A DNA stretch of 64,000 bases from Candidatus Aenigmatarchaeota archaeon (GTDB lineage: Archaea; Aenigmatarchaeota; Aenigmatarchaeia; QMZP01): contig JBDRSV010000024.1 of the NCBI GenBank assembly GCA_043824495.1, forward strand, positions 91,056 to 155,055, read 5' to 3'. Shown in pieces: positions 1 to 64,000 of this stretch; the stretch's first letter is position 1; each line of letters begins with the position of its first letter. The position numbers were made by a program, and so were the translations under genes. The notes below the pieces were generated by a model that was given only the letters and a program-made list of their open reading frames with translations, did not search any database and was not told where the DNA came from.

Positions 1-767
1 TTTTCTATCCCAACCACTTTTCTATGCTGGGCGACATCCAAGTAAAAGGCGCCGTAAATGCTATTCCGAAAACGGCTACAGCAGAAATTTGGGTGGCATA
101 TCTCGATTCGAACGGAATCGAAGAGAGACTACGTCCCATCAGATCCGAGCTGAAAAAGGAATTTGCATCAAGCGATTCCAATCTCGCGATCATATTCAGG
201 TCTAGTTCTCGGACTGAGTTTATGGCAGACGAAGTGGCGCATGATGTGATCAATTTTCTCCTGGAGATGCCAGACGGTGTCATTAGCATGTCACTTGATC
301 TGGAGGATGTTCCATACACATCCTCGAATGTTGGAGTCGTGAAAATCGAAAACGACTCTCTGGTTGTGGAAATATTGTCCCGATCCTTCTCTGATGACGA
401 TCTTTCCTGTATGAAAATGGAGATCGATCGCATCTGCCAGAGTCACAGTGCCACTGTAGAGTTCCCTGTAGAATCTTCAGGTTGGGAACCAAACCCTGAC
501 TCATATCTCCTTCAGGTCGCGCAAAAAACATGGGGTGAATGCGTTGGTGAGAATCTCAAACTTGTGGCAGTTCACGCAGGGTTGGAAGCTGGCGCAATTC
601 AAAACCGATGTGAAATCCTGTTTCCTAACAGGATAATGGACGTCATCTCACTTGGCCCCCAAATCGAGAAATCACACACATCAGATGAGAGAGCGTCCAT
701 CACATCCGTCGTCCAACTCTACAATTTCATGAAAGTTTTCGTGCTCGAATTGGTACATGAAAACTGA
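1..767 (+). CDS. Xaa-His dipeptidase (PepD-like, M20 family) C-terminal fragment, 5' end outside the window
   Basis: Open frame from base 3 to the stop at 767. Motifs HAGLEAGAIQ and LGPQIEKSHTSDERASI resemble the PepD C-terminus. GC-rich. Confidence 0.45.
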   Translation, partial: FYPNHFSMLGDIQVKGAVNAIPKTATAEIWVAYLDSNGIEERLRPIRSELKKEFASSDSNLAIIFRSSSRTEFMADEVAHDVINFLLEMPDGVISMSLDLEDVPYTSSNVGVVKIENDSLVVEILSRSFSDDDLSCMKMEIDRICQSHSATVEFPVESSGWEPNPDSYLLQVAQKTWGECVGENLKLVAVHAGLEAGAIQNRCEILFPNRIMDVISLGPQIEKSHTSDERASITSVVQLYNFMKVFVLELVHEN

Positions 768-876
768 TTGAGGTCTGTAGTGAATCACGTAGAAAAAAAG
801 GAACAGAAGAGAATGTTAATTTTTTCAAATCAAGCAGCGAACAACAAAGTTCGCTCAGAAAACTGAGGTGATTTTC

Positions 877-2388
877 ATGACTCAACAGGAAGCCCTCACA
901 AGGCTTACAAAACTCTGGGGAAAGGCTGCACTTCTCGATTCTTGTGGCCAGCTTCTGGGATGGGACGAACGAGTTTACATGCCCAGAAAGGGTGCAAAAC
1001 ATCGCGCAGATCAGCTTGCCATGGTGGCGGGAATGGTGCATGAACTCCAGGTTGATCCCAGAATCGGTGATCTTCTGGGTGCAATCAGCGGAAGTGATCT
1101 GGTTCGCGACCCGAGTTCAGACGCTGACGTCATCGTCCGCGAAATCGGCCGGGCTCACTACCGGCTGGTGAAAATGCCGCAATCGCTGGTCGAAGAGATC
1201 ACGCGCGTCACTACGCTCGCCCAGGGTGCGTGGGGCGAGGCGCGCGCCAACTCCGACTTCAAGTCGTTCAAGCCATGGCTGGAGAAAGTCATCGCACTGA
1301 AGAAGCAGGAAGCCGAAGCCGTCGGGTACAAAGACGATCCATACGATGCCATGCTCGATGTTTACGAGCCGGGCGCAACGGTCACCTCAATCGACGAGAT
1401 CTTCGCCAAGAACCGTGAAGAACTCGTGATGCTCCTCGATAAGATCAAAGGCTCGGGCAAAGGCCCCGACACCACGATCATCACCCGTGAATATCCAATC
1501 GAAGCACAGAAGACATTCGGTCACGAGGGCGCTGCCGCAATCGGTTTCGACTTCGAGCGCGGTCGTCTCGATATCACGACCCACCCCTTTTGCGCCGGCA
1601 TCGGCCCCGGCGATACGCGCATCACCACTCGTTACGATGTCCATCATTTCCCCGGCGCGTTCTTCGGTATACTGCACGAGGCCGGACACGGTATCTACGA
1701 CCAATGTCTGCCCGATGACAAGTTTGGCAGTCCGCTGGGTGAGTATATCTCGCTCGGTATCCACGAGTCGCAGTCGCGCATGTGGGAAAATATGGTCGGA
1801 CGCTCACGCGCCTTCTGGACACGCATGTATCCCAAAGCGCAGAAGGCATTCCCCAAAGCGTTAGGCGATGTTCCGGTTGACGCGTTCTATTGGGCGATCA
1901 ACGACGTCCGTCCGTCGTTCATCCGTGTCGAAGCCGACGAGGCCACTTACAACCTGCACATTCTGCTGCGTTTCGAAATGGAGCGCGCGTTCTTCTCGGG
2001 TGACTTGAAGGTCGATGACATCCCGGGCGCCTGGAACGAGAAATTCAAATCATACTTCGGCATCACCCCGCCCAATGACGCGCAGGGCTGCATGCAGGAC
2101 GTTCACTGGAGCGCGGGACTGGTTGGCTATTTCCCGACCTACGCACTTGGCAATCTCTACTCTGCGCAGTTCTTCGCCAAAGCCAACGAGGATCTCGGCG
2201 ACCTCCACGCCCAATTCGCCAAGGGCGAGTTCGCACCGCTGAAGAAGTGGCTGCAAGACAACATCCACAGCCACGGCCGCCGCTATCTCGCATGCGAGCT
2301 GGTCGAACGTGTCACCGGCAAGCCGCTCGGCTCCGAAGCGGTGATGGCGTACATGAACAAGAAGTTCGGTGAACTCTACGGCTTCTGA
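877..2388 (+). CDS. M32 family carboxypeptidase (Taq/thermostable carboxypeptidase 1-like)
   Basis: HEAGHGIYDQ (HExxH) and IHESQSRMWEN (the HESQS motif diagnostic of M32). GAGGTG SD 6 nt upstream of ATG 877. The ORF track starts at GTG 868. Confidence 0.8.
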   Translation: MTQQEALTRLTKLWGKAALLDSCGQLLGWDERVYMPRKGAKHRADQLAMVAGMVHELQVDPRIGDLLGAISGSDLVRDPSSDADVIVREIGRAHYRLVKMPQSLVEEITRVTTLAQGAWGEARANSDFKSFKPWLEKVIALKKQEAEAVGYKDDPYDAMLDVYEPGATVTSIDEIFAKNREELVMLLDKIKGSGKGPDTTIITREYPIEAQKTFGHEGAAAIGFDFERGRLDITTHPFCAGIGPGDTRITTRYDVHHFPGAFFGILHEAGHGIYDQCLPDDKFGSPLGEYISLGIHESQSRMWENMVGRSRAFWTRMYPKAQKAFPKALGDVPVDAFYWAINDVRPSFIRVEADEATYNLHILLRFEMERAFFSGDLKVDDIPGAWNEKFKSYFGITPPNDAQGCMQDVHWSAGLVGYFPTYALGNLYSAQFFAKANEDLGDLHAQFAKGEFAPLKKWLQDNIHSHGRRYLACELVERVTGKPLGSEAVMAYMNKKFGELYGF

Positions 2389-2538
2389 GAAGTACAATAC
2401 ACCGAATAAACCAGAGTCACTAAAACCCGATAACCTTTAATCCCAGTGGCTAGTAGTGTCGGTCGCTGGGCTGTGGTTCGAGGGAGTTCGCCACAAGAGG
2501 CTCGATGTTCAAGGAGACTGGACTCGAAAGGTTGACAA

Positions 2539-2947
2539 CATGATGAGACGCATGATTTTCTTGTTGCTGTCGCTTCTGCTGGTGATCAGTTGCTCAGACT
2601 CGGATACTTCAGACGGTTTCTTCCCAAGTCTTGACGAGCAGTATGCTCAGGGTCTGGGAATGTCTTCTGACAAACCATTTCAGGGATTTTATGATCTTAG
2701 TAGTGGATGCAAGATCATACCTGGTGGTCATGTCGAAATTTGCTGCAGAATCCAAGGCGGTCTTAGTCTGGCTGTCAAGGACGCAGTGAATCGCTCCGAT
2801 CGACTAAAAATAGAATTCGGTGGTATCGAGAGCGTCTTATTCGAATCTGGTCAGACAGAAGACACCTTGCGATTGACGGCGATTTCCGAAAAACACCGCG
2901 AGAAAAGGTTGTACATTGTGGTGGTGAACAGTGCTGTGGGGACATAG
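2539..2947 (+). CDS. lipoprotein (hypothetical)
   Basis: MMRRMIFLLLSLLLVISC shows a signal peptide with lipobox LVISC. The ORF track gives 2456..2947; ATG 2539 preferred. Confidence 0.5.
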
Positions 2948-2966
2948 GTTCTCGCCGCGAATCCAA

Positions 2967-3010
2967 ACAGGTATTCAAGAAGAGTCAATTCCTTCTGCCT
3001 GTTTTTAATT
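2967..3010 (+). terminator. intrinsic terminator-like hairpin followed by T-run
   Basis: AAACAGG...CCTGTTTTTAATTT immediately after the lipoprotein stop. Confidence 0.4.
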
Positions 3011-3030
3011 TGTCTAATTAAAGGGATATA
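3008..3030 (-). repeat. junction motif copy 1 (AATTTGTCTAATTAAAGGGATATA; reverse-complement orientation)
   Basis: Matches four other copies at 17660, 20176, 36287 and 56967. Sits exactly at the GC-to-AT composition switch. Confidence 0.85.
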
Positions 3031-3110
3031 GAAAGAAAAAATTAGAAATGTTCAGACATATAAACCTTATAAACTATAATGCTCAATAATTGGTATAATT
3101 CGAAAGGAAA

Positions 3111-3458
3111 ATGACATATATGAAAGCTAAGACAGATATTGGGGTTGGTTTGAAGCCACCTGAGCATAAATGTGAAGAAGAAAACTGTGCATGGCACGGG
3201 AAATTGCCTGTCAGAGGCAGAGTGTTTAGAGGTAGAGTTAGGGCCGCTAAATCTCAGAAAACAGCTATAATCGACTGGGGATTCCATAGATTCGTGCCTA
3301 AATACGAGAGATATGAGAGAAGAAAATCAAGAGTGACTGTTCATAATCCTGGCTGTATGAATGCTAAAGAAGGGGATAATGTTGTAATAGCAGAATGCAG
3401 ACCAATTTCAAAGACAAAGCACTTTGTAATTGTTGGTGTGCAAAAGGAAGGAAAATAA
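3111..3458 (+). CDS. rps17: 30S ribosomal protein S17 (uS17)
   Basis: KTAIIDWGFHRFVPKYERYERRKSRVTVHNP and GDNVVIAECRPISKTKHFVIV are typical archaeal uS17. Confidence 0.8.
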   Translation: MTYMKAKTDIGVGLKPPEHKCEEENCAWHGKLPVRGRVFRGRVRAAKSQKTAIIDWGFHRFVPKYERYERRKSRVTVHNPGCMNAKEGDNVVIAECRPISKTKHFVIVGVQKEGK

Positions 3459-3459
3459 T

Positions 3460-3858
3460 ATGAAAGCGATATCAGCCAATATGACAAGGTGTTTGCCTGT
3501 GGGAGCAAGAATTAATTGTGTAGATAATTCAGGAGCAAAAATAATTAGAATAATTTCTGTAAGAGGATTTAAAGGTATACGAAGAACAATTCCTTCAACT
3601 GGTATTGCTGGTTTATTCCAGTGTAAAGTACTCAAAGGAAATGAGAAAGTTCGACATCTGGTTCATAAAGCTGTTATTGTAAGACAAACAAAAGAATTCA
3701 GAAGAGCAGACGGAACAAGAGTGTCATTCGAAGATAATGCAGCTGTATTAGTGGATGACAAAGGGGATCCAAAGGGTAATAGCATCAAGGGTCCTATTGC
3801 AAGGGAAGTTGTTGAGAGATTCCCAACAATTGGTAAGATTGCAAGCACAGTAGTTTAA
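3460..3858 (+). CDS. rpl14: 50S ribosomal protein L14 (uL14)
   Basis: CVDNSGAK, AVIVRQTKEFRR and FEDNAAVLV motifs. The ATG at 3460 follows the S17 stop. Confidence 0.85.
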   Translation: MKAISANMTRCLPVGARINCVDNSGAKIIRIISVRGFKGIRRTIPSTGIAGLFQCKVLKGNEKVRHLVHKAVIVRQTKEFRRADGTRVSFEDNAAVLVDDKGDPKGNSIKGPIAREVVERFPTIGKIASTVV

Positions 3859-4211
3859 TGGTGACTGACATGACAGATAACATAGATTTCAGTGAATTCC
3901 AAAAAGTTAATATAAGAATAGGAACAATTGAAGCAGCTGAGCCTGTTGAGAACACAGAAAAGCTGTTGAGGCTTCAAATAAGTTTAGGCGAAGAGAAGAG
4001 ACAAATTGTTTCTAGTATAGCAAAGGATTTCACACCTGATCAACTCATTGGTAAGCAAATACCAATACTTACCAACCTGGAGCCAAAAAGTTTCAGAGGA
4101 ATTGAAAGTCAGGGTATGATCTTACTGGTCGTAGAGGAACAAGATGGTTCAGAAAAGCTCACATTAATAACGCCTGAAAATAAAGTTCCTACAGGATCTA
4201 CAGTCAGGTAA
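3858..4211 (+). CDS. tRNA-binding domain protein (Trbp111/EMAP/MetRS C-terminal-like OB fold)
   Basis: VNIRIGTI...EKLLRLQISLGEE...GKQIPILTNLEPKSFRGIESQGMIL pattern. ATG overlaps the L14 stop (TAATG). Confidence 0.55.
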   Translation: MVTDMTDNIDFSEFQKVNIRIGTIEAAEPVENTEKLLRLQISLGEEKRQIVSSIAKDFTPDQLIGKQIPILTNLEPKSFRGIESQGMILLVVEEQDGSEKLTLITPENKVPTGSTVR

Positions 4212-4216
4212 GAGTA

Positions 4217-4561
4217 ATGTCAAAAAAGAGAACAGTTGCAATATTGGTGGGGATATTAATGTTGTTATTGGTATTCCTGGTCGTACTACCGCTATCATTC
4301 GACTCTTCATTGGGAGCTGACTCATTACCTGATTCAGCTTTTTATGAAATTGAATTAGCAGGTGAGAACATAGCATGTGGTATATCACTTGATAGAAAAG
4401 CATGTTTGCTTGAACTTGCTAATGAAAGAGACCAAGAAGTGGAAGAGTTAAATATAAAACAAAGAAGATTATTCGATGAAGATGAAAAGCAACAGTATGA
4501 ATTGCTCATAATTAAAACTGAAAACGCAGCTTCGAGATTAAGAATCGAGGCACTAAAATAG
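4217..4561 (+). CDS. hypothetical membrane-anchored protein
   Basis: N-terminal TM helix VAILVGILMLLLVFLVVLPL and an acidic coiled-coil C-terminus. No recognisable family. Confidence 0.4.
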   Translation: MSKKRTVAILVGILMLLLVFLVVLPLSFDSSLGADSLPDSAFYEIELAGENIACGISLDRKACLLELANERDQEVEELNIKQRRLFDEDEKQQYELLIIKTENAASRLRIEALK

Positions 4562-4569
4562 GAGATCAA

Positions 4570-5094
4570 ATGAAACAGACATGGTCTAAAGACTGGTTGA
4601 GTTCAAAACAACCAAGAAAGCAAAGGAAATATAGAGCTAATGCACCGCTCCATATTAGACGTAAGTTTATTTCTGCACACTTGAGTGAAGATTTGAGAAG
4701 ACAATTCAGTAGAAGAGCATTCCCTCTAAGAAAAGGTGATCAAGTAGAAATTATGAGAGGTAGCTTCAGAGGTAAGAAAGGTCAGGTAACTCGAGTAAAC
4801 TTGTCAAAAAGTAAAGTTTACGTTGAAGGTGTAAACGTGAAAAAAGTGGATGGATCTGAAGTTGCAAGAGGAATCCAACCTTCCAACATTAGAATAATCA
4901 GTCTGAACCTTGACGATAAAAAGAGAAGAATCGCTGTAGACAGAACAAGAGACCAGAAAAAATCTGTAAAAGAAACAGTCAAAGAAGTGAAAACAGAAAA
5001 AGAAACAAAACCGGTAGCTAAACCAGATAAATCAAAAGTTCCAGCGAAAGAAGCTAAAACCACTCCTAAAAAATTAACAAAGGAAGGGAAATGA
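4570..5094 (+). CDS. rpl24: 50S ribosomal protein L24 (uL24) with Lys-rich C-terminal tail
   Basis: SKQPRKQRK...RKGDQVEIMRGSFRGKKGQVTRV is the KOW domain. Confidence 0.8.
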   Translation: MKQTWSKDWLSSKQPRKQRKYRANAPLHIRRKFISAHLSEDLRRQFSRRAFPLRKGDQVEIMRGSFRGKKGQVTRVNLSKSKVYVEGVNVKKVDGSEVARGIQPSNIRIISLNLDDKKRRIAVDRTRDQKKSVKETVKEVKTEKETKPVAKPDKSKVPAKEAKTTPKKLTKEGK

Positions 5095-5135
5095 GTTACT
5101 TTATGCTTAAATAGTTAATAATTAAGAGGTTTGAT

Positions 5136-5846
5136 ATGTCACATTTAAAGAGATACGCGATGCCAAGGAACTGGCCAGTTGAGGTCAAGAAGAAAATTTT
5201 TATAGTTAGACCTATGCCTGGGCCTCATGCTATAAATAGATGCATACCTCTAAAAATTCTGATTAAAGATTCTCTAGACTATGCAGATACATCAAGAGAA
5301 GCAAAGAAAATTATCACATCAGGAAAAGTTAAAGTTGATGGTGTGATAAGAAGAGATGTTAAGTTTCCTGTGGGATTGATGGATGTTATAGAATTGCCTG
5401 ATGCAAAGGAAGCTTATAGAGTTGTTCTCAATAGAAGAGGAATAATATTGAAGAAGATAAAATCTGATTCTGATAAGAAATTATGTTTAATCAAAAACAA
5501 AGTGAGTGTTAAAAAAGGACATTTTCAACTAAATCTTCATGACGGTAGAAATATACTCCTAAAAACAGGAGCTGACGCTTACAAAACAGGCGATTCCATT
5601 GTTATCCAACTTTCTGATAATAAAATACTCAAGCACTACAAACTAGAAAAAGGAGTACCAGCTTTCATATACGCAGGAAAGAATATGGGTGTCTCAGGAA
5701 CAATAAAGGAAATCAAAAAGAAGAAAACAATGGTAGAGAAATCTGTTATTATATTTAAGACTGATGAAAAAGAAATGGAAACCCTTAAGGGTTACGTTTT
5801 CCCAGGTTACTTGGATTTGGGTGAATCTGGAAAGGAGAGTAAATGA
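5136..5846 (+). CDS. rps4e: 30S ribosomal protein S4e (eS4)
   Basis: MSHLKRYAMPRNWPV, KVKVDGVIRRDVKFPVGLMDVIE. Confidence 0.8.
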   Translation: MSHLKRYAMPRNWPVEVKKKIFIVRPMPGPHAINRCIPLKILIKDSLDYADTSREAKKIITSGKVKVDGVIRRDVKFPVGLMDVIELPDAKEAYRVVLNRRGIILKKIKSDSDKKLCLIKNKVSVKKGHFQLNLHDGRNILLKTGADAYKTGDSIVIQLSDNKILKHYKLEKGVPAFIYAGKNMGVSGTIKEIKKKKTMVEKSVIIFKTDEKEMETLKGYVFPGYLDLGESGKESK

Positions 5847-6352
5847 CAGAAAACCCAATGAGACAGATAAGAATAGAGAAGGTCACTGTAAACATGGGAG
5901 CAGGTGAAGCCGGAGCTAAGTTAGATAATTCTGTTAAGCTTATTGAAAAATTAACAGGAGCTAAAATTGTTATTACAAAAACACATAAAAGAACCACATT
6001 CGGTGGACCAAAGAAAAAACCTATTGGAGCCAAAACAACTCTAAGAGGTAAAAAAGCTGAAGAATTCTTAGAGCTAATGTTAAAAGCTGTTGAAAATAAA
6101 TTAAGAAAAAAACAATTTGATGTTAATGGAAATTTCTCTTTTGGTATAAAAGAATACATTGATATACCAGGTGTCAAATACGATCCAGATATTGGAATTA
6201 TGGGAATGGATATCTGTGTAACATTACAAAGACCTGGATATAGAGTTAAGAATAGAAAAATAAATCAAAGAAAGATTGGGATGAAACACAACATTAAAAA
6301 AGAGGACTCCATGGAATTCATGAAAACTAGATTTAAGGTAGAGGTAGTTTAG
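5843..6352 (+). CDS. rpl5: 50S ribosomal protein L5 (uL5)
   Basis: NPMRQIRIEKVTVNMGAGEAG...FSFGIKEYIDIPGVKYDPDIGIMGMDI. Confidence 0.8.
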   Translation: MTENPMRQIRIEKVTVNMGAGEAGAKLDNSVKLIEKLTGAKIVITKTHKRTTFGGPKKKPIGAKTTLRGKKAEEFLELMLKAVENKLRKKQFDVNGNFSFGIKEYIDIPGVKYDPDIGIMGMDICVTLQRPGYRVKNRKINQRKIGMKHNIKKEDSMEFMKTRFKVEVV

Positions 6353-6574
6353 ATGTCATTTTTAAAAGTTAGAAAACAGATAGAGAAAAAACCTATCAAG
6401 GTTGCAAGATATGATAAATTTAACAAACCAAAAAAGAGAAAATTCGGAAAAAATATTCATAGATGCGCAAAATGTAACAGAACAGGCGGGATGATAAATA
6501 AGTACGATTTACATTATTGTAGACAGTGCTTCAGAGAACAAGCAGAAAAATTAGGATTTGTAAAATATAGTTAG
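6353..6574 (+). CDS. rps14: 30S ribosomal protein S14 type Z (uS14, zinc-binding)
   Basis: CAKCNRTGGMINKYDLHYCRQCFRE with four Cys. Confidence 0.75.
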   Translation: MSFLKVRKQIEKKPIKVARYDKFNKPKKRKFGKNIHRCAKCNRTGGMINKYDLHYCRQCFREQAEKLGFVKYS

Positions 6575-6582
6575 GAGTTAAT

Positions 6583-6969
6583 ATGAGACACGATTTAATT
6601 TCAGATGCATTATGCATAATAAAAAACGCAGAATTCATTGGTAAAAAGGAGTGTAAGGTTCCTGTGTCTAAGTTAATTAAAGGTATGTTGACAATCATAA
6701 AAACCAATGAATACATTAAGGATTTCAAGTTAACACATGAAGAGAAAGGAGATTATTTTCATGTTCATCTTGCAGGTAAAATAAATGATTGTAATTCTAT
6801 TAGACCACAATACTCATTCCAAGTAAAAGACGTTGTTAAATGGGAAAAAAGATTCCTTCCAGCAAGAGAGATAGGAATTTTAATTATTACCACATCAAAG
6901 GGCATAATGGATCAAAGACAAGCAGAAAAAGAAAAATCCGGTGGTAGATTACTGGGTTATGTTTACTAG
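6583..6969 (+). CDS. rps8: 30S ribosomal protein S8 (uS8)
   Basis: DLISDALCIIKNAE...IITTSKGIMDQRQAEKEKSGGRLLGYVY. Confidence 0.8.
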   Translation: MRHDLISDALCIIKNAEFIGKKECKVPVSKLIKGMLTIIKTNEYIKDFKLTHEEKGDYFHVHLAGKINDCNSIRPQYSFQVKDVVKWEKRFLPAREIGILIITTSKGIMDQRQAEKEKSGGRLLGYVY

Positions 6970-6977
6970 GTGATTAT

Positions 6978-7241
6978 ATGATAACAAGCAGAGACATTAA
7001 ACATGCAGAAGAGCAAAAAAAATTGTTGATTGGAACAAAAAGTATAGTGAAATCACTAAAAATCGGGGAACTGGAAAGAGTCATTTATGCTTCTAATTGC
7101 CCAGAATCCACATTGAAGGATATAAATTATTATTTAAAATTAACTAAAACTGAAGTGGAATTATTCGATGGAAATTCTTCAAAACTAGGTGAAACCTGCG
7201 GTAAACCCTTTAATATACTTATGATCGCAATAAAGAAGTAG
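6978..7241 (+). CDS. rpl30e: 50S ribosomal protein L30e (eL30)
   Basis: LLIGTKSIVKSLKIGELERVIYASNCPE...KLGETCGKPFNILMIAI. Confidence 0.7.
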   Translation: MITSRDIKHAEEQKKLLIGTKSIVKSLKIGELERVIYASNCPESTLKDINYYLKLTKTEVELFDGNSSKLGETCGKPFNILMIAIKK

Positions 7242-7247
7242 ATAAAT

Positions 7248-7652
7248 ATGCCAATAAAACTAGAAACAATGACAATTAGAACTATTGCAACATTTGAAAA
7301 CGTAACGAACGTTCATGCGGTGGATTGCATAATTGCAGACGATTACATGTGTTTTCTTGTTGATCCTGAAAAAGTTGGCTTAGCAATTGGCAAAAACGGA
7401 TCAACAATAAAACAATTAAGAAAAATGTTTAATAAACAAATAAAAGTGTTCGGTTACTACAGAGATCCAGAATCTCTTGTAAAGGGGGTAATACCCGAAG
7501 TAATTGAAATAGAACAAAATAGTGGAGCTTTGGTAGCTACTCTCCCAAGCGGAGAAAAATTATCTATAATAGAGAAAAACAACAAGAATATTAAGATACT
7601 AAAGGAAATATTAAAGAGACATTTTTCCATCAAGACATTAAAACTCAGATAA
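7248..7652 (+). CDS. nusA: archaeal NusA-like KH-domain transcription termination factor
   Basis: KH GxxG motif VGLAIGKNGSTIKQLRKMF. Size and L30e-NusA-S12-S7 context are typical of archaea. Confidence 0.6.
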   Translation: MPIKLETMTIRTIATFENVTNVHAVDCIIADDYMCFLVDPEKVGLAIGKNGSTIKQLRKMFNKQIKVFGYYRDPESLVKGVIPEVIEIEQNSGALVATLPSGEKLSIIEKNNKNIKILKEILKRHFSIKTLKLR

Positions 7653-7657
7653 GATAT

Positions 7658-8287
7658 ATGATTCAAATGAAAATTAAGATAATAAAAAAATCTGGAAATG
7701 ACCTTGAATTCACAGCTGAAAACATCAGTATACCTTTAGCAAATGCACTTAGAAGGATAATGATTTCTGAAGTGCCAACATTATCAGTTGACTGGATTGA
7801 TATTCATAATAATACATCTGTTTTGTTTGATGAGATGATATCTCACAGAATTGGTTTAATTCCAATAAAATTCAACCCTGATAAATTTAACTTTATAGAT
7901 GATTGTAAATGTGAAGGCAAAGGATGTACATTGTGTCAAGCAGTGTTCTCAGTGACCAAGAAAGGTCCATGTATTGTTTATTCGGGGGACATGAAACCTG
8001 CAAACAAAGAAGCAATTTTCACAGATCCTAAATTCCCTATAGTTGAACTTCTAGAAAATCAAGAAATCAAACTAGATGCTATTGCAAGACTTGGAATAGG
8101 ACAAAATCACTCAAAGAATCAAGCAGCTATAGCAGCATATGAATATGATGGTGACGGAAAAGCATTGAAATTTAAATTTAAGATAGAGTCTGTATCAGGT
8201 TTGAAACCTGATTACATTGTTGAAAAAGCAGCACATATATTAGAATTAAAAGCAGCGGAATTTAAGAAGGAAGTCAATAAGATATGA
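7658..8287 (+). CDS. rpoD: DNA-directed RNA polymerase subunit D (Rpo3)
   Basis: ANALRRIMISEVPT signature and a CKCEGKGCTLC four-Cys cluster. Confidence 0.8.
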   Translation: MIQMKIKIIKKSGNDLEFTAENISIPLANALRRIMISEVPTLSVDWIDIHNNTSVLFDEMISHRIGLIPIKFNPDKFNFIDDCKCEGKGCTLCQAVFSVTKKGPCIVYSGDMKPANKEAIFTDPKFPIVELLENQEIKLDAIARLGIGQNHSKNQAAIAAYEYDGDGKALKFKFKIESVSGLKPDYIVEKAAHILELKAAEFKKEVNKI

Positions 8288-8496
8288 GCGCTCAATTGGT
8301 TGTATCCTGGATCCTTGGTAGCATATTCATGCTAGGAGGGGTATGGATAATAACAAACCTCGAGATGAATCTTGGGGTGACCGAGTCCTCTTATATTGTC
8401 GCTCTTATTATAGCATTTATCATGTTCCTTCTAGCTGGTTTCCTATGGATTTCGGTTGCCGTGGGTACAGAAAAACAGCCGCATCACCACCATTAA
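8284..8496 (+). CDS. small hypothetical membrane protein
   Basis: Two TM helices. ATGA overlap with the rpoD stop. Ends QPHHHH. Confidence 0.4.
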   Translation: MSAQLVVSWILGSIFMLGGVWIITNLEMNLGVTESSYIVALIIAFIMFLLAGFLWISVAVGTEKQPHHHH

Positions 8497-8606
8497 TTCC
8501 GAAATGAGCTATTCCTGCATTTATAAATATTTATATCAATAAGAACCAATATACTCACAAAATCTATATAAATCCTTGAGCTGAATAAGCTCATACAAGT
8601 GATATC

Positions 8607-9029
8607 ATGGGACAATTTGGAGCACGAGAATTAAAGAAAAAGAGGAAAAAGTTTAGATGGAAATCTACAAAACACAAGAGACATCAGCTAAAATTATGGA
8701 AGAAATCACCTCTTAGAGGAGCTCCTATCGGAAAAGGTATAGTTCTTAAGAAGAAGGGTATTGAACAAAAACAGCCACATTCTGGTATTATTAAAGCTGT
8801 CAGAGTACAGATAGTTAAAAACGGTATTAATGTTACAGCATTTGTACCAAAAACAGGTGCAATCAAGCATATAGACGAGCATGACGAAGTAACAATAGAA
8901 GGAATGGGCGGATCTCAGGGTGGAGCTGTCGGTTCTATGCACGGTATCAAGTTTAAGGTTTTCAAGGTGAATAATATTTCTTTGAAAGAAATTCTAAAGG
9001 GGAAAAAACAGAAGTCTAAGGGCGGTTAA
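8607..9029 (+). CDS. rps12: 30S ribosomal protein S12 (uS12)
   Basis: [36 protein letters not shown]...VTAFVP...[11 protein letters not shown]. Confidence 0.85.
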
Positions 9030-9031
9030 TT

Positions 9032-9622
9032 ATGTCAATATTACTTTTTAATAGATGGGATACGAGCAAAGTTGAAGTCCAAGATCCTAGTCTTAAGAGA
9101 TATGTTAATTTGGAACCTGTTATAGTACCTAGAACTAACGGTAAAATGAGAGGTCAGCACAAATATAAAGTTAATATAGTTGAAAGATTCACAAACAGAC
9201 TCATGGTTAATGGCCATAGAGGAAAAAAACATAAAATCACATCAGGTCATCATGTTGGAAATACAGCAACACTTTTCAATCACATGAAAGCTGCTTTCAC
9301 AGAAATAGAAAACAAGACAAAGAAAGATCCTGTGCAAGTTCTTGTACACGCAATAGAGAATTCTTCAGTAGTTGAAGAGGTTGCTTCTTACAGAATGGGT
9401 GGCATAATGGCTAGAAAAGCTGTTGTAGTGTCTCCTCAGAGAAGGCTAGACCTAGCATTAAGATACCTCACGCAAGGAATCTACAAGAAGAGCTTCAAAA
9501 ACAGGCAACCTCTCTCAAGAGTCATCGCAGATGAGCTCATAGCTGCTGCTAACAACGACACAAAAGTCTTCGCAATCCAAGAGAAAAACAGAATAGAAAG
9601 AGAAGCCGAAGGCGCTAGATAA
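9032..9622 (+). CDS. rps7: 30S ribosomal protein S7 (uS7)
   Basis: RFTNRLMVNGHRGKKHK...AIENSSVVEEVASYRMGGIMARKAV. Confidence 0.8.
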   Translation: MSILLFNRWDTSKVEVQDPSLKRYVNLEPVIVPRTNGKMRGQHKYKVNIVERFTNRLMVNGHRGKKHKITSGHHVGNTATLFNHMKAAFTEIENKTKKDPVQVLVHAIENSSVVEEVASYRMGGIMARKAVVVSPQRRLDLALRYLTQGIYKKSFKNRQPLSRVIADELIAAANNDTKVFAIQEKNRIEREAEGAR

Positions 9623-9708
9623 TTTTAATGTGCTATTTTTAGTGTCAGTAATTTCGTATAACAGGTAGCTCACACTACTTTTTTCTAAAAATAAAAGAAA
9701 TTGGGTAT

Positions 9709-10134
9709 TTACCCAATGTAATTAGCTTGTCCTGCACCTTGAGGTTTCAAGACTGGGATACCTATTGGTGGTGGTAGCTGTAAATCGTCAGCCATGTAAG
9801 CTATCTTTAGAAGACATCTCCTGAATAAGTGATTCAAGATTTCTATGTTTATTTCTTCTGGTAATTTTTTGTCTTTTTTCCAAGCTTTCATTACTATTGC
9901 TAGTGTTTTTGGAAGATAGATAACTTCTCCGCCTACCTTGATGTCGGCCAAATCAGGTGCATATTTTGTCTCAAACTCGAATGTTACGGACATTCCTTTT
10001 TTGTTAAGTGTTCCGATGTTTACTTCTTTTACACCTATGATTTTTGGTGTTGAGTTTACTTTAATTTCACCCTTAATTGGCTTTGGTTTTTTATTTGCCT
10101 CAAATGAGGTAAATGCGAGTCCTATGATTGGCAT
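9709..10134 (-). CDS. hypothetical protein
   Basis: 141 aa ORF in AT-rich backbone, no recognisable motif. Confidence 0.35.
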   Translation of the reverse strand: MPIIGLAFTSFEANKKPKPIKGEIKVNSTPKIIGVKEVNIGTLNKKGMSVTFEFETKYAPDLADIKVGGEVIYLPKTLAIVMKAWKKDKKLPEEINIEILNHLFRRCLLKIAYMADDLQLPPPIGIPVLKPQGAGQANYIG

Positions 10135-10242
10135 ACTAATCTCCTTAATATTATGTATACTATTACATATTGTTATTTAAATGCATATTATGCTCTCATT
10201 TACGAATATTTCTTCATATATTTATATTTCCGTACACAAATC

Positions 10243-10782
10243 TATACTATGAATATTCTCATACCAATGGCAGAGGGCTTTGAGGAAATAGAAGCTATTA
10301 CAGTTATAGATGTTTTCAGGAGAGCTGGAATCAATACTATCAGCGTCGGTCTTCCTGGTACAATGGTCACAGGAGCTCACGGCATCAAAGTTTTTGCTGA
10401 TAAGAGACTTGATGAAGTGAATATAGACGATTTTGATGCTCTTGTTCTTGTTGGTGGAGATCCTGGATACCACAATCTAGGTAAATCACAGAAGATAATA
10501 GAAGCCATCAAGAGGTTTGAAGCAGCAAAGAAACCTGTAGGAGCTATATGTACTGCGCCAGCTATTCTAGGTAAGCTAGGTCTACTAGACGAAAGAAGAG
10601 CAACAATATATCCCGGAATGGAGAGAGAGATACCAAGACCAAGAGGAAACAGAGTCATAGACGATGATAATATAATAACATCACAAGGACCTGGAACAGC
10701 TATGGAATTTGCTATCCAGATTGTGGATAAACTCAAGGGTCCTTCAATAGCGGGTAAGGTAAGAAGGGAACTGGTGGCTTAA
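10243..10782 (+). CDS. DJ-1/PfpI (ThiJ) family protein
   Basis: NILIPMAEGFEEIEAITVIDVFRRAG...ALVLVGG...AICTAPAILG. ATG 10243 preferred over the track start 10153. Confidence 0.75.
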   Translation, partial: YTMNILIPMAEGFEEIEAITVIDVFRRAGINTISVGLPGTMVTGAHGIKVFADKRLDEVNIDDFDALVLVGGDPGYHNLGKSQKIIEAIKRFEAAKKPVGAICTAPAILGKLGLLDERRATIYPGMEREIPRPRGNRVIDDDNIITSQGPGTAMEFAIQIVDKLKGPSIAGKVRRELVA

Positions 10783-11007
10783 ATGAGCGGATTAACTGCA
10801 GCCGAGAAAGAAATTCTAGAAATAATGTCAAAGAGACTTTTAGTAACAACAAGAGAGTTGAACAAATTCTTGAGCTCTGATAAATACAATGGAGGAACTG
10901 ATTTTAGTTTACAGAGACTTGTAGATCAAGGATACTTAGAAAGAGTAGAATCCTTAGGGACAACTGTTGTTGTAACTCAGAAAGGCTTGAGAGCTCTAAA
11001 AGCTTGA
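10783..11007 (+). CDS. small winged-helix DNA-binding protein
   Basis: 74 aa; TTRELNKFL...LQRLVDQGYLERV is an HTH-like pattern. Confidence 0.4.
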   Translation: MSGLTAAEKEILEIMSKRLLVTTRELNKFLSSDKYNGGTDFSLQRLVDQGYLERVESLGTTVVVTQKGLRALKA

Positions 11008-11070
11008 GTAAAGATCTTTTTATAGTAAAATGACATATATAGAAGTACTTCGATCGAATGATCTTAGAAT

Positions 11071-11234
11071 AGCCCCGTAGTGTAGTGGTCAAAGTTTGAC
11101 AACCTGTGTGCTCGCATGTAGTTGTCTACACGACTAGGCATATCGGGCCTTGGTTTTCGCAACTAAGGATCTGAGCGAGAAATCGCTGTGAAAGAGGATA
11201 CCCGGTGACTGCGGTTCGAATCCGCACGGGGCTA
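11071..11234 (+). tRNA. intron-containing tRNA, probably tRNA-Gln(UUG), with two putative introns (D-loop region and anticodon loop)
   Basis: 7-bp acceptor AGCCCCG/CGGGGCT with A1-U72 and discriminator A. D-loop AGUGG. T-arm TGCGG-TTCGAAT-CCGCA. Anticodon stem TCGGG/CCCGG with loop CCTTGG...A. Total 164 nt implies about 90 nt of intron. Confidence 0.55.
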
Positions 11235-11266
11235 TCATTTTTATTGTATACTTACAATTATTTCTT

Positions 11267-12952
11267 ATGTATCCACTAGAAAAGTTCAGAGACGATATTA
11301 AATCAGTGATAGCTGAATACAAAAAGATAAAGAAAGATGAAGTTGTTTTAGCAAAACCTCCTCAAGGTATTCCAGCAGATTTAGCCTATCCATGTTTTGG
11401 CTTGGCTAAAAGAGAAAAAAGAGATCCAGTAGAATTTGCTCTCACAACAGTGGAGAAAATAAAACCTAGAGGATTGATATCCAGAATAGAAGCTAATGGT
11501 CCATACATAAACTTCTATGCAGACTGGAGTAAGATGGGAAGCTTAGTTTTGAATGGAATAATAAAAGAAAAAAACGCTTATGGTAAAGGAAAGAAAAAGA
11601 ATAAGATTCTAGTGGAACACACTTCAGCCAATCCAGATGGTCCTTTACATCTAGGTCATTTCAGAAACACTGTTATAGGAGACTCTTTAGCAAGAATATT
11701 ACGATTCTATGGTCATGAAGTAAAAACAGATTTCTATGTAAATGATACAGGAAGACAAATAACTCTAGCTTCTTGGATGTATTTACAAAATGAGCCTAAA
11801 CCTAAAGGTAAGCTAGATTGGTGGGTTTATGACTTGTATTTCAAATGTAACCAGAAATTGAAAACCAATCCAAGTATAGAAAATGAAATAACAGATATGA
11901 TGCTTAAGTTTGAAAATGGAGATAAAGAACTAAGAAAAACACATGAGTTCATAGTTGATCAATGCTTGAAGGGGCATAAAGAAACTCTAGAAAGCATTGG
12001 AATTAAAATCGATAGATTCTCAAAGGAAAGCGAATTCCTATTCACTGGAAAAGTTGATGATGTTTTGAAGAAGATACTCAAAACAAAGGAAGGAAAATCG
12101 TCTGGTAAAAGAGTATGGGTTGACTTGAAACAATTCAAAATAGAAAGAGAATTCACTCTAACAAGATCTGATGGAACAACAATTTATCCAGCAAGAGATT
12201 TGGCATATCATGCAGACAAGTTTGAAAGAGCAGATCAAAACATAAATATTATAGGAACAGATCAGAAATTTTACTTCAAGCAGTTAACATCAACTCTTGG
12301 TTTACTATTTCCAAAGAAAACAGAGAATTATCATGTTTTGTTTTATGAGTTTTTGCTGTTGCCAGAAGGAACAATGTCTACACGTTTAGGTAAATTTATT
12401 TCAGTTGATGAACTTGTAAAGAAATTTACAGAAACTGCAAGAAAAAGTATAGAAATAAAAAATCCAAAATACTCAACTAAATTCAAGGATGATATAGCTA
12501 AGATGGTTGGTATAGGTGCATTGAAGTATGCAATGATAAAAGTTTCGCCTGAGAAAACATATTCTTTCAGTGTGGATGACAGCCTAAATTTCGAAGGTAA
12601 CACGGCACCTTATATTCAATATACTCATGCAAGAGCTTCTTCGATACTTCAGAAAGCTGGTAGTAGCAAACATGTAATCAAGTATATAGGAGAAGAAGAG
12701 AAACAAGTCATGAACAAGTTAATGGAATTCCCATATGCAGTGAAAAGAGCTTCTAAAGAATATAGACCACACATAATAGCTAACTATGCATATGATCTAG
12801 CAACGTCTTTCAATAACTTCTATCACTCGGTTCCTGTACTGAAAGCAGAAAAAGACTTAATAGGAACAAGACTAGCTATAGTAAAAGCTGCTCAGATAGT
12901 TTTGAAAACAAGTCTAGATCTTCTAGGTATAGAAGCACCTGATAAGATGTAG
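11267..12952 (+). CDS. argS: arginine--tRNA ligase
   Basis: HTSANPDGPLHLGHFRNTVIGD (HIGH region), GTMSTRLGKFISVDEL, DALK-type anticodon-binding C-terminus. Confidence 0.9.
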   Translation: MYPLEKFRDDIKSVIAEYKKIKKDEVVLAKPPQGIPADLAYPCFGLAKREKRDPVEFALTTVEKIKPRGLISRIEANGPYINFYADWSKMGSLVLNGIIKEKNAYGKGKKKNKILVEHTSANPDGPLHLGHFRNTVIGDSLARILRFYGHEVKTDFYVNDTGRQITLASWMYLQNEPKPKGKLDWWVYDLYFKCNQKLKTNPSIENEITDMMLKFENGDKELRKTHEFIVDQCLKGHKETLESIGIKIDRFSKESEFLFTGKVDDVLKKILKTKEGKSSGKRVWVDLKQFKIEREFTLTRSDGTTIYPARDLAYHADKFERADQNINIIGTDQKFYFKQLTSTLGLLFPKKTENYHVLFYEFLLLPEGTMSTRLGKFISVDELVKKFTETARKSIEIKNPKYSTKFKDDIAKMVGIGALKYAMIKVSPEKTYSFSVDDSLNFEGNTAPYIQYTHARASSILQKAGSSKHVIKYIGEEEKQVMNKLMEFPYAVKRASKEYRPHIIANYAYDLATSFNNFYHSVPVLKAEKDLIGTRLAIVKAAQIVLKTSLDLLGIEAPDKM

Positions 12953-13083
12953 AGTGATTAAACGGTAAGCATAATCAAGCTAATAGCACTTATTATAATT
13001 ATTTATTTAGTAGTTTCTATTTTCCAATGTTACTGGCCTGCGAGTATGCTTGAAGAAGTCTTATGTATTTATGGTCCACTATT

Positions 13084-13614
13084 CTAGACACTATTCCACA
13101 ATCTCTGAATTAGTTGATTCATTGTAATCTTTTTCTGGAACAGTTCTTTTACATCATTCTTTTCAATCTGCACTCTTATCTGTGCCTTATTCTCTAAATC
13201 ATTCTTATAAGATTCAACTCTTGCAACTAACTCTGGTTTTATCGCTTCATTTTCAGCTTCTACTGCAAATTTTCTTACAAAAGAAGCATCCATAGCTAAA
13301 AGATCATTTGCAATTCGTTCTCTGTAAAGAGACTTAACCATTTTTGTTATTGTAGCTGCTTTTTCTACAGTAGCTGAATCAGATGCTTTCTGTACCACAA
13401 AAGCTTCTACACTCCCTGCACTAACAGGAACAGCTTCTTCTATACCTAAAGTATCTCTGTAAATACTCTCTTTCTGTGCAGATGTTGTAGCTTGATGTTT
13501 TATTACATCAGATGATCTTATGTCTACTAGAGCAAATCTTCCAGAAGCTTGTACAAGAGACATTGATAAAACTAACAAAATTCCAATTATCATCAAAGTT
13601 AATTTATAGTTCAT
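13084..13614 (-). CDS. secreted hypothetical protein
   Basis: Signal peptide MNYKLTLMIIGILLVLSMSLVQA. 11-nt overlap with the upstream gene. Confidence 0.45.
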   Translation of the reverse strand: MNYKLTLMIIGILLVLSMSLVQASGRFALVDIRSSDVIKHQATTSAQKESIYRDTLGIEEAVPVSAGSVEAFVVQKASDSATVEKAATITKMVKSLYRERIANDLLAMDASFVRKFAVEAENEAIKPELVARVESYKNDLENKAQIRVQIEKNDVKELFQKKITMNQLIQRLWNSV

Positions 13615-14410
13615 TGAACCACTCCGTTAATTTTATTGAGTGTGCTGGATATGTTTTATCCACCACCAATATTTTTTTCTTCTCTAAATTCTTAAGCGCC
13701 GCTGCAAGACTAGATTTTGATATTCCCGATTTCTTTTCCAGTTCACTTCTCCTGATAACTCCTTTATTTTCTACGACTATATTTACAATCTTCTTTTCAT
13801 TCACTGATAATGTTTTTATGACCGATTCCTTTTTGGATAACCCTGGTTTCATTTTGTGTATGATTAATCCAATTCCAATGATTATGATAATACCAATAGC
13901 TGCAAACACGAATATAATTGGGTCGGTAGTCTTTGGTAGTTCCTTTTCAAATGAATATGATATTTCAATTGAGTTTATTCCTGCCCACCGAAGTTCTGTT
14001 ATATCTCCAGTTTGTATGTAAGCTGAAGGATTTGATGAAATTATTTTTGTGTTGTCAGGCATCAAAATAACAATGTTGTTATTTTGTAATCCTGTATCCA
14101 TATTGAATTTCCAGTTACCGTCTGTTTTTGATGTGAGTAGAGATGTTGTGTACAAAACAACAGCTTCTCTAGTTTCTCCAATTGACACTTCTATATAATC
14201 ATCATGCACTAGATGCAACCCGCCTCTTACTAGTACCTCATCCACATCTGCTGGGATTGGTAGACGATAAATACCTGATCCTGTTATTGTTATGCTTACT
14301 AATGTGTTTCCATTATCTTCTATGATTATGTAATATTCGGTTGCTTCTTGCGCATACACTGTCGGTATCAGCGCGAGCAATCCTATCATGATCAGCAATA
14401 CAACTTTCAT
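13604..14410 (-). CDS. membrane-anchored winged-helix transcriptional regulator with extracellular domain
   Basis: Signal peptide, about 160 aa ectodomain, TM segment FVFAAIGIIIIIGIGLII, then C-terminal wHTH (VNEKKIVNIVVENKGVIRRSELEKKSGISKSSLAAALKNLEKKKILV). Confidence 0.55.
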   Translation of the reverse strand: MKVVLLIMIGLLALIPTVYAQEATEYYIIIEDNGNTLVSITITGSGIYRLPIPADVDEVLVRGGLHLVHDDYIEVSIGETREAVVLYTTSLLTSKTDGNWKFNMDTGLQNNNIVILMPDNTKIISSNPSAYIQTGDITELRWAGINSIEISYSFEKELPKTTDPIIFVFAAIGIIIIIGIGLIIHKMKPGLSKKESVIKTLSVNEKKIVNIVVENKGVIRRSELEKKSGISKSSLAAALKNLEKKKILVVDKTYPAHSIKLTEWFNEL

Positions 14411-14475
14411 ACATGAAAGTTAATTTTTGCCTACTTAAATATGACCTGGGGGAAGGGTTCCCCAGGTATATAATT

Positions 14476-15171
14476 TTACCAGTAAAGACCTGGTCCGAAT
14501 GGGCCGATTGGTACTTCTATTGGTTTATTTGGTTTAGGTTGTGGTGTGTTCCACTCTTCAGGGAACCCTGGTCCTATACCACAGTCCCCGCATACTGCTA
14601 TTCGTGGGAATACTTTGTATTCACCGTATGAATAGTCTCCGTAGATATCCATGGCTTTCCAGTGATTTCCACTGTACCAACCAAAGAAGAGCTCATCTTC
14701 ATAGAAGCCAGCGAATTTGTGGTTCTCATAAATTCCCCATACTTTGACTCCATTATTATCTTCACCAACAAAATATCCATTTGCGTATGTTCCCCATATA
14801 ACATTTTCTCCGTCATGTGTCCATAGAATAAATCTATGTGGTCCTGTGTAGTAGGGCATTGTTTCTCCTGTTGTATCAGAAGATCCTGTACTTGGAGCTT
14901 CCATTTTGTCTACTGTAGCTTCGTAACTTGAAGGTATAGAAGCTGTAGCTTCTGTTTTAAACTCTTCTAGCTTATCTGCTACATTCGTTTTCACGATTTC
15001 TATATGCTCTGTGTTCACGCTGTTAGCGAATCCAAATCCCCTCTTCATATCATTCAGTTTCTGAATAAGAGGTTCATAATCCTCGCTTGAAACAGCTTGT
15101 GTTGAGGCAATTCCTAGTGCCAATACTGACACGAAAACAATTGCCATAATATATTTGGTGTCCATTTTCAC
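14476..15171 (-). CDS. secreted hypothetical protein (Trp/Tyr/Gly-rich)
   Basis: Signal peptide MAIVFVSVLALGIASTQA. Aromatic-rich repeats GWYSGNHW, GDYSYGEYK. Confidence 0.45.
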   Translation of the reverse strand: MKMDTKYIMAIVFVSVLALGIASTQAVSSEDYEPLIQKLNDMKRGFGFANSVNTEHIEIVKTNVADKLEEFKTEATASIPSSYEATVDKMEAPSTGSSDTTGETMPYYTGPHRFILWTHDGENVIWGTYANGYFVGEDNNGVKVWGIYENHKFAGFYEDELFFGWYSGNHWKAMDIYGDYSYGEYKVFPRIAVCGDCGIGPGFPEEWNTPQPKPNKPIEVPIGPFGPGLYW

Positions 15172-15315
15172 ACCCCCTTGACATCACCAAGGAATGAACA
15201 GGATATAAAGACCATACCGAACAAAAGTGAACAATCATGTTATATCCCTCTAATTAGACAATATAAAACAATCAGGTGCCGAGTGCACACCTAATTGTCC
15301 TTGCCAATCCTCTTC

Positions 15316-16422
15316 TCATCTCAGCTTCAAAAACGCTATATGAGGTGCAGGCAGCCACTTGACTAACGATTCAGTCCAAGAGAAAGACCATTTCAGCTTC
15401 TTCTTCATCTCGTGAACCTTCATACATTTCACCGAGACTAGATTCCAGTTCAGGATGCCGAAAGCTGTGCCCAAGAGACCACCGACAAGCATAACGAAGC
15501 CCTGTCCTACAAGATCCATTCCGGCGGAGGAAACGAGAAATTTGTAAGCGAGAAATCCGCCCAAGACTCCGTCAACTGCACACAACACTCTCTGGAAACA
15601 GTGAACCATCTTGATGATGTTCCAGATAAACTGACCGATAAATGTGAGGACCACCGAGATGCACACCAAGACAACGAAAATGACGGTCAGTGCAGTGAGA
15701 ATTGGGTACCAGACAGAAAGTAGAAGCAAACTGAAGAGAATGTATCCCATCGCGTTGAGATACCCGAGTTTTATTTCTCGGCGGTTCTTCTCCTCAAGGA
15801 AATACCTCCTTCTTAACACACCGATGTCGTATTTTTGGTCCGTGTGTCTGCTTATTCCGAGAGCCTCCCCAATACTCTTATAGTTGTACAAAACGTCTTC
15901 CCCGCTAGCGTCTTTCTTATCGACCATCATGAAAGGATAGAAGAACCTTCCGCGATCACGACTTCCAACAAAAGCGAGGAAAGAAAGAACGCCGGAAAAG
16001 ATCACAACACAGGCACCAGAGAGCGCCAACAGAAGAATGCTGCTGAGAGCGAGTTGAAGGATGTTCAGTGTTTCAGCATCTGCGAAAAGACCGGAAAATA
16101 TGTGATGTGCTGGCCACAAGCCGAGCACAAGACTCGGAAAAAGGAACGGGTGTGGCTTCGAGCATAACCAGTCCTTGGCTTTTCCGTAGTTGTCTCTGAT
16201 ATAAAACGGCCAAGTTCCGATATCATCCAACATCTCTCCGAGCATCACTTGGATCGCTTTGGCCACCTCACGGAGGTCGTAACCAAAATAACCAGCTGCT
16301 CCGCCGGCCAGGAAAGCAGCAACCCACATGTACAACTTGTCCGGCATCAGCCACATGGCAGTTGCACAGAACACGATGCCTCCAATGAAGCATCCGATTC
16401 CGATCTTCATCCAATCTTTCAT
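15316..16422 (-). CDS. polytopic membrane protein (hypothetical)
   Basis: At least 8 predicted TM helices. Intermediate GC zone (about 48%). Confidence 0.5.
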   Translation of the reverse strand: MKDWMKIGIGCFIGGIVFCATAMWLMPDKLYMWVAAFLAGGAAGYFGYDLREVAKAIQVMLGEMLDDIGTWPFYIRDNYGKAKDWLCSKPHPFLFPSLVLGLWPAHHIFSGLFADAETLNILQLALSSILLLALSGACVVIFSGVLSFLAFVGSRDRGRFFYPFMMVDKKDASGEDVLYNYKSIGEALGISRHTDQKYDIGVLRRRYFLEEKNRREIKLGYLNAMGYILFSLLLLSVWYPILTALTVIFVVLVCISVVLTFIGQFIWNIIKMVHCFQRVLCAVDGVLGGFLAYKFLVSSAGMDLVGQGFVMLVGGLLGTAFGILNWNLVSVKCMKVHEMKKKLKWSFSWTESLVKWLPAPHIAFLKLR

Positions 16423-16489
16423 GGCGAAAATCTCCTTCTCGTTGTATTTCTTTGTTTATAGTTATCGTCCTAGAATTAATTCAAAACAA

Positions 16490-17041
16490 TCATATCTGCA
16501 AAGGTTCAAGCAGATACATCAGACTTCGGTCTCGTAATTCTGTCCTCTTATAAGGAGGGAGATCTATGAGACAAAGACTGGAAATACTCACGTGCATGGT
16601 TTGATACTTGGTTTCGTCTGCTTGGTACATTCCCGTAAAGATTATATTATTCAGGACAAACCCGGAAACTACTGTCCAGATCCAGAATGCCATCCATCCA
16701 TCGTACAAGAAGACGCTGGCAATCGCTGAAATGATTGCACCCACTGCGAGAACACCTACCTCAAAGAGAAGCATCGTAAAGATATCTCCCACGGGGTCGT
16801 TTTTGTCCTCTTCCCACCAATCCTCCATGACGAGTTCGTGGATAATCATGTCAATGAGATTCTGCCTGTTCTGCATTTTCTCGTGGTAGGCTATGAAACG
16901 AGTTGGTTGACGAATGTTGTGCCAGATGATCAATCCAATTGGCACCCAGATGACTGCTGTAGTGACAAGCAGCCAGAGAACTACTCTAGTTTCCATGTCC
17001 CCTCCAGGATTGATTGTTAGAAAAAATACTAGTATAATCAC
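16490..17041 (-). CDS. membrane protein (hypothetical); probable true start at Met 16996
   Basis: METRVVLWLLVTTAVIWVPIGLIIW TM helices; same strand as 15316..16422. Confidence 0.45.
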   Translation of the reverse strand: MIILVFFLTINPGGDMETRVVLWLLVTTAVIWVPIGLIIWHNIRQPTRFIAYHEKMQNRQNLIDMIIHELVMEDWWEEDKNDPVGDIFTMLLFEVGVLAVGAIISAIASVFLYDGWMAFWIWTVVSGFVLNNIIFTGMYQADETKYQTMHVSISSLCLIDLPPYKRTELRDRSLMYLLEPLQI

Positions 17042-17249
17042 TCTCGTTAATTGACATTTCTGTCTTTCGTTGTCGTAGAGTATTGATTCCTAAATTACAG
17101 ATGATGACTTTACCTCGAACAAGAATCTTGTGCCAGGTGCTAAAAGTTGTCAGCGATGATAAATGTGGAACATGATGCATAGAATTTAACCTAAAATTTT
17201 ATAAACCTATACAAAACCTTTTTATACCTCTTAATTGACAATATATAGT

Positions 17250-17639
17250 ATGAAGAAAAAAGCAAAGAGGACCACAAAGAAAACAGTGAAAAAACCAGTC
17301 AAGAAAATAAAAATAGAAAAGAGAGTAACACCAAAACCAAAAAAAGAAGAGAAAATTAAATGTCCTTATTGTAAGAGTTCTAGAGTGGTTTGGAGAGGAT
17401 ATAGATACAACGAAAAGACTGACAAGCACTTAAGATTATGTAACAACTGTAAGAGAAAGTTCACAAAAAGAGACGAGTTCTTCCGTATGAGATTCGGTGA
17501 AGAAGAGATAAAAAGAGCTGTGGAATTATACAAGAAAGGTTATTCTTCTGCAGAAGTAGTTCAGAACCTGAAAAGAAATCATGGAATAAAGGTTTCAAGA
17601 TGGACTGTGATCTGTTGGCATAAGAGATACACTAAGTAA
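17250..17639 (+). mobile_element. IS1-family InsA-like Zn-ribbon/HTH protein, solo with no InsB
   Basis: CPYCKSSRVVWRGYRYNEKTDKHLRLCNNCKRKFT mirrors the InsA CPSC...YLCSHCRKTW pattern. C-terminal HTH GYSSAEVVQNLKRNHGIKVSRWTV. TTTATA box about 26 nt upstream of ATG 17250. The track start TTG 17235 is less likely. Confidence 0.45.
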
Positions 17640-17659
17640 TTATTTTTTTTATCAGTTAT

Positions 17660-17681
17660 TATATCCCTTTAAATGGACAAT
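17660..17681 (+). repeat. junction motif copy 2 (TATATCCCTTTAAATGGACAAT)
   Basis: Exact AT-to-GC switch. Followed by hairpin GGAGAGGTGCAG...CTGCACACTCTCC, the terminator of minus-strand gene 17755..19629. Confidence 0.85.
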
Positions 17682-17754
17682 GCAAAGGGAGAGGTGCAGT
17701 ATTCCACATCTGCACACTCTCCCACCACATCACCTTTTCAGGCTTTGCAGATTT

Positions 17755-19629
17755 TTACTTCAGAAGCGTCATCTTTTTGCTTTCCGTCAGGCTGGCCGTT
17801 TGCAACCGATAGAAGTACATACCGGACGCGACGGCCTTACCGTAGCGGTCGGTTCCGTCCCAGCTAACCTGATGTGTTCCTTCGGGCTGGGACCCGTTGA
17901 CGAGAGTGGCAACGTTGCGGCCGAGGATATCAAAGACCTCTAGCTTTACGTCTCCTCCCTGAGTCAACTGATAGGAAATCACGGTTCCGGCGTTGAAGGG
18001 GTTCGGGTAGTTCTGGTTCAAGCTGAATGATGTAGGAACGGCTCCTGTTGTCTTGTACGCGATGTTCAGCGTACCTAATGGAATCCACCCAGCCGGAACT
18101 GTCCGGCTGTTGTTGATCTCGTCAGCTATCGTTTTGGCCAACTCGTGATCGCCGAATGGATCGTCGATCAAGTTGTCGCAGTATGTTACCGCCTGTGACA
18201 CAGTCGCGCCGTCATCGCTAATCACAGCGGTTTGTGCCAGTTTGCCGCTAGCGACATTGAGTAGCAAAGCCATGAGTTGCTGTCTGGCTCGATCAATCAT
18301 GTCAACGCTGCCCTTGAGGTTCAGCAACGTCTTCGCGACTTCGAGCTTGTCTTCACAAAGATCCGACACGGGTGGATCGTACACGACGACCTCGTTCACT
18401 GCGTTCGAGTTGAAGTGGCCCGCGATGAGGTCGAGATAGCTACACAGAGTTGAAGCATCGATTTGCGCGCGGCCATTCCCACCAGTAGCGACGCCGACGT
18501 TGTGTTTCCAGAAGCCGATTGTTCGTTGTTCTCCAGCGTCTGACGGGCATCCCAATTCAAAGTCGATTTGGGCTGTGCCTTCACAATCGAGATCGACGGA
18601 CTGTTCGCTCGGAAATGCCGTATACCCGAGGGGGCCAACAAATGATACCATGTAGCTGGCCTCACCCGGGAGGTTCTCGAAATCGTAGTAACCGGCTTCA
18701 TCAGTCACAGCCGATTCTACAAGTACACCGGTGGCATCGAAGACATCAATCGTGATACCAAGAACAGAGCAGTCAGCACTCAGTGTGCCCTCAATTGCGG
18801 CGAAGCATTCTTCCTCTCCACCTCCGCATGCACACGTTCCATCTTCCACCTCAATGGCGGTGATGGTGTTGTCGTAGGCGTCCTTTGACCAGACGACGGT
18901 CAACGGCGCGAAGTTGATGACGTCGCATTCGAGATCCTCATCCCGACCACCGATCGTCGCGAAGTCACTGAGATACACGCCCGTTGTCTTGTCAATGCGA
19001 ACGATGTTGCCCAGACCATCGCGCCCGATGTAAAGGGTGTTCCCCGTCCCAACAATAACACCACTTATTCGATCCAGTGTATTGCCGGCCGCGTCGGTCG
19101 GATACAACGTTCCCAGATAGGCTCCCGAGCCCGCATCGAAGTGGTCAATGCCCGTTGATACATCATCGGAAACCCAGACACTGTTATCCGTCGCATCAAA
19201 GCCAATGCCGTCGATGAAACAGAAGCCCGGTGTTACCACAGAAAACTGGAAAGTGGCTACGCCGGTGGTGGGATCGATGAGATACACGTTCGCCGGACAT
19301 TCGTTGTCACTGCCTCCCCAGATCATGTTGCGCGTATTGTCCCATGCAATAGCGCCGATCGAAACTGGTGTGCCATCCGGTTTGAAAATGGAAACGAAGC
19401 CGAGATCGGTGCCGAATTTGTCTATCGAGTAGAGAGTTGGGTCGAAAGAGTTGGTGTAGAAAATCACACCATCACATCCAACTGCAACACCGATACCGAC
19501 ACCAGACGAGCTTGGAACAGGAACTGTGACGTTCGTGATGACATCACCGGGAGCTGCCATTGACGTAGCGGTGATAGCGGTGAAGAGGCAGAACACAACA
19601 AGCGCAGTGAAAGCTGTGAGACGCTTCAT
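17755..19629 (-). CDS. secreted protein with T9SS (Por) C-terminal sorting domain, CarboxypepD_reg-like domain and beta-propeller-like repeats
   Basis: Signal peptide MKRLTAFTALVVFCLFTAITATSMA. EAGYYDFENLPGEASYMVSFVGPLGY. C-terminal NYPNPFN...YFYRLQTASL sorting domain. GC-rich. Confidence 0.6.
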   Translation of the reverse strand: MKRLTAFTALVVFCLFTAITATSMAAPGDVITNVTVPVPSSSGVGIGVAVGCDGVIFYTNSFDPTLYSIDKFGTDLGFVSIFKPDGTPVSIGAIAWDNTRNMIWGGSDNECPANVYLIDPTTGVATFQFSVVTPGFCFIDGIGFDATDNSVWVSDDVSTGIDHFDAGSGAYLGTLYPTDAAGNTLDRISGVIVGTGNTLYIGRDGLGNIVRIDKTTGVYLSDFATIGGRDEDLECDVINFAPLTVVWSKDAYDNTITAIEVEDGTCACGGGEEECFAAIEGTLSADCSVLGITIDVFDATGVLVESAVTDEAGYYDFENLPGEASYMVSFVGPLGYTAFPSEQSVDLDCEGTAQIDFELGCPSDAGEQRTIGFWKHNVGVATGGNGRAQIDASTLCSYLDLIAGHFNSNAVNEVVVYDPPVSDLCEDKLEVAKTLLNLKGSVDMIDRARQQLMALLLNVASGKLAQTAVISDDGATVSQAVTYCDNLIDDPFGDHELAKTIADEINNSRTVPAGWIPLGTLNIAYKTTGAVPTSFSLNQNYPNPFNAGTVISYQLTQGGDVKLEVFDILGRNVATLVNGSQPEGTHQVSWDGTDRYGKAVASGMYFYRLQTASLTESKKMTLLK

Positions 19630-20175
19630 GGATTTTTATTCCTTAGGTTGTGAGGGAAATATGACCCTCCGGGTTTGTTTTTCGATTAGTTTCTGATTGT
19701 TTGTCGTTTACCACGTTTCCAAGTTAAGGTCCGCGAATCGCTATTTTCATTGGCATCCTCTCTTTGGGTTAATGTTGTCCGCACAAATTGCGGGATTAAA
19801 AGAAGGAAAGACACAAAAGATAGAGTATGTCTTATGTAGACTGAGAGTAAAATCATTCGAAGAATAAAGCTAATACTATTAAAACAAACATGCATGTTTG
19901 ATGTGTTTCTTTTCATGTTTTTTGTGTTAGCCAATGTACCGTTTCTATGGTTAATTGGATTGATTGAGTTGCAATCAATACAAATTTAAATGATGTTCGA
20001 ATGAGTAGCATGATTTAAATTGTATACAAAAATTGACGTTGATTCATCGTCGTTTTTTTGTGTTTTGGTATTTTTTTTGATTCTAGCTTGTCGCTTTTGT
20101 CAAGTCTTTAACTCAAGTATATAGCTTACAGGTATTTAAATGTTTTCTAACACATTTTTTTTAATTTTCTTTCTT

Positions 20176-20197
20176 TTATCCCTTTAAATAGACATAT
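20176..20197 (+). repeat. junction motif copy 3 (TTATCCCTTTAAATAGACATAT, slightly divergent)
   Basis: At the AT-to-GC switch that opens island C. Followed by inverted repeat AACGGGCG...CGCCCGTT. Confidence 0.75.
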
Positions 20198-20199
20198 AA

Positions 20200-23100
20200 A
20201 AAGGCAAACGGGCGAAGATTTGGAGCCAAACTCTTCTTGATGTCTCACCTCCGCCCGTTAAATGCCGTTGTCCGGCCTATCAATTTACCCGCCGGTTAGG
20301 TGAGCACATGTGCTCGTGTCCCAGAGGCGCATGTTTTCATGCCCTCCTTTGCCGGGTTCTTACGCGAACGTGCTGCTTGACCGAGATAATGTAGCTGCCA
20401 GATTCCCCACAACCTTGTTATTGGTGGAACCGCGACAGCGGTCGGTCCAGTCCGTATGCATCGTAGCCTCACTTGGTGAAGGACTGCGAATCAAGAGACG
20501 GGGATTCAGAAGAATCCCCGTCTCACGAGTTGACGGTTGGTACGAGATATATCAAAGGAAGTCTTTATGCCATTGGGTGCATTCCGAAACCTTTAGCCTC
20601 GTCCGTCTCCGAGGGATCCTATCAAAGGTTTCATAAAGGAAATTTCATGGACCTCGTTACGATAGGATCGGAGTGGCGTAAAGCCACGGCCAGAACCTCG
20701 AGGTCCCCCAGGATAAGATCACCGTTTGAATATGAGTCAGCGGTGAACGTAAGGGTGCTGGCGATTCTTCTTCGCATTCAAACCCTCCAGGGAACACTTC
20801 GTAATTTGTGTTGTCAGCGGCTGTTTACGAATCGGCGGTGATCGTTTCCACCACGGTACATGTCGGCGTGGTGACAAACGATGAAGAAGCGACTTCAAAA
20901 CGCGCGCGGCCATTGCTCGGCGGCGGCGAATGAGCCCAGGCATTGACGGCGGTCGCGGCGGTATTCATCCAGGAAGCGACCACTGGTGACCCGCGAAGGG
21001 TCGGTAATCGGTTCATAGAGCAAGCTCCATTTCTTCCGATAGGAAAATTCCAATCCACTTTACAAACTCTCGCCTAAACAGAAAGTATTGTCACATAACT
21101 TTCCGTCGCAAAAGAGAATGTGAAGAGGAAACAATTTCGTACACCTCGTCAAGAGATCGTCTCCATTTTCACCCTACATGGGCTAGGCGAGAGGATAGAC
21201 CAGTTGCTGATAGAGATGTAGAGGGAACCGTTTTCATCCGAAGATCTCTCCCGTCCCTCAGGGAGTAAGTTGCTCGTCCACCAGGTTCCCATACCAAGGG
21301 AGCTGGCAACTCTGCCATTCTCTCTATCCGACTCTCTGTTGTCATCGCCACTACGGCAACAACTCTTAGCCTATCCGGCGTAGGATTATGAGAGTGTAGA
21401 GCGAATTCCTCGTTCCATGTTTGTTCTGTATCGCTGCCTGTTATGATATCCAATCCTGAAAACGGGATTGGGTCAGCGGTATAAACAATACAGGAACCAT
21501 ATATGAGGTAGCAGAGTGTCATGATTCCCAGCATGACAACTCCTTACAAGGGCACATGGTTATATGGTAAATGCTCTCTCCGTCAACAAATCGTGCCCTC
21601 TAAGACATGTTTAGGAGAGAAAGGCGACAACTCATGAAGTGTTCTTCAGGTGGACCCGTCATCACTGTTATTGCGTTGACGGCCTTCTCCTTGACCCGGA
21701 CTTAGACGTGTGGCTTTCGGTGTTTTCGCGGCGCGTTTCTGCTGTTTTGGACTACGCTTCTTGTTGCTCGGAAGCCCGTCTCGGGCACCACCGTGACACG
21801 TCATGAAAGACCTCGTTTGTGAGGAGTTCAGTTCAAGCTTGTGCTGGAACTGTTTGGAACGAGGAATTGTTACTCTTTACGGCGAGCGATTGTGTGTCAT
21901 CGTAACTCCTTGACAATGGTTTCCACAAGCTCCAAAATAAAAAAGAGCTGTTGTTTTCAAATTCAGTTGGGAATCTCCTAGCCCGCCCCCAGAACTGACT
22001 AGAGGAGATCCCCAACTTTTGTACAGCGCACCCCGTGCATTGTTTTCAGGGTGGAGGGGCCCGGCGGTCAACTGAGCCCCTCACTGGACGAATCGGTCAC
22101 AGATAACATGTTACGCATTACCGACTCGAAATCTATGCCACGGCAGTAGATGGAAGTGGTCGCATCTACCGCCGGGCTTCACGACGTTGTGCATTTTGTC
22201 GCCTTCAGCCTTACACAACGCCGTTATTTCCCCACCCACAGGGAATTTAATATCGCGGGGCCTCACTCAGGAGACCCCGCTTCCGTTGGGTTTACTACCG
22301 AATTGTTCGGTAGCGTTCTTCCACGACAGACATACGCACATGCGCACGTCTTCATTTCTTTGAGGACCTACTCATCTCCGATTTGAGTAGGTCCTCGGCT
22401 CCCCACAACCCCCCGATCAGCACCGGGAATTTTTTTGAGGGGAAATCTGAGCAGATATCTCAGACTCCCCTCCCGTCAGGTCTACCGACCAGCACTTCCG
22501 GTTGGACGCCGGAAATTCTTTATTAGAAGGGGTTTCCCCTCTCCAAGAAACCCCTTCCTCTTCGGCGTAGCGCGTCTCACGCGCTTTAGTGCATCGATCC
22601 CCACCGATCAGGTAAAACCCTTGGATGGTTCTCTCCCCGAACCCCCACTGAAATATTTTGGAACCCCTCATAGATCCCCGTAATCTCCGAGAGGTTCCGA
22701 CAGCAGCACCATACAAATGGGACTACCGTGACAATCAAAAATACCGGAATCCACCGCGTCAGAAGAGGATTCCGGTATTCTACATCGCTGGTTGTGTTGA
22801 GAGCTTACCCCTTACTGGTCTTAACGAGTATGTTACGTCGGACTTCCTTTCACCAAATATACGGGTCACTACAGAATACCCGATCGATCCGCTTTGTTGT
22901 CTTAATCTCACCAGCGGATAGTGACGCGGTTACAGCCAGCGATTTCGCCTTTATACAACAGGCGTCTCCAAACCAAAATGGAAATTGGAGTTGTTGCTTC
23001 CACACTTCCGGATTTCCCCCTCCGGTAAACTCTAAGGTACTGATAGGTGACCGCTCGTGTTTCTTGTGTTCGCAATTGCCGATTGCATCAAGCTCTTCGT

Positions 23101-23800
23101 AGATCTAGATCTGGAAGTAATTAGCAAACGATCACAATAAACAGACAACTGGGAGAAGTCCATTTCTACCAGTACCTGGATTTTCTAACCCTCGGGAGGT
23201 GTGTACAAGCCTAAGCAGAGTTTGTCCTGTTGAATTGGCCCCGAGGGTAAGTGGCCTTCCGGAAGAGAATTGGTGAGGTCCTGTAACAGAACTCTATCTC
23301 ATTCCGGGGTAAAGCTCAAGGCACAGCCAGAAGGAGACGTATTACCTTGAGAAGTTGGTCTCCCGAGTGAAGAAATTCGAGATGTCCCATCGATGAAGGA
23401 CATCTCTTCTCCACTCGGGCTCATTCGTCAGCCTGGAAGGAGAAGTGCAAGAGTTTTCGCGCAATTACTCTCTCTCCTCCCGGGAAATTTATGACCTCCT
23501 GGTCCGAAACTTGTGCCGCGGTAAACCAGAAGGCGTAACTGCTAGGCTATGTGACGGCCACAGCAGTAGGGATCGAATCCAATACACGAAAGACAGCTAA
23601 GACTAACTCTGTCTCGTGTGGTTTACGAGTAAAATTCAGAAATCGATAGTCTTCGGCCTCTTCGAGGGAAACTGCTTAAGCGCTTAATTGCAGCGCGTTA
23701 TGTTTCCTGGTAAGTGACCTGTTCTCTAGGATGTACCGAAGGCTAACTTAGTTAGTCTCGGGAAATTCGCGTGTGATTGGTAGAAATGAAACATGAAATG
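20200..23800. other. GC-rich ORF-poor island C, dense in perfect hairpins; candidate structured ncRNA(s) or degraded foreign DNA
   Basis: No ORF over 125 aa in 3.6 kb, versus dense coding elsewhere. Many perfect 6-13 bp inverted repeats, e.g. 22363..22397, 22525..22556, 22741..22778, 23366..23430. Confidence 0.5.
21169..21534 (-). CDS. small hypothetical protein with N-terminal hydrophobic segment
   Basis: Perfect SD AAGGAG plus 5 nt before the ATG (rc of 21535-21546). MLGIMTLCYLIYGSCIVYTA is signal/TM-like. Confidence 0.4.
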   Translation of the reverse strand: MLGIMTLCYLIYGSCIVYTADPIPFSGLDIITGSDTEQTWNEEFALHSHNPTPDRLRVVAVVAMTTESRIERMAELPAPLVWEPGGRATYSLRDGRDLRMKTVPSTSLSATGLSSRLAHVG

Positions 23801-23949
23801 TCCTTATATATAAATGTAATTTAATTACTTAAATAGGTTGATGGATAGCTTTAAAAAGGTACTATTAAAATTATTTTTTTGTGAAGGGATCGATATACCA
23901 AGTGCTTCCAAAAATAAAGAGTAGAAAAAAATAAGAGTGAAAAAAGCAA

Positions 23950-25992
23950 TTAACCAATGAATTCAACCTTTTCAAAACTGCCGTTTTCTTCAAATTTGTC
24001 TAATGTTGATACGAAAATTATTACTTTTTTCTTGTCTTCTTTACAGATTCTAGCTGCTTGTTGTATTACCATGTTCTTGATTCTGTCTGAAGCACATATG
24101 AAATGATTGCTTTGTTTCAAGTCCTGATAAATTAATTCTCTATCATCTGTGTCTTCAACCATTATAGTTAATTCTTTTCCATCGTTCTGTAAATATATTC
24201 TGTTACCTTCTTGTTCACTCTTCCATCCGACTTCATTAAAGGTCTGCATGATACCTGTTAAGTTCAATTCTTTTTTCTGTGTTGAGTTACCAAATTTATT
24301 AGTGAAAACTTTCTCTCCTATATTTGTAAGAAAGTAATAACATAATCTATTCTTCTTAACTTTAGCATCAGCTGAATCAACTAATCCGTTATAAGTTAAG
24401 TTCTCAACCTTTTTCTTGAAAGTTGCTCCTGACATTTTTACATTTGTGTATATCTGAGATGTGTAAGCAGCACTACCATTACCAATGGTTTTCATCATAG
24501 CCCACTCTTGTTCTCCTAAATCCTCAATTGGAAGAGAGTTTATGAATTCTTCTTCCTTTACTGGAGGAGGTGAGTAGCTATCTTCTTTAGCTATTCTGTC
24601 TTTCATGTGCTCTCTGATATCATCATCTACAATAGAGTTCTTAACCAGTTTAGCCTTGTCGAATTTTACAAGGAATGGTTCTGGGAAATTCATAGAGTGT
24701 CTCAAAAGCATGAAACCGTGACCTACTGGCAGTCTTCTTAGATACTTACCTTCTTCTCTAGAATCAAGACCAAGCATGTTTGAAGCGTCTTGAATATCTG
24801 AAGTATGTTTTGTATCCAAACCTAGATTCATGTATATATGAGTAGAAGTATTACCAATTGCTGGATATGAAACTAAAGATGGATGCTGATCTATGTATAT
24901 CATTCCTAATCCTAATTCTCTAATTTCTCTAAATATTAATTCTACAACGGTTTCTGATCCTAATTTGGCAGATTTTTCTCTGTTAAGAACATGATGAGCT
25001 TCTTCCATCACTATACATCCTATGACTTCTTCTTTTCCGCCTTCTACGAGTAACCAATCTCTTATCCACTGTAGAATTATTTCTATGATAAAGCTCTTAT
25101 CATTAACATCAAGAGCATCTAATTCTAGAATTGTTACCTTTCCTTTCTTGAAGAAATCAGATGGTTTTATACCTTCTACACAGTCGAATATATGACCTGT
25201 GTCTTTGAAGCATAATGACTCTAATGGTCTTTCAGCTGTTGCTAACCAGTTTCTTTCTCTTGTTGGCAGCTTACCTTCTGCATATTCTGCTAAGTAATCT
25301 TTAAGGTCAAACAGTGTTGGATTTTTCTTTTCCTTGAAAACTCCATCTAAAGCTTTCAAGATTACGTGTCTTCCACCACCGAGTAACCAGTAAGAATGAT
25401 CGAATATTGAAGAGAACTCTTTCATCCACTGTGTTTGACTAATTCCTTTAGGACCTTTCAGTGGATTGAATTTGAAAGGAGCTACGCCTCTTCCGATTGT
25501 GTAAATATCTATTTTGTCTTTAATTTTAGTTGATAGTAAATCTTTATAATTTCTCTTAGAGAAATCAAATATCAAAACAGGAATATCCTTTTCTGCTAAT
25601 TCTTCAATTAAGTTATATGAAATATTTGTTTTACCATAACCAGATGAACCAAATATTCCTATATGTGTAAGTAAGTTTTTCTCTTCTAGCATGATTGGAT
25701 ATAAACCCTTTCTTCCGTATAAAACATCACCTAATCTAATTGTTCCTTTAGCTGCTGCTTCTTGGCTAGGAGGTTCCATTAGTACTGTATCTCTTAGATC
25801 TTCATCAGCAGAAACTGCGGCTTTTATAACATCAAGTAGTTCGAAGATTCTTTGTCTTACATCTTCGTTTCCAACTAAGTAAGCTTTACTTAATCTCAAA
25901 GCTTTGTCTTTACCCAAGATTGGAGTAAGCTTCTTAATTTCATCTGCAATTAGTTTTTCTTGAATATTAATCATTTGTACCACCCAAATCAT
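23950..25992 (-). CDS. HerA/FtsK-superfamily ATPase (DUF87-like) with C-terminal winged-helix region
   Basis: Walker A GIFGSSGYGKTN. Walker B IVMEEAHHVL (EEAH typical of HerA). C-terminal wHTH-like segment. Confidence 0.6.
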   Translation of the reverse strand: MIWVVQMINIQEKLIADEIKKLTPILGKDKALRLSKAYLVGNEDVRQRIFELLDVIKAAVSADEDLRDTVLMEPPSQEAAAKGTIRLGDVLYGRKGLYPIMLEEKNLLTHIGIFGSSGYGKTNISYNLIEELAEKDIPVLIFDFSKRNYKDLLSTKIKDKIDIYTIGRGVAPFKFNPLKGPKGISQTQWMKEFSSIFDHSYWLLGGGRHVILKALDGVFKEKKNPTLFDLKDYLAEYAEGKLPTRERNWLATAERPLESLCFKDTGHIFDCVEGIKPSDFFKKGKVTILELDALDVNDKSFIIEIILQWIRDWLLVEGGKEEVIGCIVMEEAHHVLNREKSAKLGSETVVELIFREIRELGLGMIYIDQHPSLVSYPAIGNTSTHIYMNLGLDTKHTSDIQDASNMLGLDSREEGKYLRRLPVGHGFMLLRHSMNFPEPFLVKFDKAKLVKNSIVDDDIREHMKDRIAKEDSYSPPPVKEEEFINSLPIEDLGEQEWAMMKTIGNGSAAYTSQIYTNVKMSGATFKKKVENLTYNGLVDSADAKVKKNRLCYYFLTNIGEKVFTNKFGNSTQKKELNLTGIMQTFNEVGWKSEQEGNRIYLQNDGKELTIMVEDTDDRELIYQDLKQSNHFICASDRIKNMVIQQAARICKEDKKKVIIFVSTLDKFEENGSFEKVEFIG

Positions 25993-26515
25993 TAAAGATC
26001 TTTAAGATCTTATTTTCTGTTTGTAGTTGTTCCAGGAGCTCTCTTAGCTCTGTTTTTAATTCTAATCCATCTCTCCAAAAAAGAATATTTTCTTGTCTTT
26101 TTTCTTTTCTGAGAATAGAAACATCAAGTTTGAAATTTCTCTTTTCATCGATGTCTGTGATATGATTCATCATATCGTCTTTTTCTTCGATGTCTTCTTC
26201 AATTTCTTTTAAGAATGTTTTGTGGAGAACTTCTCTTTCTTTCATAGTGTTTTCAATTTCACTAACTCTTATTTGCAAGAATTCTACTTTATCGAATAAG
26301 CTTCCAATAACTAGAGGATCATCTCTTTTTAGAGCAGTGAGTTTACTTTCTTCAAATCTTGGCATTGATCTTTTCTTAATAATTTGAACTTCTCTAACTT
26401 CGGGTTCATCTAGATCAATCTCATCATGTCTAATTAAAGACTCACGTCTTCTCTTTTTTGTAATGTCTTCATACTCGTCAAGAGTTTTATAATAGGGTTC
26501 CATTAATCTGTCCAT
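25967..26515 (-). CDS. coiled-coil protein, operon partner of the HerA-like ATPase
   Basis: 182 aa, highly charged heptad-like sequence. 26-nt overlap with the downstream ATPase gene. Confidence 0.45.
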   Translation of the reverse strand: MDRLMEPYYKTLDEYEDITKKRRRESLIRHDEIDLDEPEVREVQIIKKRSMPRFEESKLTALKRDDPLVIGSLFDKVEFLQIRVSEIENTMKEREVLHKTFLKEIEEDIEEKDDMMNHITDIDEKRNFKLDVSILRKEKRQENILFWRDGLELKTELRELLEQLQTENKILKIFNDLGGTND

Positions 26516-27342
26516 AATAATTACCTCGAGTGACCATTTGTCACTATCTGATAGTTAAAATATGTATAAAGGGTTTATAAAGCTTTCGGTTAGCTTGCAG
26601 TGTGCTGTTTTTGAGCGTAAAAATCGTGTACGAAAGACAATTTTCTTGGGTTTCCATGACTTTTGTGCCAACGAAAGACATATTCTGTCTTTAGTAAGAG
26701 AGTTAATAAAGATTTCTGTCTCGCGCCTTATAAAGGATCCGAATTGGATATTTTATATAGTAATTAATTACTATTGTAGAGATCTTTATTTACTTAAGTC
26801 TTTACATAAATAATTCTCAAATACTTTTTGTCTTTGCTAAAGTTTAATGCAGATTTTCCTCGAAACTTTTGTGGAAATTCTTGAAATCAAATGTCTTCTA
26901 GTTTTGCTAGAGCTTTTGAAGACATGGAAACTCTCATAAAACCCCAACCGAAAAGTATTTAAACCCTTTGACTATAATTTCACTATAGATTAGTGACAAC
27001 AAATTAAGAAATGTCTGAGTTATGTGTGGTGTCAAATCCTACATAACTATCTTTACAATCTACGCAACTTTGAATAAAAAGAATTTCGGGTTAAACTCGC
27101 AATTCTAAACTCAGAGAAATTGAGTGCACAGGAATTTAGGCGCGGCCTAAAATCCCCATAAGAAATCCAAAAAAATGACACGCTTTGTGTCAAAAAATGT
27201 GATTTGAGGGGGTTTGATTTCCTTAGCTCTGAGTATCTACTTTTCGAAAACCACGAAGACTCGCGTAACAATTCTAAGCAATAAATATAGTGAAATTCCA
27301 GACTTCTGTAGACTTTCGCTGTCTGACATAGAAATTAACAAG

Positions 27343-27354
27343 TTGACAATAAAC
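27343..27354 (+). promoter_or_regulatory. TTGACAATAAAC sigma70-like -35 element upstream of 27378 (copy 1 of the island D promoter cassette)
   Basis: Same TGACAAT(A/T)AAC as at 29368 and 30278. SD GGGAGGG before ATG 27378. Confidence 0.4.
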
Positions 27355-27377
27355 GGAAACTTCTGGGAGGGATTGTC

Positions 27378-27740
27378 ATGAGAAATATCATGAGCTGTGT
27401 TTTCCTGCTGCTCACATTATTCCTGGTGAGTTGTGCGAAAAGTGGTCCGGAGCTGGGGAGTGATATCCGGATCAGTGGAACAATCGTCGACATGAGCGAA
27501 GGAGGTAGTAGGGATTTCCTGATCCAGTCCGGAGGAAAACTCTACCATTTCGGTACTCGACTGCAATTTAAATGGAGTAAACTTCGTGCGGGACATTACG
27601 TCACCGTGGATGGGAAGTTTGGGGGACCGTGCGAGGAAGCCTCAATGTTCAGACGCTACATGTACGACGACGAAGGGAACTTCATCAAGTCCCTCGAGGT
27701 CTATGACATCATCCATGTTTCGAACGTGGAGAGGCAGTGA
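27378..27740 (+). CDS. lipoprotein (hypothetical)
   Basis: MRNIMSCVFLLLTLFLVSC has lipobox LVSC. GC-rich, with SD. Confidence 0.5.
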   Translation: MRNIMSCVFLLLTLFLVSCAKSGPELGSDIRISGTIVDMSEGGSRDFLIQSGGKLYHFGTRLQFKWSKLRAGHYVTVDGKFGGPCEEASMFRRYMYDDEGNFIKSLEVYDIIHVSNVERQ

Positions 27741-27869
27741 TCCCACTGAGTTCATCCAATTCATCGGGTGGACCCAGATGAGATTATTGTCTAAAGGCTA
27801 AATCAGCAGGCCTTGAATTGTTGGTAGGGATCATTGGAAGATTCCCAAAAACATGGCAAGGAGGGCAAC

Positions 27870-28022
27870 ATGTCGCAGGGAACCAAAAACACCAAAGACA
27901 CAGGAACAAGAGCGTTTCTGGTTATCGACGGAACTACAGGAGACCTCATTCCTGTGAAAGCATCGTCTGGACGAAAAGCTGAGCAAATCGCCGGCAGCGT
28001 AACCAGACAATCCCGCAAATAA
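27870..28022 (+). CDS. small hypothetical protein (50 aa)
   Basis: AAGGAGGG SD 7 nt before ATG 27870. Hairpin GAGTATC...GATACTC after the stop. Confidence 0.3.
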   Translation: MSQGTKNTKDTGTRAFLVIDGTTGDLIPVKASSGRKAEQIAGSVTRQSRK

Positions 28023-28159
28023 AATTACCCACTGTGAATTCCCCAGGAGTATCATCCGCCCGGAAGATACTCTGTTCTCCCCCATACTACCATAGGCCAC
28101 ACGGAGCTCATCAGGTTTTCACTTGGTGGGCTCCAGTGAGATCTTTGGTGGTTAACGTT

Positions 28160-28240
28160 CCATAACCGTTTCATTCACAACCTTTTGCCGACCTTGTCTG
28201 CATTGCAGCTCAAGGAAGTGTGTAAAGGAAGGAGAGTGTC
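28160..28240 (+). promoter_or_regulatory. conserved leader/promoter region copy A (CCATAACC...CCTTTTGCCGACCTTGTCTG...AAAGGAAGGAGA-ATG)
   Basis: About 75% identical to 32682..32757 upstream of gene 32758. Preceded by GAGCTCAT...GGTGGGCTC, similar to 31980-32030 and 32613-32665. Confidence 0.5.
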
Positions 28241-28942
28241 ATGTTATTGCATGTAACAGTAATAAGCCGCGGAGACAGAACAACGATCGATGTTCCCAGA
28301 ACAGAATTCAACTGGGATACCAATCAATGTCGCGTAGTTGAAGGTGCAGAGGAAGCTGAAAGAAATCTCGGGGTGGCGGAGAATCTCGAAATCCGTAAAC
28401 CCGCGGCTTACCAGGGACCCTATTTATACTGTATTGTAGAGGTGGGGTTCGAGGAAATTTGTTTTCCCCCGACTTTCCTCAAGTGGATCGAGAATGTTCC
28501 CGAGGATGAGAAAAGAGCCATCCTTATCGTTCCCACCAAAACCATCCGAAAGGCCGATGATAGTCACTATATGGGATCTATAGATCGTTATAGGTATTAT
28601 CCTCATGGTGAAGTCTTCCTGATTGGTCGCAGAATCATCGTGAGGAACATCTACCTATCACCTGATAACATCAAGATGGTGGTGGATAAAATCCTTGCCC
28701 GACTGAGTGACGGCCTGTTCCTCCGGTTGGCCTTTGAGTTTCTCCAGGCTACGCCGATCAGTGACAATCCTACGGTGACTGGAGAACATATCACCATGTT
28801 GGATAATCTCTTCACGGGGACGCGTTCCCTTCGGAGAGGAGATTCAACTCGTCGCGAACGGTTCAATCATGTTCGGGCCGTGATTGGACATATGGCCAAA
28901 CACGGGATAGTTCTGTCTGGCAAGATCGAACCCGTGAAGTAA
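28241..28942 (+). CDS. hypothetical protein
   Basis: 233 aa, GC-rich, strong SD AAGGAAGGAGAG. No family recognised. Confidence 0.5.
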   Translation: MLLHVTVISRGDRTTIDVPRTEFNWDTNQCRVVEGAEEAERNLGVAENLEIRKPAAYQGPYLYCIVEVGFEEICFPPTFLKWIENVPEDEKRAILIVPTKTIRKADDSHYMGSIDRYRYYPHGEVFLIGRRIIVRNIYLSPDNIKMVVDKILARLSDGLFLRLAFEFLQATPISDNPTVTGEHITMLDNLFTGTRSLRRGDSTRRERFNHVRAVIGHMAKHGIVLSGKIEPVK

Positions 28943-28995
28943 TCAACGGCTTGGAAACCAAGTCAAATCAACGACAATGAAAGTTGAGGTGTAAT

Positions 28996-29316
28996 ATGAA
29001 TAGGCGAATACAGAGTATGATTGTGATGACTGCGACTTTGATAGCTGTTGCAGTCTTTCTCCAAGTCTCACAGCTTCACGCGGCACATTTGATGGCAACC
29101 GCAATTGCAATTGCGGTTGTGGTGATGATCGTTGTTAACATGGGAAGAGTTCCCAACACTCGGCAGAAGTTTCGGAACTTCTCTGTCGGAGCCGTTTTCG
29201 GGAGCATCTTCCTGTGGGAGTTGTTCAAGGTTACGTTCTTGAATCACCCTGCGGCTCTTTGGAGTGTGGTTGTACTCGGAGCTGCGGCAGTCTCATTTCT
29301 GACGTTCCGCCGGTAG
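28996..29316 (+). CDS. small membrane protein
   Basis: Three hydrophobic helices. ATG 28996 preferred over the track start 28984. Confidence 0.4.
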   Translation: MNRRIQSMIVMTATLIAVAVFLQVSQLHAAHLMATAIAIAVVVMIVVNMGRVPNTRQKFRNFSVGAVFGSIFLWELFKVTFLNHPAALWSVVVLGAAAVSFLTFRR

Positions 29317-29330
29317 TACTGAAGTTCACC

Positions 29331-29380
29331 GGGGATCCCGATCAATCTGGTTGGGATCCCCTCAACCTGACAATAAACTG
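29331..29380 (+). terminator. hairpin GGGGATCC-N15-GGATCCCC followed by TTGACAAT -35 box (cassette copy 2)
   Basis: Perfect 8-bp stem right after stop 29316. The TGACAATAAAC repeat also occurs at 27343 and 30278. Confidence 0.5.
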
Positions 29381-29414
29381 TTGTTAAATGTTCCATTACA
29401 CCAAGGAGGGCGCA

Positions 29415-30233
29415 ATGCGTCACCAACGTTTCATCACCACAGTACTGGCACTCATGTTCTTGACTGTGCCGGCAATGTTCAGCAGTGCGGTTCTGGCCGA
29501 TCCGATTTCATCCGGAGACGGTCAAATGTATGTGGTCCAACAGGGAGATTGGTTGACGCGGCCGATCATCCCGACACTCTACTCGGATGTGTTGAAGCCA
29601 GGCGACTTGAAGAGTGCTCTCTGGATCGCTGACATCTTCGATACACTCAACATTAACATCACCCACCGCGACAAAATTCGGGCGTATGATACCATCATGG
29701 CGCCGTCATTCGCGGCGTTGAAGAAGTACAAACATCTCGCACCCGCCGACGTGGTCATCAACCTGTTCGCCACGTATGATATCGCGTCCATGGAACTTGT
29801 GGACGCCGAGTTTGTAAGAAAGCGCATCGAGGACTTTGAGGGTACTTACTGGTACAAAAATCGAGCCGCGTGGGCCCGAATTTTCGGAGTCGGTAATGGC
29901 ACGTATGTCTGCGGTGACACCGTGATGCCGTTCTCATGGTTCATGAGCTGCAATACGGACGGTAATACGGGAATGACTATCTCCATCTCCATGGACGAAG
30001 GAGATCTCACCGCAGTTCGCAAGGTTCCAGGTACACGTAACGGATTCTGGGGAGCCAGTCGTGACAATAAGTTCACATACGTGGGCTTCGGCAACGACTG
30101 GATCGATCGTTGCGACTGGAATGACGAGACCGAGAGCTGGGACATTCCACCAGTTCTGAATGAGATCGTCGGAACTCTCAACAACTTTCCATTCGTCCAG
30201 TATATGACCGTCGTCGCGTACGAACTGGAATAG
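29415..30233 (+). CDS. secreted hypothetical protein (paralog family with 30334..31659)
   Basis: Signal peptide TTVLALMFLTVPAMFSSAVLA. AGGAGGG SD. C-terminal FPFVQYMTVVAYELE resembles the paralog's FFTNMKVIMYTVK. Confidence 0.5.
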   Translation: MRHQRFITTVLALMFLTVPAMFSSAVLADPISSGDGQMYVVQQGDWLTRPIIPTLYSDVLKPGDLKSALWIADIFDTLNINITHRDKIRAYDTIMAPSFAALKKYKHLAPADVVINLFATYDIASMELVDAEFVRKRIEDFEGTYWYKNRAAWARIFGVGNGTYVCGDTVMPFSWFMSCNTDGNTGMTISISMDEGDLTAVRKVPGTRNGFWGASRDNKFTYVGFGNDWIDRCDWNDETESWDIPPVLNEIVGTLNNFPFVQYMTVVAYELE

Positions 30234-30241
30234 TTGTTACA

Positions 30242-30290
30242 GGGGATCCTGACCAATTCGGTTGGGATCCCTTCAACTTGACAATTAACG
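30242..30290 (+). terminator. hairpin GGGGATCC-N15-GGATCCC followed by TTGACAAT (cassette copy 3)
   Basis: About 80% identical to 29331..29380. Confidence 0.5.
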
Positions 30291-30333
30291 TAACATGTTA
30301 ACAATGAATACCAACAGAGAAGGAGAAAGTCAA

Positions 30334-31659
30334 ATGTGTAACATCATCATCCGTACCATCGTGGCACTGGCACTCATGGTTCTGATCGTGCCGGCCATCA
30401 CCAACATCGCAATTGCGGACGGAACGCCGTGTGGTCTCACCGTAGGTAATGGCAACGACATCGATCGCGACTTCGTTGCATTCCTCAACAAAGAAGGAAT
30501 CAGATGGTTAACAATCGAGGAATTCGTTGAGTGCTACTCCCAACTGATCGGTCCAGGTAGTACCATGTTGAGCACCACTCGGGGATATGGCTGGGGATAT
30601 ATTGACGTTCCTTTCAAGTTTGGCGATTCGGTCGCGTCTATAGTGAACATGGAGATCATGCCAGGCGTCCGGATCAATATGGCTTGGGATCAAGCGGTCA
30701 TCTTCTACAAATATGCGAATAATCATGGAATGCATATTCTGAAGAAGACGGAGAATGACCGTGAGGTTCCGGCCTGGAGCGGCTTGATTGATGAAGCTAC
30801 GGTGCGTCAACATGTCAACGGCTTCGAAGTGTCCGCGCAGATTCCGAGTGATGTTCTGGAATCGGATGTTGCGATTATCCGGATGCGAGATTTAAAGGAC
30901 GCCTACTTGGCCGAGAACACCGACGTTATCGAGTCTTACCTCATCGAGAAGTTTGACCTCGACGACGATTCCGAGCCGTATTCTGACAATCGGCCAAATA
31001 TATTTCATCGCAGTGGCGAAGTCTTACTGGACTCGGAGATGTTCTTCGTGTATGAAGGTCTGGAAATTCTCAATCTCATCATCAATGATCGGTGGATTGG
31101 TGTACGATTCCCCGGATCGACCTATATCCACTTCATCAACATCGGACCGAGAAAAGTCCACGACTTGAATGCCAACTTCGTCGAGACGAAAACTCCGAAC
31201 AACACCGGCGGTCAGATCAGTATCCCGCAGGATGTGATCGAAAAGATGACGTGGATCGATTCCGTCTATTCGGATAGGATGTCCCCGAATCCGATGTTAG
31301 GTTTCGGAAACGGTGAGTACCTGGCGAGCTCTGGGATCGTTTCGTTCGCGTGGGTTGCCTGGACCAACACCGATGGCAACCTCCAGTTCTATCTCAATGT
31401 TCTCCTTAACATTGATCATCAGGTGACGATCGAGACTGTGTCTCACTACGGTGGGCCTGATGTTTGGAGGGCGTGGAGTCCGAATCAGACCTGCACAGAG
31501 GTGGAGACTGGAAACGGCTGGTGTTATATTCACTGTTCCCAGTCGGAAAGTGGACCTCGAATCTGCGACTATAGACAAGCCTTGGACGATGCAGTCGCGG
31601 CGTTCAATGGCATCGATTTCTTCACGAACATGAAGGTGATCATGTACACGGTGAAGTAA
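30334..31659 (+). CDS. secreted hypothetical protein (paralog of 29415..30233)
   Basis: Signal peptide IVALALMVLIVPAITNIAIA. SD GAAGGAG. ATG 30334 preferred. Confidence 0.5.
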   Translation: MCNIIIRTIVALALMVLIVPAITNIAIADGTPCGLTVGNGNDIDRDFVAFLNKEGIRWLTIEEFVECYSQLIGPGSTMLSTTRGYGWGYIDVPFKFGDSVASIVNMEIMPGVRINMAWDQAVIFYKYANNHGMHILKKTENDREVPAWSGLIDEATVRQHVNGFEVSAQIPSDVLESDVAIIRMRDLKDAYLAENTDVIESYLIEKFDLDDDSEPYSDNRPNIFHRSGEVLLDSEMFFVYEGLEILNLIINDRWIGVRFPGSTYIHFINIGPRKVHDLNANFVETKTPNNTGGQISIPQDVIEKMTWIDSVYSDRMSPNPMLGFGNGEYLASSGIVSFAWVAWTNTDGNLQFYLNVLLNIDHQVTIETVSHYGGPDVWRAWSPNQTCTEVETGNGWCYIHCSQSESGPRICDYRQALDDAVAAFNGIDFFTNMKVIMYTVK

Positions 31660-31948
31660 AGCCGAACGCCACGAATTACTAATCCGCTCTTCTTCCCAAA
31701 GAAGTGTGGCTAGTGTGAAAGGAGTATGGGAAGGTTCCACAGTAGTAGCATCAACGGCAAAAAGTAAAAGACAAAAAAATGAAGGCCAAACCCGAGGAGG
31801 AACTCGAAGTGAAGACGAAACGAAGGTCATGCCAATATCCCATTTCGCCCATGATGGCGACTCATATTCTCATAGTCTGACCGGCCGCCGGCGACGCCAC
31901 GGGCCTCTTATATAGTTAGCGGGGCCCATCGCCAATGCAGTCAAAATC

Positions 31949-32030
31949 CCGGGTAGGCTTCAACCCCTACCCGGGGTTCCAAATGAGCTCATCTAGTTCA
32001 GATATTTTCTAGGTGGGCCCATTTGGAATT
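31949..32030 (+). promoter_or_regulatory. hairpin CCGGGTAGG...CCTACCCGG plus inverted repeat TTCCAAATGAGC-N28-GCCCATTTGGAA
   Basis: A second copy with the same architecture lies at 32580..32665. Confidence 0.45.
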
Positions 32031-32092
32031 GTAAATGATTGTTGACTGTTCAATGAGCGTTCCGAAAGGAACATTGCAAGGAGATTTTTATC

Positions 32093-32557
32093 ATGACACA
32101 GCAGATGACATCAGTACCAGATGGTTGGGGCGGAGCAGGTGGCGACAGTCTCGGCACAGATGCACTCGAGCTTCTGAAGAAAATGGGATTCGACAATGCA
32201 ATGGGACAAGCGTTGCTCGGCAGCTTTAATCCACAGGGTTTCGTGGATGCGCTTCTCACGTTCCGACCGTTCCCGGTTGGCGGAGTCTCTCCCGAAGCTC
32301 GGAACGAGAGCAGAGAAGCTCAGTGGATTTATCTCACATGGATCTTCACCAGTCGGCAGAGAGCCTCCTTTCCCGTCGAAGGGGTGAGTGGCCTTGCTGA
32401 CTTCGTGGATATTGTCCGGAAAGCACAGAGCGATGCGGACGCGAACGAACATGCAGTTCGAATCTTGTCCAGGTTTGGGTGTGTCGATCTCCTCGTTGGT
32501 GAAGGTCGGACCTTCTTGCACACGAAAGCCATCGATTTCGCTAATTCCCAAACGTAA
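32093..32557 (+). CDS. hypothetical protein
   Basis: 154 aa, SD AAGGAG, GC-rich. Confidence 0.45.
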   Translation: MTQQMTSVPDGWGGAGGDSLGTDALELLKKMGFDNAMGQALLGSFNPQGFVDALLTFRPFPVGGVSPEARNESREAQWIYLTWIFTSRQRASFPVEGVSGLADFVDIVRKAQSDADANEHAVRILSRFGCVDLLVGEGRTFLHTKAIDFANSQT

Positions 32558-32579
32558 GTCCGCGACATCACCAACCAAT

Positions 32580-32665
32580 CCCGGGAACAAGACAGTTCAA
32601 TCTGTTCCCGGGTTCCAAATGAGTTCATGTGGTTTGATTTCTTGACTAGGTGGGCTCATTTGGAA
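32580..32665 (+). promoter_or_regulatory. hairpin CCCGGGAACA...TGTTCCCGGG plus inverted repeat TTCCAAATGAGT-N29-GCTCATTTGGAA (copy 2)
   Basis: Immediately after stop 32557. Contains TTGACT. Similar to 31949..32030. Confidence 0.45.
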
Positions 32666-32681
32666 TTGAGTTGTAGTAGAA

Positions 32682-32757
32682 CCATAACCCATTCACGACC
32701 TTTTGTCGACCCTGTCTGATATCAGTTCAGGGAAGAATCTAAAGGAAGGAGAATTCA
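32682..32757 (+). promoter_or_regulatory. conserved leader/promoter region copy B
   Basis: CCATAACCCATTCACGACCTTTTGTCGACCCTGTCTG...AAAGGAAGGAGAATTCA-ATG matches 28160..28240. Confidence 0.5.
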
Positions 32758-34749
32758 ATGCATTCACTCCAAGAAGTAAAAGAACACATCAAGACAACGA
32801 TGTGCAAAGCGGTTCAAGTGAATCGCTGGATGATGTGGATCGCGCTCGTCGTCATATGTATTGTGGCGATTGAGTTGTTCGTTTGGTTGCCTTCACTGCC
32901 AGAAGAGGCGCAAGACGTCCTTTCCCCATTCATAGAAGGTGGAAACAGGAATGCAGGCACGTTATTACTCCACTTCTTCTGTTTCATGGGTGCATTGGTG
33001 TCTATCTTCTTCAAAATCTTCGGTCCGATCACAAGATCTTATGATAATACACTTTTCTGGGAACTCCATCTGGGTGGAACAAAAAGGATCGGATTCCGCC
33101 TGGGTGACTGGCCTACTGGTGTGTTCATTGAAGCGGCAGACGTTCTCAGTGATTTACCAGCGAATGTCAGGAAAAGAATTCCGTGCACCCAGTATGCTGT
33201 TTCTCGAATTAAAAGCGTAACGGAATTCGACGACAGCGGTAGAGCCATCGTCCCACGGGATGAGAGTGTGTCTTCTGTGAGATTCGCCACAGTGGATGAT
33301 GGTCGACCGGGAACGCTCGACTTGGATAGGGTGTTCTCCTGGGCGCATAAGTACATCCGAGGCTATTATATCTGCCTGGCCTTTACATGTCTGTTCCTGG
33401 CTTGGCCGGTGATAACCGGCTACTCGATCGCGAGCTTCATGCACGACCTCCCGGTCCAGATCCACGACATCGCTGTTGACCCATCTCAGAATTCGACGAA
33501 AGTAATCGTCAGTTCTGATCGCAATGTCCGGTATGACTCAAGAATCGAGGTTGCAGATGACTGTGTCTGCTCCCGATTCATTCTGAACATATACCCGGCA
33601 AAGTGTGATTTCCTGGAGGAGATCTTTGCCAGTGACTATGTAATGAGAGGGTATTATGGGGCTCGAACCAACACCGGGCAGCTCTCCGAAGCAACTGGAT
33701 GGAATGGTGTCAGGCAAATCAACATCAGACAAGTTGGTGACACCATCAAGATTGTACTCGGCCTGAAAGATATGGTTGAGTACGCAATGAGTCGCTCGTC
33801 AGAGCACGGCACAAAGGATCTGGTCGTTGGTCTGGACACGCCAGTCGAGTCCAAACAGACATCGGGCGAATATTGGACCGCGAACAAGTTCGCAGATCAG
33901 TACGAAGTTCCTGACAACAATGCCCGTCGCGAGTCATCGTGTGGTGAATGGAAGTCGTTCGTCAGATTTGTATCTGCGGATAGTAACAACGTATACTTCT
34001 CTGCCAGATACGGTGGAGTGTACAGAGTGGATATGAATGGATGGATTGACACGATCGTCCCAAACAACGAGGTTGATTACTACCACACGCCAGTGAGTAG
34101 CGGTAATAAACTCGCTGGCATCCATGATGGGAATGATCTCTGTATTGTGGATATGGATACCAGAAAGGTCAAGAACGTCACCCATGGACAAATATGGGAC
34201 GTCGATTGGGTCTCGGACACCGGACTCGTGTTCTGGAGAGATCTTGATGGTGTCTGTTACTACTCCCTCTCTGCGGACTCGTCTTGGTCTTTGAACAAAA
34301 AGGCCAAATTCCCATCTGTGTGTGGGGATAAGATATTCTACCTCACACACTTACGCACCCATCGGGATGAGTGGGATTCCACACTAATCTGGGAGATGAG
34401 CCTTGACGGGTCTTCCAGAACCGTAGCTAGGTTGAAGGGAGGCTACTCACACCTGAGTATGTCTTCGGACTGCTCAATTGCAGTTCTGAAAGAGCCGTAT
34501 AGTTCTGACCGCACGTGGGTCAATAGAATCAAAACATTCTCCTTCAACGACTGCATTATGACAACACTGACGGAGTGTGGTGAGTCTCCAAGGATCACTA
34601 CAGACAATCGAATTGTTTATGTCAAGTTGTATCCTGTGGAGGGGCGTGGGGATTTCAACTCGAACTCAGAAGTCCGGATCATGGATCTGGACGGCAGAAA
34701 CGACACCTTGATTGTCAACAGAGAGGAACTCCGGAAGTTTCCGATGTAA
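32758..34749 (+). CDS. large membrane-anchored protein with extracytoplasmic beta-rich domain (hypothetical)
   Basis: Two N-terminal TM helices, then about 560 aa rich in W/Y/D/G turns; possibly propeller-like. Confidence 0.5.
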   Translation: MHSLQEVKEHIKTTMCKAVQVNRWMMWIALVVICIVAIELFVWLPSLPEEAQDVLSPFIEGGNRNAGTLLLHFFCFMGALVSIFFKIFGPITRSYDNTLFWELHLGGTKRIGFRLGDWPTGVFIEAADVLSDLPANVRKRIPCTQYAVSRIKSVTEFDDSGRAIVPRDESVSSVRFATVDDGRPGTLDLDRVFSWAHKYIRGYYICLAFTCLFLAWPVITGYSIASFMHDLPVQIHDIAVDPSQNSTKVIVSSDRNVRYDSRIEVADDCVCSRFILNIYPAKCDFLEEIFASDYVMRGYYGARTNTGQLSEATGWNGVRQINIRQVGDTIKIVLGLKDMVEYAMSRSSEHGTKDLVVGLDTPVESKQTSGEYWTANKFADQYEVPDNNARRESSCGEWKSFVRFVSADSNNVYFSARYGGVYRVDMNGWIDTIVPNNEVDYYHTPVSSGNKLAGIHDGNDLCIVDMDTRKVKNVTHGQIWDVDWVSDTGLVFWRDLDGVCYYSLSADSSWSLNKKAKFPSVCGDKIFYLTHLRTHRDEWDSTLIWEMSLDGSSRTVARLKGGYSHLSMSSDCSIAVLKEPYSSDRTWVNRIKTFSFNDCIMTTLTECGESPRITTDNRIVYVKLYPVEGRGDFNSNSEVRIMDLDGRNDTLIVNREELRKFPM

Positions 34750-34830
34750 GCGTGTAGTTATCATTCACACCCCGCCTGGATTCAATTCCAGGCGGGGTTG
34801 ATCATGAAATAAAGAGAAGGGGAGTGTACC

Positions 34831-35835
34831 ATGATAAAAATGTTTGGTAAACTGCTCTGCGGAGTTGCCATGGTTGTAGGCGGGTTGATCGCAGTGCTAG
34901 CGACGATCACTTTCTTCGCAGTCATTGGGAACATGGTAATCGATACTTACAAAATTGGCATGCATTTCTCTCCGTTGTTACCGACAGCCTTCATCAGCCT
35001 TTGGGTCGCCGCCGTCATGCTTTGGATTACCACCCTCGGCGCGAAAGGCCTCGGATGGTCGGTATCATGCCATTTGAAATTCAACATCGGTTACGGTTCC
35101 ATGCTGCTGGGAATCGTCGGCGTAATTGTGATCCTGGGATACTACACATATCTCTTCACCTTTGCTGACATCCCAGGACAACTGGTTGTCCTCAGTATTG
35201 ACGGTATGGAGACGTTCAGTCGGGTGGAAGTTCGTCTCATGAAAATCATGGATTTGGTGCCTCTACTATTCGCATCCATTTGCACCGGATTCACCGGACT
35301 GGCTCTCTGGTGGGGACGAATACAATCAATCCGGTTTCCGTTCTCCCGTTGGTTCGGAATCGCTGTCGCGATGATTCTTGTTATTGTCATGGCAGTGCCT
35401 GTTCTTGGTCAGGCCGATTCCACAGGCTTCACTGAGGCCAAGACCCATCTTTGTGGGATGCAGATGAATTATGCTGAATATTTCGGTGAGTTGTTCGCGG
35501 CGCGTTTCGCATCCCGGGAACTTGATATCAATATCTTCGATGCCGATGAAGAGTGGATGTGGAGAATGGTTGATTCAACATTCTACCGAAGGGATACACT
35601 CTTTGCTGTCAGAGACGGGTTCTCGTCGGTATTTAATATGGCCGAAGAGAAGGCCGAGCTTGTGGCCGCGACTGATCTGGCGAGAATTGTCGGGAAAATC
35701 AGGGGAATCCCGGAAGGTGAACGCGTTCCTTTAAGGTATTGTTTCCGTGGGGGACAGTTCATCAAGAAAGATACAAACAGAGGTTACCATGCGGTTGTAG
35801 TGCAGATTCTTCCGCTGTCTGAGAATCTGGAGTGA
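34831..35835 (+). CDS. polytopic membrane protein with C-terminal soluble domain (hypothetical)
   Basis: About 6 TM helices in the first 200 aa. SD GGGGAG. Confidence 0.5.
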   Translation: MIKMFGKLLCGVAMVVGGLIAVLATITFFAVIGNMVIDTYKIGMHFSPLLPTAFISLWVAAVMLWITTLGAKGLGWSVSCHLKFNIGYGSMLLGIVGVIVILGYYTYLFTFADIPGQLVVLSIDGMETFSRVEVRLMKIMDLVPLLFASICTGFTGLALWWGRIQSIRFPFSRWFGIAVAMILVIVMAVPVLGQADSTGFTEAKTHLCGMQMNYAEYFGELFAARFASRELDINIFDADEEWMWRMVDSTFYRRDTLFAVRDGFSSVFNMAEEKAELVAATDLARIVGKIRGIPEGERVPLRYCFRGGQFIKKDTNRGYHAVVVQILPLSENLE

Positions 35836-35876
35836 AACCAACATTATCCTTTCAACATTTGATGGAGGACGGGTCA

Positions 35877-36222
35877 TGAAACTAGTCTTAAATCGTAGGC
35901 ATCTTATAGATCCCGCCAGTGTCATTGGGCCACGCGTGAACTGGTTGTTCTCCTGAATGGCCAAGAGGTTCAGGTGCGTCCTATCGACCAGACGATAATT
36001 CTGATCGGACGCGATCCGGAATGTGACGTAATACTCGATAATCGCGCCGTCGACTTCTTCCATGCTCACATTGATTTCGGCGAGAATTTTGTAGTAATTG
36101 ACAACGTGTCACTCAACGGCACGTTTGTCAACGGAGAAAAGGTCGAGAAAGCGGTTCTCCGTCCTGGTGATGTGATCACAATAGCCAGGTATGAGATTCA
36201 CATCCGGTCCCTCCGGAAGTAG
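35877..36222 (+). pseudogene. FHA-domain protein, apparently frameshifted (or non-ATG start at GTG 35974)
   Basis: FHA core LVVLLNGQEVQVRPIDQTIILIGRDPECDVIL...NGTFVNGEKV lies in a frame with no ATG. A GGAGG SD plus ATG 35877 lie in another frame that terminates after 26 codons. Confidence 0.4.
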
Positions 36223-36286
36223 ACGACGCGATGGTAGTCTTGTTCCAATTCCGTACAGGTGTTTACAAAATCTGTGCGGGATTTGT

Positions 36287-36308
36287 ATTGTCTAATTAAA
36301 GGGATATA
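36287..36308 (-). repeat. junction motif copy 4 (ATTGTCTAATTAAAGGGATATA; reverse-complement orientation)
   Basis: GC-to-AT switch at the end of island D, after the FHA gene. Confidence 0.85.
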
Positions 36309-36390
36309 AGAGTTAAGGCTTTGCACAAAAACTCTGTTTTACACAAAAACTGTGCTTAGCCTAAAAAATTCAAGAAAAAGGAGGTGAAGC

Positions 36391-36609
36391 GTGAAAAAGG
36401 TTAAAAGTTGGAAATCTAAAGATAATAATATGATGATTACTCCAAGATTAGTGTTAATGTTCATTTTTGGACTTATTGCTATTTATGGTCTTTTTGCTGC
36501 TCTTAGTCCAGAAAGGTATATAATTCCTCTAGTTTCAGGTGAATTTGCACAAATTATTGGGTTTATTATATTTATCATAGCAGGTTATTTTTTTGTTAGG
36601 TTTAGATAA
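36391..36609 (+). CDS. small membrane protein
   Basis: GTG start with AAGGAGGTG SD. Two TM helices. Confidence 0.4.
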   Translation: MKKVKSWKSKDNNMMITPRLVLMFIFGLIAIYGLFAALSPERYIIPLVSGEFAQIIGFIIFIIAGYFFVRFR

Positions 36610-36874
36610 TATGGACAAAATACAACTTAAAAAGAATAAGATAGATCTGGAAGCTAGATATATAATGCAAGAAAGAAATGCTATTTTATTGGCCCTCCCT
36701 GCTTTACCATTAACTTCTTTTAACTTGGGTTTGTTTGTAGGTCAACTTGATCCATTAGTCTCTGCATTCATTGCTTTGGTTGTTTTTGAATATCTTTATT
36801 TTATTAAGCTTCATTTTGATCGAAAATTAAAGGATAAAATAAAAGAAATTGATGATCTGATGAGAATTACCTAA
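36593..36874 (+). CDS. small membrane protein
   Basis: Overlaps the previous gene. Two TM helices. Confidence 0.35.
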   Translation: MLGLDNMDKIQLKKNKIDLEARYIMQERNAILLALPALPLTSFNLGLFVGQLDPLVSAFIALVVFEYLYFIKLHFDRKLKDKIKEIDDLMRIT

Positions 36875-36935
36875 GGCGAATTCTGACCAAAAACCCTTGC
36901 ATTGATTTATATTCCTTTCCAACTAATTCTTTCCT

Positions 36936-37589
36936 ATGACAAAACCAATCGCACTATCGGCAAGTAGCATAAGACTTTTCCTAGAGTGCCCTCGATGCTT
37001 CTGGCTGCATATAAACAAGAAGGTAAGAAGGCCTTCGGGAGCTTTCCCATCGTTGCCAGCGGGTATGGACAAGATACTCAAGATACACTTTGATGAGTAC
37101 AGGGAGAAAGGCAAGATACCAAAAGAGCTAGAAGGCAAATTCAGCGGCAAGCTTTTTGGTGATACAGAAATATTGGGTGTGTGGCGTAACAACAGAAAAG
37201 GGCTAAGACATACAGACAAAAAGAGTGGCATTATTCTCATGGGAGCGTTAGATGACCTCTTTGTCACCAATAATGGACAGTTTGCACCATTGGACTTCAA
37301 AACAAGAGGCTATCCCCTCAAGGAAGACACACATGAACACTATCAGCACCAGATGGACATTTACTCATATCTTCTAGAAAAGAACAACATGAAGACTGCA
37401 GGCTATGCAATACTCATATTCTACCATCCGAAACGTGTTACAAGCACATGCAATGTTGAGTTTAATGCAGACCCTTTGAAGGTGAAGACCAGCATAAAGG
37501 ACGGTGAGAAGATATTTTTGGATGCTGTAAAATGCCTTTCGGGGAAAGAGCCCAATCCTGGCAAGGACTGTGGGTTTTGTAGATGGTGA
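36936..37589 (+). CDS. Cas4-like PD-(D/E)XK nuclease with Cys cluster (solo; no CRISPR array or other cas genes in the window)
   Basis: N-terminal LECPRCFWL (the Cas4 CPRxFWL motif). LDFK motif. QhxxY motif (QMDIYSY). C-terminal C-x11-C-x2-C. Confidence 0.55.
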   Translation: MTKPIALSASSIRLFLECPRCFWLHINKKVRRPSGAFPSLPAGMDKILKIHFDEYREKGKIPKELEGKFSGKLFGDTEILGVWRNNRKGLRHTDKKSGIILMGALDDLFVTNNGQFAPLDFKTRGYPLKEDTHEHYQHQMDIYSYLLEKNNMKTAGYAILIFYHPKRVTSTCNVEFNADPLKVKTSIKDGEKIFLDAVKCLSGKEPNPGKDCGFCRW

Positions 37590-37696
37590 TTCAAATCTAT
37601 TTTCAGTGTCAAACAAACCTATTTAAATAAAACAGACCACTTTCTATTGGAACTAATTAAATATATACCAACTGAAACCAATAATTAATAGTTCAT

Positions 37697-38329
37697 ATGC
37701 TTATGGACGAACGAAAACCAGAAATAAAAATTGTAGATAGGTCATTCTTACTTTACCTTCTATCGAAGGCCCAAGAAGCTAAAGCAGAATTAGGTAGAAC
37801 CTTATTACAGAAATTTGTTTTCGCTACTGAGGTTACTACGAAAGGAAAGGGTGGTGGAGGGCTAAATTATTATATTTATAAATGGAAACATGGTCCATTT
37901 AGCAAAGAGCTTGCACAAGATAGAGAAGTTCTTCTAAAAAACAATTTAATAACAGATAGTAATGAACTTACAAAAGAAGGGCATAAAATATTATCATATA
38001 TTAATCCCATTGTTGATAAAGATTCGGAATCTAAAGCCGTAATAAGTGTAATAACTAAAACTCTTTCTGGGAGAAGCTTGTCTCATATATTAGAAATTAT
38101 TTATAAGTCCGATTTTGATCTCCCAAATGGGAAAAGAATGAAAATAAAGACAATACCAGAGGGGACTCCAATGATTTTCAGATCGGAAGAACGAGATGTT
38201 AAAAACAGATCTCTCTTCACAGAATCTACGATAGAAACACTGGCCATAATGATGAATAAGGAAAAACATTCTTCTCTTAAGAAAGCCATGTCAATGCCGA
38301 TGATAGGAGAATTCAAATATGATATATGA
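37697..38329 (+). CDS. Panacea-domain (DUF4065, SocA-like) putative antitoxin
   Basis: LQKFVFATEV...GLNYYIYKWKHGPFSKEL fits the DUF4065 pattern. Confidence 0.5.
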   Translation: MLMDERKPEIKIVDRSFLLYLLSKAQEAKAELGRTLLQKFVFATEVTTKGKGGGGLNYYIYKWKHGPFSKELAQDREVLLKNNLITDSNELTKEGHKILSYINPIVDKDSESKAVISVITKTLSGRSLSHILEIIYKSDFDLPNGKRMKIKTIPEGTPMIFRSEERDVKNRSLFTESTIETLAIMMNKEKHSSLKKAMSMPMIGEFKYDI

Positions 38330-38724
38330 TAAAAAAAAGATTTCTTGAAACTAGCGGATTTCGTGAATTCTTCCAAAGTTTGAGCGATTTCGACAAAAAA
38401 AATGTTAAAAAAATTATAGAAAAAATAAGAGAACGTGTGGAGTATAATATACTTAAACCAGATAGTTTTCTTCGCTATGAGTTTGCAGGCACGCGGAAAG
38501 AAAGAAGAGAAAGACTTAGAGTATTCTATCGCGTGTGTGAGGAATGCCGAAGACTAGGTCATGATAAAATCGAAGGCAGATGTCACGATTGCCCAAGAGA
38601 AGACGATATCATTTGTCTTATATGGGGAGACGATATTCGAGACGATGAAACATATAAAGATAAAACAATGCTTGACAGACCAGGAGCTAAAATAGATAAG
38701 AGGTCAAATGAATTCTGTGAATGA
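38326..38724 (+). CDS. HigB/Gp49-like (RelE/ParE superfamily) putative toxin with Zn-ribbon insertion
   Basis: FFQSLSDFDKKNVKKIIEKI...ILKPDSFLRYEFAGTRKE..RLRVFYRV pattern. CEEC...CHDC insert. ATGA overlap with the Panacea gene. Confidence 0.4.
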   Translation: MIKKRFLETSGFREFFQSLSDFDKKNVKKIIEKIRERVEYNILKPDSFLRYEFAGTRKERRERLRVFYRVCEECRRLGHDKIEGRCHDCPREDDIICLIWGDDIRDDETYKDKTMLDRPGAKIDKRSNEFCE

Positions 38725-38761
38725 ATTAATTTTTTATTTTACGGCGATTTTGGCCTAAAAC

Positions 38762-38995
38762 CTATCTATCAACAGTCTCTACCCACGGCGCTTTTCTCTC
38801 AGGCAGTTTACTTCCTTTGATCACTATCTTGAATTTTAGTGGATTAGTAATATGCTTTCTGAATTCGTCTTTCCTCATTTCTGTCAAGTGTCTGACTATC
38901 TCAACAACATTGAGTCTGTATTCTTCGCTGAATCCTTCTTTTGGTGGTTTAGGGTCCTTTATTCTAATGTCTTTTAGAATTATATCTACCATCAT
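38762..38995 (-). CDS. hypothetical protein
   Basis: 77 aa, same strand as the RM enzyme operon. Confidence 0.3.
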   Translation of the reverse strand: MMVDIILKDIRIKDPKPPKEGFSEEYRLNVVEIVRHLTEMRKDEFRKHITNPLKFKIVIKGSKLPERKAPWVETVDR

Positions 38996-39018
38996 TATAT
39001 TTGGAGCAAAGAAATAAA

Positions 39019-39324
39019 TTAGCTTTCAATTCGCGTGGGGAGCCCCGATTCTCTGAGGCGTTTTATACGTTCCTCATGAGTCATTTTACCTGTGCCTCTT
39101 TCTATAGAGTCCTTTATTTCTGTTTTAGATGCTTTGCATTCAGGACATTTGGTATGGACATCGAGCTTTTCTGGATGATATTTTGGTATCAATTTACTTC
39201 TTCCTGCAGCATGAGCTCTCCCTTCGCTATACCAATCAAGTGTTTTGGTAATATCAATATCCGCCTTTTTACAGAATGGGCACCTGATACTTTCTCTTGT
39301 AAATTCAGGTTTTGATCTTGTCAT
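39019..39324 (-). CDS. Zn-ribbon protein (CPFC...CPEC)
   Basis: Two CxxC pairs. Immediately downstream of the RM enzyme gene. Confidence 0.4.
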   Translation of the reverse strand: MTRSKPEFTRESIRCPFCKKADIDITKTLDWYSEGRAHAAGRSKLIPKYHPEKLDVHTKCPECKASKTEIKDSIERGTGKMTHEERIKRLRESGLPTRIES

Positions 39325-39329
39325 ATATC

Positions 39330-42056
39330 TTATATTTTCTCTATTATTTTCTTCTCTTCTTCTGTTATCCCGTATATTCTATATATATATGAATCTATTT
39401 CTTTGTCAATTCTTTGTATCTCATTTTCTATATGTACTCTTCTATCCGTTTTTTTGTCACCTATCTCATTTAAACTGTTATTCATAGAAATTATTTTATC
39501 AACTAAGTTAATGACATCTTTCTCTGTTTCTTTACTAACTAGTTTAATAGGAAATTTCTTCGTATTAGCAATTAGTATTTTTTGGAATAGCCTTTTTGAA
39601 GGATCTAAATATTTCTCTTTATGGTAAAAAGTCATTAGCTTTGAGTTTAAAATTGCTAGAATATATTTAATTTGATCAGAACTACCGTTCTTGGGTATTA
39701 TATTAAATCCTATTTGTGTGTTATATAACTCCTTTTCGGTATATCCAGCGTATATTTTTGGAGGTTTACCACTGATAATCTGTCTCACGACTATACGAGG
39801 TTTTAAGAAAAATCTCTGTTCTCTGGGAGCGCCTAGCCATTTCCCATAACTAATATATTCTGTTTGGTTCCATTTTATACCATATCTTATAATGCCTGCT
39901 CCAGATAAGAGGGGTTTGAAAGTTTCATTCTTTTTTGTTTCTGAATGAAAAACTTTATTTTTTATTTGATCTTGTGTATGACCTTTGTATTTATCATAAG
40001 GTGTTAATCCTAGCGAGAAATCGCACAAATCTATCAAAGGTTTTGTACCTTCTTCAATCTTTTTAATTATTTTACTTATAGTAGGATTTCGAGATATATT
40101 GATAATGTTATCACGACTCCAGTCTAGTTGATTAAATGTTGTGTATGTATTGCAATTTTCTTTGTCTATGAAACTTATCTTTTCTTCACTAGGATAAATC
40201 AAAAGTTCACATTTAGTACTTTTTGTTGGCTTCTTTTTTTGGTATATGAGTATTATGGTCTCTACTTTAGCCTTCTCAAAAACATTATCAGGAAGTCTCA
40301 CAATCTTTTTAAGAGTCGCTTCGTTTAATAGTAATTTTCTTATTTTTGAATATGATTGATTATATAGGATTGAATTCGGTATAATAAAACCGAAGTATCC
40401 TCCATTCTTTAGTAGACGGAAAGATTTTTCAACAAAAACTGAGTACAGATTCATTCTATTTTCTACTGTTTCATATGCCGAAAATAAATATTTAACAATT
40501 AGAGGATCTAGCTGTTTTATATCTACATACGGTGGATTACCAATTATAATATCAAAGGAACCTCCTTCAAAATCGTCTATCCATTTAAAAGAGTCTAATC
40601 CAGCAACCTCTTCAGCATCTATTAAACTGTTTCCATGACATATATGAGTATCAATCTCTGTGGGTAGTTTTCTTCCCTTTTCTGCAGCCTTCAGTAATAA
40701 ATTCAGTTTTGTTATTTCTACTGCTTTATTGTCTAAGTCCACACCGTAAAAGTTATTCTTAAGCATGTGTGTTTTAACTGAATAAATTCCCTGATAATCT
40801 AATCTCATTTGTTTTGCTTCTGGTTTTTGCATCATACTATTCAACAAATGATCAAAAGACTTTATTAAGAATGAACCAGAACCACACGCAGGGTCTAATA
40901 TTTTAATTTCTAATGGCTTCGTTTTTTTATCTGTTATTAACTCTCCTAAAGTGTTTCTAATAATATAATCTACTACATAAGTCGGTGTGTAATAAATGCC
41001 TTGTTCCTTTCTATGTAGTCTCGAATCTCTTAATTGAGCTTTCCCTGATTTCTTTTGATCAAGAATTAGACCCAAGTATTGCTCATAAACTTGACCTAGA
41101 ACATCAGCATCTATCCAGTCAAAATTATAAATGTATGTTTTGTCTTTCGATTCGTATAAATAATAAATTAAATTTTTAATTATAGATCCGTTGATATTGA
41201 TTGTATCACAATCATTATCTCTCGATATAGCAAACAAACCACTGTTATATACATCATCATATGTTTTGAATATTTCCTTCAGTTTTGTGTAAGCTTTACT
41301 ATCATGTAGGTGTTTTATATCGCTAAGTATAACACCATCAGGATTTATGTTTATGTCTTCACAGCGTCGAATAAATATAAGTCTGTCTAGAATTCTCTGG
41401 ACTATATCATCCTTCTCATCAATAGAATACTTTTTTGCATAGGTTTTCTCAATGTCGCTAGCAATTAAACTTCTTATAAGCATCAAATCATTAAGCAGGG
41501 TTTTATCGATAGAAACCCTTTTCTTCAATCTACCTTCATCTTCAGCTTTTTTAAGGATAATATTTTCTTCAAAACTGTTTTTTGATAAGAAAAGCAAATC
41601 TTCAAAGCTGTTGATATAATCTTCTGGGGTATTGAAAACTCGGAATTTATTTCTTATAGAATTTTCTTCCTCTACACAAAATATTCTTGTTTCTTCAAAG
41701 TTGGTTGATACTGCAAAAGGTACTCTCTTTGATAGTGCATATGATATTACTTGTTTATCCGCTTCTCTATCTAAAGATACACCAACCTTTTTGACTTCAA
41801 GAAAGAAAACAGTTCTGCCATTAATCTTAAAGGCGTAATCTGCGCGTCCTCTTTGACTTCCTCTATGTGCTTGAGACTGTTTATCAAAATCATTTCGCTC
41901 CCAACCAAGCAACTGAAAAAGAGGTTCAATTAATCTAGTTTCTGTATCAGCTTCTGACAGTTTTTTATATGATTCTTTGTCAGCGTTGAATTCGTTAATT
42001 AATTTTTGAATTTCCTCCTTAATGATCTCTTTATCCATATAATTAGAATGAAACAA
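39330..42056 (-). CDS. Type IIL/IIG restriction-modification enzyme (MmeI-like fusion of PD-ExK nuclease, gamma-class N6-adenine MTase and TRD)
   Basis: N-terminal RADYAF...FFLEVKK (D..ExK). ILDPACGSGSFL (motif I). FDIIIGNPPYV (motif IV). Confidence 0.65.
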   Translation of the reverse strand: MFHSNYMDKEIIKEEIQKLINEFNADKESYKKLSEADTETRLIEPLFQLLGWERNDFDKQSQAHRGSQRGRADYAFKINGRTVFFLEVKKVGVSLDREADKQVISYALSKRVPFAVSTNFEETRIFCVEEENSIRNKFRVFNTPEDYINSFEDLLFLSKNSFEENIILKKAEDEGRLKKRVSIDKTLLNDLMLIRSLIASDIEKTYAKKYSIDEKDDIVQRILDRLIFIRRCEDININPDGVILSDIKHLHDSKAYTKLKEIFKTYDDVYNSGLFAISRDNDCDTININGSIIKNLIYYLYESKDKTYIYNFDWIDADVLGQVYEQYLGLILDQKKSGKAQLRDSRLHRKEQGIYYTPTYVVDYIIRNTLGELITDKKTKPLEIKILDPACGSGSFLIKSFDHLLNSMMQKPEAKQMRLDYQGIYSVKTHMLKNNFYGVDLDNKAVEITKLNLLLKAAEKGRKLPTEIDTHICHGNSLIDAEEVAGLDSFKWIDDFEGGSFDIIIGNPPYVDIKQLDPLIVKYLFSAYETVENRMNLYSVFVEKSFRLLKNGGYFGFIIPNSILYNQSYSKIRKLLLNEATLKKIVRLPDNVFEKAKVETIILIYQKKKPTKSTKCELLIYPSEEKISFIDKENCNTYTTFNQLDWSRDNIINISRNPTISKIIKKIEEGTKPLIDLCDFSLGLTPYDKYKGHTQDQIKNKVFHSETKKNETFKPLLSGAGIIRYGIKWNQTEYISYGKWLGAPREQRFFLKPRIVVRQIISGKPPKIYAGYTEKELYNTQIGFNIIPKNGSSDQIKYILAILNSKLMTFYHKEKYLDPSKRLFQKILIANTKKFPIKLVSKETEKDVINLVDKIISMNNSLNEIGDKKTDRRVHIENEIQRIDKEIDSYIYRIYGITEEEKKIIEKI

Positions 42057-42193
42057 ATTCTAATAAGCTTTATCTTCACCAATAATTTCTGTTTCTCCTT
42101 TTCTGCCGCTGTACAAGTTCTGGTTCAGTGCGGTTCAACTTAGTTCAACTGAACTGTAGAAAACTTTATAAGCCCTATAAACAAGGATAATGT

Positions 42194-43213
42194 ATGCAAA
42201 AAAAATATTCAGCAGATTGGCTTGAAAAAGCTGAGATTGTGAAAAGAAAAATAAAGGACCTACAACTGGATCCAGAAAATGTTAGGTTTAGCCATATACC
42301 ACAAATTCATAAGAGCACAAAAAACATAGAAGAAATAATGAAGGAGGATGACGGCATCTTTGACCTTTATGATCAAATACTTTCTTCAAATGGTATTATA
42401 GAGCCTATTGTAATTGATTCAAATAATATGGTCATCGAGGGTAATCGAAGATTAACTTGTTTGAGGCTCTTGGATGACCAGGCAAAAAAAGGAGAATTAG
42501 ATGATGAAGGCATATCTAGAACCCAGTTTGAAGAGGTGCAATGCAGACTCTTGCCTAAAATAGATGACGAAACAAGGGATCTTTTCCTTGCAACAATACA
42601 TGTGAAAGGCAAGAAGCCTTGGAAAAGATTTAATAAAGCCAAGCATATATACAGGCTTAACAGAATGCACAAAATAAGTTATGACGAAATAGCAAGACTT
42701 CTTGGGATGGGAAAAGCCACCGTCCAGAGAAATGTTTCTGTTTATGTGGAGGTCAGTAAATATCACACAAGATTCTCTGACGATAAAGAATGGTTTAAGA
42801 AATTCATGCTCTATGAGCAGTTTTTTATGAGAAAAGATTTAAGAGATTTTAGAGAAGATCAAGAAAACATAAACATTTTTGCTAAATGGGTTTATTCTGG
42901 AAAATTTCAAAATCATAAAGATATTAGAAGATTATATGAAGTCCTAAATGATGAGGACTCAAAAAATGAATTTGAAAAGACAAATATGGAGAACGCCATA
43001 AAAACATTGGAAACCAAGAATCCTGAGCTCGTAGACGCTGACTTTAAGAAAATAAACGACACTATAAGTGTTTTACAAGAAATTTCAAGAGCTAAGCTCA
43101 ATGATATTGTCTCAAACCCAGAGAAAATAAAACTATTAAATTCGCTTGAGCATGAACTGAAAAACTTACTGATTGATATAGAAAGCAGAAAAGACAGCTT
43201 AAGGAAAAAATAA
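42194..43213 (+). CDS. ParB/Srx-like nuclease-domain protein
   Basis: IEPIVIDSNNMVIEGNRRLTCLRLL is a ParB N-terminal domain motif. Divergent from the RM gene. Confidence 0.5.
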   Translation: MQKKYSADWLEKAEIVKRKIKDLQLDPENVRFSHIPQIHKSTKNIEEIMKEDDGIFDLYDQILSSNGIIEPIVIDSNNMVIEGNRRLTCLRLLDDQAKKGELDDEGISRTQFEEVQCRLLPKIDDETRDLFLATIHVKGKKPWKRFNKAKHIYRLNRMHKISYDEIARLLGMGKATVQRNVSVYVEVSKYHTRFSDDKEWFKKFMLYEQFFMRKDLRDFREDQENINIFAKWVYSGKFQNHKDIRRLYEVLNDEDSKNEFEKTNMENAIKTLETKNPELVDADFKKINDTISVLQEISRAKLNDIVSNPEKIKLLNSLEHELKNLLIDIESRKDSLRKK

Positions 43214-43310
43214 TGACCAGGGTGGTGGAAGGGGCGACTGACGGGTGGCCCTCCATAACTTCCTTTGTCAGGAAGCGAACACGGTAAAACGTGCCCTGGT
43301 CTTCATAATC
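43214..43310 (+). ncRNA. GC-rich structured element (candidate small RNA or terminator complex)
   Basis: GACCAGGGT...GCCCTGGTC terminal inverted repeat encloses hairpins GGCCCTCC and CTTCCT-ttgtc-AGGAAG. About 60% GC in an AT-rich spacer. Confidence 0.3.
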
Positions 43311-43371
43311 TTAATGTTTGATTAATATTTATATGTTATTTATATATTCTTTTTCTATCTTATTAACTAAT

Positions 43372-43590
43372 CTATAGTTTCCAATAAGTAACTCCACCTC
43401 TGGTTTTACCTCTAGATAAGTACCCGCGTTTAAATAATCTCTTAAGTGTTTTATCTGCACTATGCCAACTCATTTTCGTTCTTTTCGCTATCTTATTTGT
43501 TGTTATGGGTCTCTGGGTTCTTCTAAGAAGATTAAGTATAGCAGATTCCTTTGGACTGAATCTTGAATGTCCGTTTACCATTTTAATCAC
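43372..43590 (-). CDS. winged-helix DNA-binding protein
   Basis: ILNLLRRTQRPITTNKIAKRTKMSWHSADKTLKRLFKRGYLSRGK. Confidence 0.45.
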   Translation of the reverse strand: MIKMVNGHSRFSPKESAILNLLRRTQRPITTNKIAKRTKMSWHSADKTLKRLFKRGYLSRGKTRGGVTYWKL

Positions 43591-43849
43591 GCCTTATCAA
43601 CTTGAAGCTGACTTTAATATCTTTCTTGTCCTTAAGTGGAATTGGAGTTTCTACAGTATACTCTAAAAGATCTTCTTCAGAGAATTTTATTGCATCCGAT
43701 ATCTCTCTTGGAAACCTCACGAAAAACAAGTCTCGTGAGTCCTTGCTTATTTTTGCTGATTTTGTTATAATCTCTTTATCATATGGGAGCTCTTTTTCCA
43801 GTGATCTCTTTTTTTCAGGTTTTTCCCATTGTATGTTTTTTCTTCCCAT
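43583..43849 (-). CDS. hypothetical protein
   Basis: 88 aa, 8-nt overlap with the HTH gene. Confidence 0.35.
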   Translation of the reverse strand: MGRKNIQWEKPEKKRSLEKELPYDKEIITKSAKISKDSRDLFFVRFPREISDAIKFSEEDLLEYTVETPIPLKDKKDIKVSFKLIRRD

Positions 43850-44027
43850 ACTTAATATATTGCATGTGTTCTTTATAAAAGTTATGGTGTATTTTTAAAG
43901 CTTTGTATGCAAAATGCAAACCTTTATAAGGATAAACATTCTAAATTACATATGTAACTTACAAACTCATAAAATATAAGGAGGTGATAACGAGACTGGC
44001 GATAAGGTATAACTTCGCCAGTCTCTC

Positions 44028-45038
44028 ATGCTTATGAAAACGAAACAACTTACTTTAGATCGAGACTGGAGCCAATATAACTTGGCCCAAACACAGGAGA
44101 AACTTCTATTCATGAGAATACTGAGTGATGCCGTTAATTCCATGAATATAGAATATACATACAAAGGCAACGGAAGACCAAGCATAGGCATAGAGGACAT
44201 GATAAAAGTCCTCGTGATAAAGGTTTTCAACGGCTTCTCGCAGAGGAGGACAATACCAGATTTGTATATGGCTAAAGGTTTAGGCTACATACCTGAAGTC
44301 CCACACTTCAATTCCATAAGCAACTACTTCAACAGCACTGAATTGACTTATTATCTTGAGCAGCTCTACAGGATATTGGCTATGCCATTCATTCCTATAG
44401 AACAGTACTTTGCTATCGATTCTACTGGTTTTGGTAAATACAATACCAATTGGACTGCCAGCAAATATAAAAACGCAAGCATGAGAAGCTTCAACAAGCT
44501 GCATATAATATGCGGAGTGCGGACAAACATAATTGTGATAGCTAAAGTGACAGATGCACACCAACACGATTCTCTTCAGTTTCCTAAGATGCTTAAGGAG
44601 ACATGCAAAATATTCACAGTAAAAGAGATCTCTGCAGACAAAGGATATCTAGCACTCTATAATGTGAATGCAGCTAAAGAATTAGGCGTAGTACCCTACA
44701 TAATGCCCAAGAAGAACACAAAGTTATATTCCAAAAAGAGATGGGTGGATGGAGAGGCATGGGATAGAATGGTACTCATGTGGAGACATAAAGAGGAAGA
44801 ATTCAGAAAACACTACCATCTGAGATCGAATGTTGAGAGCAGCTTCTCAATGATGAAGAGGAAGTTTCTTCCTTTCATAAGGAGTAAGAACCCTATTGCA
44901 CAGAAGAATGAAATTCTGGCTAAGGTTGCTTGTCACAATATATCCGTTCTTGTCCACTCAATCTTTGAATTGGGTTTAAACATAGATTTTAAAAATATAG
45001 ATTCAACAGATGAAAGGAGGGAATATTATGACGCCTGA
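44028..45038 (+). mobile_element. IS4/IS5-superfamily DDE transposase
   Basis: AIDSTGF and ISADKGYLA (second D) with VESSFSMMKRKF (E) form the DDE triad. Upstream hairpin GAGACTGGCG...CGCCAGTCTC at 44000. Confidence 0.6.
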
Positions 45039-45444
45039 AGAAGGGATGAAAATATTAAACCAGTATCTAAGTGATATGAATAAATTAAGGGAGAAAAGAT
45101 ATTATGAGGGTAAAGATGAATTAAACTTACTTGATAGAAAAATAAAAACTTTCATAAATAGAGTTTTCCCAGATTATGAAGAAAGGCAGAAAGACTATTA
45201 TAGAACTGTACATGCTTGGTTTATTGCTACAATGCATGAAGAGACAGAAGAAGAAAAACAAACGGATTACATGAATCAAATAAGAAAAATGACACTATTT
45301 GTCAATACTTTGTTGGATGAATTACAAGTTTTTGGGTTGGCATCAGAAAAATTTGGACCAACAAAAACTGAGACAGAAAAAGAAATAAGCGGTGGAATTC
45401 CAGGCATTCTAAAAGGTAAATACAAACGAACTAAAAGCGAATAG
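45010..45444 (+). CDS. hypothetical protein
   Basis: 144 aa, overlaps the transposase 3' end. Confidence 0.35.
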   Translation: MKGGNIMTPEEGMKILNQYLSDMNKLREKRYYEGKDELNLLDRKIKTFINRVFPDYEERQKDYYRTVHAWFIATMHEETEEEKQTDYMNQIRKMTLFVNTLLDELQVFGLASEKFGPTKTETEKEISGGIPGILKGKYKRTKSE

Positions 45445-45513
45445 TAAAAGGTTTTTGTGCAAAGCCAAGAGTTAAACATAAACTATAAATAAAAGAAGAT
45501 ACAAGAAGTCCAC

Positions 45514-46281
45514 ATGGAACCAATTATATGTTTTGGGCAACAGCCTAATGGAATATTTCCTAAGAATTTCTTTGTGGCTAAGATAGATTCAGCTAGAAAG
45601 CTTCAGCGGGAAATTGGTGGAAAAATAATATGGTTCTGTCACGATTCAGATCATGATCACAGAGAAACAAAAACAAGAATAGAATCTAATATGCATAAAG
45701 AAGGTTTTGTTGATCTTAACTTCTCGATTAAGAACAAAACCCAAAGGAAATATACTCCTTTATACCTAAAAGAAATAACTCCGGAATGGAAAGAAGAAAC
45801 AAGAAAAATTCTAGAAAGAATTGTTTCACTAGAATTGCTTATAATATTCTATTCTGTGAATGAAACAAGAGTAGCGGATTTCTGTATAGAGATGTATAAG
45901 AGAATGGGATTACTTGATGGTATAGATATTGTAAGAAGTAGTGATCCTAGGTTTAGAGAAGAAGCAGAGAAGCCAGAAGAAGAATTCATAGATGTGGAAT
46001 ATGATGGAGAAATAGTAAGAGCTAGGTGTATGAAAGATGGGTTATATTTACATGAAGGCGGAGATAGTTACAAGAAGATGGCGGATATGTGTGATTATTC
46101 AAAGAAACAAGTCTCCGCTGCTAGAGATTCTAGGTTTCCCTGGATGCAATCTGTAATTAAAGCAACTCATTATGTGTATGGAATGTCAGAGAAAGAATAT
46201 ATAAAGAAACAACAAATAGAGATGGTTCCTAGAGATGAAATAGATAAGAAAGATTTTGCATTTATTCAATTACTTAAATAA
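45514..46281 (+). CDS. hypothetical protein
   Basis: 255 aa, N-terminal ICFGQQPNGIFP. Convergent with the LmbE-like gene. Confidence 0.4.
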   Translation: MEPIICFGQQPNGIFPKNFFVAKIDSARKLQREIGGKIIWFCHDSDHDHRETKTRIESNMHKEGFVDLNFSIKNKTQRKYTPLYLKEITPEWKEETRKILERIVSLELLIIFYSVNETRVADFCIEMYKRMGLLDGIDIVRSSDPRFREEAEKPEEEFIDVEYDGEIVRARCMKDGLYLHEGGDSYKKMADMCDYSKKQVSAARDSRFPWMQSVIKATHYVYGMSEKEYIKKQQIEMVPRDEIDKKDFAFIQLLK

Positions 46282-46944
46282 ATCTAAATTAAGTTCTAGT
46301 GGTCTATCAACTATGAAGGATTCTCCATATTTAGAACCAATTAGACTACCTACACTTTGTCTATAGAAGCTTAGTCTATCTACAACACCTTCTGTTTGTG
46401 ATTTGTGACAATTTGCTAATTCTTTCCATTTCTCAAAATAGTCTGTTACATCACATACTAGATTAGGTTCTAGATGTCTTGGAATCATGTAATAAATTAC
46501 ATGTGGAACAAAATGATGATCATGGTCTAATTTGATATTCTTGAATTTAGCTAATCTCAGTGCATGTTTCACTATATTTCCTGTAGTGAAATGATCAGAG
46601 TGAGCTACTCCATCGTGATGCCCTGCATTGTTCTCATAATATGGAGCAAATACAATATCTGGTTTATGCTTTCTAATAACGGAAGCTATTTTTTCTCTAC
46701 TTTTATAATTGTCTTCTATTTGACAATCTTTGAAACCGAGGAATTCGAAAGAAGCTCCTGCGAATTTAGCAGCTTCCTCAACCTCTTTTTCTCGTATTTC
46801 AGGAGAACCCTTTGTCCCTGCTTCACCCTTGGTTAGTACAGCTAAGCTAACCTTGAAACCCTGGTCTACTAGCTTGAGTAGGGTCCCACCCATAGCAAAT
46901 TCTACATCGTCTGGATGAGCACCAAAAATTAGAACGCTTTTCAT
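46270..46944 (-). CDS. PIG-L/LmbE family deacetylase
   Basis: IFGAHPDDVEFAMGGT and HSDHFTTG motifs. Confidence 0.7.
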   Translation of the reverse strand: MKSVLIFGAHPDDVEFAMGGTLLKLVDQGFKVSLAVLTKGEAGTKGSPEIREKEVEEAAKFAGASFEFLGFKDCQIEDNYKSREKIASVIRKHKPDIVFAPYYENNAGHHDGVAHSDHFTTGNIVKHALRLAKFKNIKLDHDHHFVPHVIYYMIPRHLEPNLVCDVTDYFEKWKELANCHKSQTEGVVDRLSFYRQSVGSLIGSKYGESFIVDRPLELNLDLFK

Positions 46945-47034
46945 GTGTATTTGTTCTCGTCTGAGTTTATATGCGTTTTTGTATAGAATATAGTGGCATA
47001 GATAGATTCAATAACTTTTGTTACTAATGAAAAT

Positions 47035-57536: not shown

Positions 57537-58082
57537 TTAGTCCTTCTCAGCCTTCTGAAGTTTCAGACAAATGGTCTCACCGTCAGTTGCGTGGTCGTAG
57601 TCAAATGTAGTCGCAAATTTGGCGCTCCCGATCTTGATTCGAGCGTGAATCTGACACTTCTTGGGAATACTCGGGAGAGTTATCTCCCCACGAATGATCG
57701 TAGAGCCGCCTTCAGTGTCCTCATCATCTATCTTGAAGTAGACGATGGTCCCATTCGGAGTTGCGATACAGTCATCGCCGTGGCATACTTCGGCTTTGAC
57801 GGTGACTGAAGCACGAACAAAGTCGAGATCGAAATCGGTGTTCCCATCAGCCGTGTCATAATCCAGACGTGCTTCGTACAACTCGCCGTCGATTGTTACG
57901 AATGCTTCAAGCGATCCAGCCGCGAGGACGCCCATTAAGACGATGATACCGTTTTCTTTCACGGTGGCACGATTTTCTTCGCTTGCGTCGCCTGCGTCAT
58001 TACCAAATAATACTGAGATGCCTTTTGGTATTAGCTCAGTATCTTCGTAATAGGCGGTCAGTTGAAGTGTCGTTTTATCCAT
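57537..58082 (-). CDS. hypothetical protein (island E)
   Basis: 181 aa, Asp/Gly-rich. Confidence 0.45.
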   Translation of the reverse strand: MDKTTLQLTAYYEDTELIPKGISVLFGNDAGDASEENRATVKENGIIVLMGVLAAGSLEAFVTIDGELYEARLDYDTADGNTDFDLDFVRASVTVKAEVCHGDDCIATPNGTIVYFKIDDEDTEGGSTIIRGEITLPSIPKKCQIHARIKIGSAKFATTFDYDHATDGETICLKLQKAEKD

Positions 58083-58127
58083 TTATCCTTTGCCCTCCTT
58101 GTATGGTTTGCCTGTTCCATATAGGCG

Positions 58128-59030
58128 TTATAAACTGACTGTCACAAGAATGTGGTGTGACTTGTCCCCATATTCACTTTGGCGCATTGGCAAGAGCATT
58201 ACTCTACCAATCTTGCCTCCTATATAGTACCAGGAGGATTTAACACCGAACTCGTATCCGCCTCCGAGAAGAAGGAGGTATTTCCCATGCTGCCAGGCAA
58301 ACGCCTTGTCAGCACCGATTCCAACATTTCCGGATTTCGTATCACCGAAGGTCTCAAAGCCCAGGCCGTGGAAGAGGCCAACAGAACTAGAGAAGACCCA
58401 TTTACCCTTTCTGAAGTTCTGGTAGGCATCGAATCGTGTAGCTTGAATTCTTGCAGATCTCAGAAAACCGAGAACTGATGATTCTTTGTGATTAAGTTTC
58501 CATTCAAACCTGGTTCCAAAGTCCAAGTCCCACATGTTCTGGGATGGTTCGGTGATCCATATGGGACCGCCAGGAATGTACTCGGTTCCGGGAGCAATGA
58601 AATTGACAGTTCTCGTTCTCACCCAGATTCTTCGAGCCCCGATAGCAAGTCGAAATTTTCCAGGAAGAACTCCGAGAGCAAACCGAATATTCGTCGTTGT
58701 GGCGATTTTTTGGAAGTCGGTCTGTGCAGGTGGTACGCCTTCTGATTGAGTGTAACCACCGAGACCCATTAGAGTAAAGCTAGTCTCGGTACCCAGTGGG
58801 CGGAGAAGGAACGGGAGCTTGTACGAGGCTCCAGATTCTATTACCCAGAAATCTGTCCGCGAACCATACATCCCGTCTGTTGGGGTCTTGAGAATGTAGG
58901 TGAAGACTGACGAGTTGTCGTAAATTGGTGGTGGTTTGGCATCCACTTTCACCGGAGACACTACCACCACAAACAGTGTCACTGCTGCGATGATGTTACG
59001 CATCGAGACCCTCGCGATAACTTTATGCAT
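58128..59030 (-). CDS. secreted beta-rich protein (outer-membrane beta-barrel-like, hypothetical)
   Basis: Signal peptide MRNIIAAVTLFVVVVSPVKVDA. Alternating hydrophobic pattern and aromatic-rich C-terminus. Confidence 0.45.
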   Translation of the reverse strand: MHKVIARVSMRNIIAAVTLFVVVVSPVKVDAKPPPIYDNSSVFTYILKTPTDGMYGSRTDFWVIESGASYKLPFLLRPLGTETSFTLMGLGGYTQSEGVPPAQTDFQKIATTTNIRFALGVLPGKFRLAIGARRIWVRTRTVNFIAPGTEYIPGGPIWITEPSQNMWDLDFGTRFEWKLNHKESSVLGFLRSARIQATRFDAYQNFRKGKWVFSSSVGLFHGLGFETFGDTKSGNVGIGADKAFAWQHGKYLLLLGGGYEFGVKSSWYYIGGKIGRVMLLPMRQSEYGDKSHHILVTVSL

Positions 59031-59263
59031 CGAAACCCCCTTGGCTGAACGCCGTGACCGAGTCTATAGAAATCTCTCTACTTCTATCTCAACACGAAAG
59101 ACGATTTACTTGACTTTCGTGATTAAGTGGTTACCTAAATACAAATACCAGCACTGAGATGAGATTAATCTTCTCAGATAAATGCTGGGTTAAAGGTGTG
59201 TTTAGTTGAAAAACATGAATATAGAGGATTCTTGATAATAAACTTTTAAAAAGTAGGTGAACC

Positions 59264-60091
59264 TTAAAATAGGCCGAATTTCTTCTTTTTGAACTGTTTA
59301 TAGAATTCTGTCTGAGTTTTGATGGTAAATGTTTGTGTTATTGAGATTCCCAATAACATTATTATTGCTCCTATTATTATGCTAACAGATCCTGATTGTA
59401 ATGCTTTGAATAGTTCTGCTTCACTTCCGCCCATCATTGCGGCTGGTCCCAATGCTAGTGCAATTGCTCCTAATAATGGTAATGAGAATATGAATAATAT
59501 TACCAACACAAGAAGTGTGATTATTATCCAAATTAAAATTACACGAAGAGGACTCTTTGTGACTATGTGGTAAGAGTCTTTTAGGGAATTGAGTATTCCA
59601 TTCTTCTTAATGACTAATGACTGTAAGCTGAAGAAGAACAGTATTGAGATTATTACAGATACTATGGTTGATAGAACAGGACCAGCAAATGGTATTGCTC
59701 CGGCTATGGTACTGAAAATCATTGATATTATTGATATTAGTATAACCAAACCTAAACCTGGTAAGAATTTAGAGTAACCAACACTCCAGCTCTTACTCAC
59801 TTCCTTTTCTTTATCGCTCTGATGTATAAGAGCTATTGTTAAGTATAGATTTAGTAATGTCCATACAGCAAACAAGAACACAAGTGAGACGATGAATCCA
59901 CCTAAACTAAACAGAGCAAGTGGGTTTATAGCAGCTTCAGTTATCACAGATAATATTGATTCTAAATTAGTTGCTGCGAGACCAAATGCTACTAAGAAGA
60001 ATACTAAATGGAGTATGAAAAATGGTAACCATCTTCGAGGTGAAAACCCGAATTTGAATCCCTTCTCCAATGCATCTCCATAATTGAGCAT
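59264..60091 (-). CDS. polytopic membrane protein (hypothetical)
   Basis: About 8 TM helices. Confidence 0.5.
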   Translation of the reverse strand: MLNYGDALEKGFKFGFSPRRWLPFFILHLVFFLVAFGLAATNLESILSVITEAAINPLALFSLGGFIVSLVFLFAVWTLLNLYLTIALIHQSDKEKEVSKSWSVGYSKFLPGLGLVILISIISMIFSTIAGAIPFAGPVLSTIVSVIISILFFFSLQSLVIKKNGILNSLKDSYHIVTKSPLRVILIWIIITLLVLVILFIFSLPLLGAIALALGPAAMMGGSEAELFKALQSGSVSIIIGAIIMLLGISITQTFTIKTQTEFYKQFKKKKFGLF

Positions 60092-60105
60092 AATTATACT
60101 TTACC

Positions 60106-60513
60106 TTACTTTCTTATAAACATTGATTTTCGCTTATCTATTATTATAATGTAACCTATTATTGCAAAGAATAGCATAACCAATGTATATGGGAATAGTA
60201 TTCCGGTTATGAAAAACAGATAACCTATAAATCCCCCAACAATAGCGAATATGACAACTGTCCACCCATAAAAATTCCCATCAGATGGCATTACAGCTTC
60301 AATTAAAACTAATAGACCGACAACGAAAACTATAGAACTTATGAATAAATCGAGAGCGCCAAATACACCTGAAAAAAGTAAAGCCCCAGCAACAAATCCC
60401 TTTGCTGCACTCTTGGGATGAAAAAATGGTTGTTCAATCATATACCTATCCATAAACCCCATGTGAAGTTGGTGTGTCTGTCTTTTCAATAGCAAAATAA
60501 TCTTTGATTCCAT
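60106..60513 (-). CDS. small membrane protein; true start probably an internal Met around 60441-60462
   Basis: Three TM helices. The track ORF overlaps the upstream gene by 68 nt. Confidence 0.4.
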   Translation of the reverse strand: MESKIILLLKRQTHQLHMGFMDRYMIEQPFFHPKSAAKGFVAGALLFSGVFGALDLFISSIVFVVGLLVLIEAVMPSDGNFYGWTVVIFAIVGGFIGYLFFITGILFPYTLVMLFFAIIGYIIIIDKRKSMFIRK

Positions 60514-60961
60514 TTCTGTAATTGAGTATTAAATTTCTACACTTTGCTATGTAACCTTGTCTAACTCTATCGTAAAACAAATAGGAATACATGTACCATA
60601 TAGGTTTTAAGATAATACTTTTGCCACCAAAACTTGTTCTAATAGCGCCTTGTAGTTGTAAACTAAAATCTCCAGATTTGTCTTTTTTTGATGTGTGCCC
60701 TTGAACTTTTATTTTTATGTAAGCATCAGAATGTCTACTGAGTTTTACTCTCACCCACCATTTAGAGAAAAAAGAAGTTGGATCACTTGAAACGTCCCAA
60801 TTAAGTTGTGTTTGAGCAGTACCTGAGGAACTCACGTGGAAAAATGGCTTTAGACTTCCCGATATTCTTTTAACAACATCAAATGAATTTGGACCTTGGT
60901 ATTTAACATAGCTAAATCTGTCTGGTGCAAGACAGTCATCTTGAATTTGCAACTTTCCCAT
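60446..60961 (-). CDS. hypothetical protein, tandem paralog B
   Basis: Aligns with 60969..61508: SKWWVRV vs KVRWW; KPIWYMYSYLFYDRVRQGY vs WQRTLFYEMMRTLWHRLFYH. Confidence 0.5.
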   Translation of the reverse strand: MGKLQIQDDCLAPDRFSYVKYQGPNSFDVVKRISGSLKPFFHVSSSGTAQTQLNWDVSSDPTSFFSKWWVRVKLSRHSDAYIKIKVQGHTSKKDKSGDFSLQLQGAIRTSFGGKSIILKPIWYMYSYLFYDRVRQGYIAKCRNLILNYRNGIKDYFAIEKTDTPTSHGVYG

Positions 60962-60968
60962 AATTACC

Positions 60969-61508
60969 TCAGCTCGTTTCTACTTTAACATCTTCTGAGT
61001 TCTTGTTTAATTCCTCGAAGAATTCTCTCATTTTTCTTTGTAAATAAACAGTCATGTGTCTACAGTCTTCTGCATACTCTTCTCTTTTTCCGTGATAGAA
61101 TAATCTATGCCAAAGAGTTCTCATCATTTCGTAAAATAATGTTCTTTGCCATATTGTATCTTGTGGATATTCTGTTCTTAATAGGCCCCTGATATCTATT
61201 TTTGCATTCCCCGTCTTCTCATTTCCTTGTGCAGATAGGTCTATTCTAACAAAAAGATATGTGTTCAAATCCATATCTTTGTGTATCCACCATCGTACCT
61301 TTATCTTATCTCCCTCTTTACCTTTTCCGTAAGAATAATCAGTTTCTTGTATATCGCTATCAGCGACTTTGAATATATTTTTCATGCCTTCGTATAGGCC
61401 GTTATAGAGCTTGATTACGTTCGGACCAACAAACTTCATTGTTATTCCACCTGGCTCTTCCTCAAAGCAATTGTCCTCCATAACTAACTTTGTTCTTGCA
61501 AAAACCAT
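60969..61508 (-). CDS. hypothetical protein, tandem paralog A (possible Bet v1/SRPBCC-like fold; low confidence)
   Basis: Shares a long C-terminal aromatic helix and a GPN N-terminal motif with paralog B. Confidence 0.5.
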   Translation of the reverse strand: MVFARTKLVMEDNCFEEEPGGITMKFVGPNVIKLYNGLYEGMKNIFKVADSDIQETDYSYGKGKEGDKIKVRWWIHKDMDLNTYLFVRIDLSAQGNEKTGNAKIDIRGLLRTEYPQDTIWQRTLFYEMMRTLWHRLFYHGKREEYAEDCRHMTVYLQRKMREFFEELNKNSEDVKVETS

Positions 61509-61532
61509 TAAATCACCAACTTATGTATTTAT

Positions 61533-61742
61533 TTGTCTCTAGGAAATAAATATAAGTATAGGTGTTCTATGTTTGGATTGATAGGTATCATTGTAGGAAT
61601 TCTAATGTTCCTTATTGGAGTATTTTTATTTTTCTTTTTTCCGTCGAATGCGTCTCATCAGTCAAGTAGTTTCGCTCTAACGGGTATTTTAATAGGACTC
61701 TTGTTAATGATTATAGGTGCAGTTTTAATATTTTTACCGTAG
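61533..61742 (+). CDS. small membrane protein
   Basis: Two TM helices. Confidence 0.4.
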   Translation: MSLGNKYKYRCSMFGLIGIIVGILMFLIGVFLFFFFPSNASHQSSSFALTGILIGLLLMIIGAVLIFLP

Positions 61743-61749
61743 GTGAATT

Positions 61750-63300
61750 ATGGGATTAATAATAGATGACTTTAGGGATTGGGCAATGGAGTCAGGACCT
61801 TTGACAGGCACAGCTGTATGTGGATCTCCTTTCGAAATGCAGATAATTTTAGATTATACAGGACTTAGGGGAAGCGGTTCTAACATATATTATTCTCTAA
61901 TATACCAAGCACCTAAATGGAACTTCAAGGTCAAAAAAGTAGACGAATGGATAGAAGTTACACCAGCTTTTGCTGATTATTATAATATAACTATTGCACA
62001 AAAGCAAAAGATAGAGGGTGCAATTAAATCTGGGTTAGCTTCTGCTTCCCAATCTGTTGCTGATTATGAACTACTTGCTCACGATGCAAGAAGATATAGA
62101 GAAATAATAGATTATTTCAAGGAGGGTCAAAAAGACGATCATGTTCTACGTTCTCTGTTCCTTGACAGAGTGGATGTGTATACAGGAGATAATTACTCTC
62201 TTGTTACAATGGCTAAGAGGTGGCCAACAATAATAACTGATTTCATAAGAATGGAGAGTGCTTGGACGAATCCAGACATAATTCCGGAGGATAAGCAAGT
62301 TAAGCTCATAATGAATAATCTTGATGTTTCTCAAGCTGAAGCTACTATTCTGAAAACAAAGAATCAGCTGTTCAGAAAGTGGAAAGTAATGTTTTTCCCT
62401 GTTGTTAAGGATAGATATGCAAGAATACAGGCCATGGTTGAAGCAAGAAGAAAATCAATTGACGAATACAAGAACTGGCTTAAACCGTATGTGGCTAAAT
62501 ACAGAATGATAAGAGAGAAAACCGAATTAAATCCAAAAGAATATGTTTCAAATGCTTATATGACTCCTGGTTTTGGTCAATCCCAAGCATCTACAGGAGT
62601 AAGATTATGGTTCTTTAAAGTGTTCCCTCCAGAACAAATGGGTAAATCAGAATCAGTTAGAAGTGACGGAAAATTCATGATAAATCCTTATGATGACTTA
62701 GTCAAAGAGTGGAAAAAGAAAATAGAAGAAAAGTATGGCGTTGAAATAACAGATGACGAAGTAAAAAAACTCCTCAAAGAAAAATCATCAGGAGACAATC
62801 CTGAAATGGATCCTGGTGAGATATATTATATTCTAATAGACCTGAATATAGAACTTGCTCTAACCAAAACACCTCCTCCACAAGGGTCAGAACAAGACAA
62901 TTTGATGTTTAAACCTGTGAGAGCATGGGTAATGTCTCAGAATGTTTTGTTAATTCATTTACTTGAAATATATGCAATAGAGAAAAGTTTTGATAAATAT
63001 GTAAATGAGATGGTTGGAGCTCCTAGTATAGAAAAAAATATTCTAGAAAATATAGAAAAGGAGTTTGAGGAGCCTAAAACAGAGAAAATGACAGGATTGA
63101 AAAACGCTGGAAGAAAGATCAATAGAGCTGGAAGAATATTTAGGAAGGGTGGAGAAAAGATATTTTACGTGTTTGTAAAGAAAGGTCCATATGAAACCGT
63201 TTTCGAGGAAAGAGTATCAAAGATGTATATGCGTGGTGCTGGTGGACAGTATGGTAGGGTAATAGGCTTCATACAACAAAAAATGGGCGTTGGTAATTAG
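61750..63300 (+). CDS. large hypothetical protein (516 aa)
   Basis: No recognisable motif. Lys/Glu-rich. Confidence 0.5.
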   Translation: MGLIIDDFRDWAMESGPLTGTAVCGSPFEMQIILDYTGLRGSGSNIYYSLIYQAPKWNFKVKKVDEWIEVTPAFADYYNITIAQKQKIEGAIKSGLASASQSVADYELLAHDARRYREIIDYFKEGQKDDHVLRSLFLDRVDVYTGDNYSLVTMAKRWPTIITDFIRMESAWTNPDIIPEDKQVKLIMNNLDVSQAEATILKTKNQLFRKWKVMFFPVVKDRYARIQAMVEARRKSIDEYKNWLKPYVAKYRMIREKTELNPKEYVSNAYMTPGFGQSQASTGVRLWFFKVFPPEQMGKSESVRSDGKFMINPYDDLVKEWKKKIEEKYGVEITDDEVKKLLKEKSSGDNPEMDPGEIYYILIDLNIELALTKTPPPQGSEQDNLMFKPVRAWVMSQNVLLIHLLEIYAIEKSFDKYVNEMVGAPSIEKNILENIEKEFEEPKTEKMTGLKNAGRKINRAGRIFRKGGEKIFYVFVKKGPYETVFEERVSKMYMRGAGGQYGRVIGFIQQKMGVGN

Positions 63301-63402
63301 TTTAGAATTTTCTTTTCGTAGTGGTTTATATAAACTGAAATCAATATACATTCAGCTATTGGTATAAACTTTATAAACTAATAATTTGTTTATCAAACAG
63401 TG

Positions 63403-64000
63403 ATTTGGATGGCTAAAAATAAAAAAATAACTAAGAGAGCAGTTAAGAAATCGGTTAAGAAAACAGCTGAAAAGCCAGCTAAGACTGCCAAATCAAAATC
63501 TAAACCTACTCCTAAGACCAAGAAACTAACACCAGAACAAGAAGCAAAAGAGCTTGATGATGAAAAGCTAGAAAGAATAGATCTTCTAAAGAAATTCACA
63601 AAGGATGTTTTGAAAGAGTATGGTCAGCTAATTAGAGCTATAGTATTATTTGGTTCTACTGCTAGAGGCGGGTTCAAGAAGCACTCTGATATTGATATTT
63701 TTGTTATAGTTGATGATACAAGAGAGAAAATCACTCCTATGCTTAGAGATAAACTAGAAGACGATTTAGACAAAATAGCTAAGAGCTGCTCAAAGAAAAT
63801 GTCTGTGCAGCAACCTTACATGCTCACTGAATTCTGGAGACTTGTGAGAGAAGGTCATCCAATTGTTTTCAATTTCATAAGAGAAGGAGTTCCCGTATTT
63901 GACAGAGACATGTTTTTACCTATCAAGAGATTACTTCAAATAGGAGAGATAAAGCCGTCTCAAGAAGCTGTTGAGAAATTTATTGAGAGAGGACCTAAGA
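63403..64000 (+). CDS. nucleotidyltransferase-domain protein with Lys-rich N-terminal tail; 3' end outside the window
   Basis: Minimal NTase motif LFGSTARGGFKKHSDIDIFVIVDD. The supplied minus-strand ORF 63393..63599 is its antisense shadow. Confidence 0.55.
   Translation, partial: MWMAKNKKITKRAVKKSVKKTAEKPAKTAKSKSKPTPKTKKLTPEQEAKELDDEKLERIDLLKKFTKDVLKEYGQLIRAIVLFGSTARGGFKKHSDIDIFVIVDDTREKITPMLRDKLEDDLDKIAKSCSKKMSVQQPYMLTEFWRLVREGHPIVFNFIREGVPVFDRDMFLPIKRLLQIGEIKPSQEAVEKFIERGPK

What the first reader, a model, noticed from the sequence alone, without database searches (positions are those of the whole stretch)
39019..43213. MmeI-like type IIL RM enzyme with downstream Zn-ribbon gene and divergent ParB-like gene
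The 908-aa protein fuses a PD-ExK nuclease (RADYAF..FFLEVKK), a gamma-class N6-adenine MTase (ILDPACGSGSFL; IIGNPPYV) and a TRD. It is followed in-operon by a 101-aa CxxC..CxxC protein. It is opposed by a 339-aa ParB/Srx-domain protein (IEGNRRLTCLRLL). ParB-like nuclease domains occur in several anti-phage systems, so this could be a composite module.
Basis: partly seen in the sequence, partly recalled or inferred. Interest (0 to 1): 0.5.

Follow-up and report, generated by a model that had tools for sequence, protein, structure and literature searches.

The report
Restriction enzyme beside orphan ParB-like regulator
An ordinary one-protein restriction-modification enzyme of a DPANN archaeon sits back to back with an uncharacterised ParB-shaped DNA-binding protein, whose relatives are nearly always encoded next to DNA methyltransferase-based defence genes and which most likely acts as a regulator rather than a partition protein or a nuclease.

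Summary
All three genes are real and lie where stated, in a Candidatus Aenigmatarchaeota MAG.

- **The 908-aa protein.** It is a standard type IIG restriction-modification enzyme: a PD-(D/E)xK nuclease, an Eco57I-family gamma N6A methyltransferase and a TaqI-like TRD. It is not specifically MmeI-like or type IIL. Its family is very large, and its closest homolog (68% identity) has neither neighbour.
- **The Zn-ribbon gene.** It starts 5 nt after the IIG gene. I found only two homologs. One follows an unrelated IIG enzyme. Its function is unknown.
- **The 339-aa protein.** It has no Pfam ParB hit, but a confident AlphaFold model matches Noc, ParB, KorB and pNOB8 ParB (N-domain plus HTH). Its N-domain is a paralogue of the N-domain of PD-Lambda-5_A.
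- **Co-occurrence.** Among 73 non-redundant loci, methyltransferases make up 35/201 genes within two positions of the ParB-like gene, against 4/252 genes four or more positions away (p = 9e-10). In the DPANN clade, 19 of 22 loci have one within 2 kb. Partners include complete PD-Lambda-5 systems, type II RM and IIG enzymes, including the same divergent IIG arrangement in a second locus. No ParA is found.
- **Operator-like repeats.** Short repeats just upstream of the gene's TATA box change with the protein clade. In the window they are GGTTCA at 42122-42155.

Best reading: an autoregulated ParB-fold DNA binder attached to modification and restriction modules. This is a new variant of a known kind, of moderate interest.

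The parts
39019..39324 (-). 101-aa four-cysteine Zn-ribbon protein (C15/C18 and C60/C63) with a conserved C-terminal GLPxRIE tail. It lies downstream of the IIG gene in the same operon; function unknown.
39330..42056 (-). Type IIG restriction-modification enzyme, 908 aa from the TTG start (probable true start is ATG at 42038, giving 902 aa). PD-(D/E)xK nuclease around nt 41673-41891; gamma-class N6-adenine MTase around 40140-41105; TaqI-like TRD around 39546-39917.
   Evidence: Pfam: HSDR_N 9.5e-8, Eco57I 7.8e-38, N6_Mtase 1.4e-33, TaqI_C 1.9e-17. PADLOC REase_MTase_IIG 1.2e-93. PDB: CamA 1.6e-23, BsaXI 2.5e-14, MmeI 3.4e-5. More than 7,800 relatives at E<=1e-30 among the 8,000 candidates scored.
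42057..42193 (.). Divergent intergenic region that must hold both core promoters.
   Evidence: Sequence.
42122..42155 (+). Operator-like repeats: GGTTCA (42122-27), GGTTCA (42132-37) and AGTTCA (42142-47) at 10-nt spacing, then the inverted TGAACT (42150-55), directly 5' of the TATA-like box.
   Evidence: The exact 14-mer AGTTCAACTGAACT occurs only here in the window. Equivalent repeats upstream of homologs change with the protein clade. The strict inverted repeat is found upstream of 16/31 homologs against 5/890 other genes.
42164..42172 (+). TATA-like box CTTTATAAG, preceded by an A-rich BRE-like stretch, about 22-30 nt before the ATG. This suggests a nearly leaderless mRNA.
   Evidence: Sequence. 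The same arrangement (GAAACCTTTAAAAAC) is seen upstream of homologs. The promoter assignment is inferred.
42194..43213 (+). 339-aa orphan ParB-fold protein ('ParBA' in this report). ParB/Srx N-domain at about aa 14-146 (nt 42233-42631), with invariant N29-x-R31-F32, E82-G-N-R-R86 and H136-x-K-G-K-K-x-W143. HTH at about aa 160-193 (nt 42671-42772). Helical C-terminal domain ending in a long helix (aa 200-338).
43215..43301 (+). GC-rich cloverleaf-like (tRNA-like) structured element that begins 2 nt after the ParBA stop codon.
   Evidence: MFE -44.2 kcal/mol, z -4.4. No ARAGORN or Rfam hit. A comparable element follows the L001 homolog, with compensatory changes. tRNA or odd tRNA genes follow the homolog in L106, L056 and L015; in L105 I read the sequence as tRNA-like, but ARAGORN found nothing and the fold is not significant (z -1.2).
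36936..37589 (+). Cas4-like PD-(D/E)xK protein (217 aa, four Cys). Members of the same family recur within a few genes of ParBA homologs in at least 7 other non-redundant loci. Its relation to the module is uncertain.
   Evidence: Pfam PDDEXK_1 4.6e-8 and PADLOC Cas4. Recurrence in L001, L003, L007, L011, L013, L016 and L034.
44028..45038 (+). IS5-family DDE transposase. Homologs lie within 3 genes of ParBA in about 10 non-redundant loci, often divergent from it.
   Evidence: Pfam DDE_Tnp_1 and NCBIfam IS5. Recurrence.

Best explanation
The region holds two units.

**Unit 1: the restriction enzyme.** It is a self-sufficient type IIG enzyme. One polypeptide recognises an asymmetric site through its TaqI-like TRD, methylates an adenine with its gamma-class NPPY methyltransferase, and cuts unmodified DNA with its N-terminal PD-(D/E)xK domain (D73, E87, K89). 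A small Zn-ribbon protein of unknown, probably accessory, role is co-transcribed with it.

**Unit 2: the ParB-fold protein.** It is an orphan protein built like ParB, KorB or Noc: a ParB/Srx N-domain, an HTH and a helical dimerising tail. It has no ParA partner. It belongs to an uncharacterised, mostly DPANN-archaeal family whose genes travel with DNA methyltransferase-based modules: complete PD-Lambda-5 systems, type II RM and type IIG enzymes.

**Proposed mechanism (inferred).** I propose that a dimer binds the GGTTCA / TGAACT repeats that sit immediately upstream of its own TATA box, between the two divergent promoters. It thereby autoregulates and acts as a regulator or DNA-bound adaptor for the adjacent modification/restriction cassette. 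It may work by a nucleotide-gated ParB/KorB-like mode that depends on position rather than on operators at each target gene. It is neither a partition protein nor the restriction nuclease.

**Shown:** gene content, domain architecture, fold, the paralogy to PD-Lambda-5_A, the co-occurrence statistics, and the clade-specific repeats.

**Inferred:** DNA binding at the repeats, regulation, and nucleotide dependence.
For: - **IIG architecture and family:**
- **ParB fold with HTH:**
- **Box II equivalent:** EGNRR aligns with the GERR of a canonical ParB_N protein.
- **Paralogy:** the N-domain matches that of PD-Lambda-5_A (hhalign 93.8%, E 1.8e-7).
- **Complete PD-Lambda-5 downstream of homologs:** in L003, L011, L016, L019 and L020 the homolog is followed by a PD-Lambda-5_A-type gene and then a D12 MTase gene. 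PADLOC confirmed the A gene in four of them (E down to 1e-116). It confirmed the B-type MTase in L016 (5e-121) and in L007, where no A gene is present (2e-121).
- **Context in annotated loci:** all 14 non-redundant loci first examined have an MTase within 2 genes, or in the same operon in L001.
- **Larger set:** MTases are 35/201 of the genes at positions +-1 or +-2, against 4/252 at four or more positions away (odds ratio 13, p 8.6e-10). In the DPANN clade, 19/22 loci have one within 2 kb.
- **IIG partners:** they recur in L105 (divergent, as in the window), L015, L035 and L076.
- **MTase type tracks the ParBA clade**.
- **Repeats upstream of the TATA box vary with clade:** GGTTCA, GGTTTA, GTTTCC, GTTCCC, GGTCC, CGGTTTAGCA. 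The strict inverted repeat occurs in 16/31 against 5/890. Repeated 5-mers are enriched, p 7e-8.
- **No ParA**.
- **Literature:** orphan archaeal ParB-HTH proteins are thought unlikely to segregate DNA (PMC12704722). KorB is a ParB-family clamp that silences genes at long range (PMC11790492).
Against: - No experiment exists on any family member.
- The operator is found only at the protein's own promoter, not upstream of the partner genes. Examples: none upstream of the IIG gene in L015, and 220 nt from the IIG start in L105. Regulation of the neighbours is therefore not shown.
- The closest IIG homolog lacks ParBA and the Zn ribbon. PD-Lambda-5 works in E. coli as two genes (PMC9519451). The protein is therefore dispensable for the partner's core activity.
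- Some family members sit in housekeeping or viral contexts with no MTase (L046, L056, L107).
- More distant clades have other neighbours: a radical-SAM-like protein, an Hjc-like protein, a DndB-like protein and a canonical ParB_N protein.
- The catalytic Glu of GERR is an invariant Asn, so a CTPase cycle is doubtful.
- My gene calls and MTase HMMs in the metagenome loci are home-made.
Confidence: 0.5

Rival explanations
1. The ParB-like protein is an effector or sensor subunit of a methylation-dependent defence system, a divergent counterpart of PD-Lambda-5_A. The adjacent methyltransferase marks self DNA, and the ParB-like protein recognises or attacks unmodified DNA, or triggers abortive infection.
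For: - It shares a specific N-domain subfamily with PD-Lambda-5_A.
- In L007, L009/L018, L013 and L031 it is followed directly by a D12 MTase with no PD-Lambda-5_A gene, as if it replaced that protein. PADLOC confirmed the MTase as PD-Lambda-5_B type in L007.
- PADLOC candidate PDC-M38A shares the ParB+HTH half (1e-19).
- ParB-superfamily domains (DndB, DUF262) are known partners of modification systems (PMC3632139).
Against: - It lacks the C-terminal half of PD-Lambda-5_A and has an HTH plus a helical tail instead.
- No conserved His or acidic catalytic motif is present in the C-terminal part.
- In five loci it coexists with a full PD-Lambda-5_A, so it is an extra gene rather than a substitute.
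- The conserved sequence-specific repeats at its own promoter fit a regulator better.
- Its partners include complete RM systems that already have their own nuclease.
Confidence: 0.2
2. It is a centromere-binding or chromosome- or element-organising ParB that uses the upstream repeats as a parS-like site. It works with a motor encoded elsewhere, or with none. The methyltransferase neighbours reflect a shared location on mobile elements or at an integration hotspot, not a shared function.
For: - Full ParB-like architecture.
- Iterated 10-11-bp repeats flank the promoter in some clades, resembling plasmid centromeres.
- IS5-like transposases are adjacent in about 10 loci, an integrase-like gene in L013, and tRNA or tRNA-like genes lie directly downstream in several loci.
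- One homolog lies on an IMG/VR viral contig.
- A survey reports that orphan ParBs are often linked to mobile elements (PMC12704722).
Against: - No ParA or other motor lies in any examined locus.
- There is a single repeat cluster per locus and no further copies in the 64-kb window.
- The contigs are long and chromosomal, with housekeeping neighbours.
- The region has the native low-GC composition.
- No att duplication was found.
- The MTase class is co-inherited with the ParBA clade, which a passive hotspot would not predict.
Confidence: 0.15
3. In this particular window the three genes are merely neighbours. The IIG enzyme acts alone, the Zn-ribbon protein and the ParB-like protein have unrelated roles, and the family-wide association is a by-product of accessory-gene clustering in small DPANN genomes.
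For: - Type IIG enzymes are single-chain systems.
- The nearest IIG homolog has neither neighbour.
- One Zn-ribbon homolog is not next to an IIG enzyme.
- Some ParBA homologs have no MTase nearby.
Against: - The enrichment is 13-fold over genes in the same loci.
- The divergent IIG/ParBA pair recurs at 38%/69% identity in L105.
- IIG enzymes occur in five non-redundant loci: the window, L015, L035, L076 and L105.
- The Zn ribbon follows a 25%-identical IIG enzyme in L023.
Confidence: 0.1

Closest known systems
Type IIG restriction-modification enzymes of the Eco57I/BpuSI/BsaXI kind (REase-MTase-TRD in one chain)
   Same: N-terminal PD-(D/E)xK nuclease, gamma-class N6A MTase with DPACGSGSF and NPPY motifs, and a C-terminal TaqI-like TRD. 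Full-length PADLOC IIG hit, and a very large family of about 900-aa relatives.
   Different: Nothing unusual in the enzyme itself. The recognition site and cleavage offset are unknown. It is followed by a small Zn-ribbon gene that most relatives lack.
MmeI (type IIL)
   Same: Same general class of single-chain RM enzyme. Weak similarity in the MTase core (Pfam MmeI_Mtase 5e-13; PDB 5hr4 at 3.4e-5).
   Different: No match to any MmeI-specific family other than MmeI_Mtase. The nuclease is HSDR_N-type and the TRD is TaqI_C-type.
PD-Lambda-5 (Vassallo et al. 2022, PMC9519451): a two-gene defence system, A (ParB-like N-domain protein) plus B (D12-class MTase)
   Same: The 339-aa protein shares the N-domain subfamily of PD-Lambda-5_A (NxRF, (E/D)GNRR, H..G..PW). 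Its Pace- and Woesearchaeota orthologues sit directly upstream of complete PD-Lambda-5 A+B pairs.
   Different: The window has no PD-Lambda-5_A or B. The 339-aa protein has an HTH and a helical tail instead of the PD-Lambda-5_A C-terminal half. It would be a third component that was not part of the two-gene system cloned in E. coli.
KorB / Noc / ParB (ParB-CTPase-fold DNA clamps, including the transcriptional silencer KorB, PMC11790492)
   Same: N-domain plus HTH plus C-terminal dimerising region. These are the best structural matches. A specific repeat site lies next to its own gene. It is an orphan without ParA, like other archaeal ParB-HTH proteins (PMC12704722).
   Different: Not detected by Pfam ParB_N. 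GERR is GNRR (the catalytic Glu is replaced). Box III is replaced by HxKGKKxW. No KorA-like partner is known. Genomic partners are methyltransferases, not partition or plasmid-maintenance genes.
RM controller (C) proteins and defence-island regulators such as BrxR/CapW
   Same: A separately transcribed DNA-binding protein with an inverted repeat at its own promoter, found beside restriction/modification systems of several unrelated types.
   Different: It is 339 aa with a ParB fold, rather than an 80-100-aa Xre HTH (C proteins) or a WYL-domain regulator. It does not overlap an R gene. No operator copies were seen at partner promoters. The comparison with BrxR/CapW rests on my own knowledge.
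DndB / DUF262 (DGQHR) ParB-superfamily proteins linked to DNA-modification systems (PMC3632139)
   Same: A ParB-superfamily domain protein encoded beside DNA-modification genes. DndB is considered a regulator of the dnd operon.
   Different: No DndB or DUF262 Pfam hit, no DGQHR motif, and an HTH instead of HEPN or nuclease fusions.

Membership tests
Type IIG restriction-modification enzyme | Endonuclease, methyltransferase and target-recognition domains in one polypeptide | tested here: met
   Pfam HSDR_N (56-128), Eco57I/N6_Mtase (318-639), TaqI_C (714-837). PADLOC REase_MTase_IIG 1.2e-93 over residues 12-706.
Type IIG restriction-modification enzyme | Catalytic motifs: PD...(D/E)xK; SAM motif I; motif IV NPPY | tested here: met
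   D73, E87-V-K89; ILDPACGSGSFL; IIGNPPYV, read from the translation.
Type IIG restriction-modification enzyme | Site-specific methylation and cleavage at a distance from the site | not testable with these tools
   Needs enzyme assays or methylome data.
MmeI family / type IIL | MmeI-type N-terminal nuclease, helical spacer, TRD and C-terminal domains | tested here: not met
   The only MmeI-named Pfam family that matched at E<=0.01 is MmeI_Mtase (5.4e-13), below Eco57I (7.8e-38). MmeI (5hr4) matches residues 352-578 only, at 3.4e-5.
MmeI family / type IIL | Modification of only one DNA strand | not testable with these tools
   Biochemical property.
ParB-CTPase fold (ParB/Srx, Pfam PF02195) | Sequence match to ParB_N | tested here: not met
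   No Pfam hit at E<=0.01. The family profile finds no ParB in PDB sequences. hhalign to a canonical ParB_N protein gives only E 0.027.
ParB-CTPase fold (ParB/Srx, Pfam PF02195) | ParB/Srx fold of the N-domain followed by an HTH | tested here: met
ParB-CTPase fold (ParB/Srx, Pfam PF02195) | GERRxRA box II and ENxxR box III (CTP binding and hydrolysis) | tested here: inconclusive
   Box II is the invariant EGNRR: both Arg are kept and the catalytic Glu is Asn. Box III is replaced by the invariant HxKGKKxW. Nucleotide binding was not tested.
ParABS partition system | Adjacent parA (Walker ATPase) gene | tested here: not met
   None in the window between 28 and 50 kb. None in L001-L015 with Pfam annotation.
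ParABS partition system | parS-type palindromes, often several copies near the locus | tested here: inconclusive
   One cluster of GGTTCA repeats at the promoter. No further copies in the 64 kb.
PD-Lambda-5 defence system | PD-Lambda-5_A (about 440-aa ParB-like protein) plus PD-Lambda-5_B (D12-class MTase) as neighbours | tested here: not met
   The window has neither. The 339-aa protein matches only the first 80-150 positions of the A profiles. Orthologues in L003, L011, L016, L019 and L020 do sit upstream of A+B pairs.
RM controller (C) protein | Small Xre-type HTH protein with a C-box operator upstream, usually preceding or overlapping the R gene | tested here: not met
   339 aa with a ParB fold, and divergent from the RM gene. 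Only the operator-like inverted repeat is analogous.

The most novel reading that the evidence does not exclude
The 339-aa family is an archaeal, nucleotide-gated ParB/KorB-like clamp. It loads at the clade-specific repeats beside its own gene and controls whichever methyltransferase-based defence cassette lies next to it (PD-Lambda-5, type II or type IIG RM). This control would depend on position rather than on operators at each target. It would be a new class of defence or RM regulator built on the ParB fold, possibly sensitive to methylation of its own operator.
Probability: 0.2. Interest if true: 0.7.

Novelty: new variant of a known kind. Interest (0 to 1): 0.5.

Why it matters
- **The restriction enzyme is routine.** The value lies in its neighbour.
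- **A sizeable family that standard models miss.** There are 197 clusters at 50% identity with E<=1e-30 and 988 with E<=1e-10. Pfam's ParB model does not detect them, so surveys based on that model probably miss them.
- **A consistent genomic signature.** The family is tied to DNA methyltransferase-based immunity in DPANN and other archaea, including an experimentally validated bacterial system (PD-Lambda-5).
- **A testable DNA target.** Each clade carries its own short repeat at the promoter.
- **What it would show if confirmed.** The ParB switch fold would have been recruited to control or assist restriction/modification. It would also provide a handle on how genome-reduced archaea regulate toxic RM genes.
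- **Practical use.** The gene would serve as a marker for finding defence cassettes in archaeal metagenomes.

Tried and rejected
- **PDB sequence search with the family profile:** only chance hits, E>0.3.
- **AFDB fold search:** the library was not available.
- **Literature on PDC-M38:** none found.
- **'Aloposons' (transposons reported to carry ParB-like genes):** they are defined by giant genes and a MinD/ParA ATPase, so they are unrelated.
- **tRNA-like element:** not recognised by ARAGORN or Rfam, even at E<=1. A four-way alignment with elements from related loci failed. No second copy or att-like repeat in the window.
- **Operator copies elsewhere:** none near the IIG gene of L015. In the window, the strict inverted-repeat pattern gives only the promoter cluster and one further match at 48257, inside the inositol-phosphate synthase gene. 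14-mer matches elsewhere are at the chance rate.
- **Sigma-70 promoter scan:** not informative for an archaeon.
- **338-aa gene next to the closest IIG homolog (L108):** checked as a possible ParBA; it is not one.
- **HEPN-type Rx4-6H motif in the C-terminal domain:** no conserved His.

Full report
**Observation**

The three ORFs exist as described:
- a 101-aa protein with CxxC...CxxC at 39019-39324 (-);
- a 908-aa protein at 39330-42056 (-);
- a 339-aa protein at 42194-43213 (+).

All three proteins are annotated in a Candidatus Aenigmatarchaeota (DPANN) MAG. NCBI starts the large gene at Met7 (902 aa). The region has the low GC content (about 0.32) of the housekeeping parts of the window, not that of the high-GC islands. 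The Zn-ribbon gene begins 5 nt after the stop codon of the large gene. The 339-aa gene is divergent, with 137 nt between the ORFs.

**The large protein**

Pfam finds four domains:
- an Eco57I / N6_Mtase gamma-class adenine methyltransferase (318-639);
- motif I DPACGSGSF and motif IV NPPY within that domain;
- a TaqI_C target-recognition domain (714-837).

PADLOC gives a near full-length type IIG hit at 1.2e-93.

Among solved structures the best sequence matches are CamA, BsaXI, TaqI and PglX/BrxX. MmeI matches only the MTase core, at 3.4e-5. The only MmeI-named Pfam family that matched at E<=0.01 is MmeI_Mtase. The protein is therefore a generic type IIG enzyme, not specifically 'MmeI-like type IIL'.

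The family is very large: more than 7,800 relatives at E<=1e-30 among the 8,000 candidates scored, from archaea and bacteria. The closest homolog (68% identity, a Nanoarchaeota MAG) has neither a Zn-ribbon nor a ParB-like neighbour. This part of the finding is ordinary.

**The Zn-ribbon protein**

It has no significant match in Pfam, NCBIfam or PADLOC. Only two homologs exist in 5.8 billion proteins.
- One homolog (46% identity) lies 23 nt downstream of a different type IIG enzyme that is only 25% identical to the one here (L023). This argues for a real link.
- The other follows a DUF6996/DUF6997 protein (L024).

**The 339-aa protein is ParB-shaped**

Sequence methods do not show this. There is no Pfam ParB_N hit, and a family profile finds nothing in PDB.

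A 30-sequence alignment gives a confident model (pLDDT 89.9).
- Foldseek matches are all ParB-family proteins covering both the N-domain and the HTH: Noc, Caulobacter and Myxococcus ParB, KorB, Spo0J and pNOB8 ParB (probability 1.00, E 5e-5 to 3e-3).

Invariant residues form N29-x-R31-F32, E82-G-N-R-R86 and H136-x-K-G-K-K-x-W143, followed by an HTH (LGMGKxTVxR) and a helical C-terminal domain that ends in a 30-residue helix. Against a canonical ParB_N protein, EGNRR aligns with GERR. The two phosphate-binding arginines are kept. The Glu that is the catalytic residue for CTP hydrolysis in ParB (my own knowledge of the ParB literature) is an invariant Asn.

**Relatives and their neighbours**

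PADLOC links the protein to candidate PDC-M38A (1e-19, ParB+HTH half) and to the first about 90 positions of PD-Lambda-5_A. I examined 22 loci from assemblies and GTDB genomes.
- Every one of the 14 non-redundant loci has a DNA methyltransferase within two genes or in the same operon.
- In Pace- and Woesearchaeota the next two genes are a PD-Lambda-5_A-type gene and a D12 MTase. PADLOC scored the A gene at 1e-116 (full length) and the B-type MTase at 5e-121.
- PD-Lambda-5_A itself begins with the same domain subfamily (hhalign 93.8%, E 1.8e-7).

The type IIG partners are:
- L015 and L035: IIG, one intervening gene, an N6_N4 MTase, then ParBA;
- L076;
- L105, where a 69%-identical ParBA is divergent from an IIG enzyme 38% identical to the window's. 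This is the same layout as in the window.

**Co-occurrence statistics**

Adding 80 metagenome loci gives 73 non-redundant family members. I detected MTases with HMMs that I built from the annotated seeds.
- MTases are 35/201 of the genes of at least 100 aa at positions +-1 or +-2, against 4/252 at four or more positions away (odds ratio 13, Fisher p 8.6e-10).
- In the DPANN clade, 19 of the 22 loci with at least 1.5 kb on both sides have an MTase within 2 kb.
- The MTase class follows the ParBA clade. This speaks for co-inheritance rather than random insertion.

Exceptions exist.
- L046 and L056 are housekeeping contexts, and L107 is a viral contig.
- More distant soil clades show a divergent N6_N4 MTase plus a canonical ParB_N protein. 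Others show radical-SAM-like, Hjc-like and DndB-like neighbours.

The family is not small: 197 clusters at 50% identity with E<=1e-30 and 988 with E<=1e-10.

No ParA-like gene appears in the window (28-50 kb) or in any annotated locus.

**A conserved cis element**

Immediately 5' of a BRE/TATA-like box, about 25 nt before the start codon, the family carries short repeats whose sequence changes with the protein clade:

| Repeat | Where |
|---|---|
| GGTTCA / TGAACC | window, L001, L026, L027, L105 |
| GGTTTA / TAAACC | Pace- and Woesearchaeota |
| GTTTCC / GGAAAC | L046, L056 |
| GTTCCC / GGGAAC | L032 |
| three to five GGTCC / GGACC at 10-11-bp spacing, on both sides of the TATA box | soil clade |
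| CGGTTTAGCA, 3-4 copies | L082, L083 |

In the window the repeats are GGTTCA (42122, 42132), AGTTCA (42142) and the inverted TGAACT (42150). The TATA-like CTTTATAAG is at 42164-42172 and the ATG is at 42194.

A strict inverted-repeat pattern occurs within 110 nt upstream of 16/31 DPANN-clade genes, against 5/890 other genes in the same loci. Repeated 5-mers are enriched, p 7e-8. Repeats that change together with the protein are the signature of a sequence-specific DNA binder acting at its own promoter.

The element was not found upstream of partner genes. Examples are the IIG gene of L015, and L105, where it lies 220 nt from the IIG start. Control of the neighbours is therefore not shown. In the window the repeats do lie between the two divergent promoters.

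**Interpretation**

The most economical model is an autoregulated ParB-fold DNA-binding protein that accompanies modification/restriction cassettes as a regulator or DNA-bound adaptor.
- The ParB/KorB precedent is a clamp loaded at one site that silences genes at a distance (PMC11790492). It offers a way to act on whatever lies next door without operators at each gene. This step is inference.
- A recent survey notes that archaeal ParB-HTH orphans rarely have ParA and are unlikely to segregate DNA. It also notes that ParB-MTase fusions abound in prophages (PMC12704722). That survey used PF02195, which does not detect this family.
- PD-Lambda-5 protects E. coli as a two-gene system (PMC9519451), and the nearest IIG homolog stands alone. 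ParBA is therefore accessory, not essential.

Three rivals remain open:
- an effector or sensor role like PD-Lambda-5_A;
- a centromere or mobile-element role;
- simple neighbourhood.

They are weighed in the report sections.

**Verdict**

The 'composite module' idea is partly supported, and the MmeI/type IIL label is not.

The restriction enzyme is already-known biology. The ParB-like protein is a new variant of a known kind: an orphan ParB-fold protein, here tied to methyltransferase-based defence and to a recognisable operator. Interest is moderate (0.5). The claim rests on comparative genomics and a predicted structure only.

Noticed in passing
window 43215-43301 (+): A GC-rich, cloverleaf-like RNA structure starts 2 nt after the ParBA stop codon. 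It has an 8-bp closing stem and three hairpins (dG -44.2, z -4.4). ARAGORN and Rfam do not recognise it. An equivalent element with compensatory changes follows the L001 homolog. An odd 'tRNA-???' plus tRNA-Trp (L106), tRNA-Ser (L056) and tRNA-Gly (L015) follow other homologs. It could be a degenerate tRNA, a processing signal or an integration-site relic.
   Followed up: partly
L003 9009-9125, and the same position in L007, L009, L011, L013, L016, L017, L020: The spacer between ParBA and the PD-Lambda-5 or MTase gene is conserved at the nucleotide level. It holds a palindrome TCAATATTGAC at the stop codon, a 19-bp hairpin with three compensatory pairs, and then a TATA-like CTTTTTAAAG. It is more conserved than the flanking proteins. 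It could be a terminator, a regulatory RNA or a protein-binding site.
   Followed up: partly
L015 7042-7075, upstream of tRNA-Gly(TCC) at 7104-7180: A second, near-identical copy of the ParBA operator plus TATA box (AGTTTAgattAGTTCAgagaaaacTATTTAAACC) sits in front of a tRNA gene just downstream of ParBA.
   Followed up: no
window 44028-45038 (+): An IS5-family transposase. Homologs at phmmer E-values between about 1e-67 and 1e-83 lie within three genes of ParBA in about 10 non-redundant loci, often divergent and sharing the repeat-bearing intergenic region.
   Followed up: partly
window 36936-37589 (+): A Cas4-like PD-(D/E)xK protein with four cysteines. The same family recurs next to or near ParBA/MTase modules in L001, L003, L007, L011, L013, L016 and L034.
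   Followed up: partly
window 37697-38724 (+): An overlapping gene pair (210 aa and 132 aa, ATGA overlap). The first has a weak PADLOC PDC-M19A hit (3.5e-6). The second is cysteine-rich. It may be a toxin-antitoxin or a small defence module.
   Followed up: no
window 43372-43849 (-): An overlapping pair convergent with ParBA: a 72-aa winged-helix protein (Lrs14/MarR-like) and an 88-aa protein with no family.
   Followed up: no
window 1000-3000, 15000-23500, 27000-36000, 57000-59000: Islands of 0.44-0.58 GC in a genome of about 0.33 GC. The five large ORFs (233-663 aa) tested between 28 and 36 kb have no Pfam match at E<=0.001. An FHA-domain protein (35974-36222) sits at the island edge. There is no rRNA or tRNA in the window.
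   Followed up: no
window 47035-49560 (-): A myo-inositol-1-phosphate synthase gene interrupted by an intein with a LAGLIDADG homing-endonuclease domain.
   Followed up: no
L065 8991-10118; L083 4794-5939; L085 6247-6537; L087 3764-5818: Distant ParBA clades from soil metagenomes have other partners. These are a canonical ParB_N protein immediately downstream, a B12-binding/radical-SAM-like protein (sub-threshold) plus a 94-aa protein upstream, an Hjc-like small nuclease, and a DndB-like protein.
   Followed up: partly
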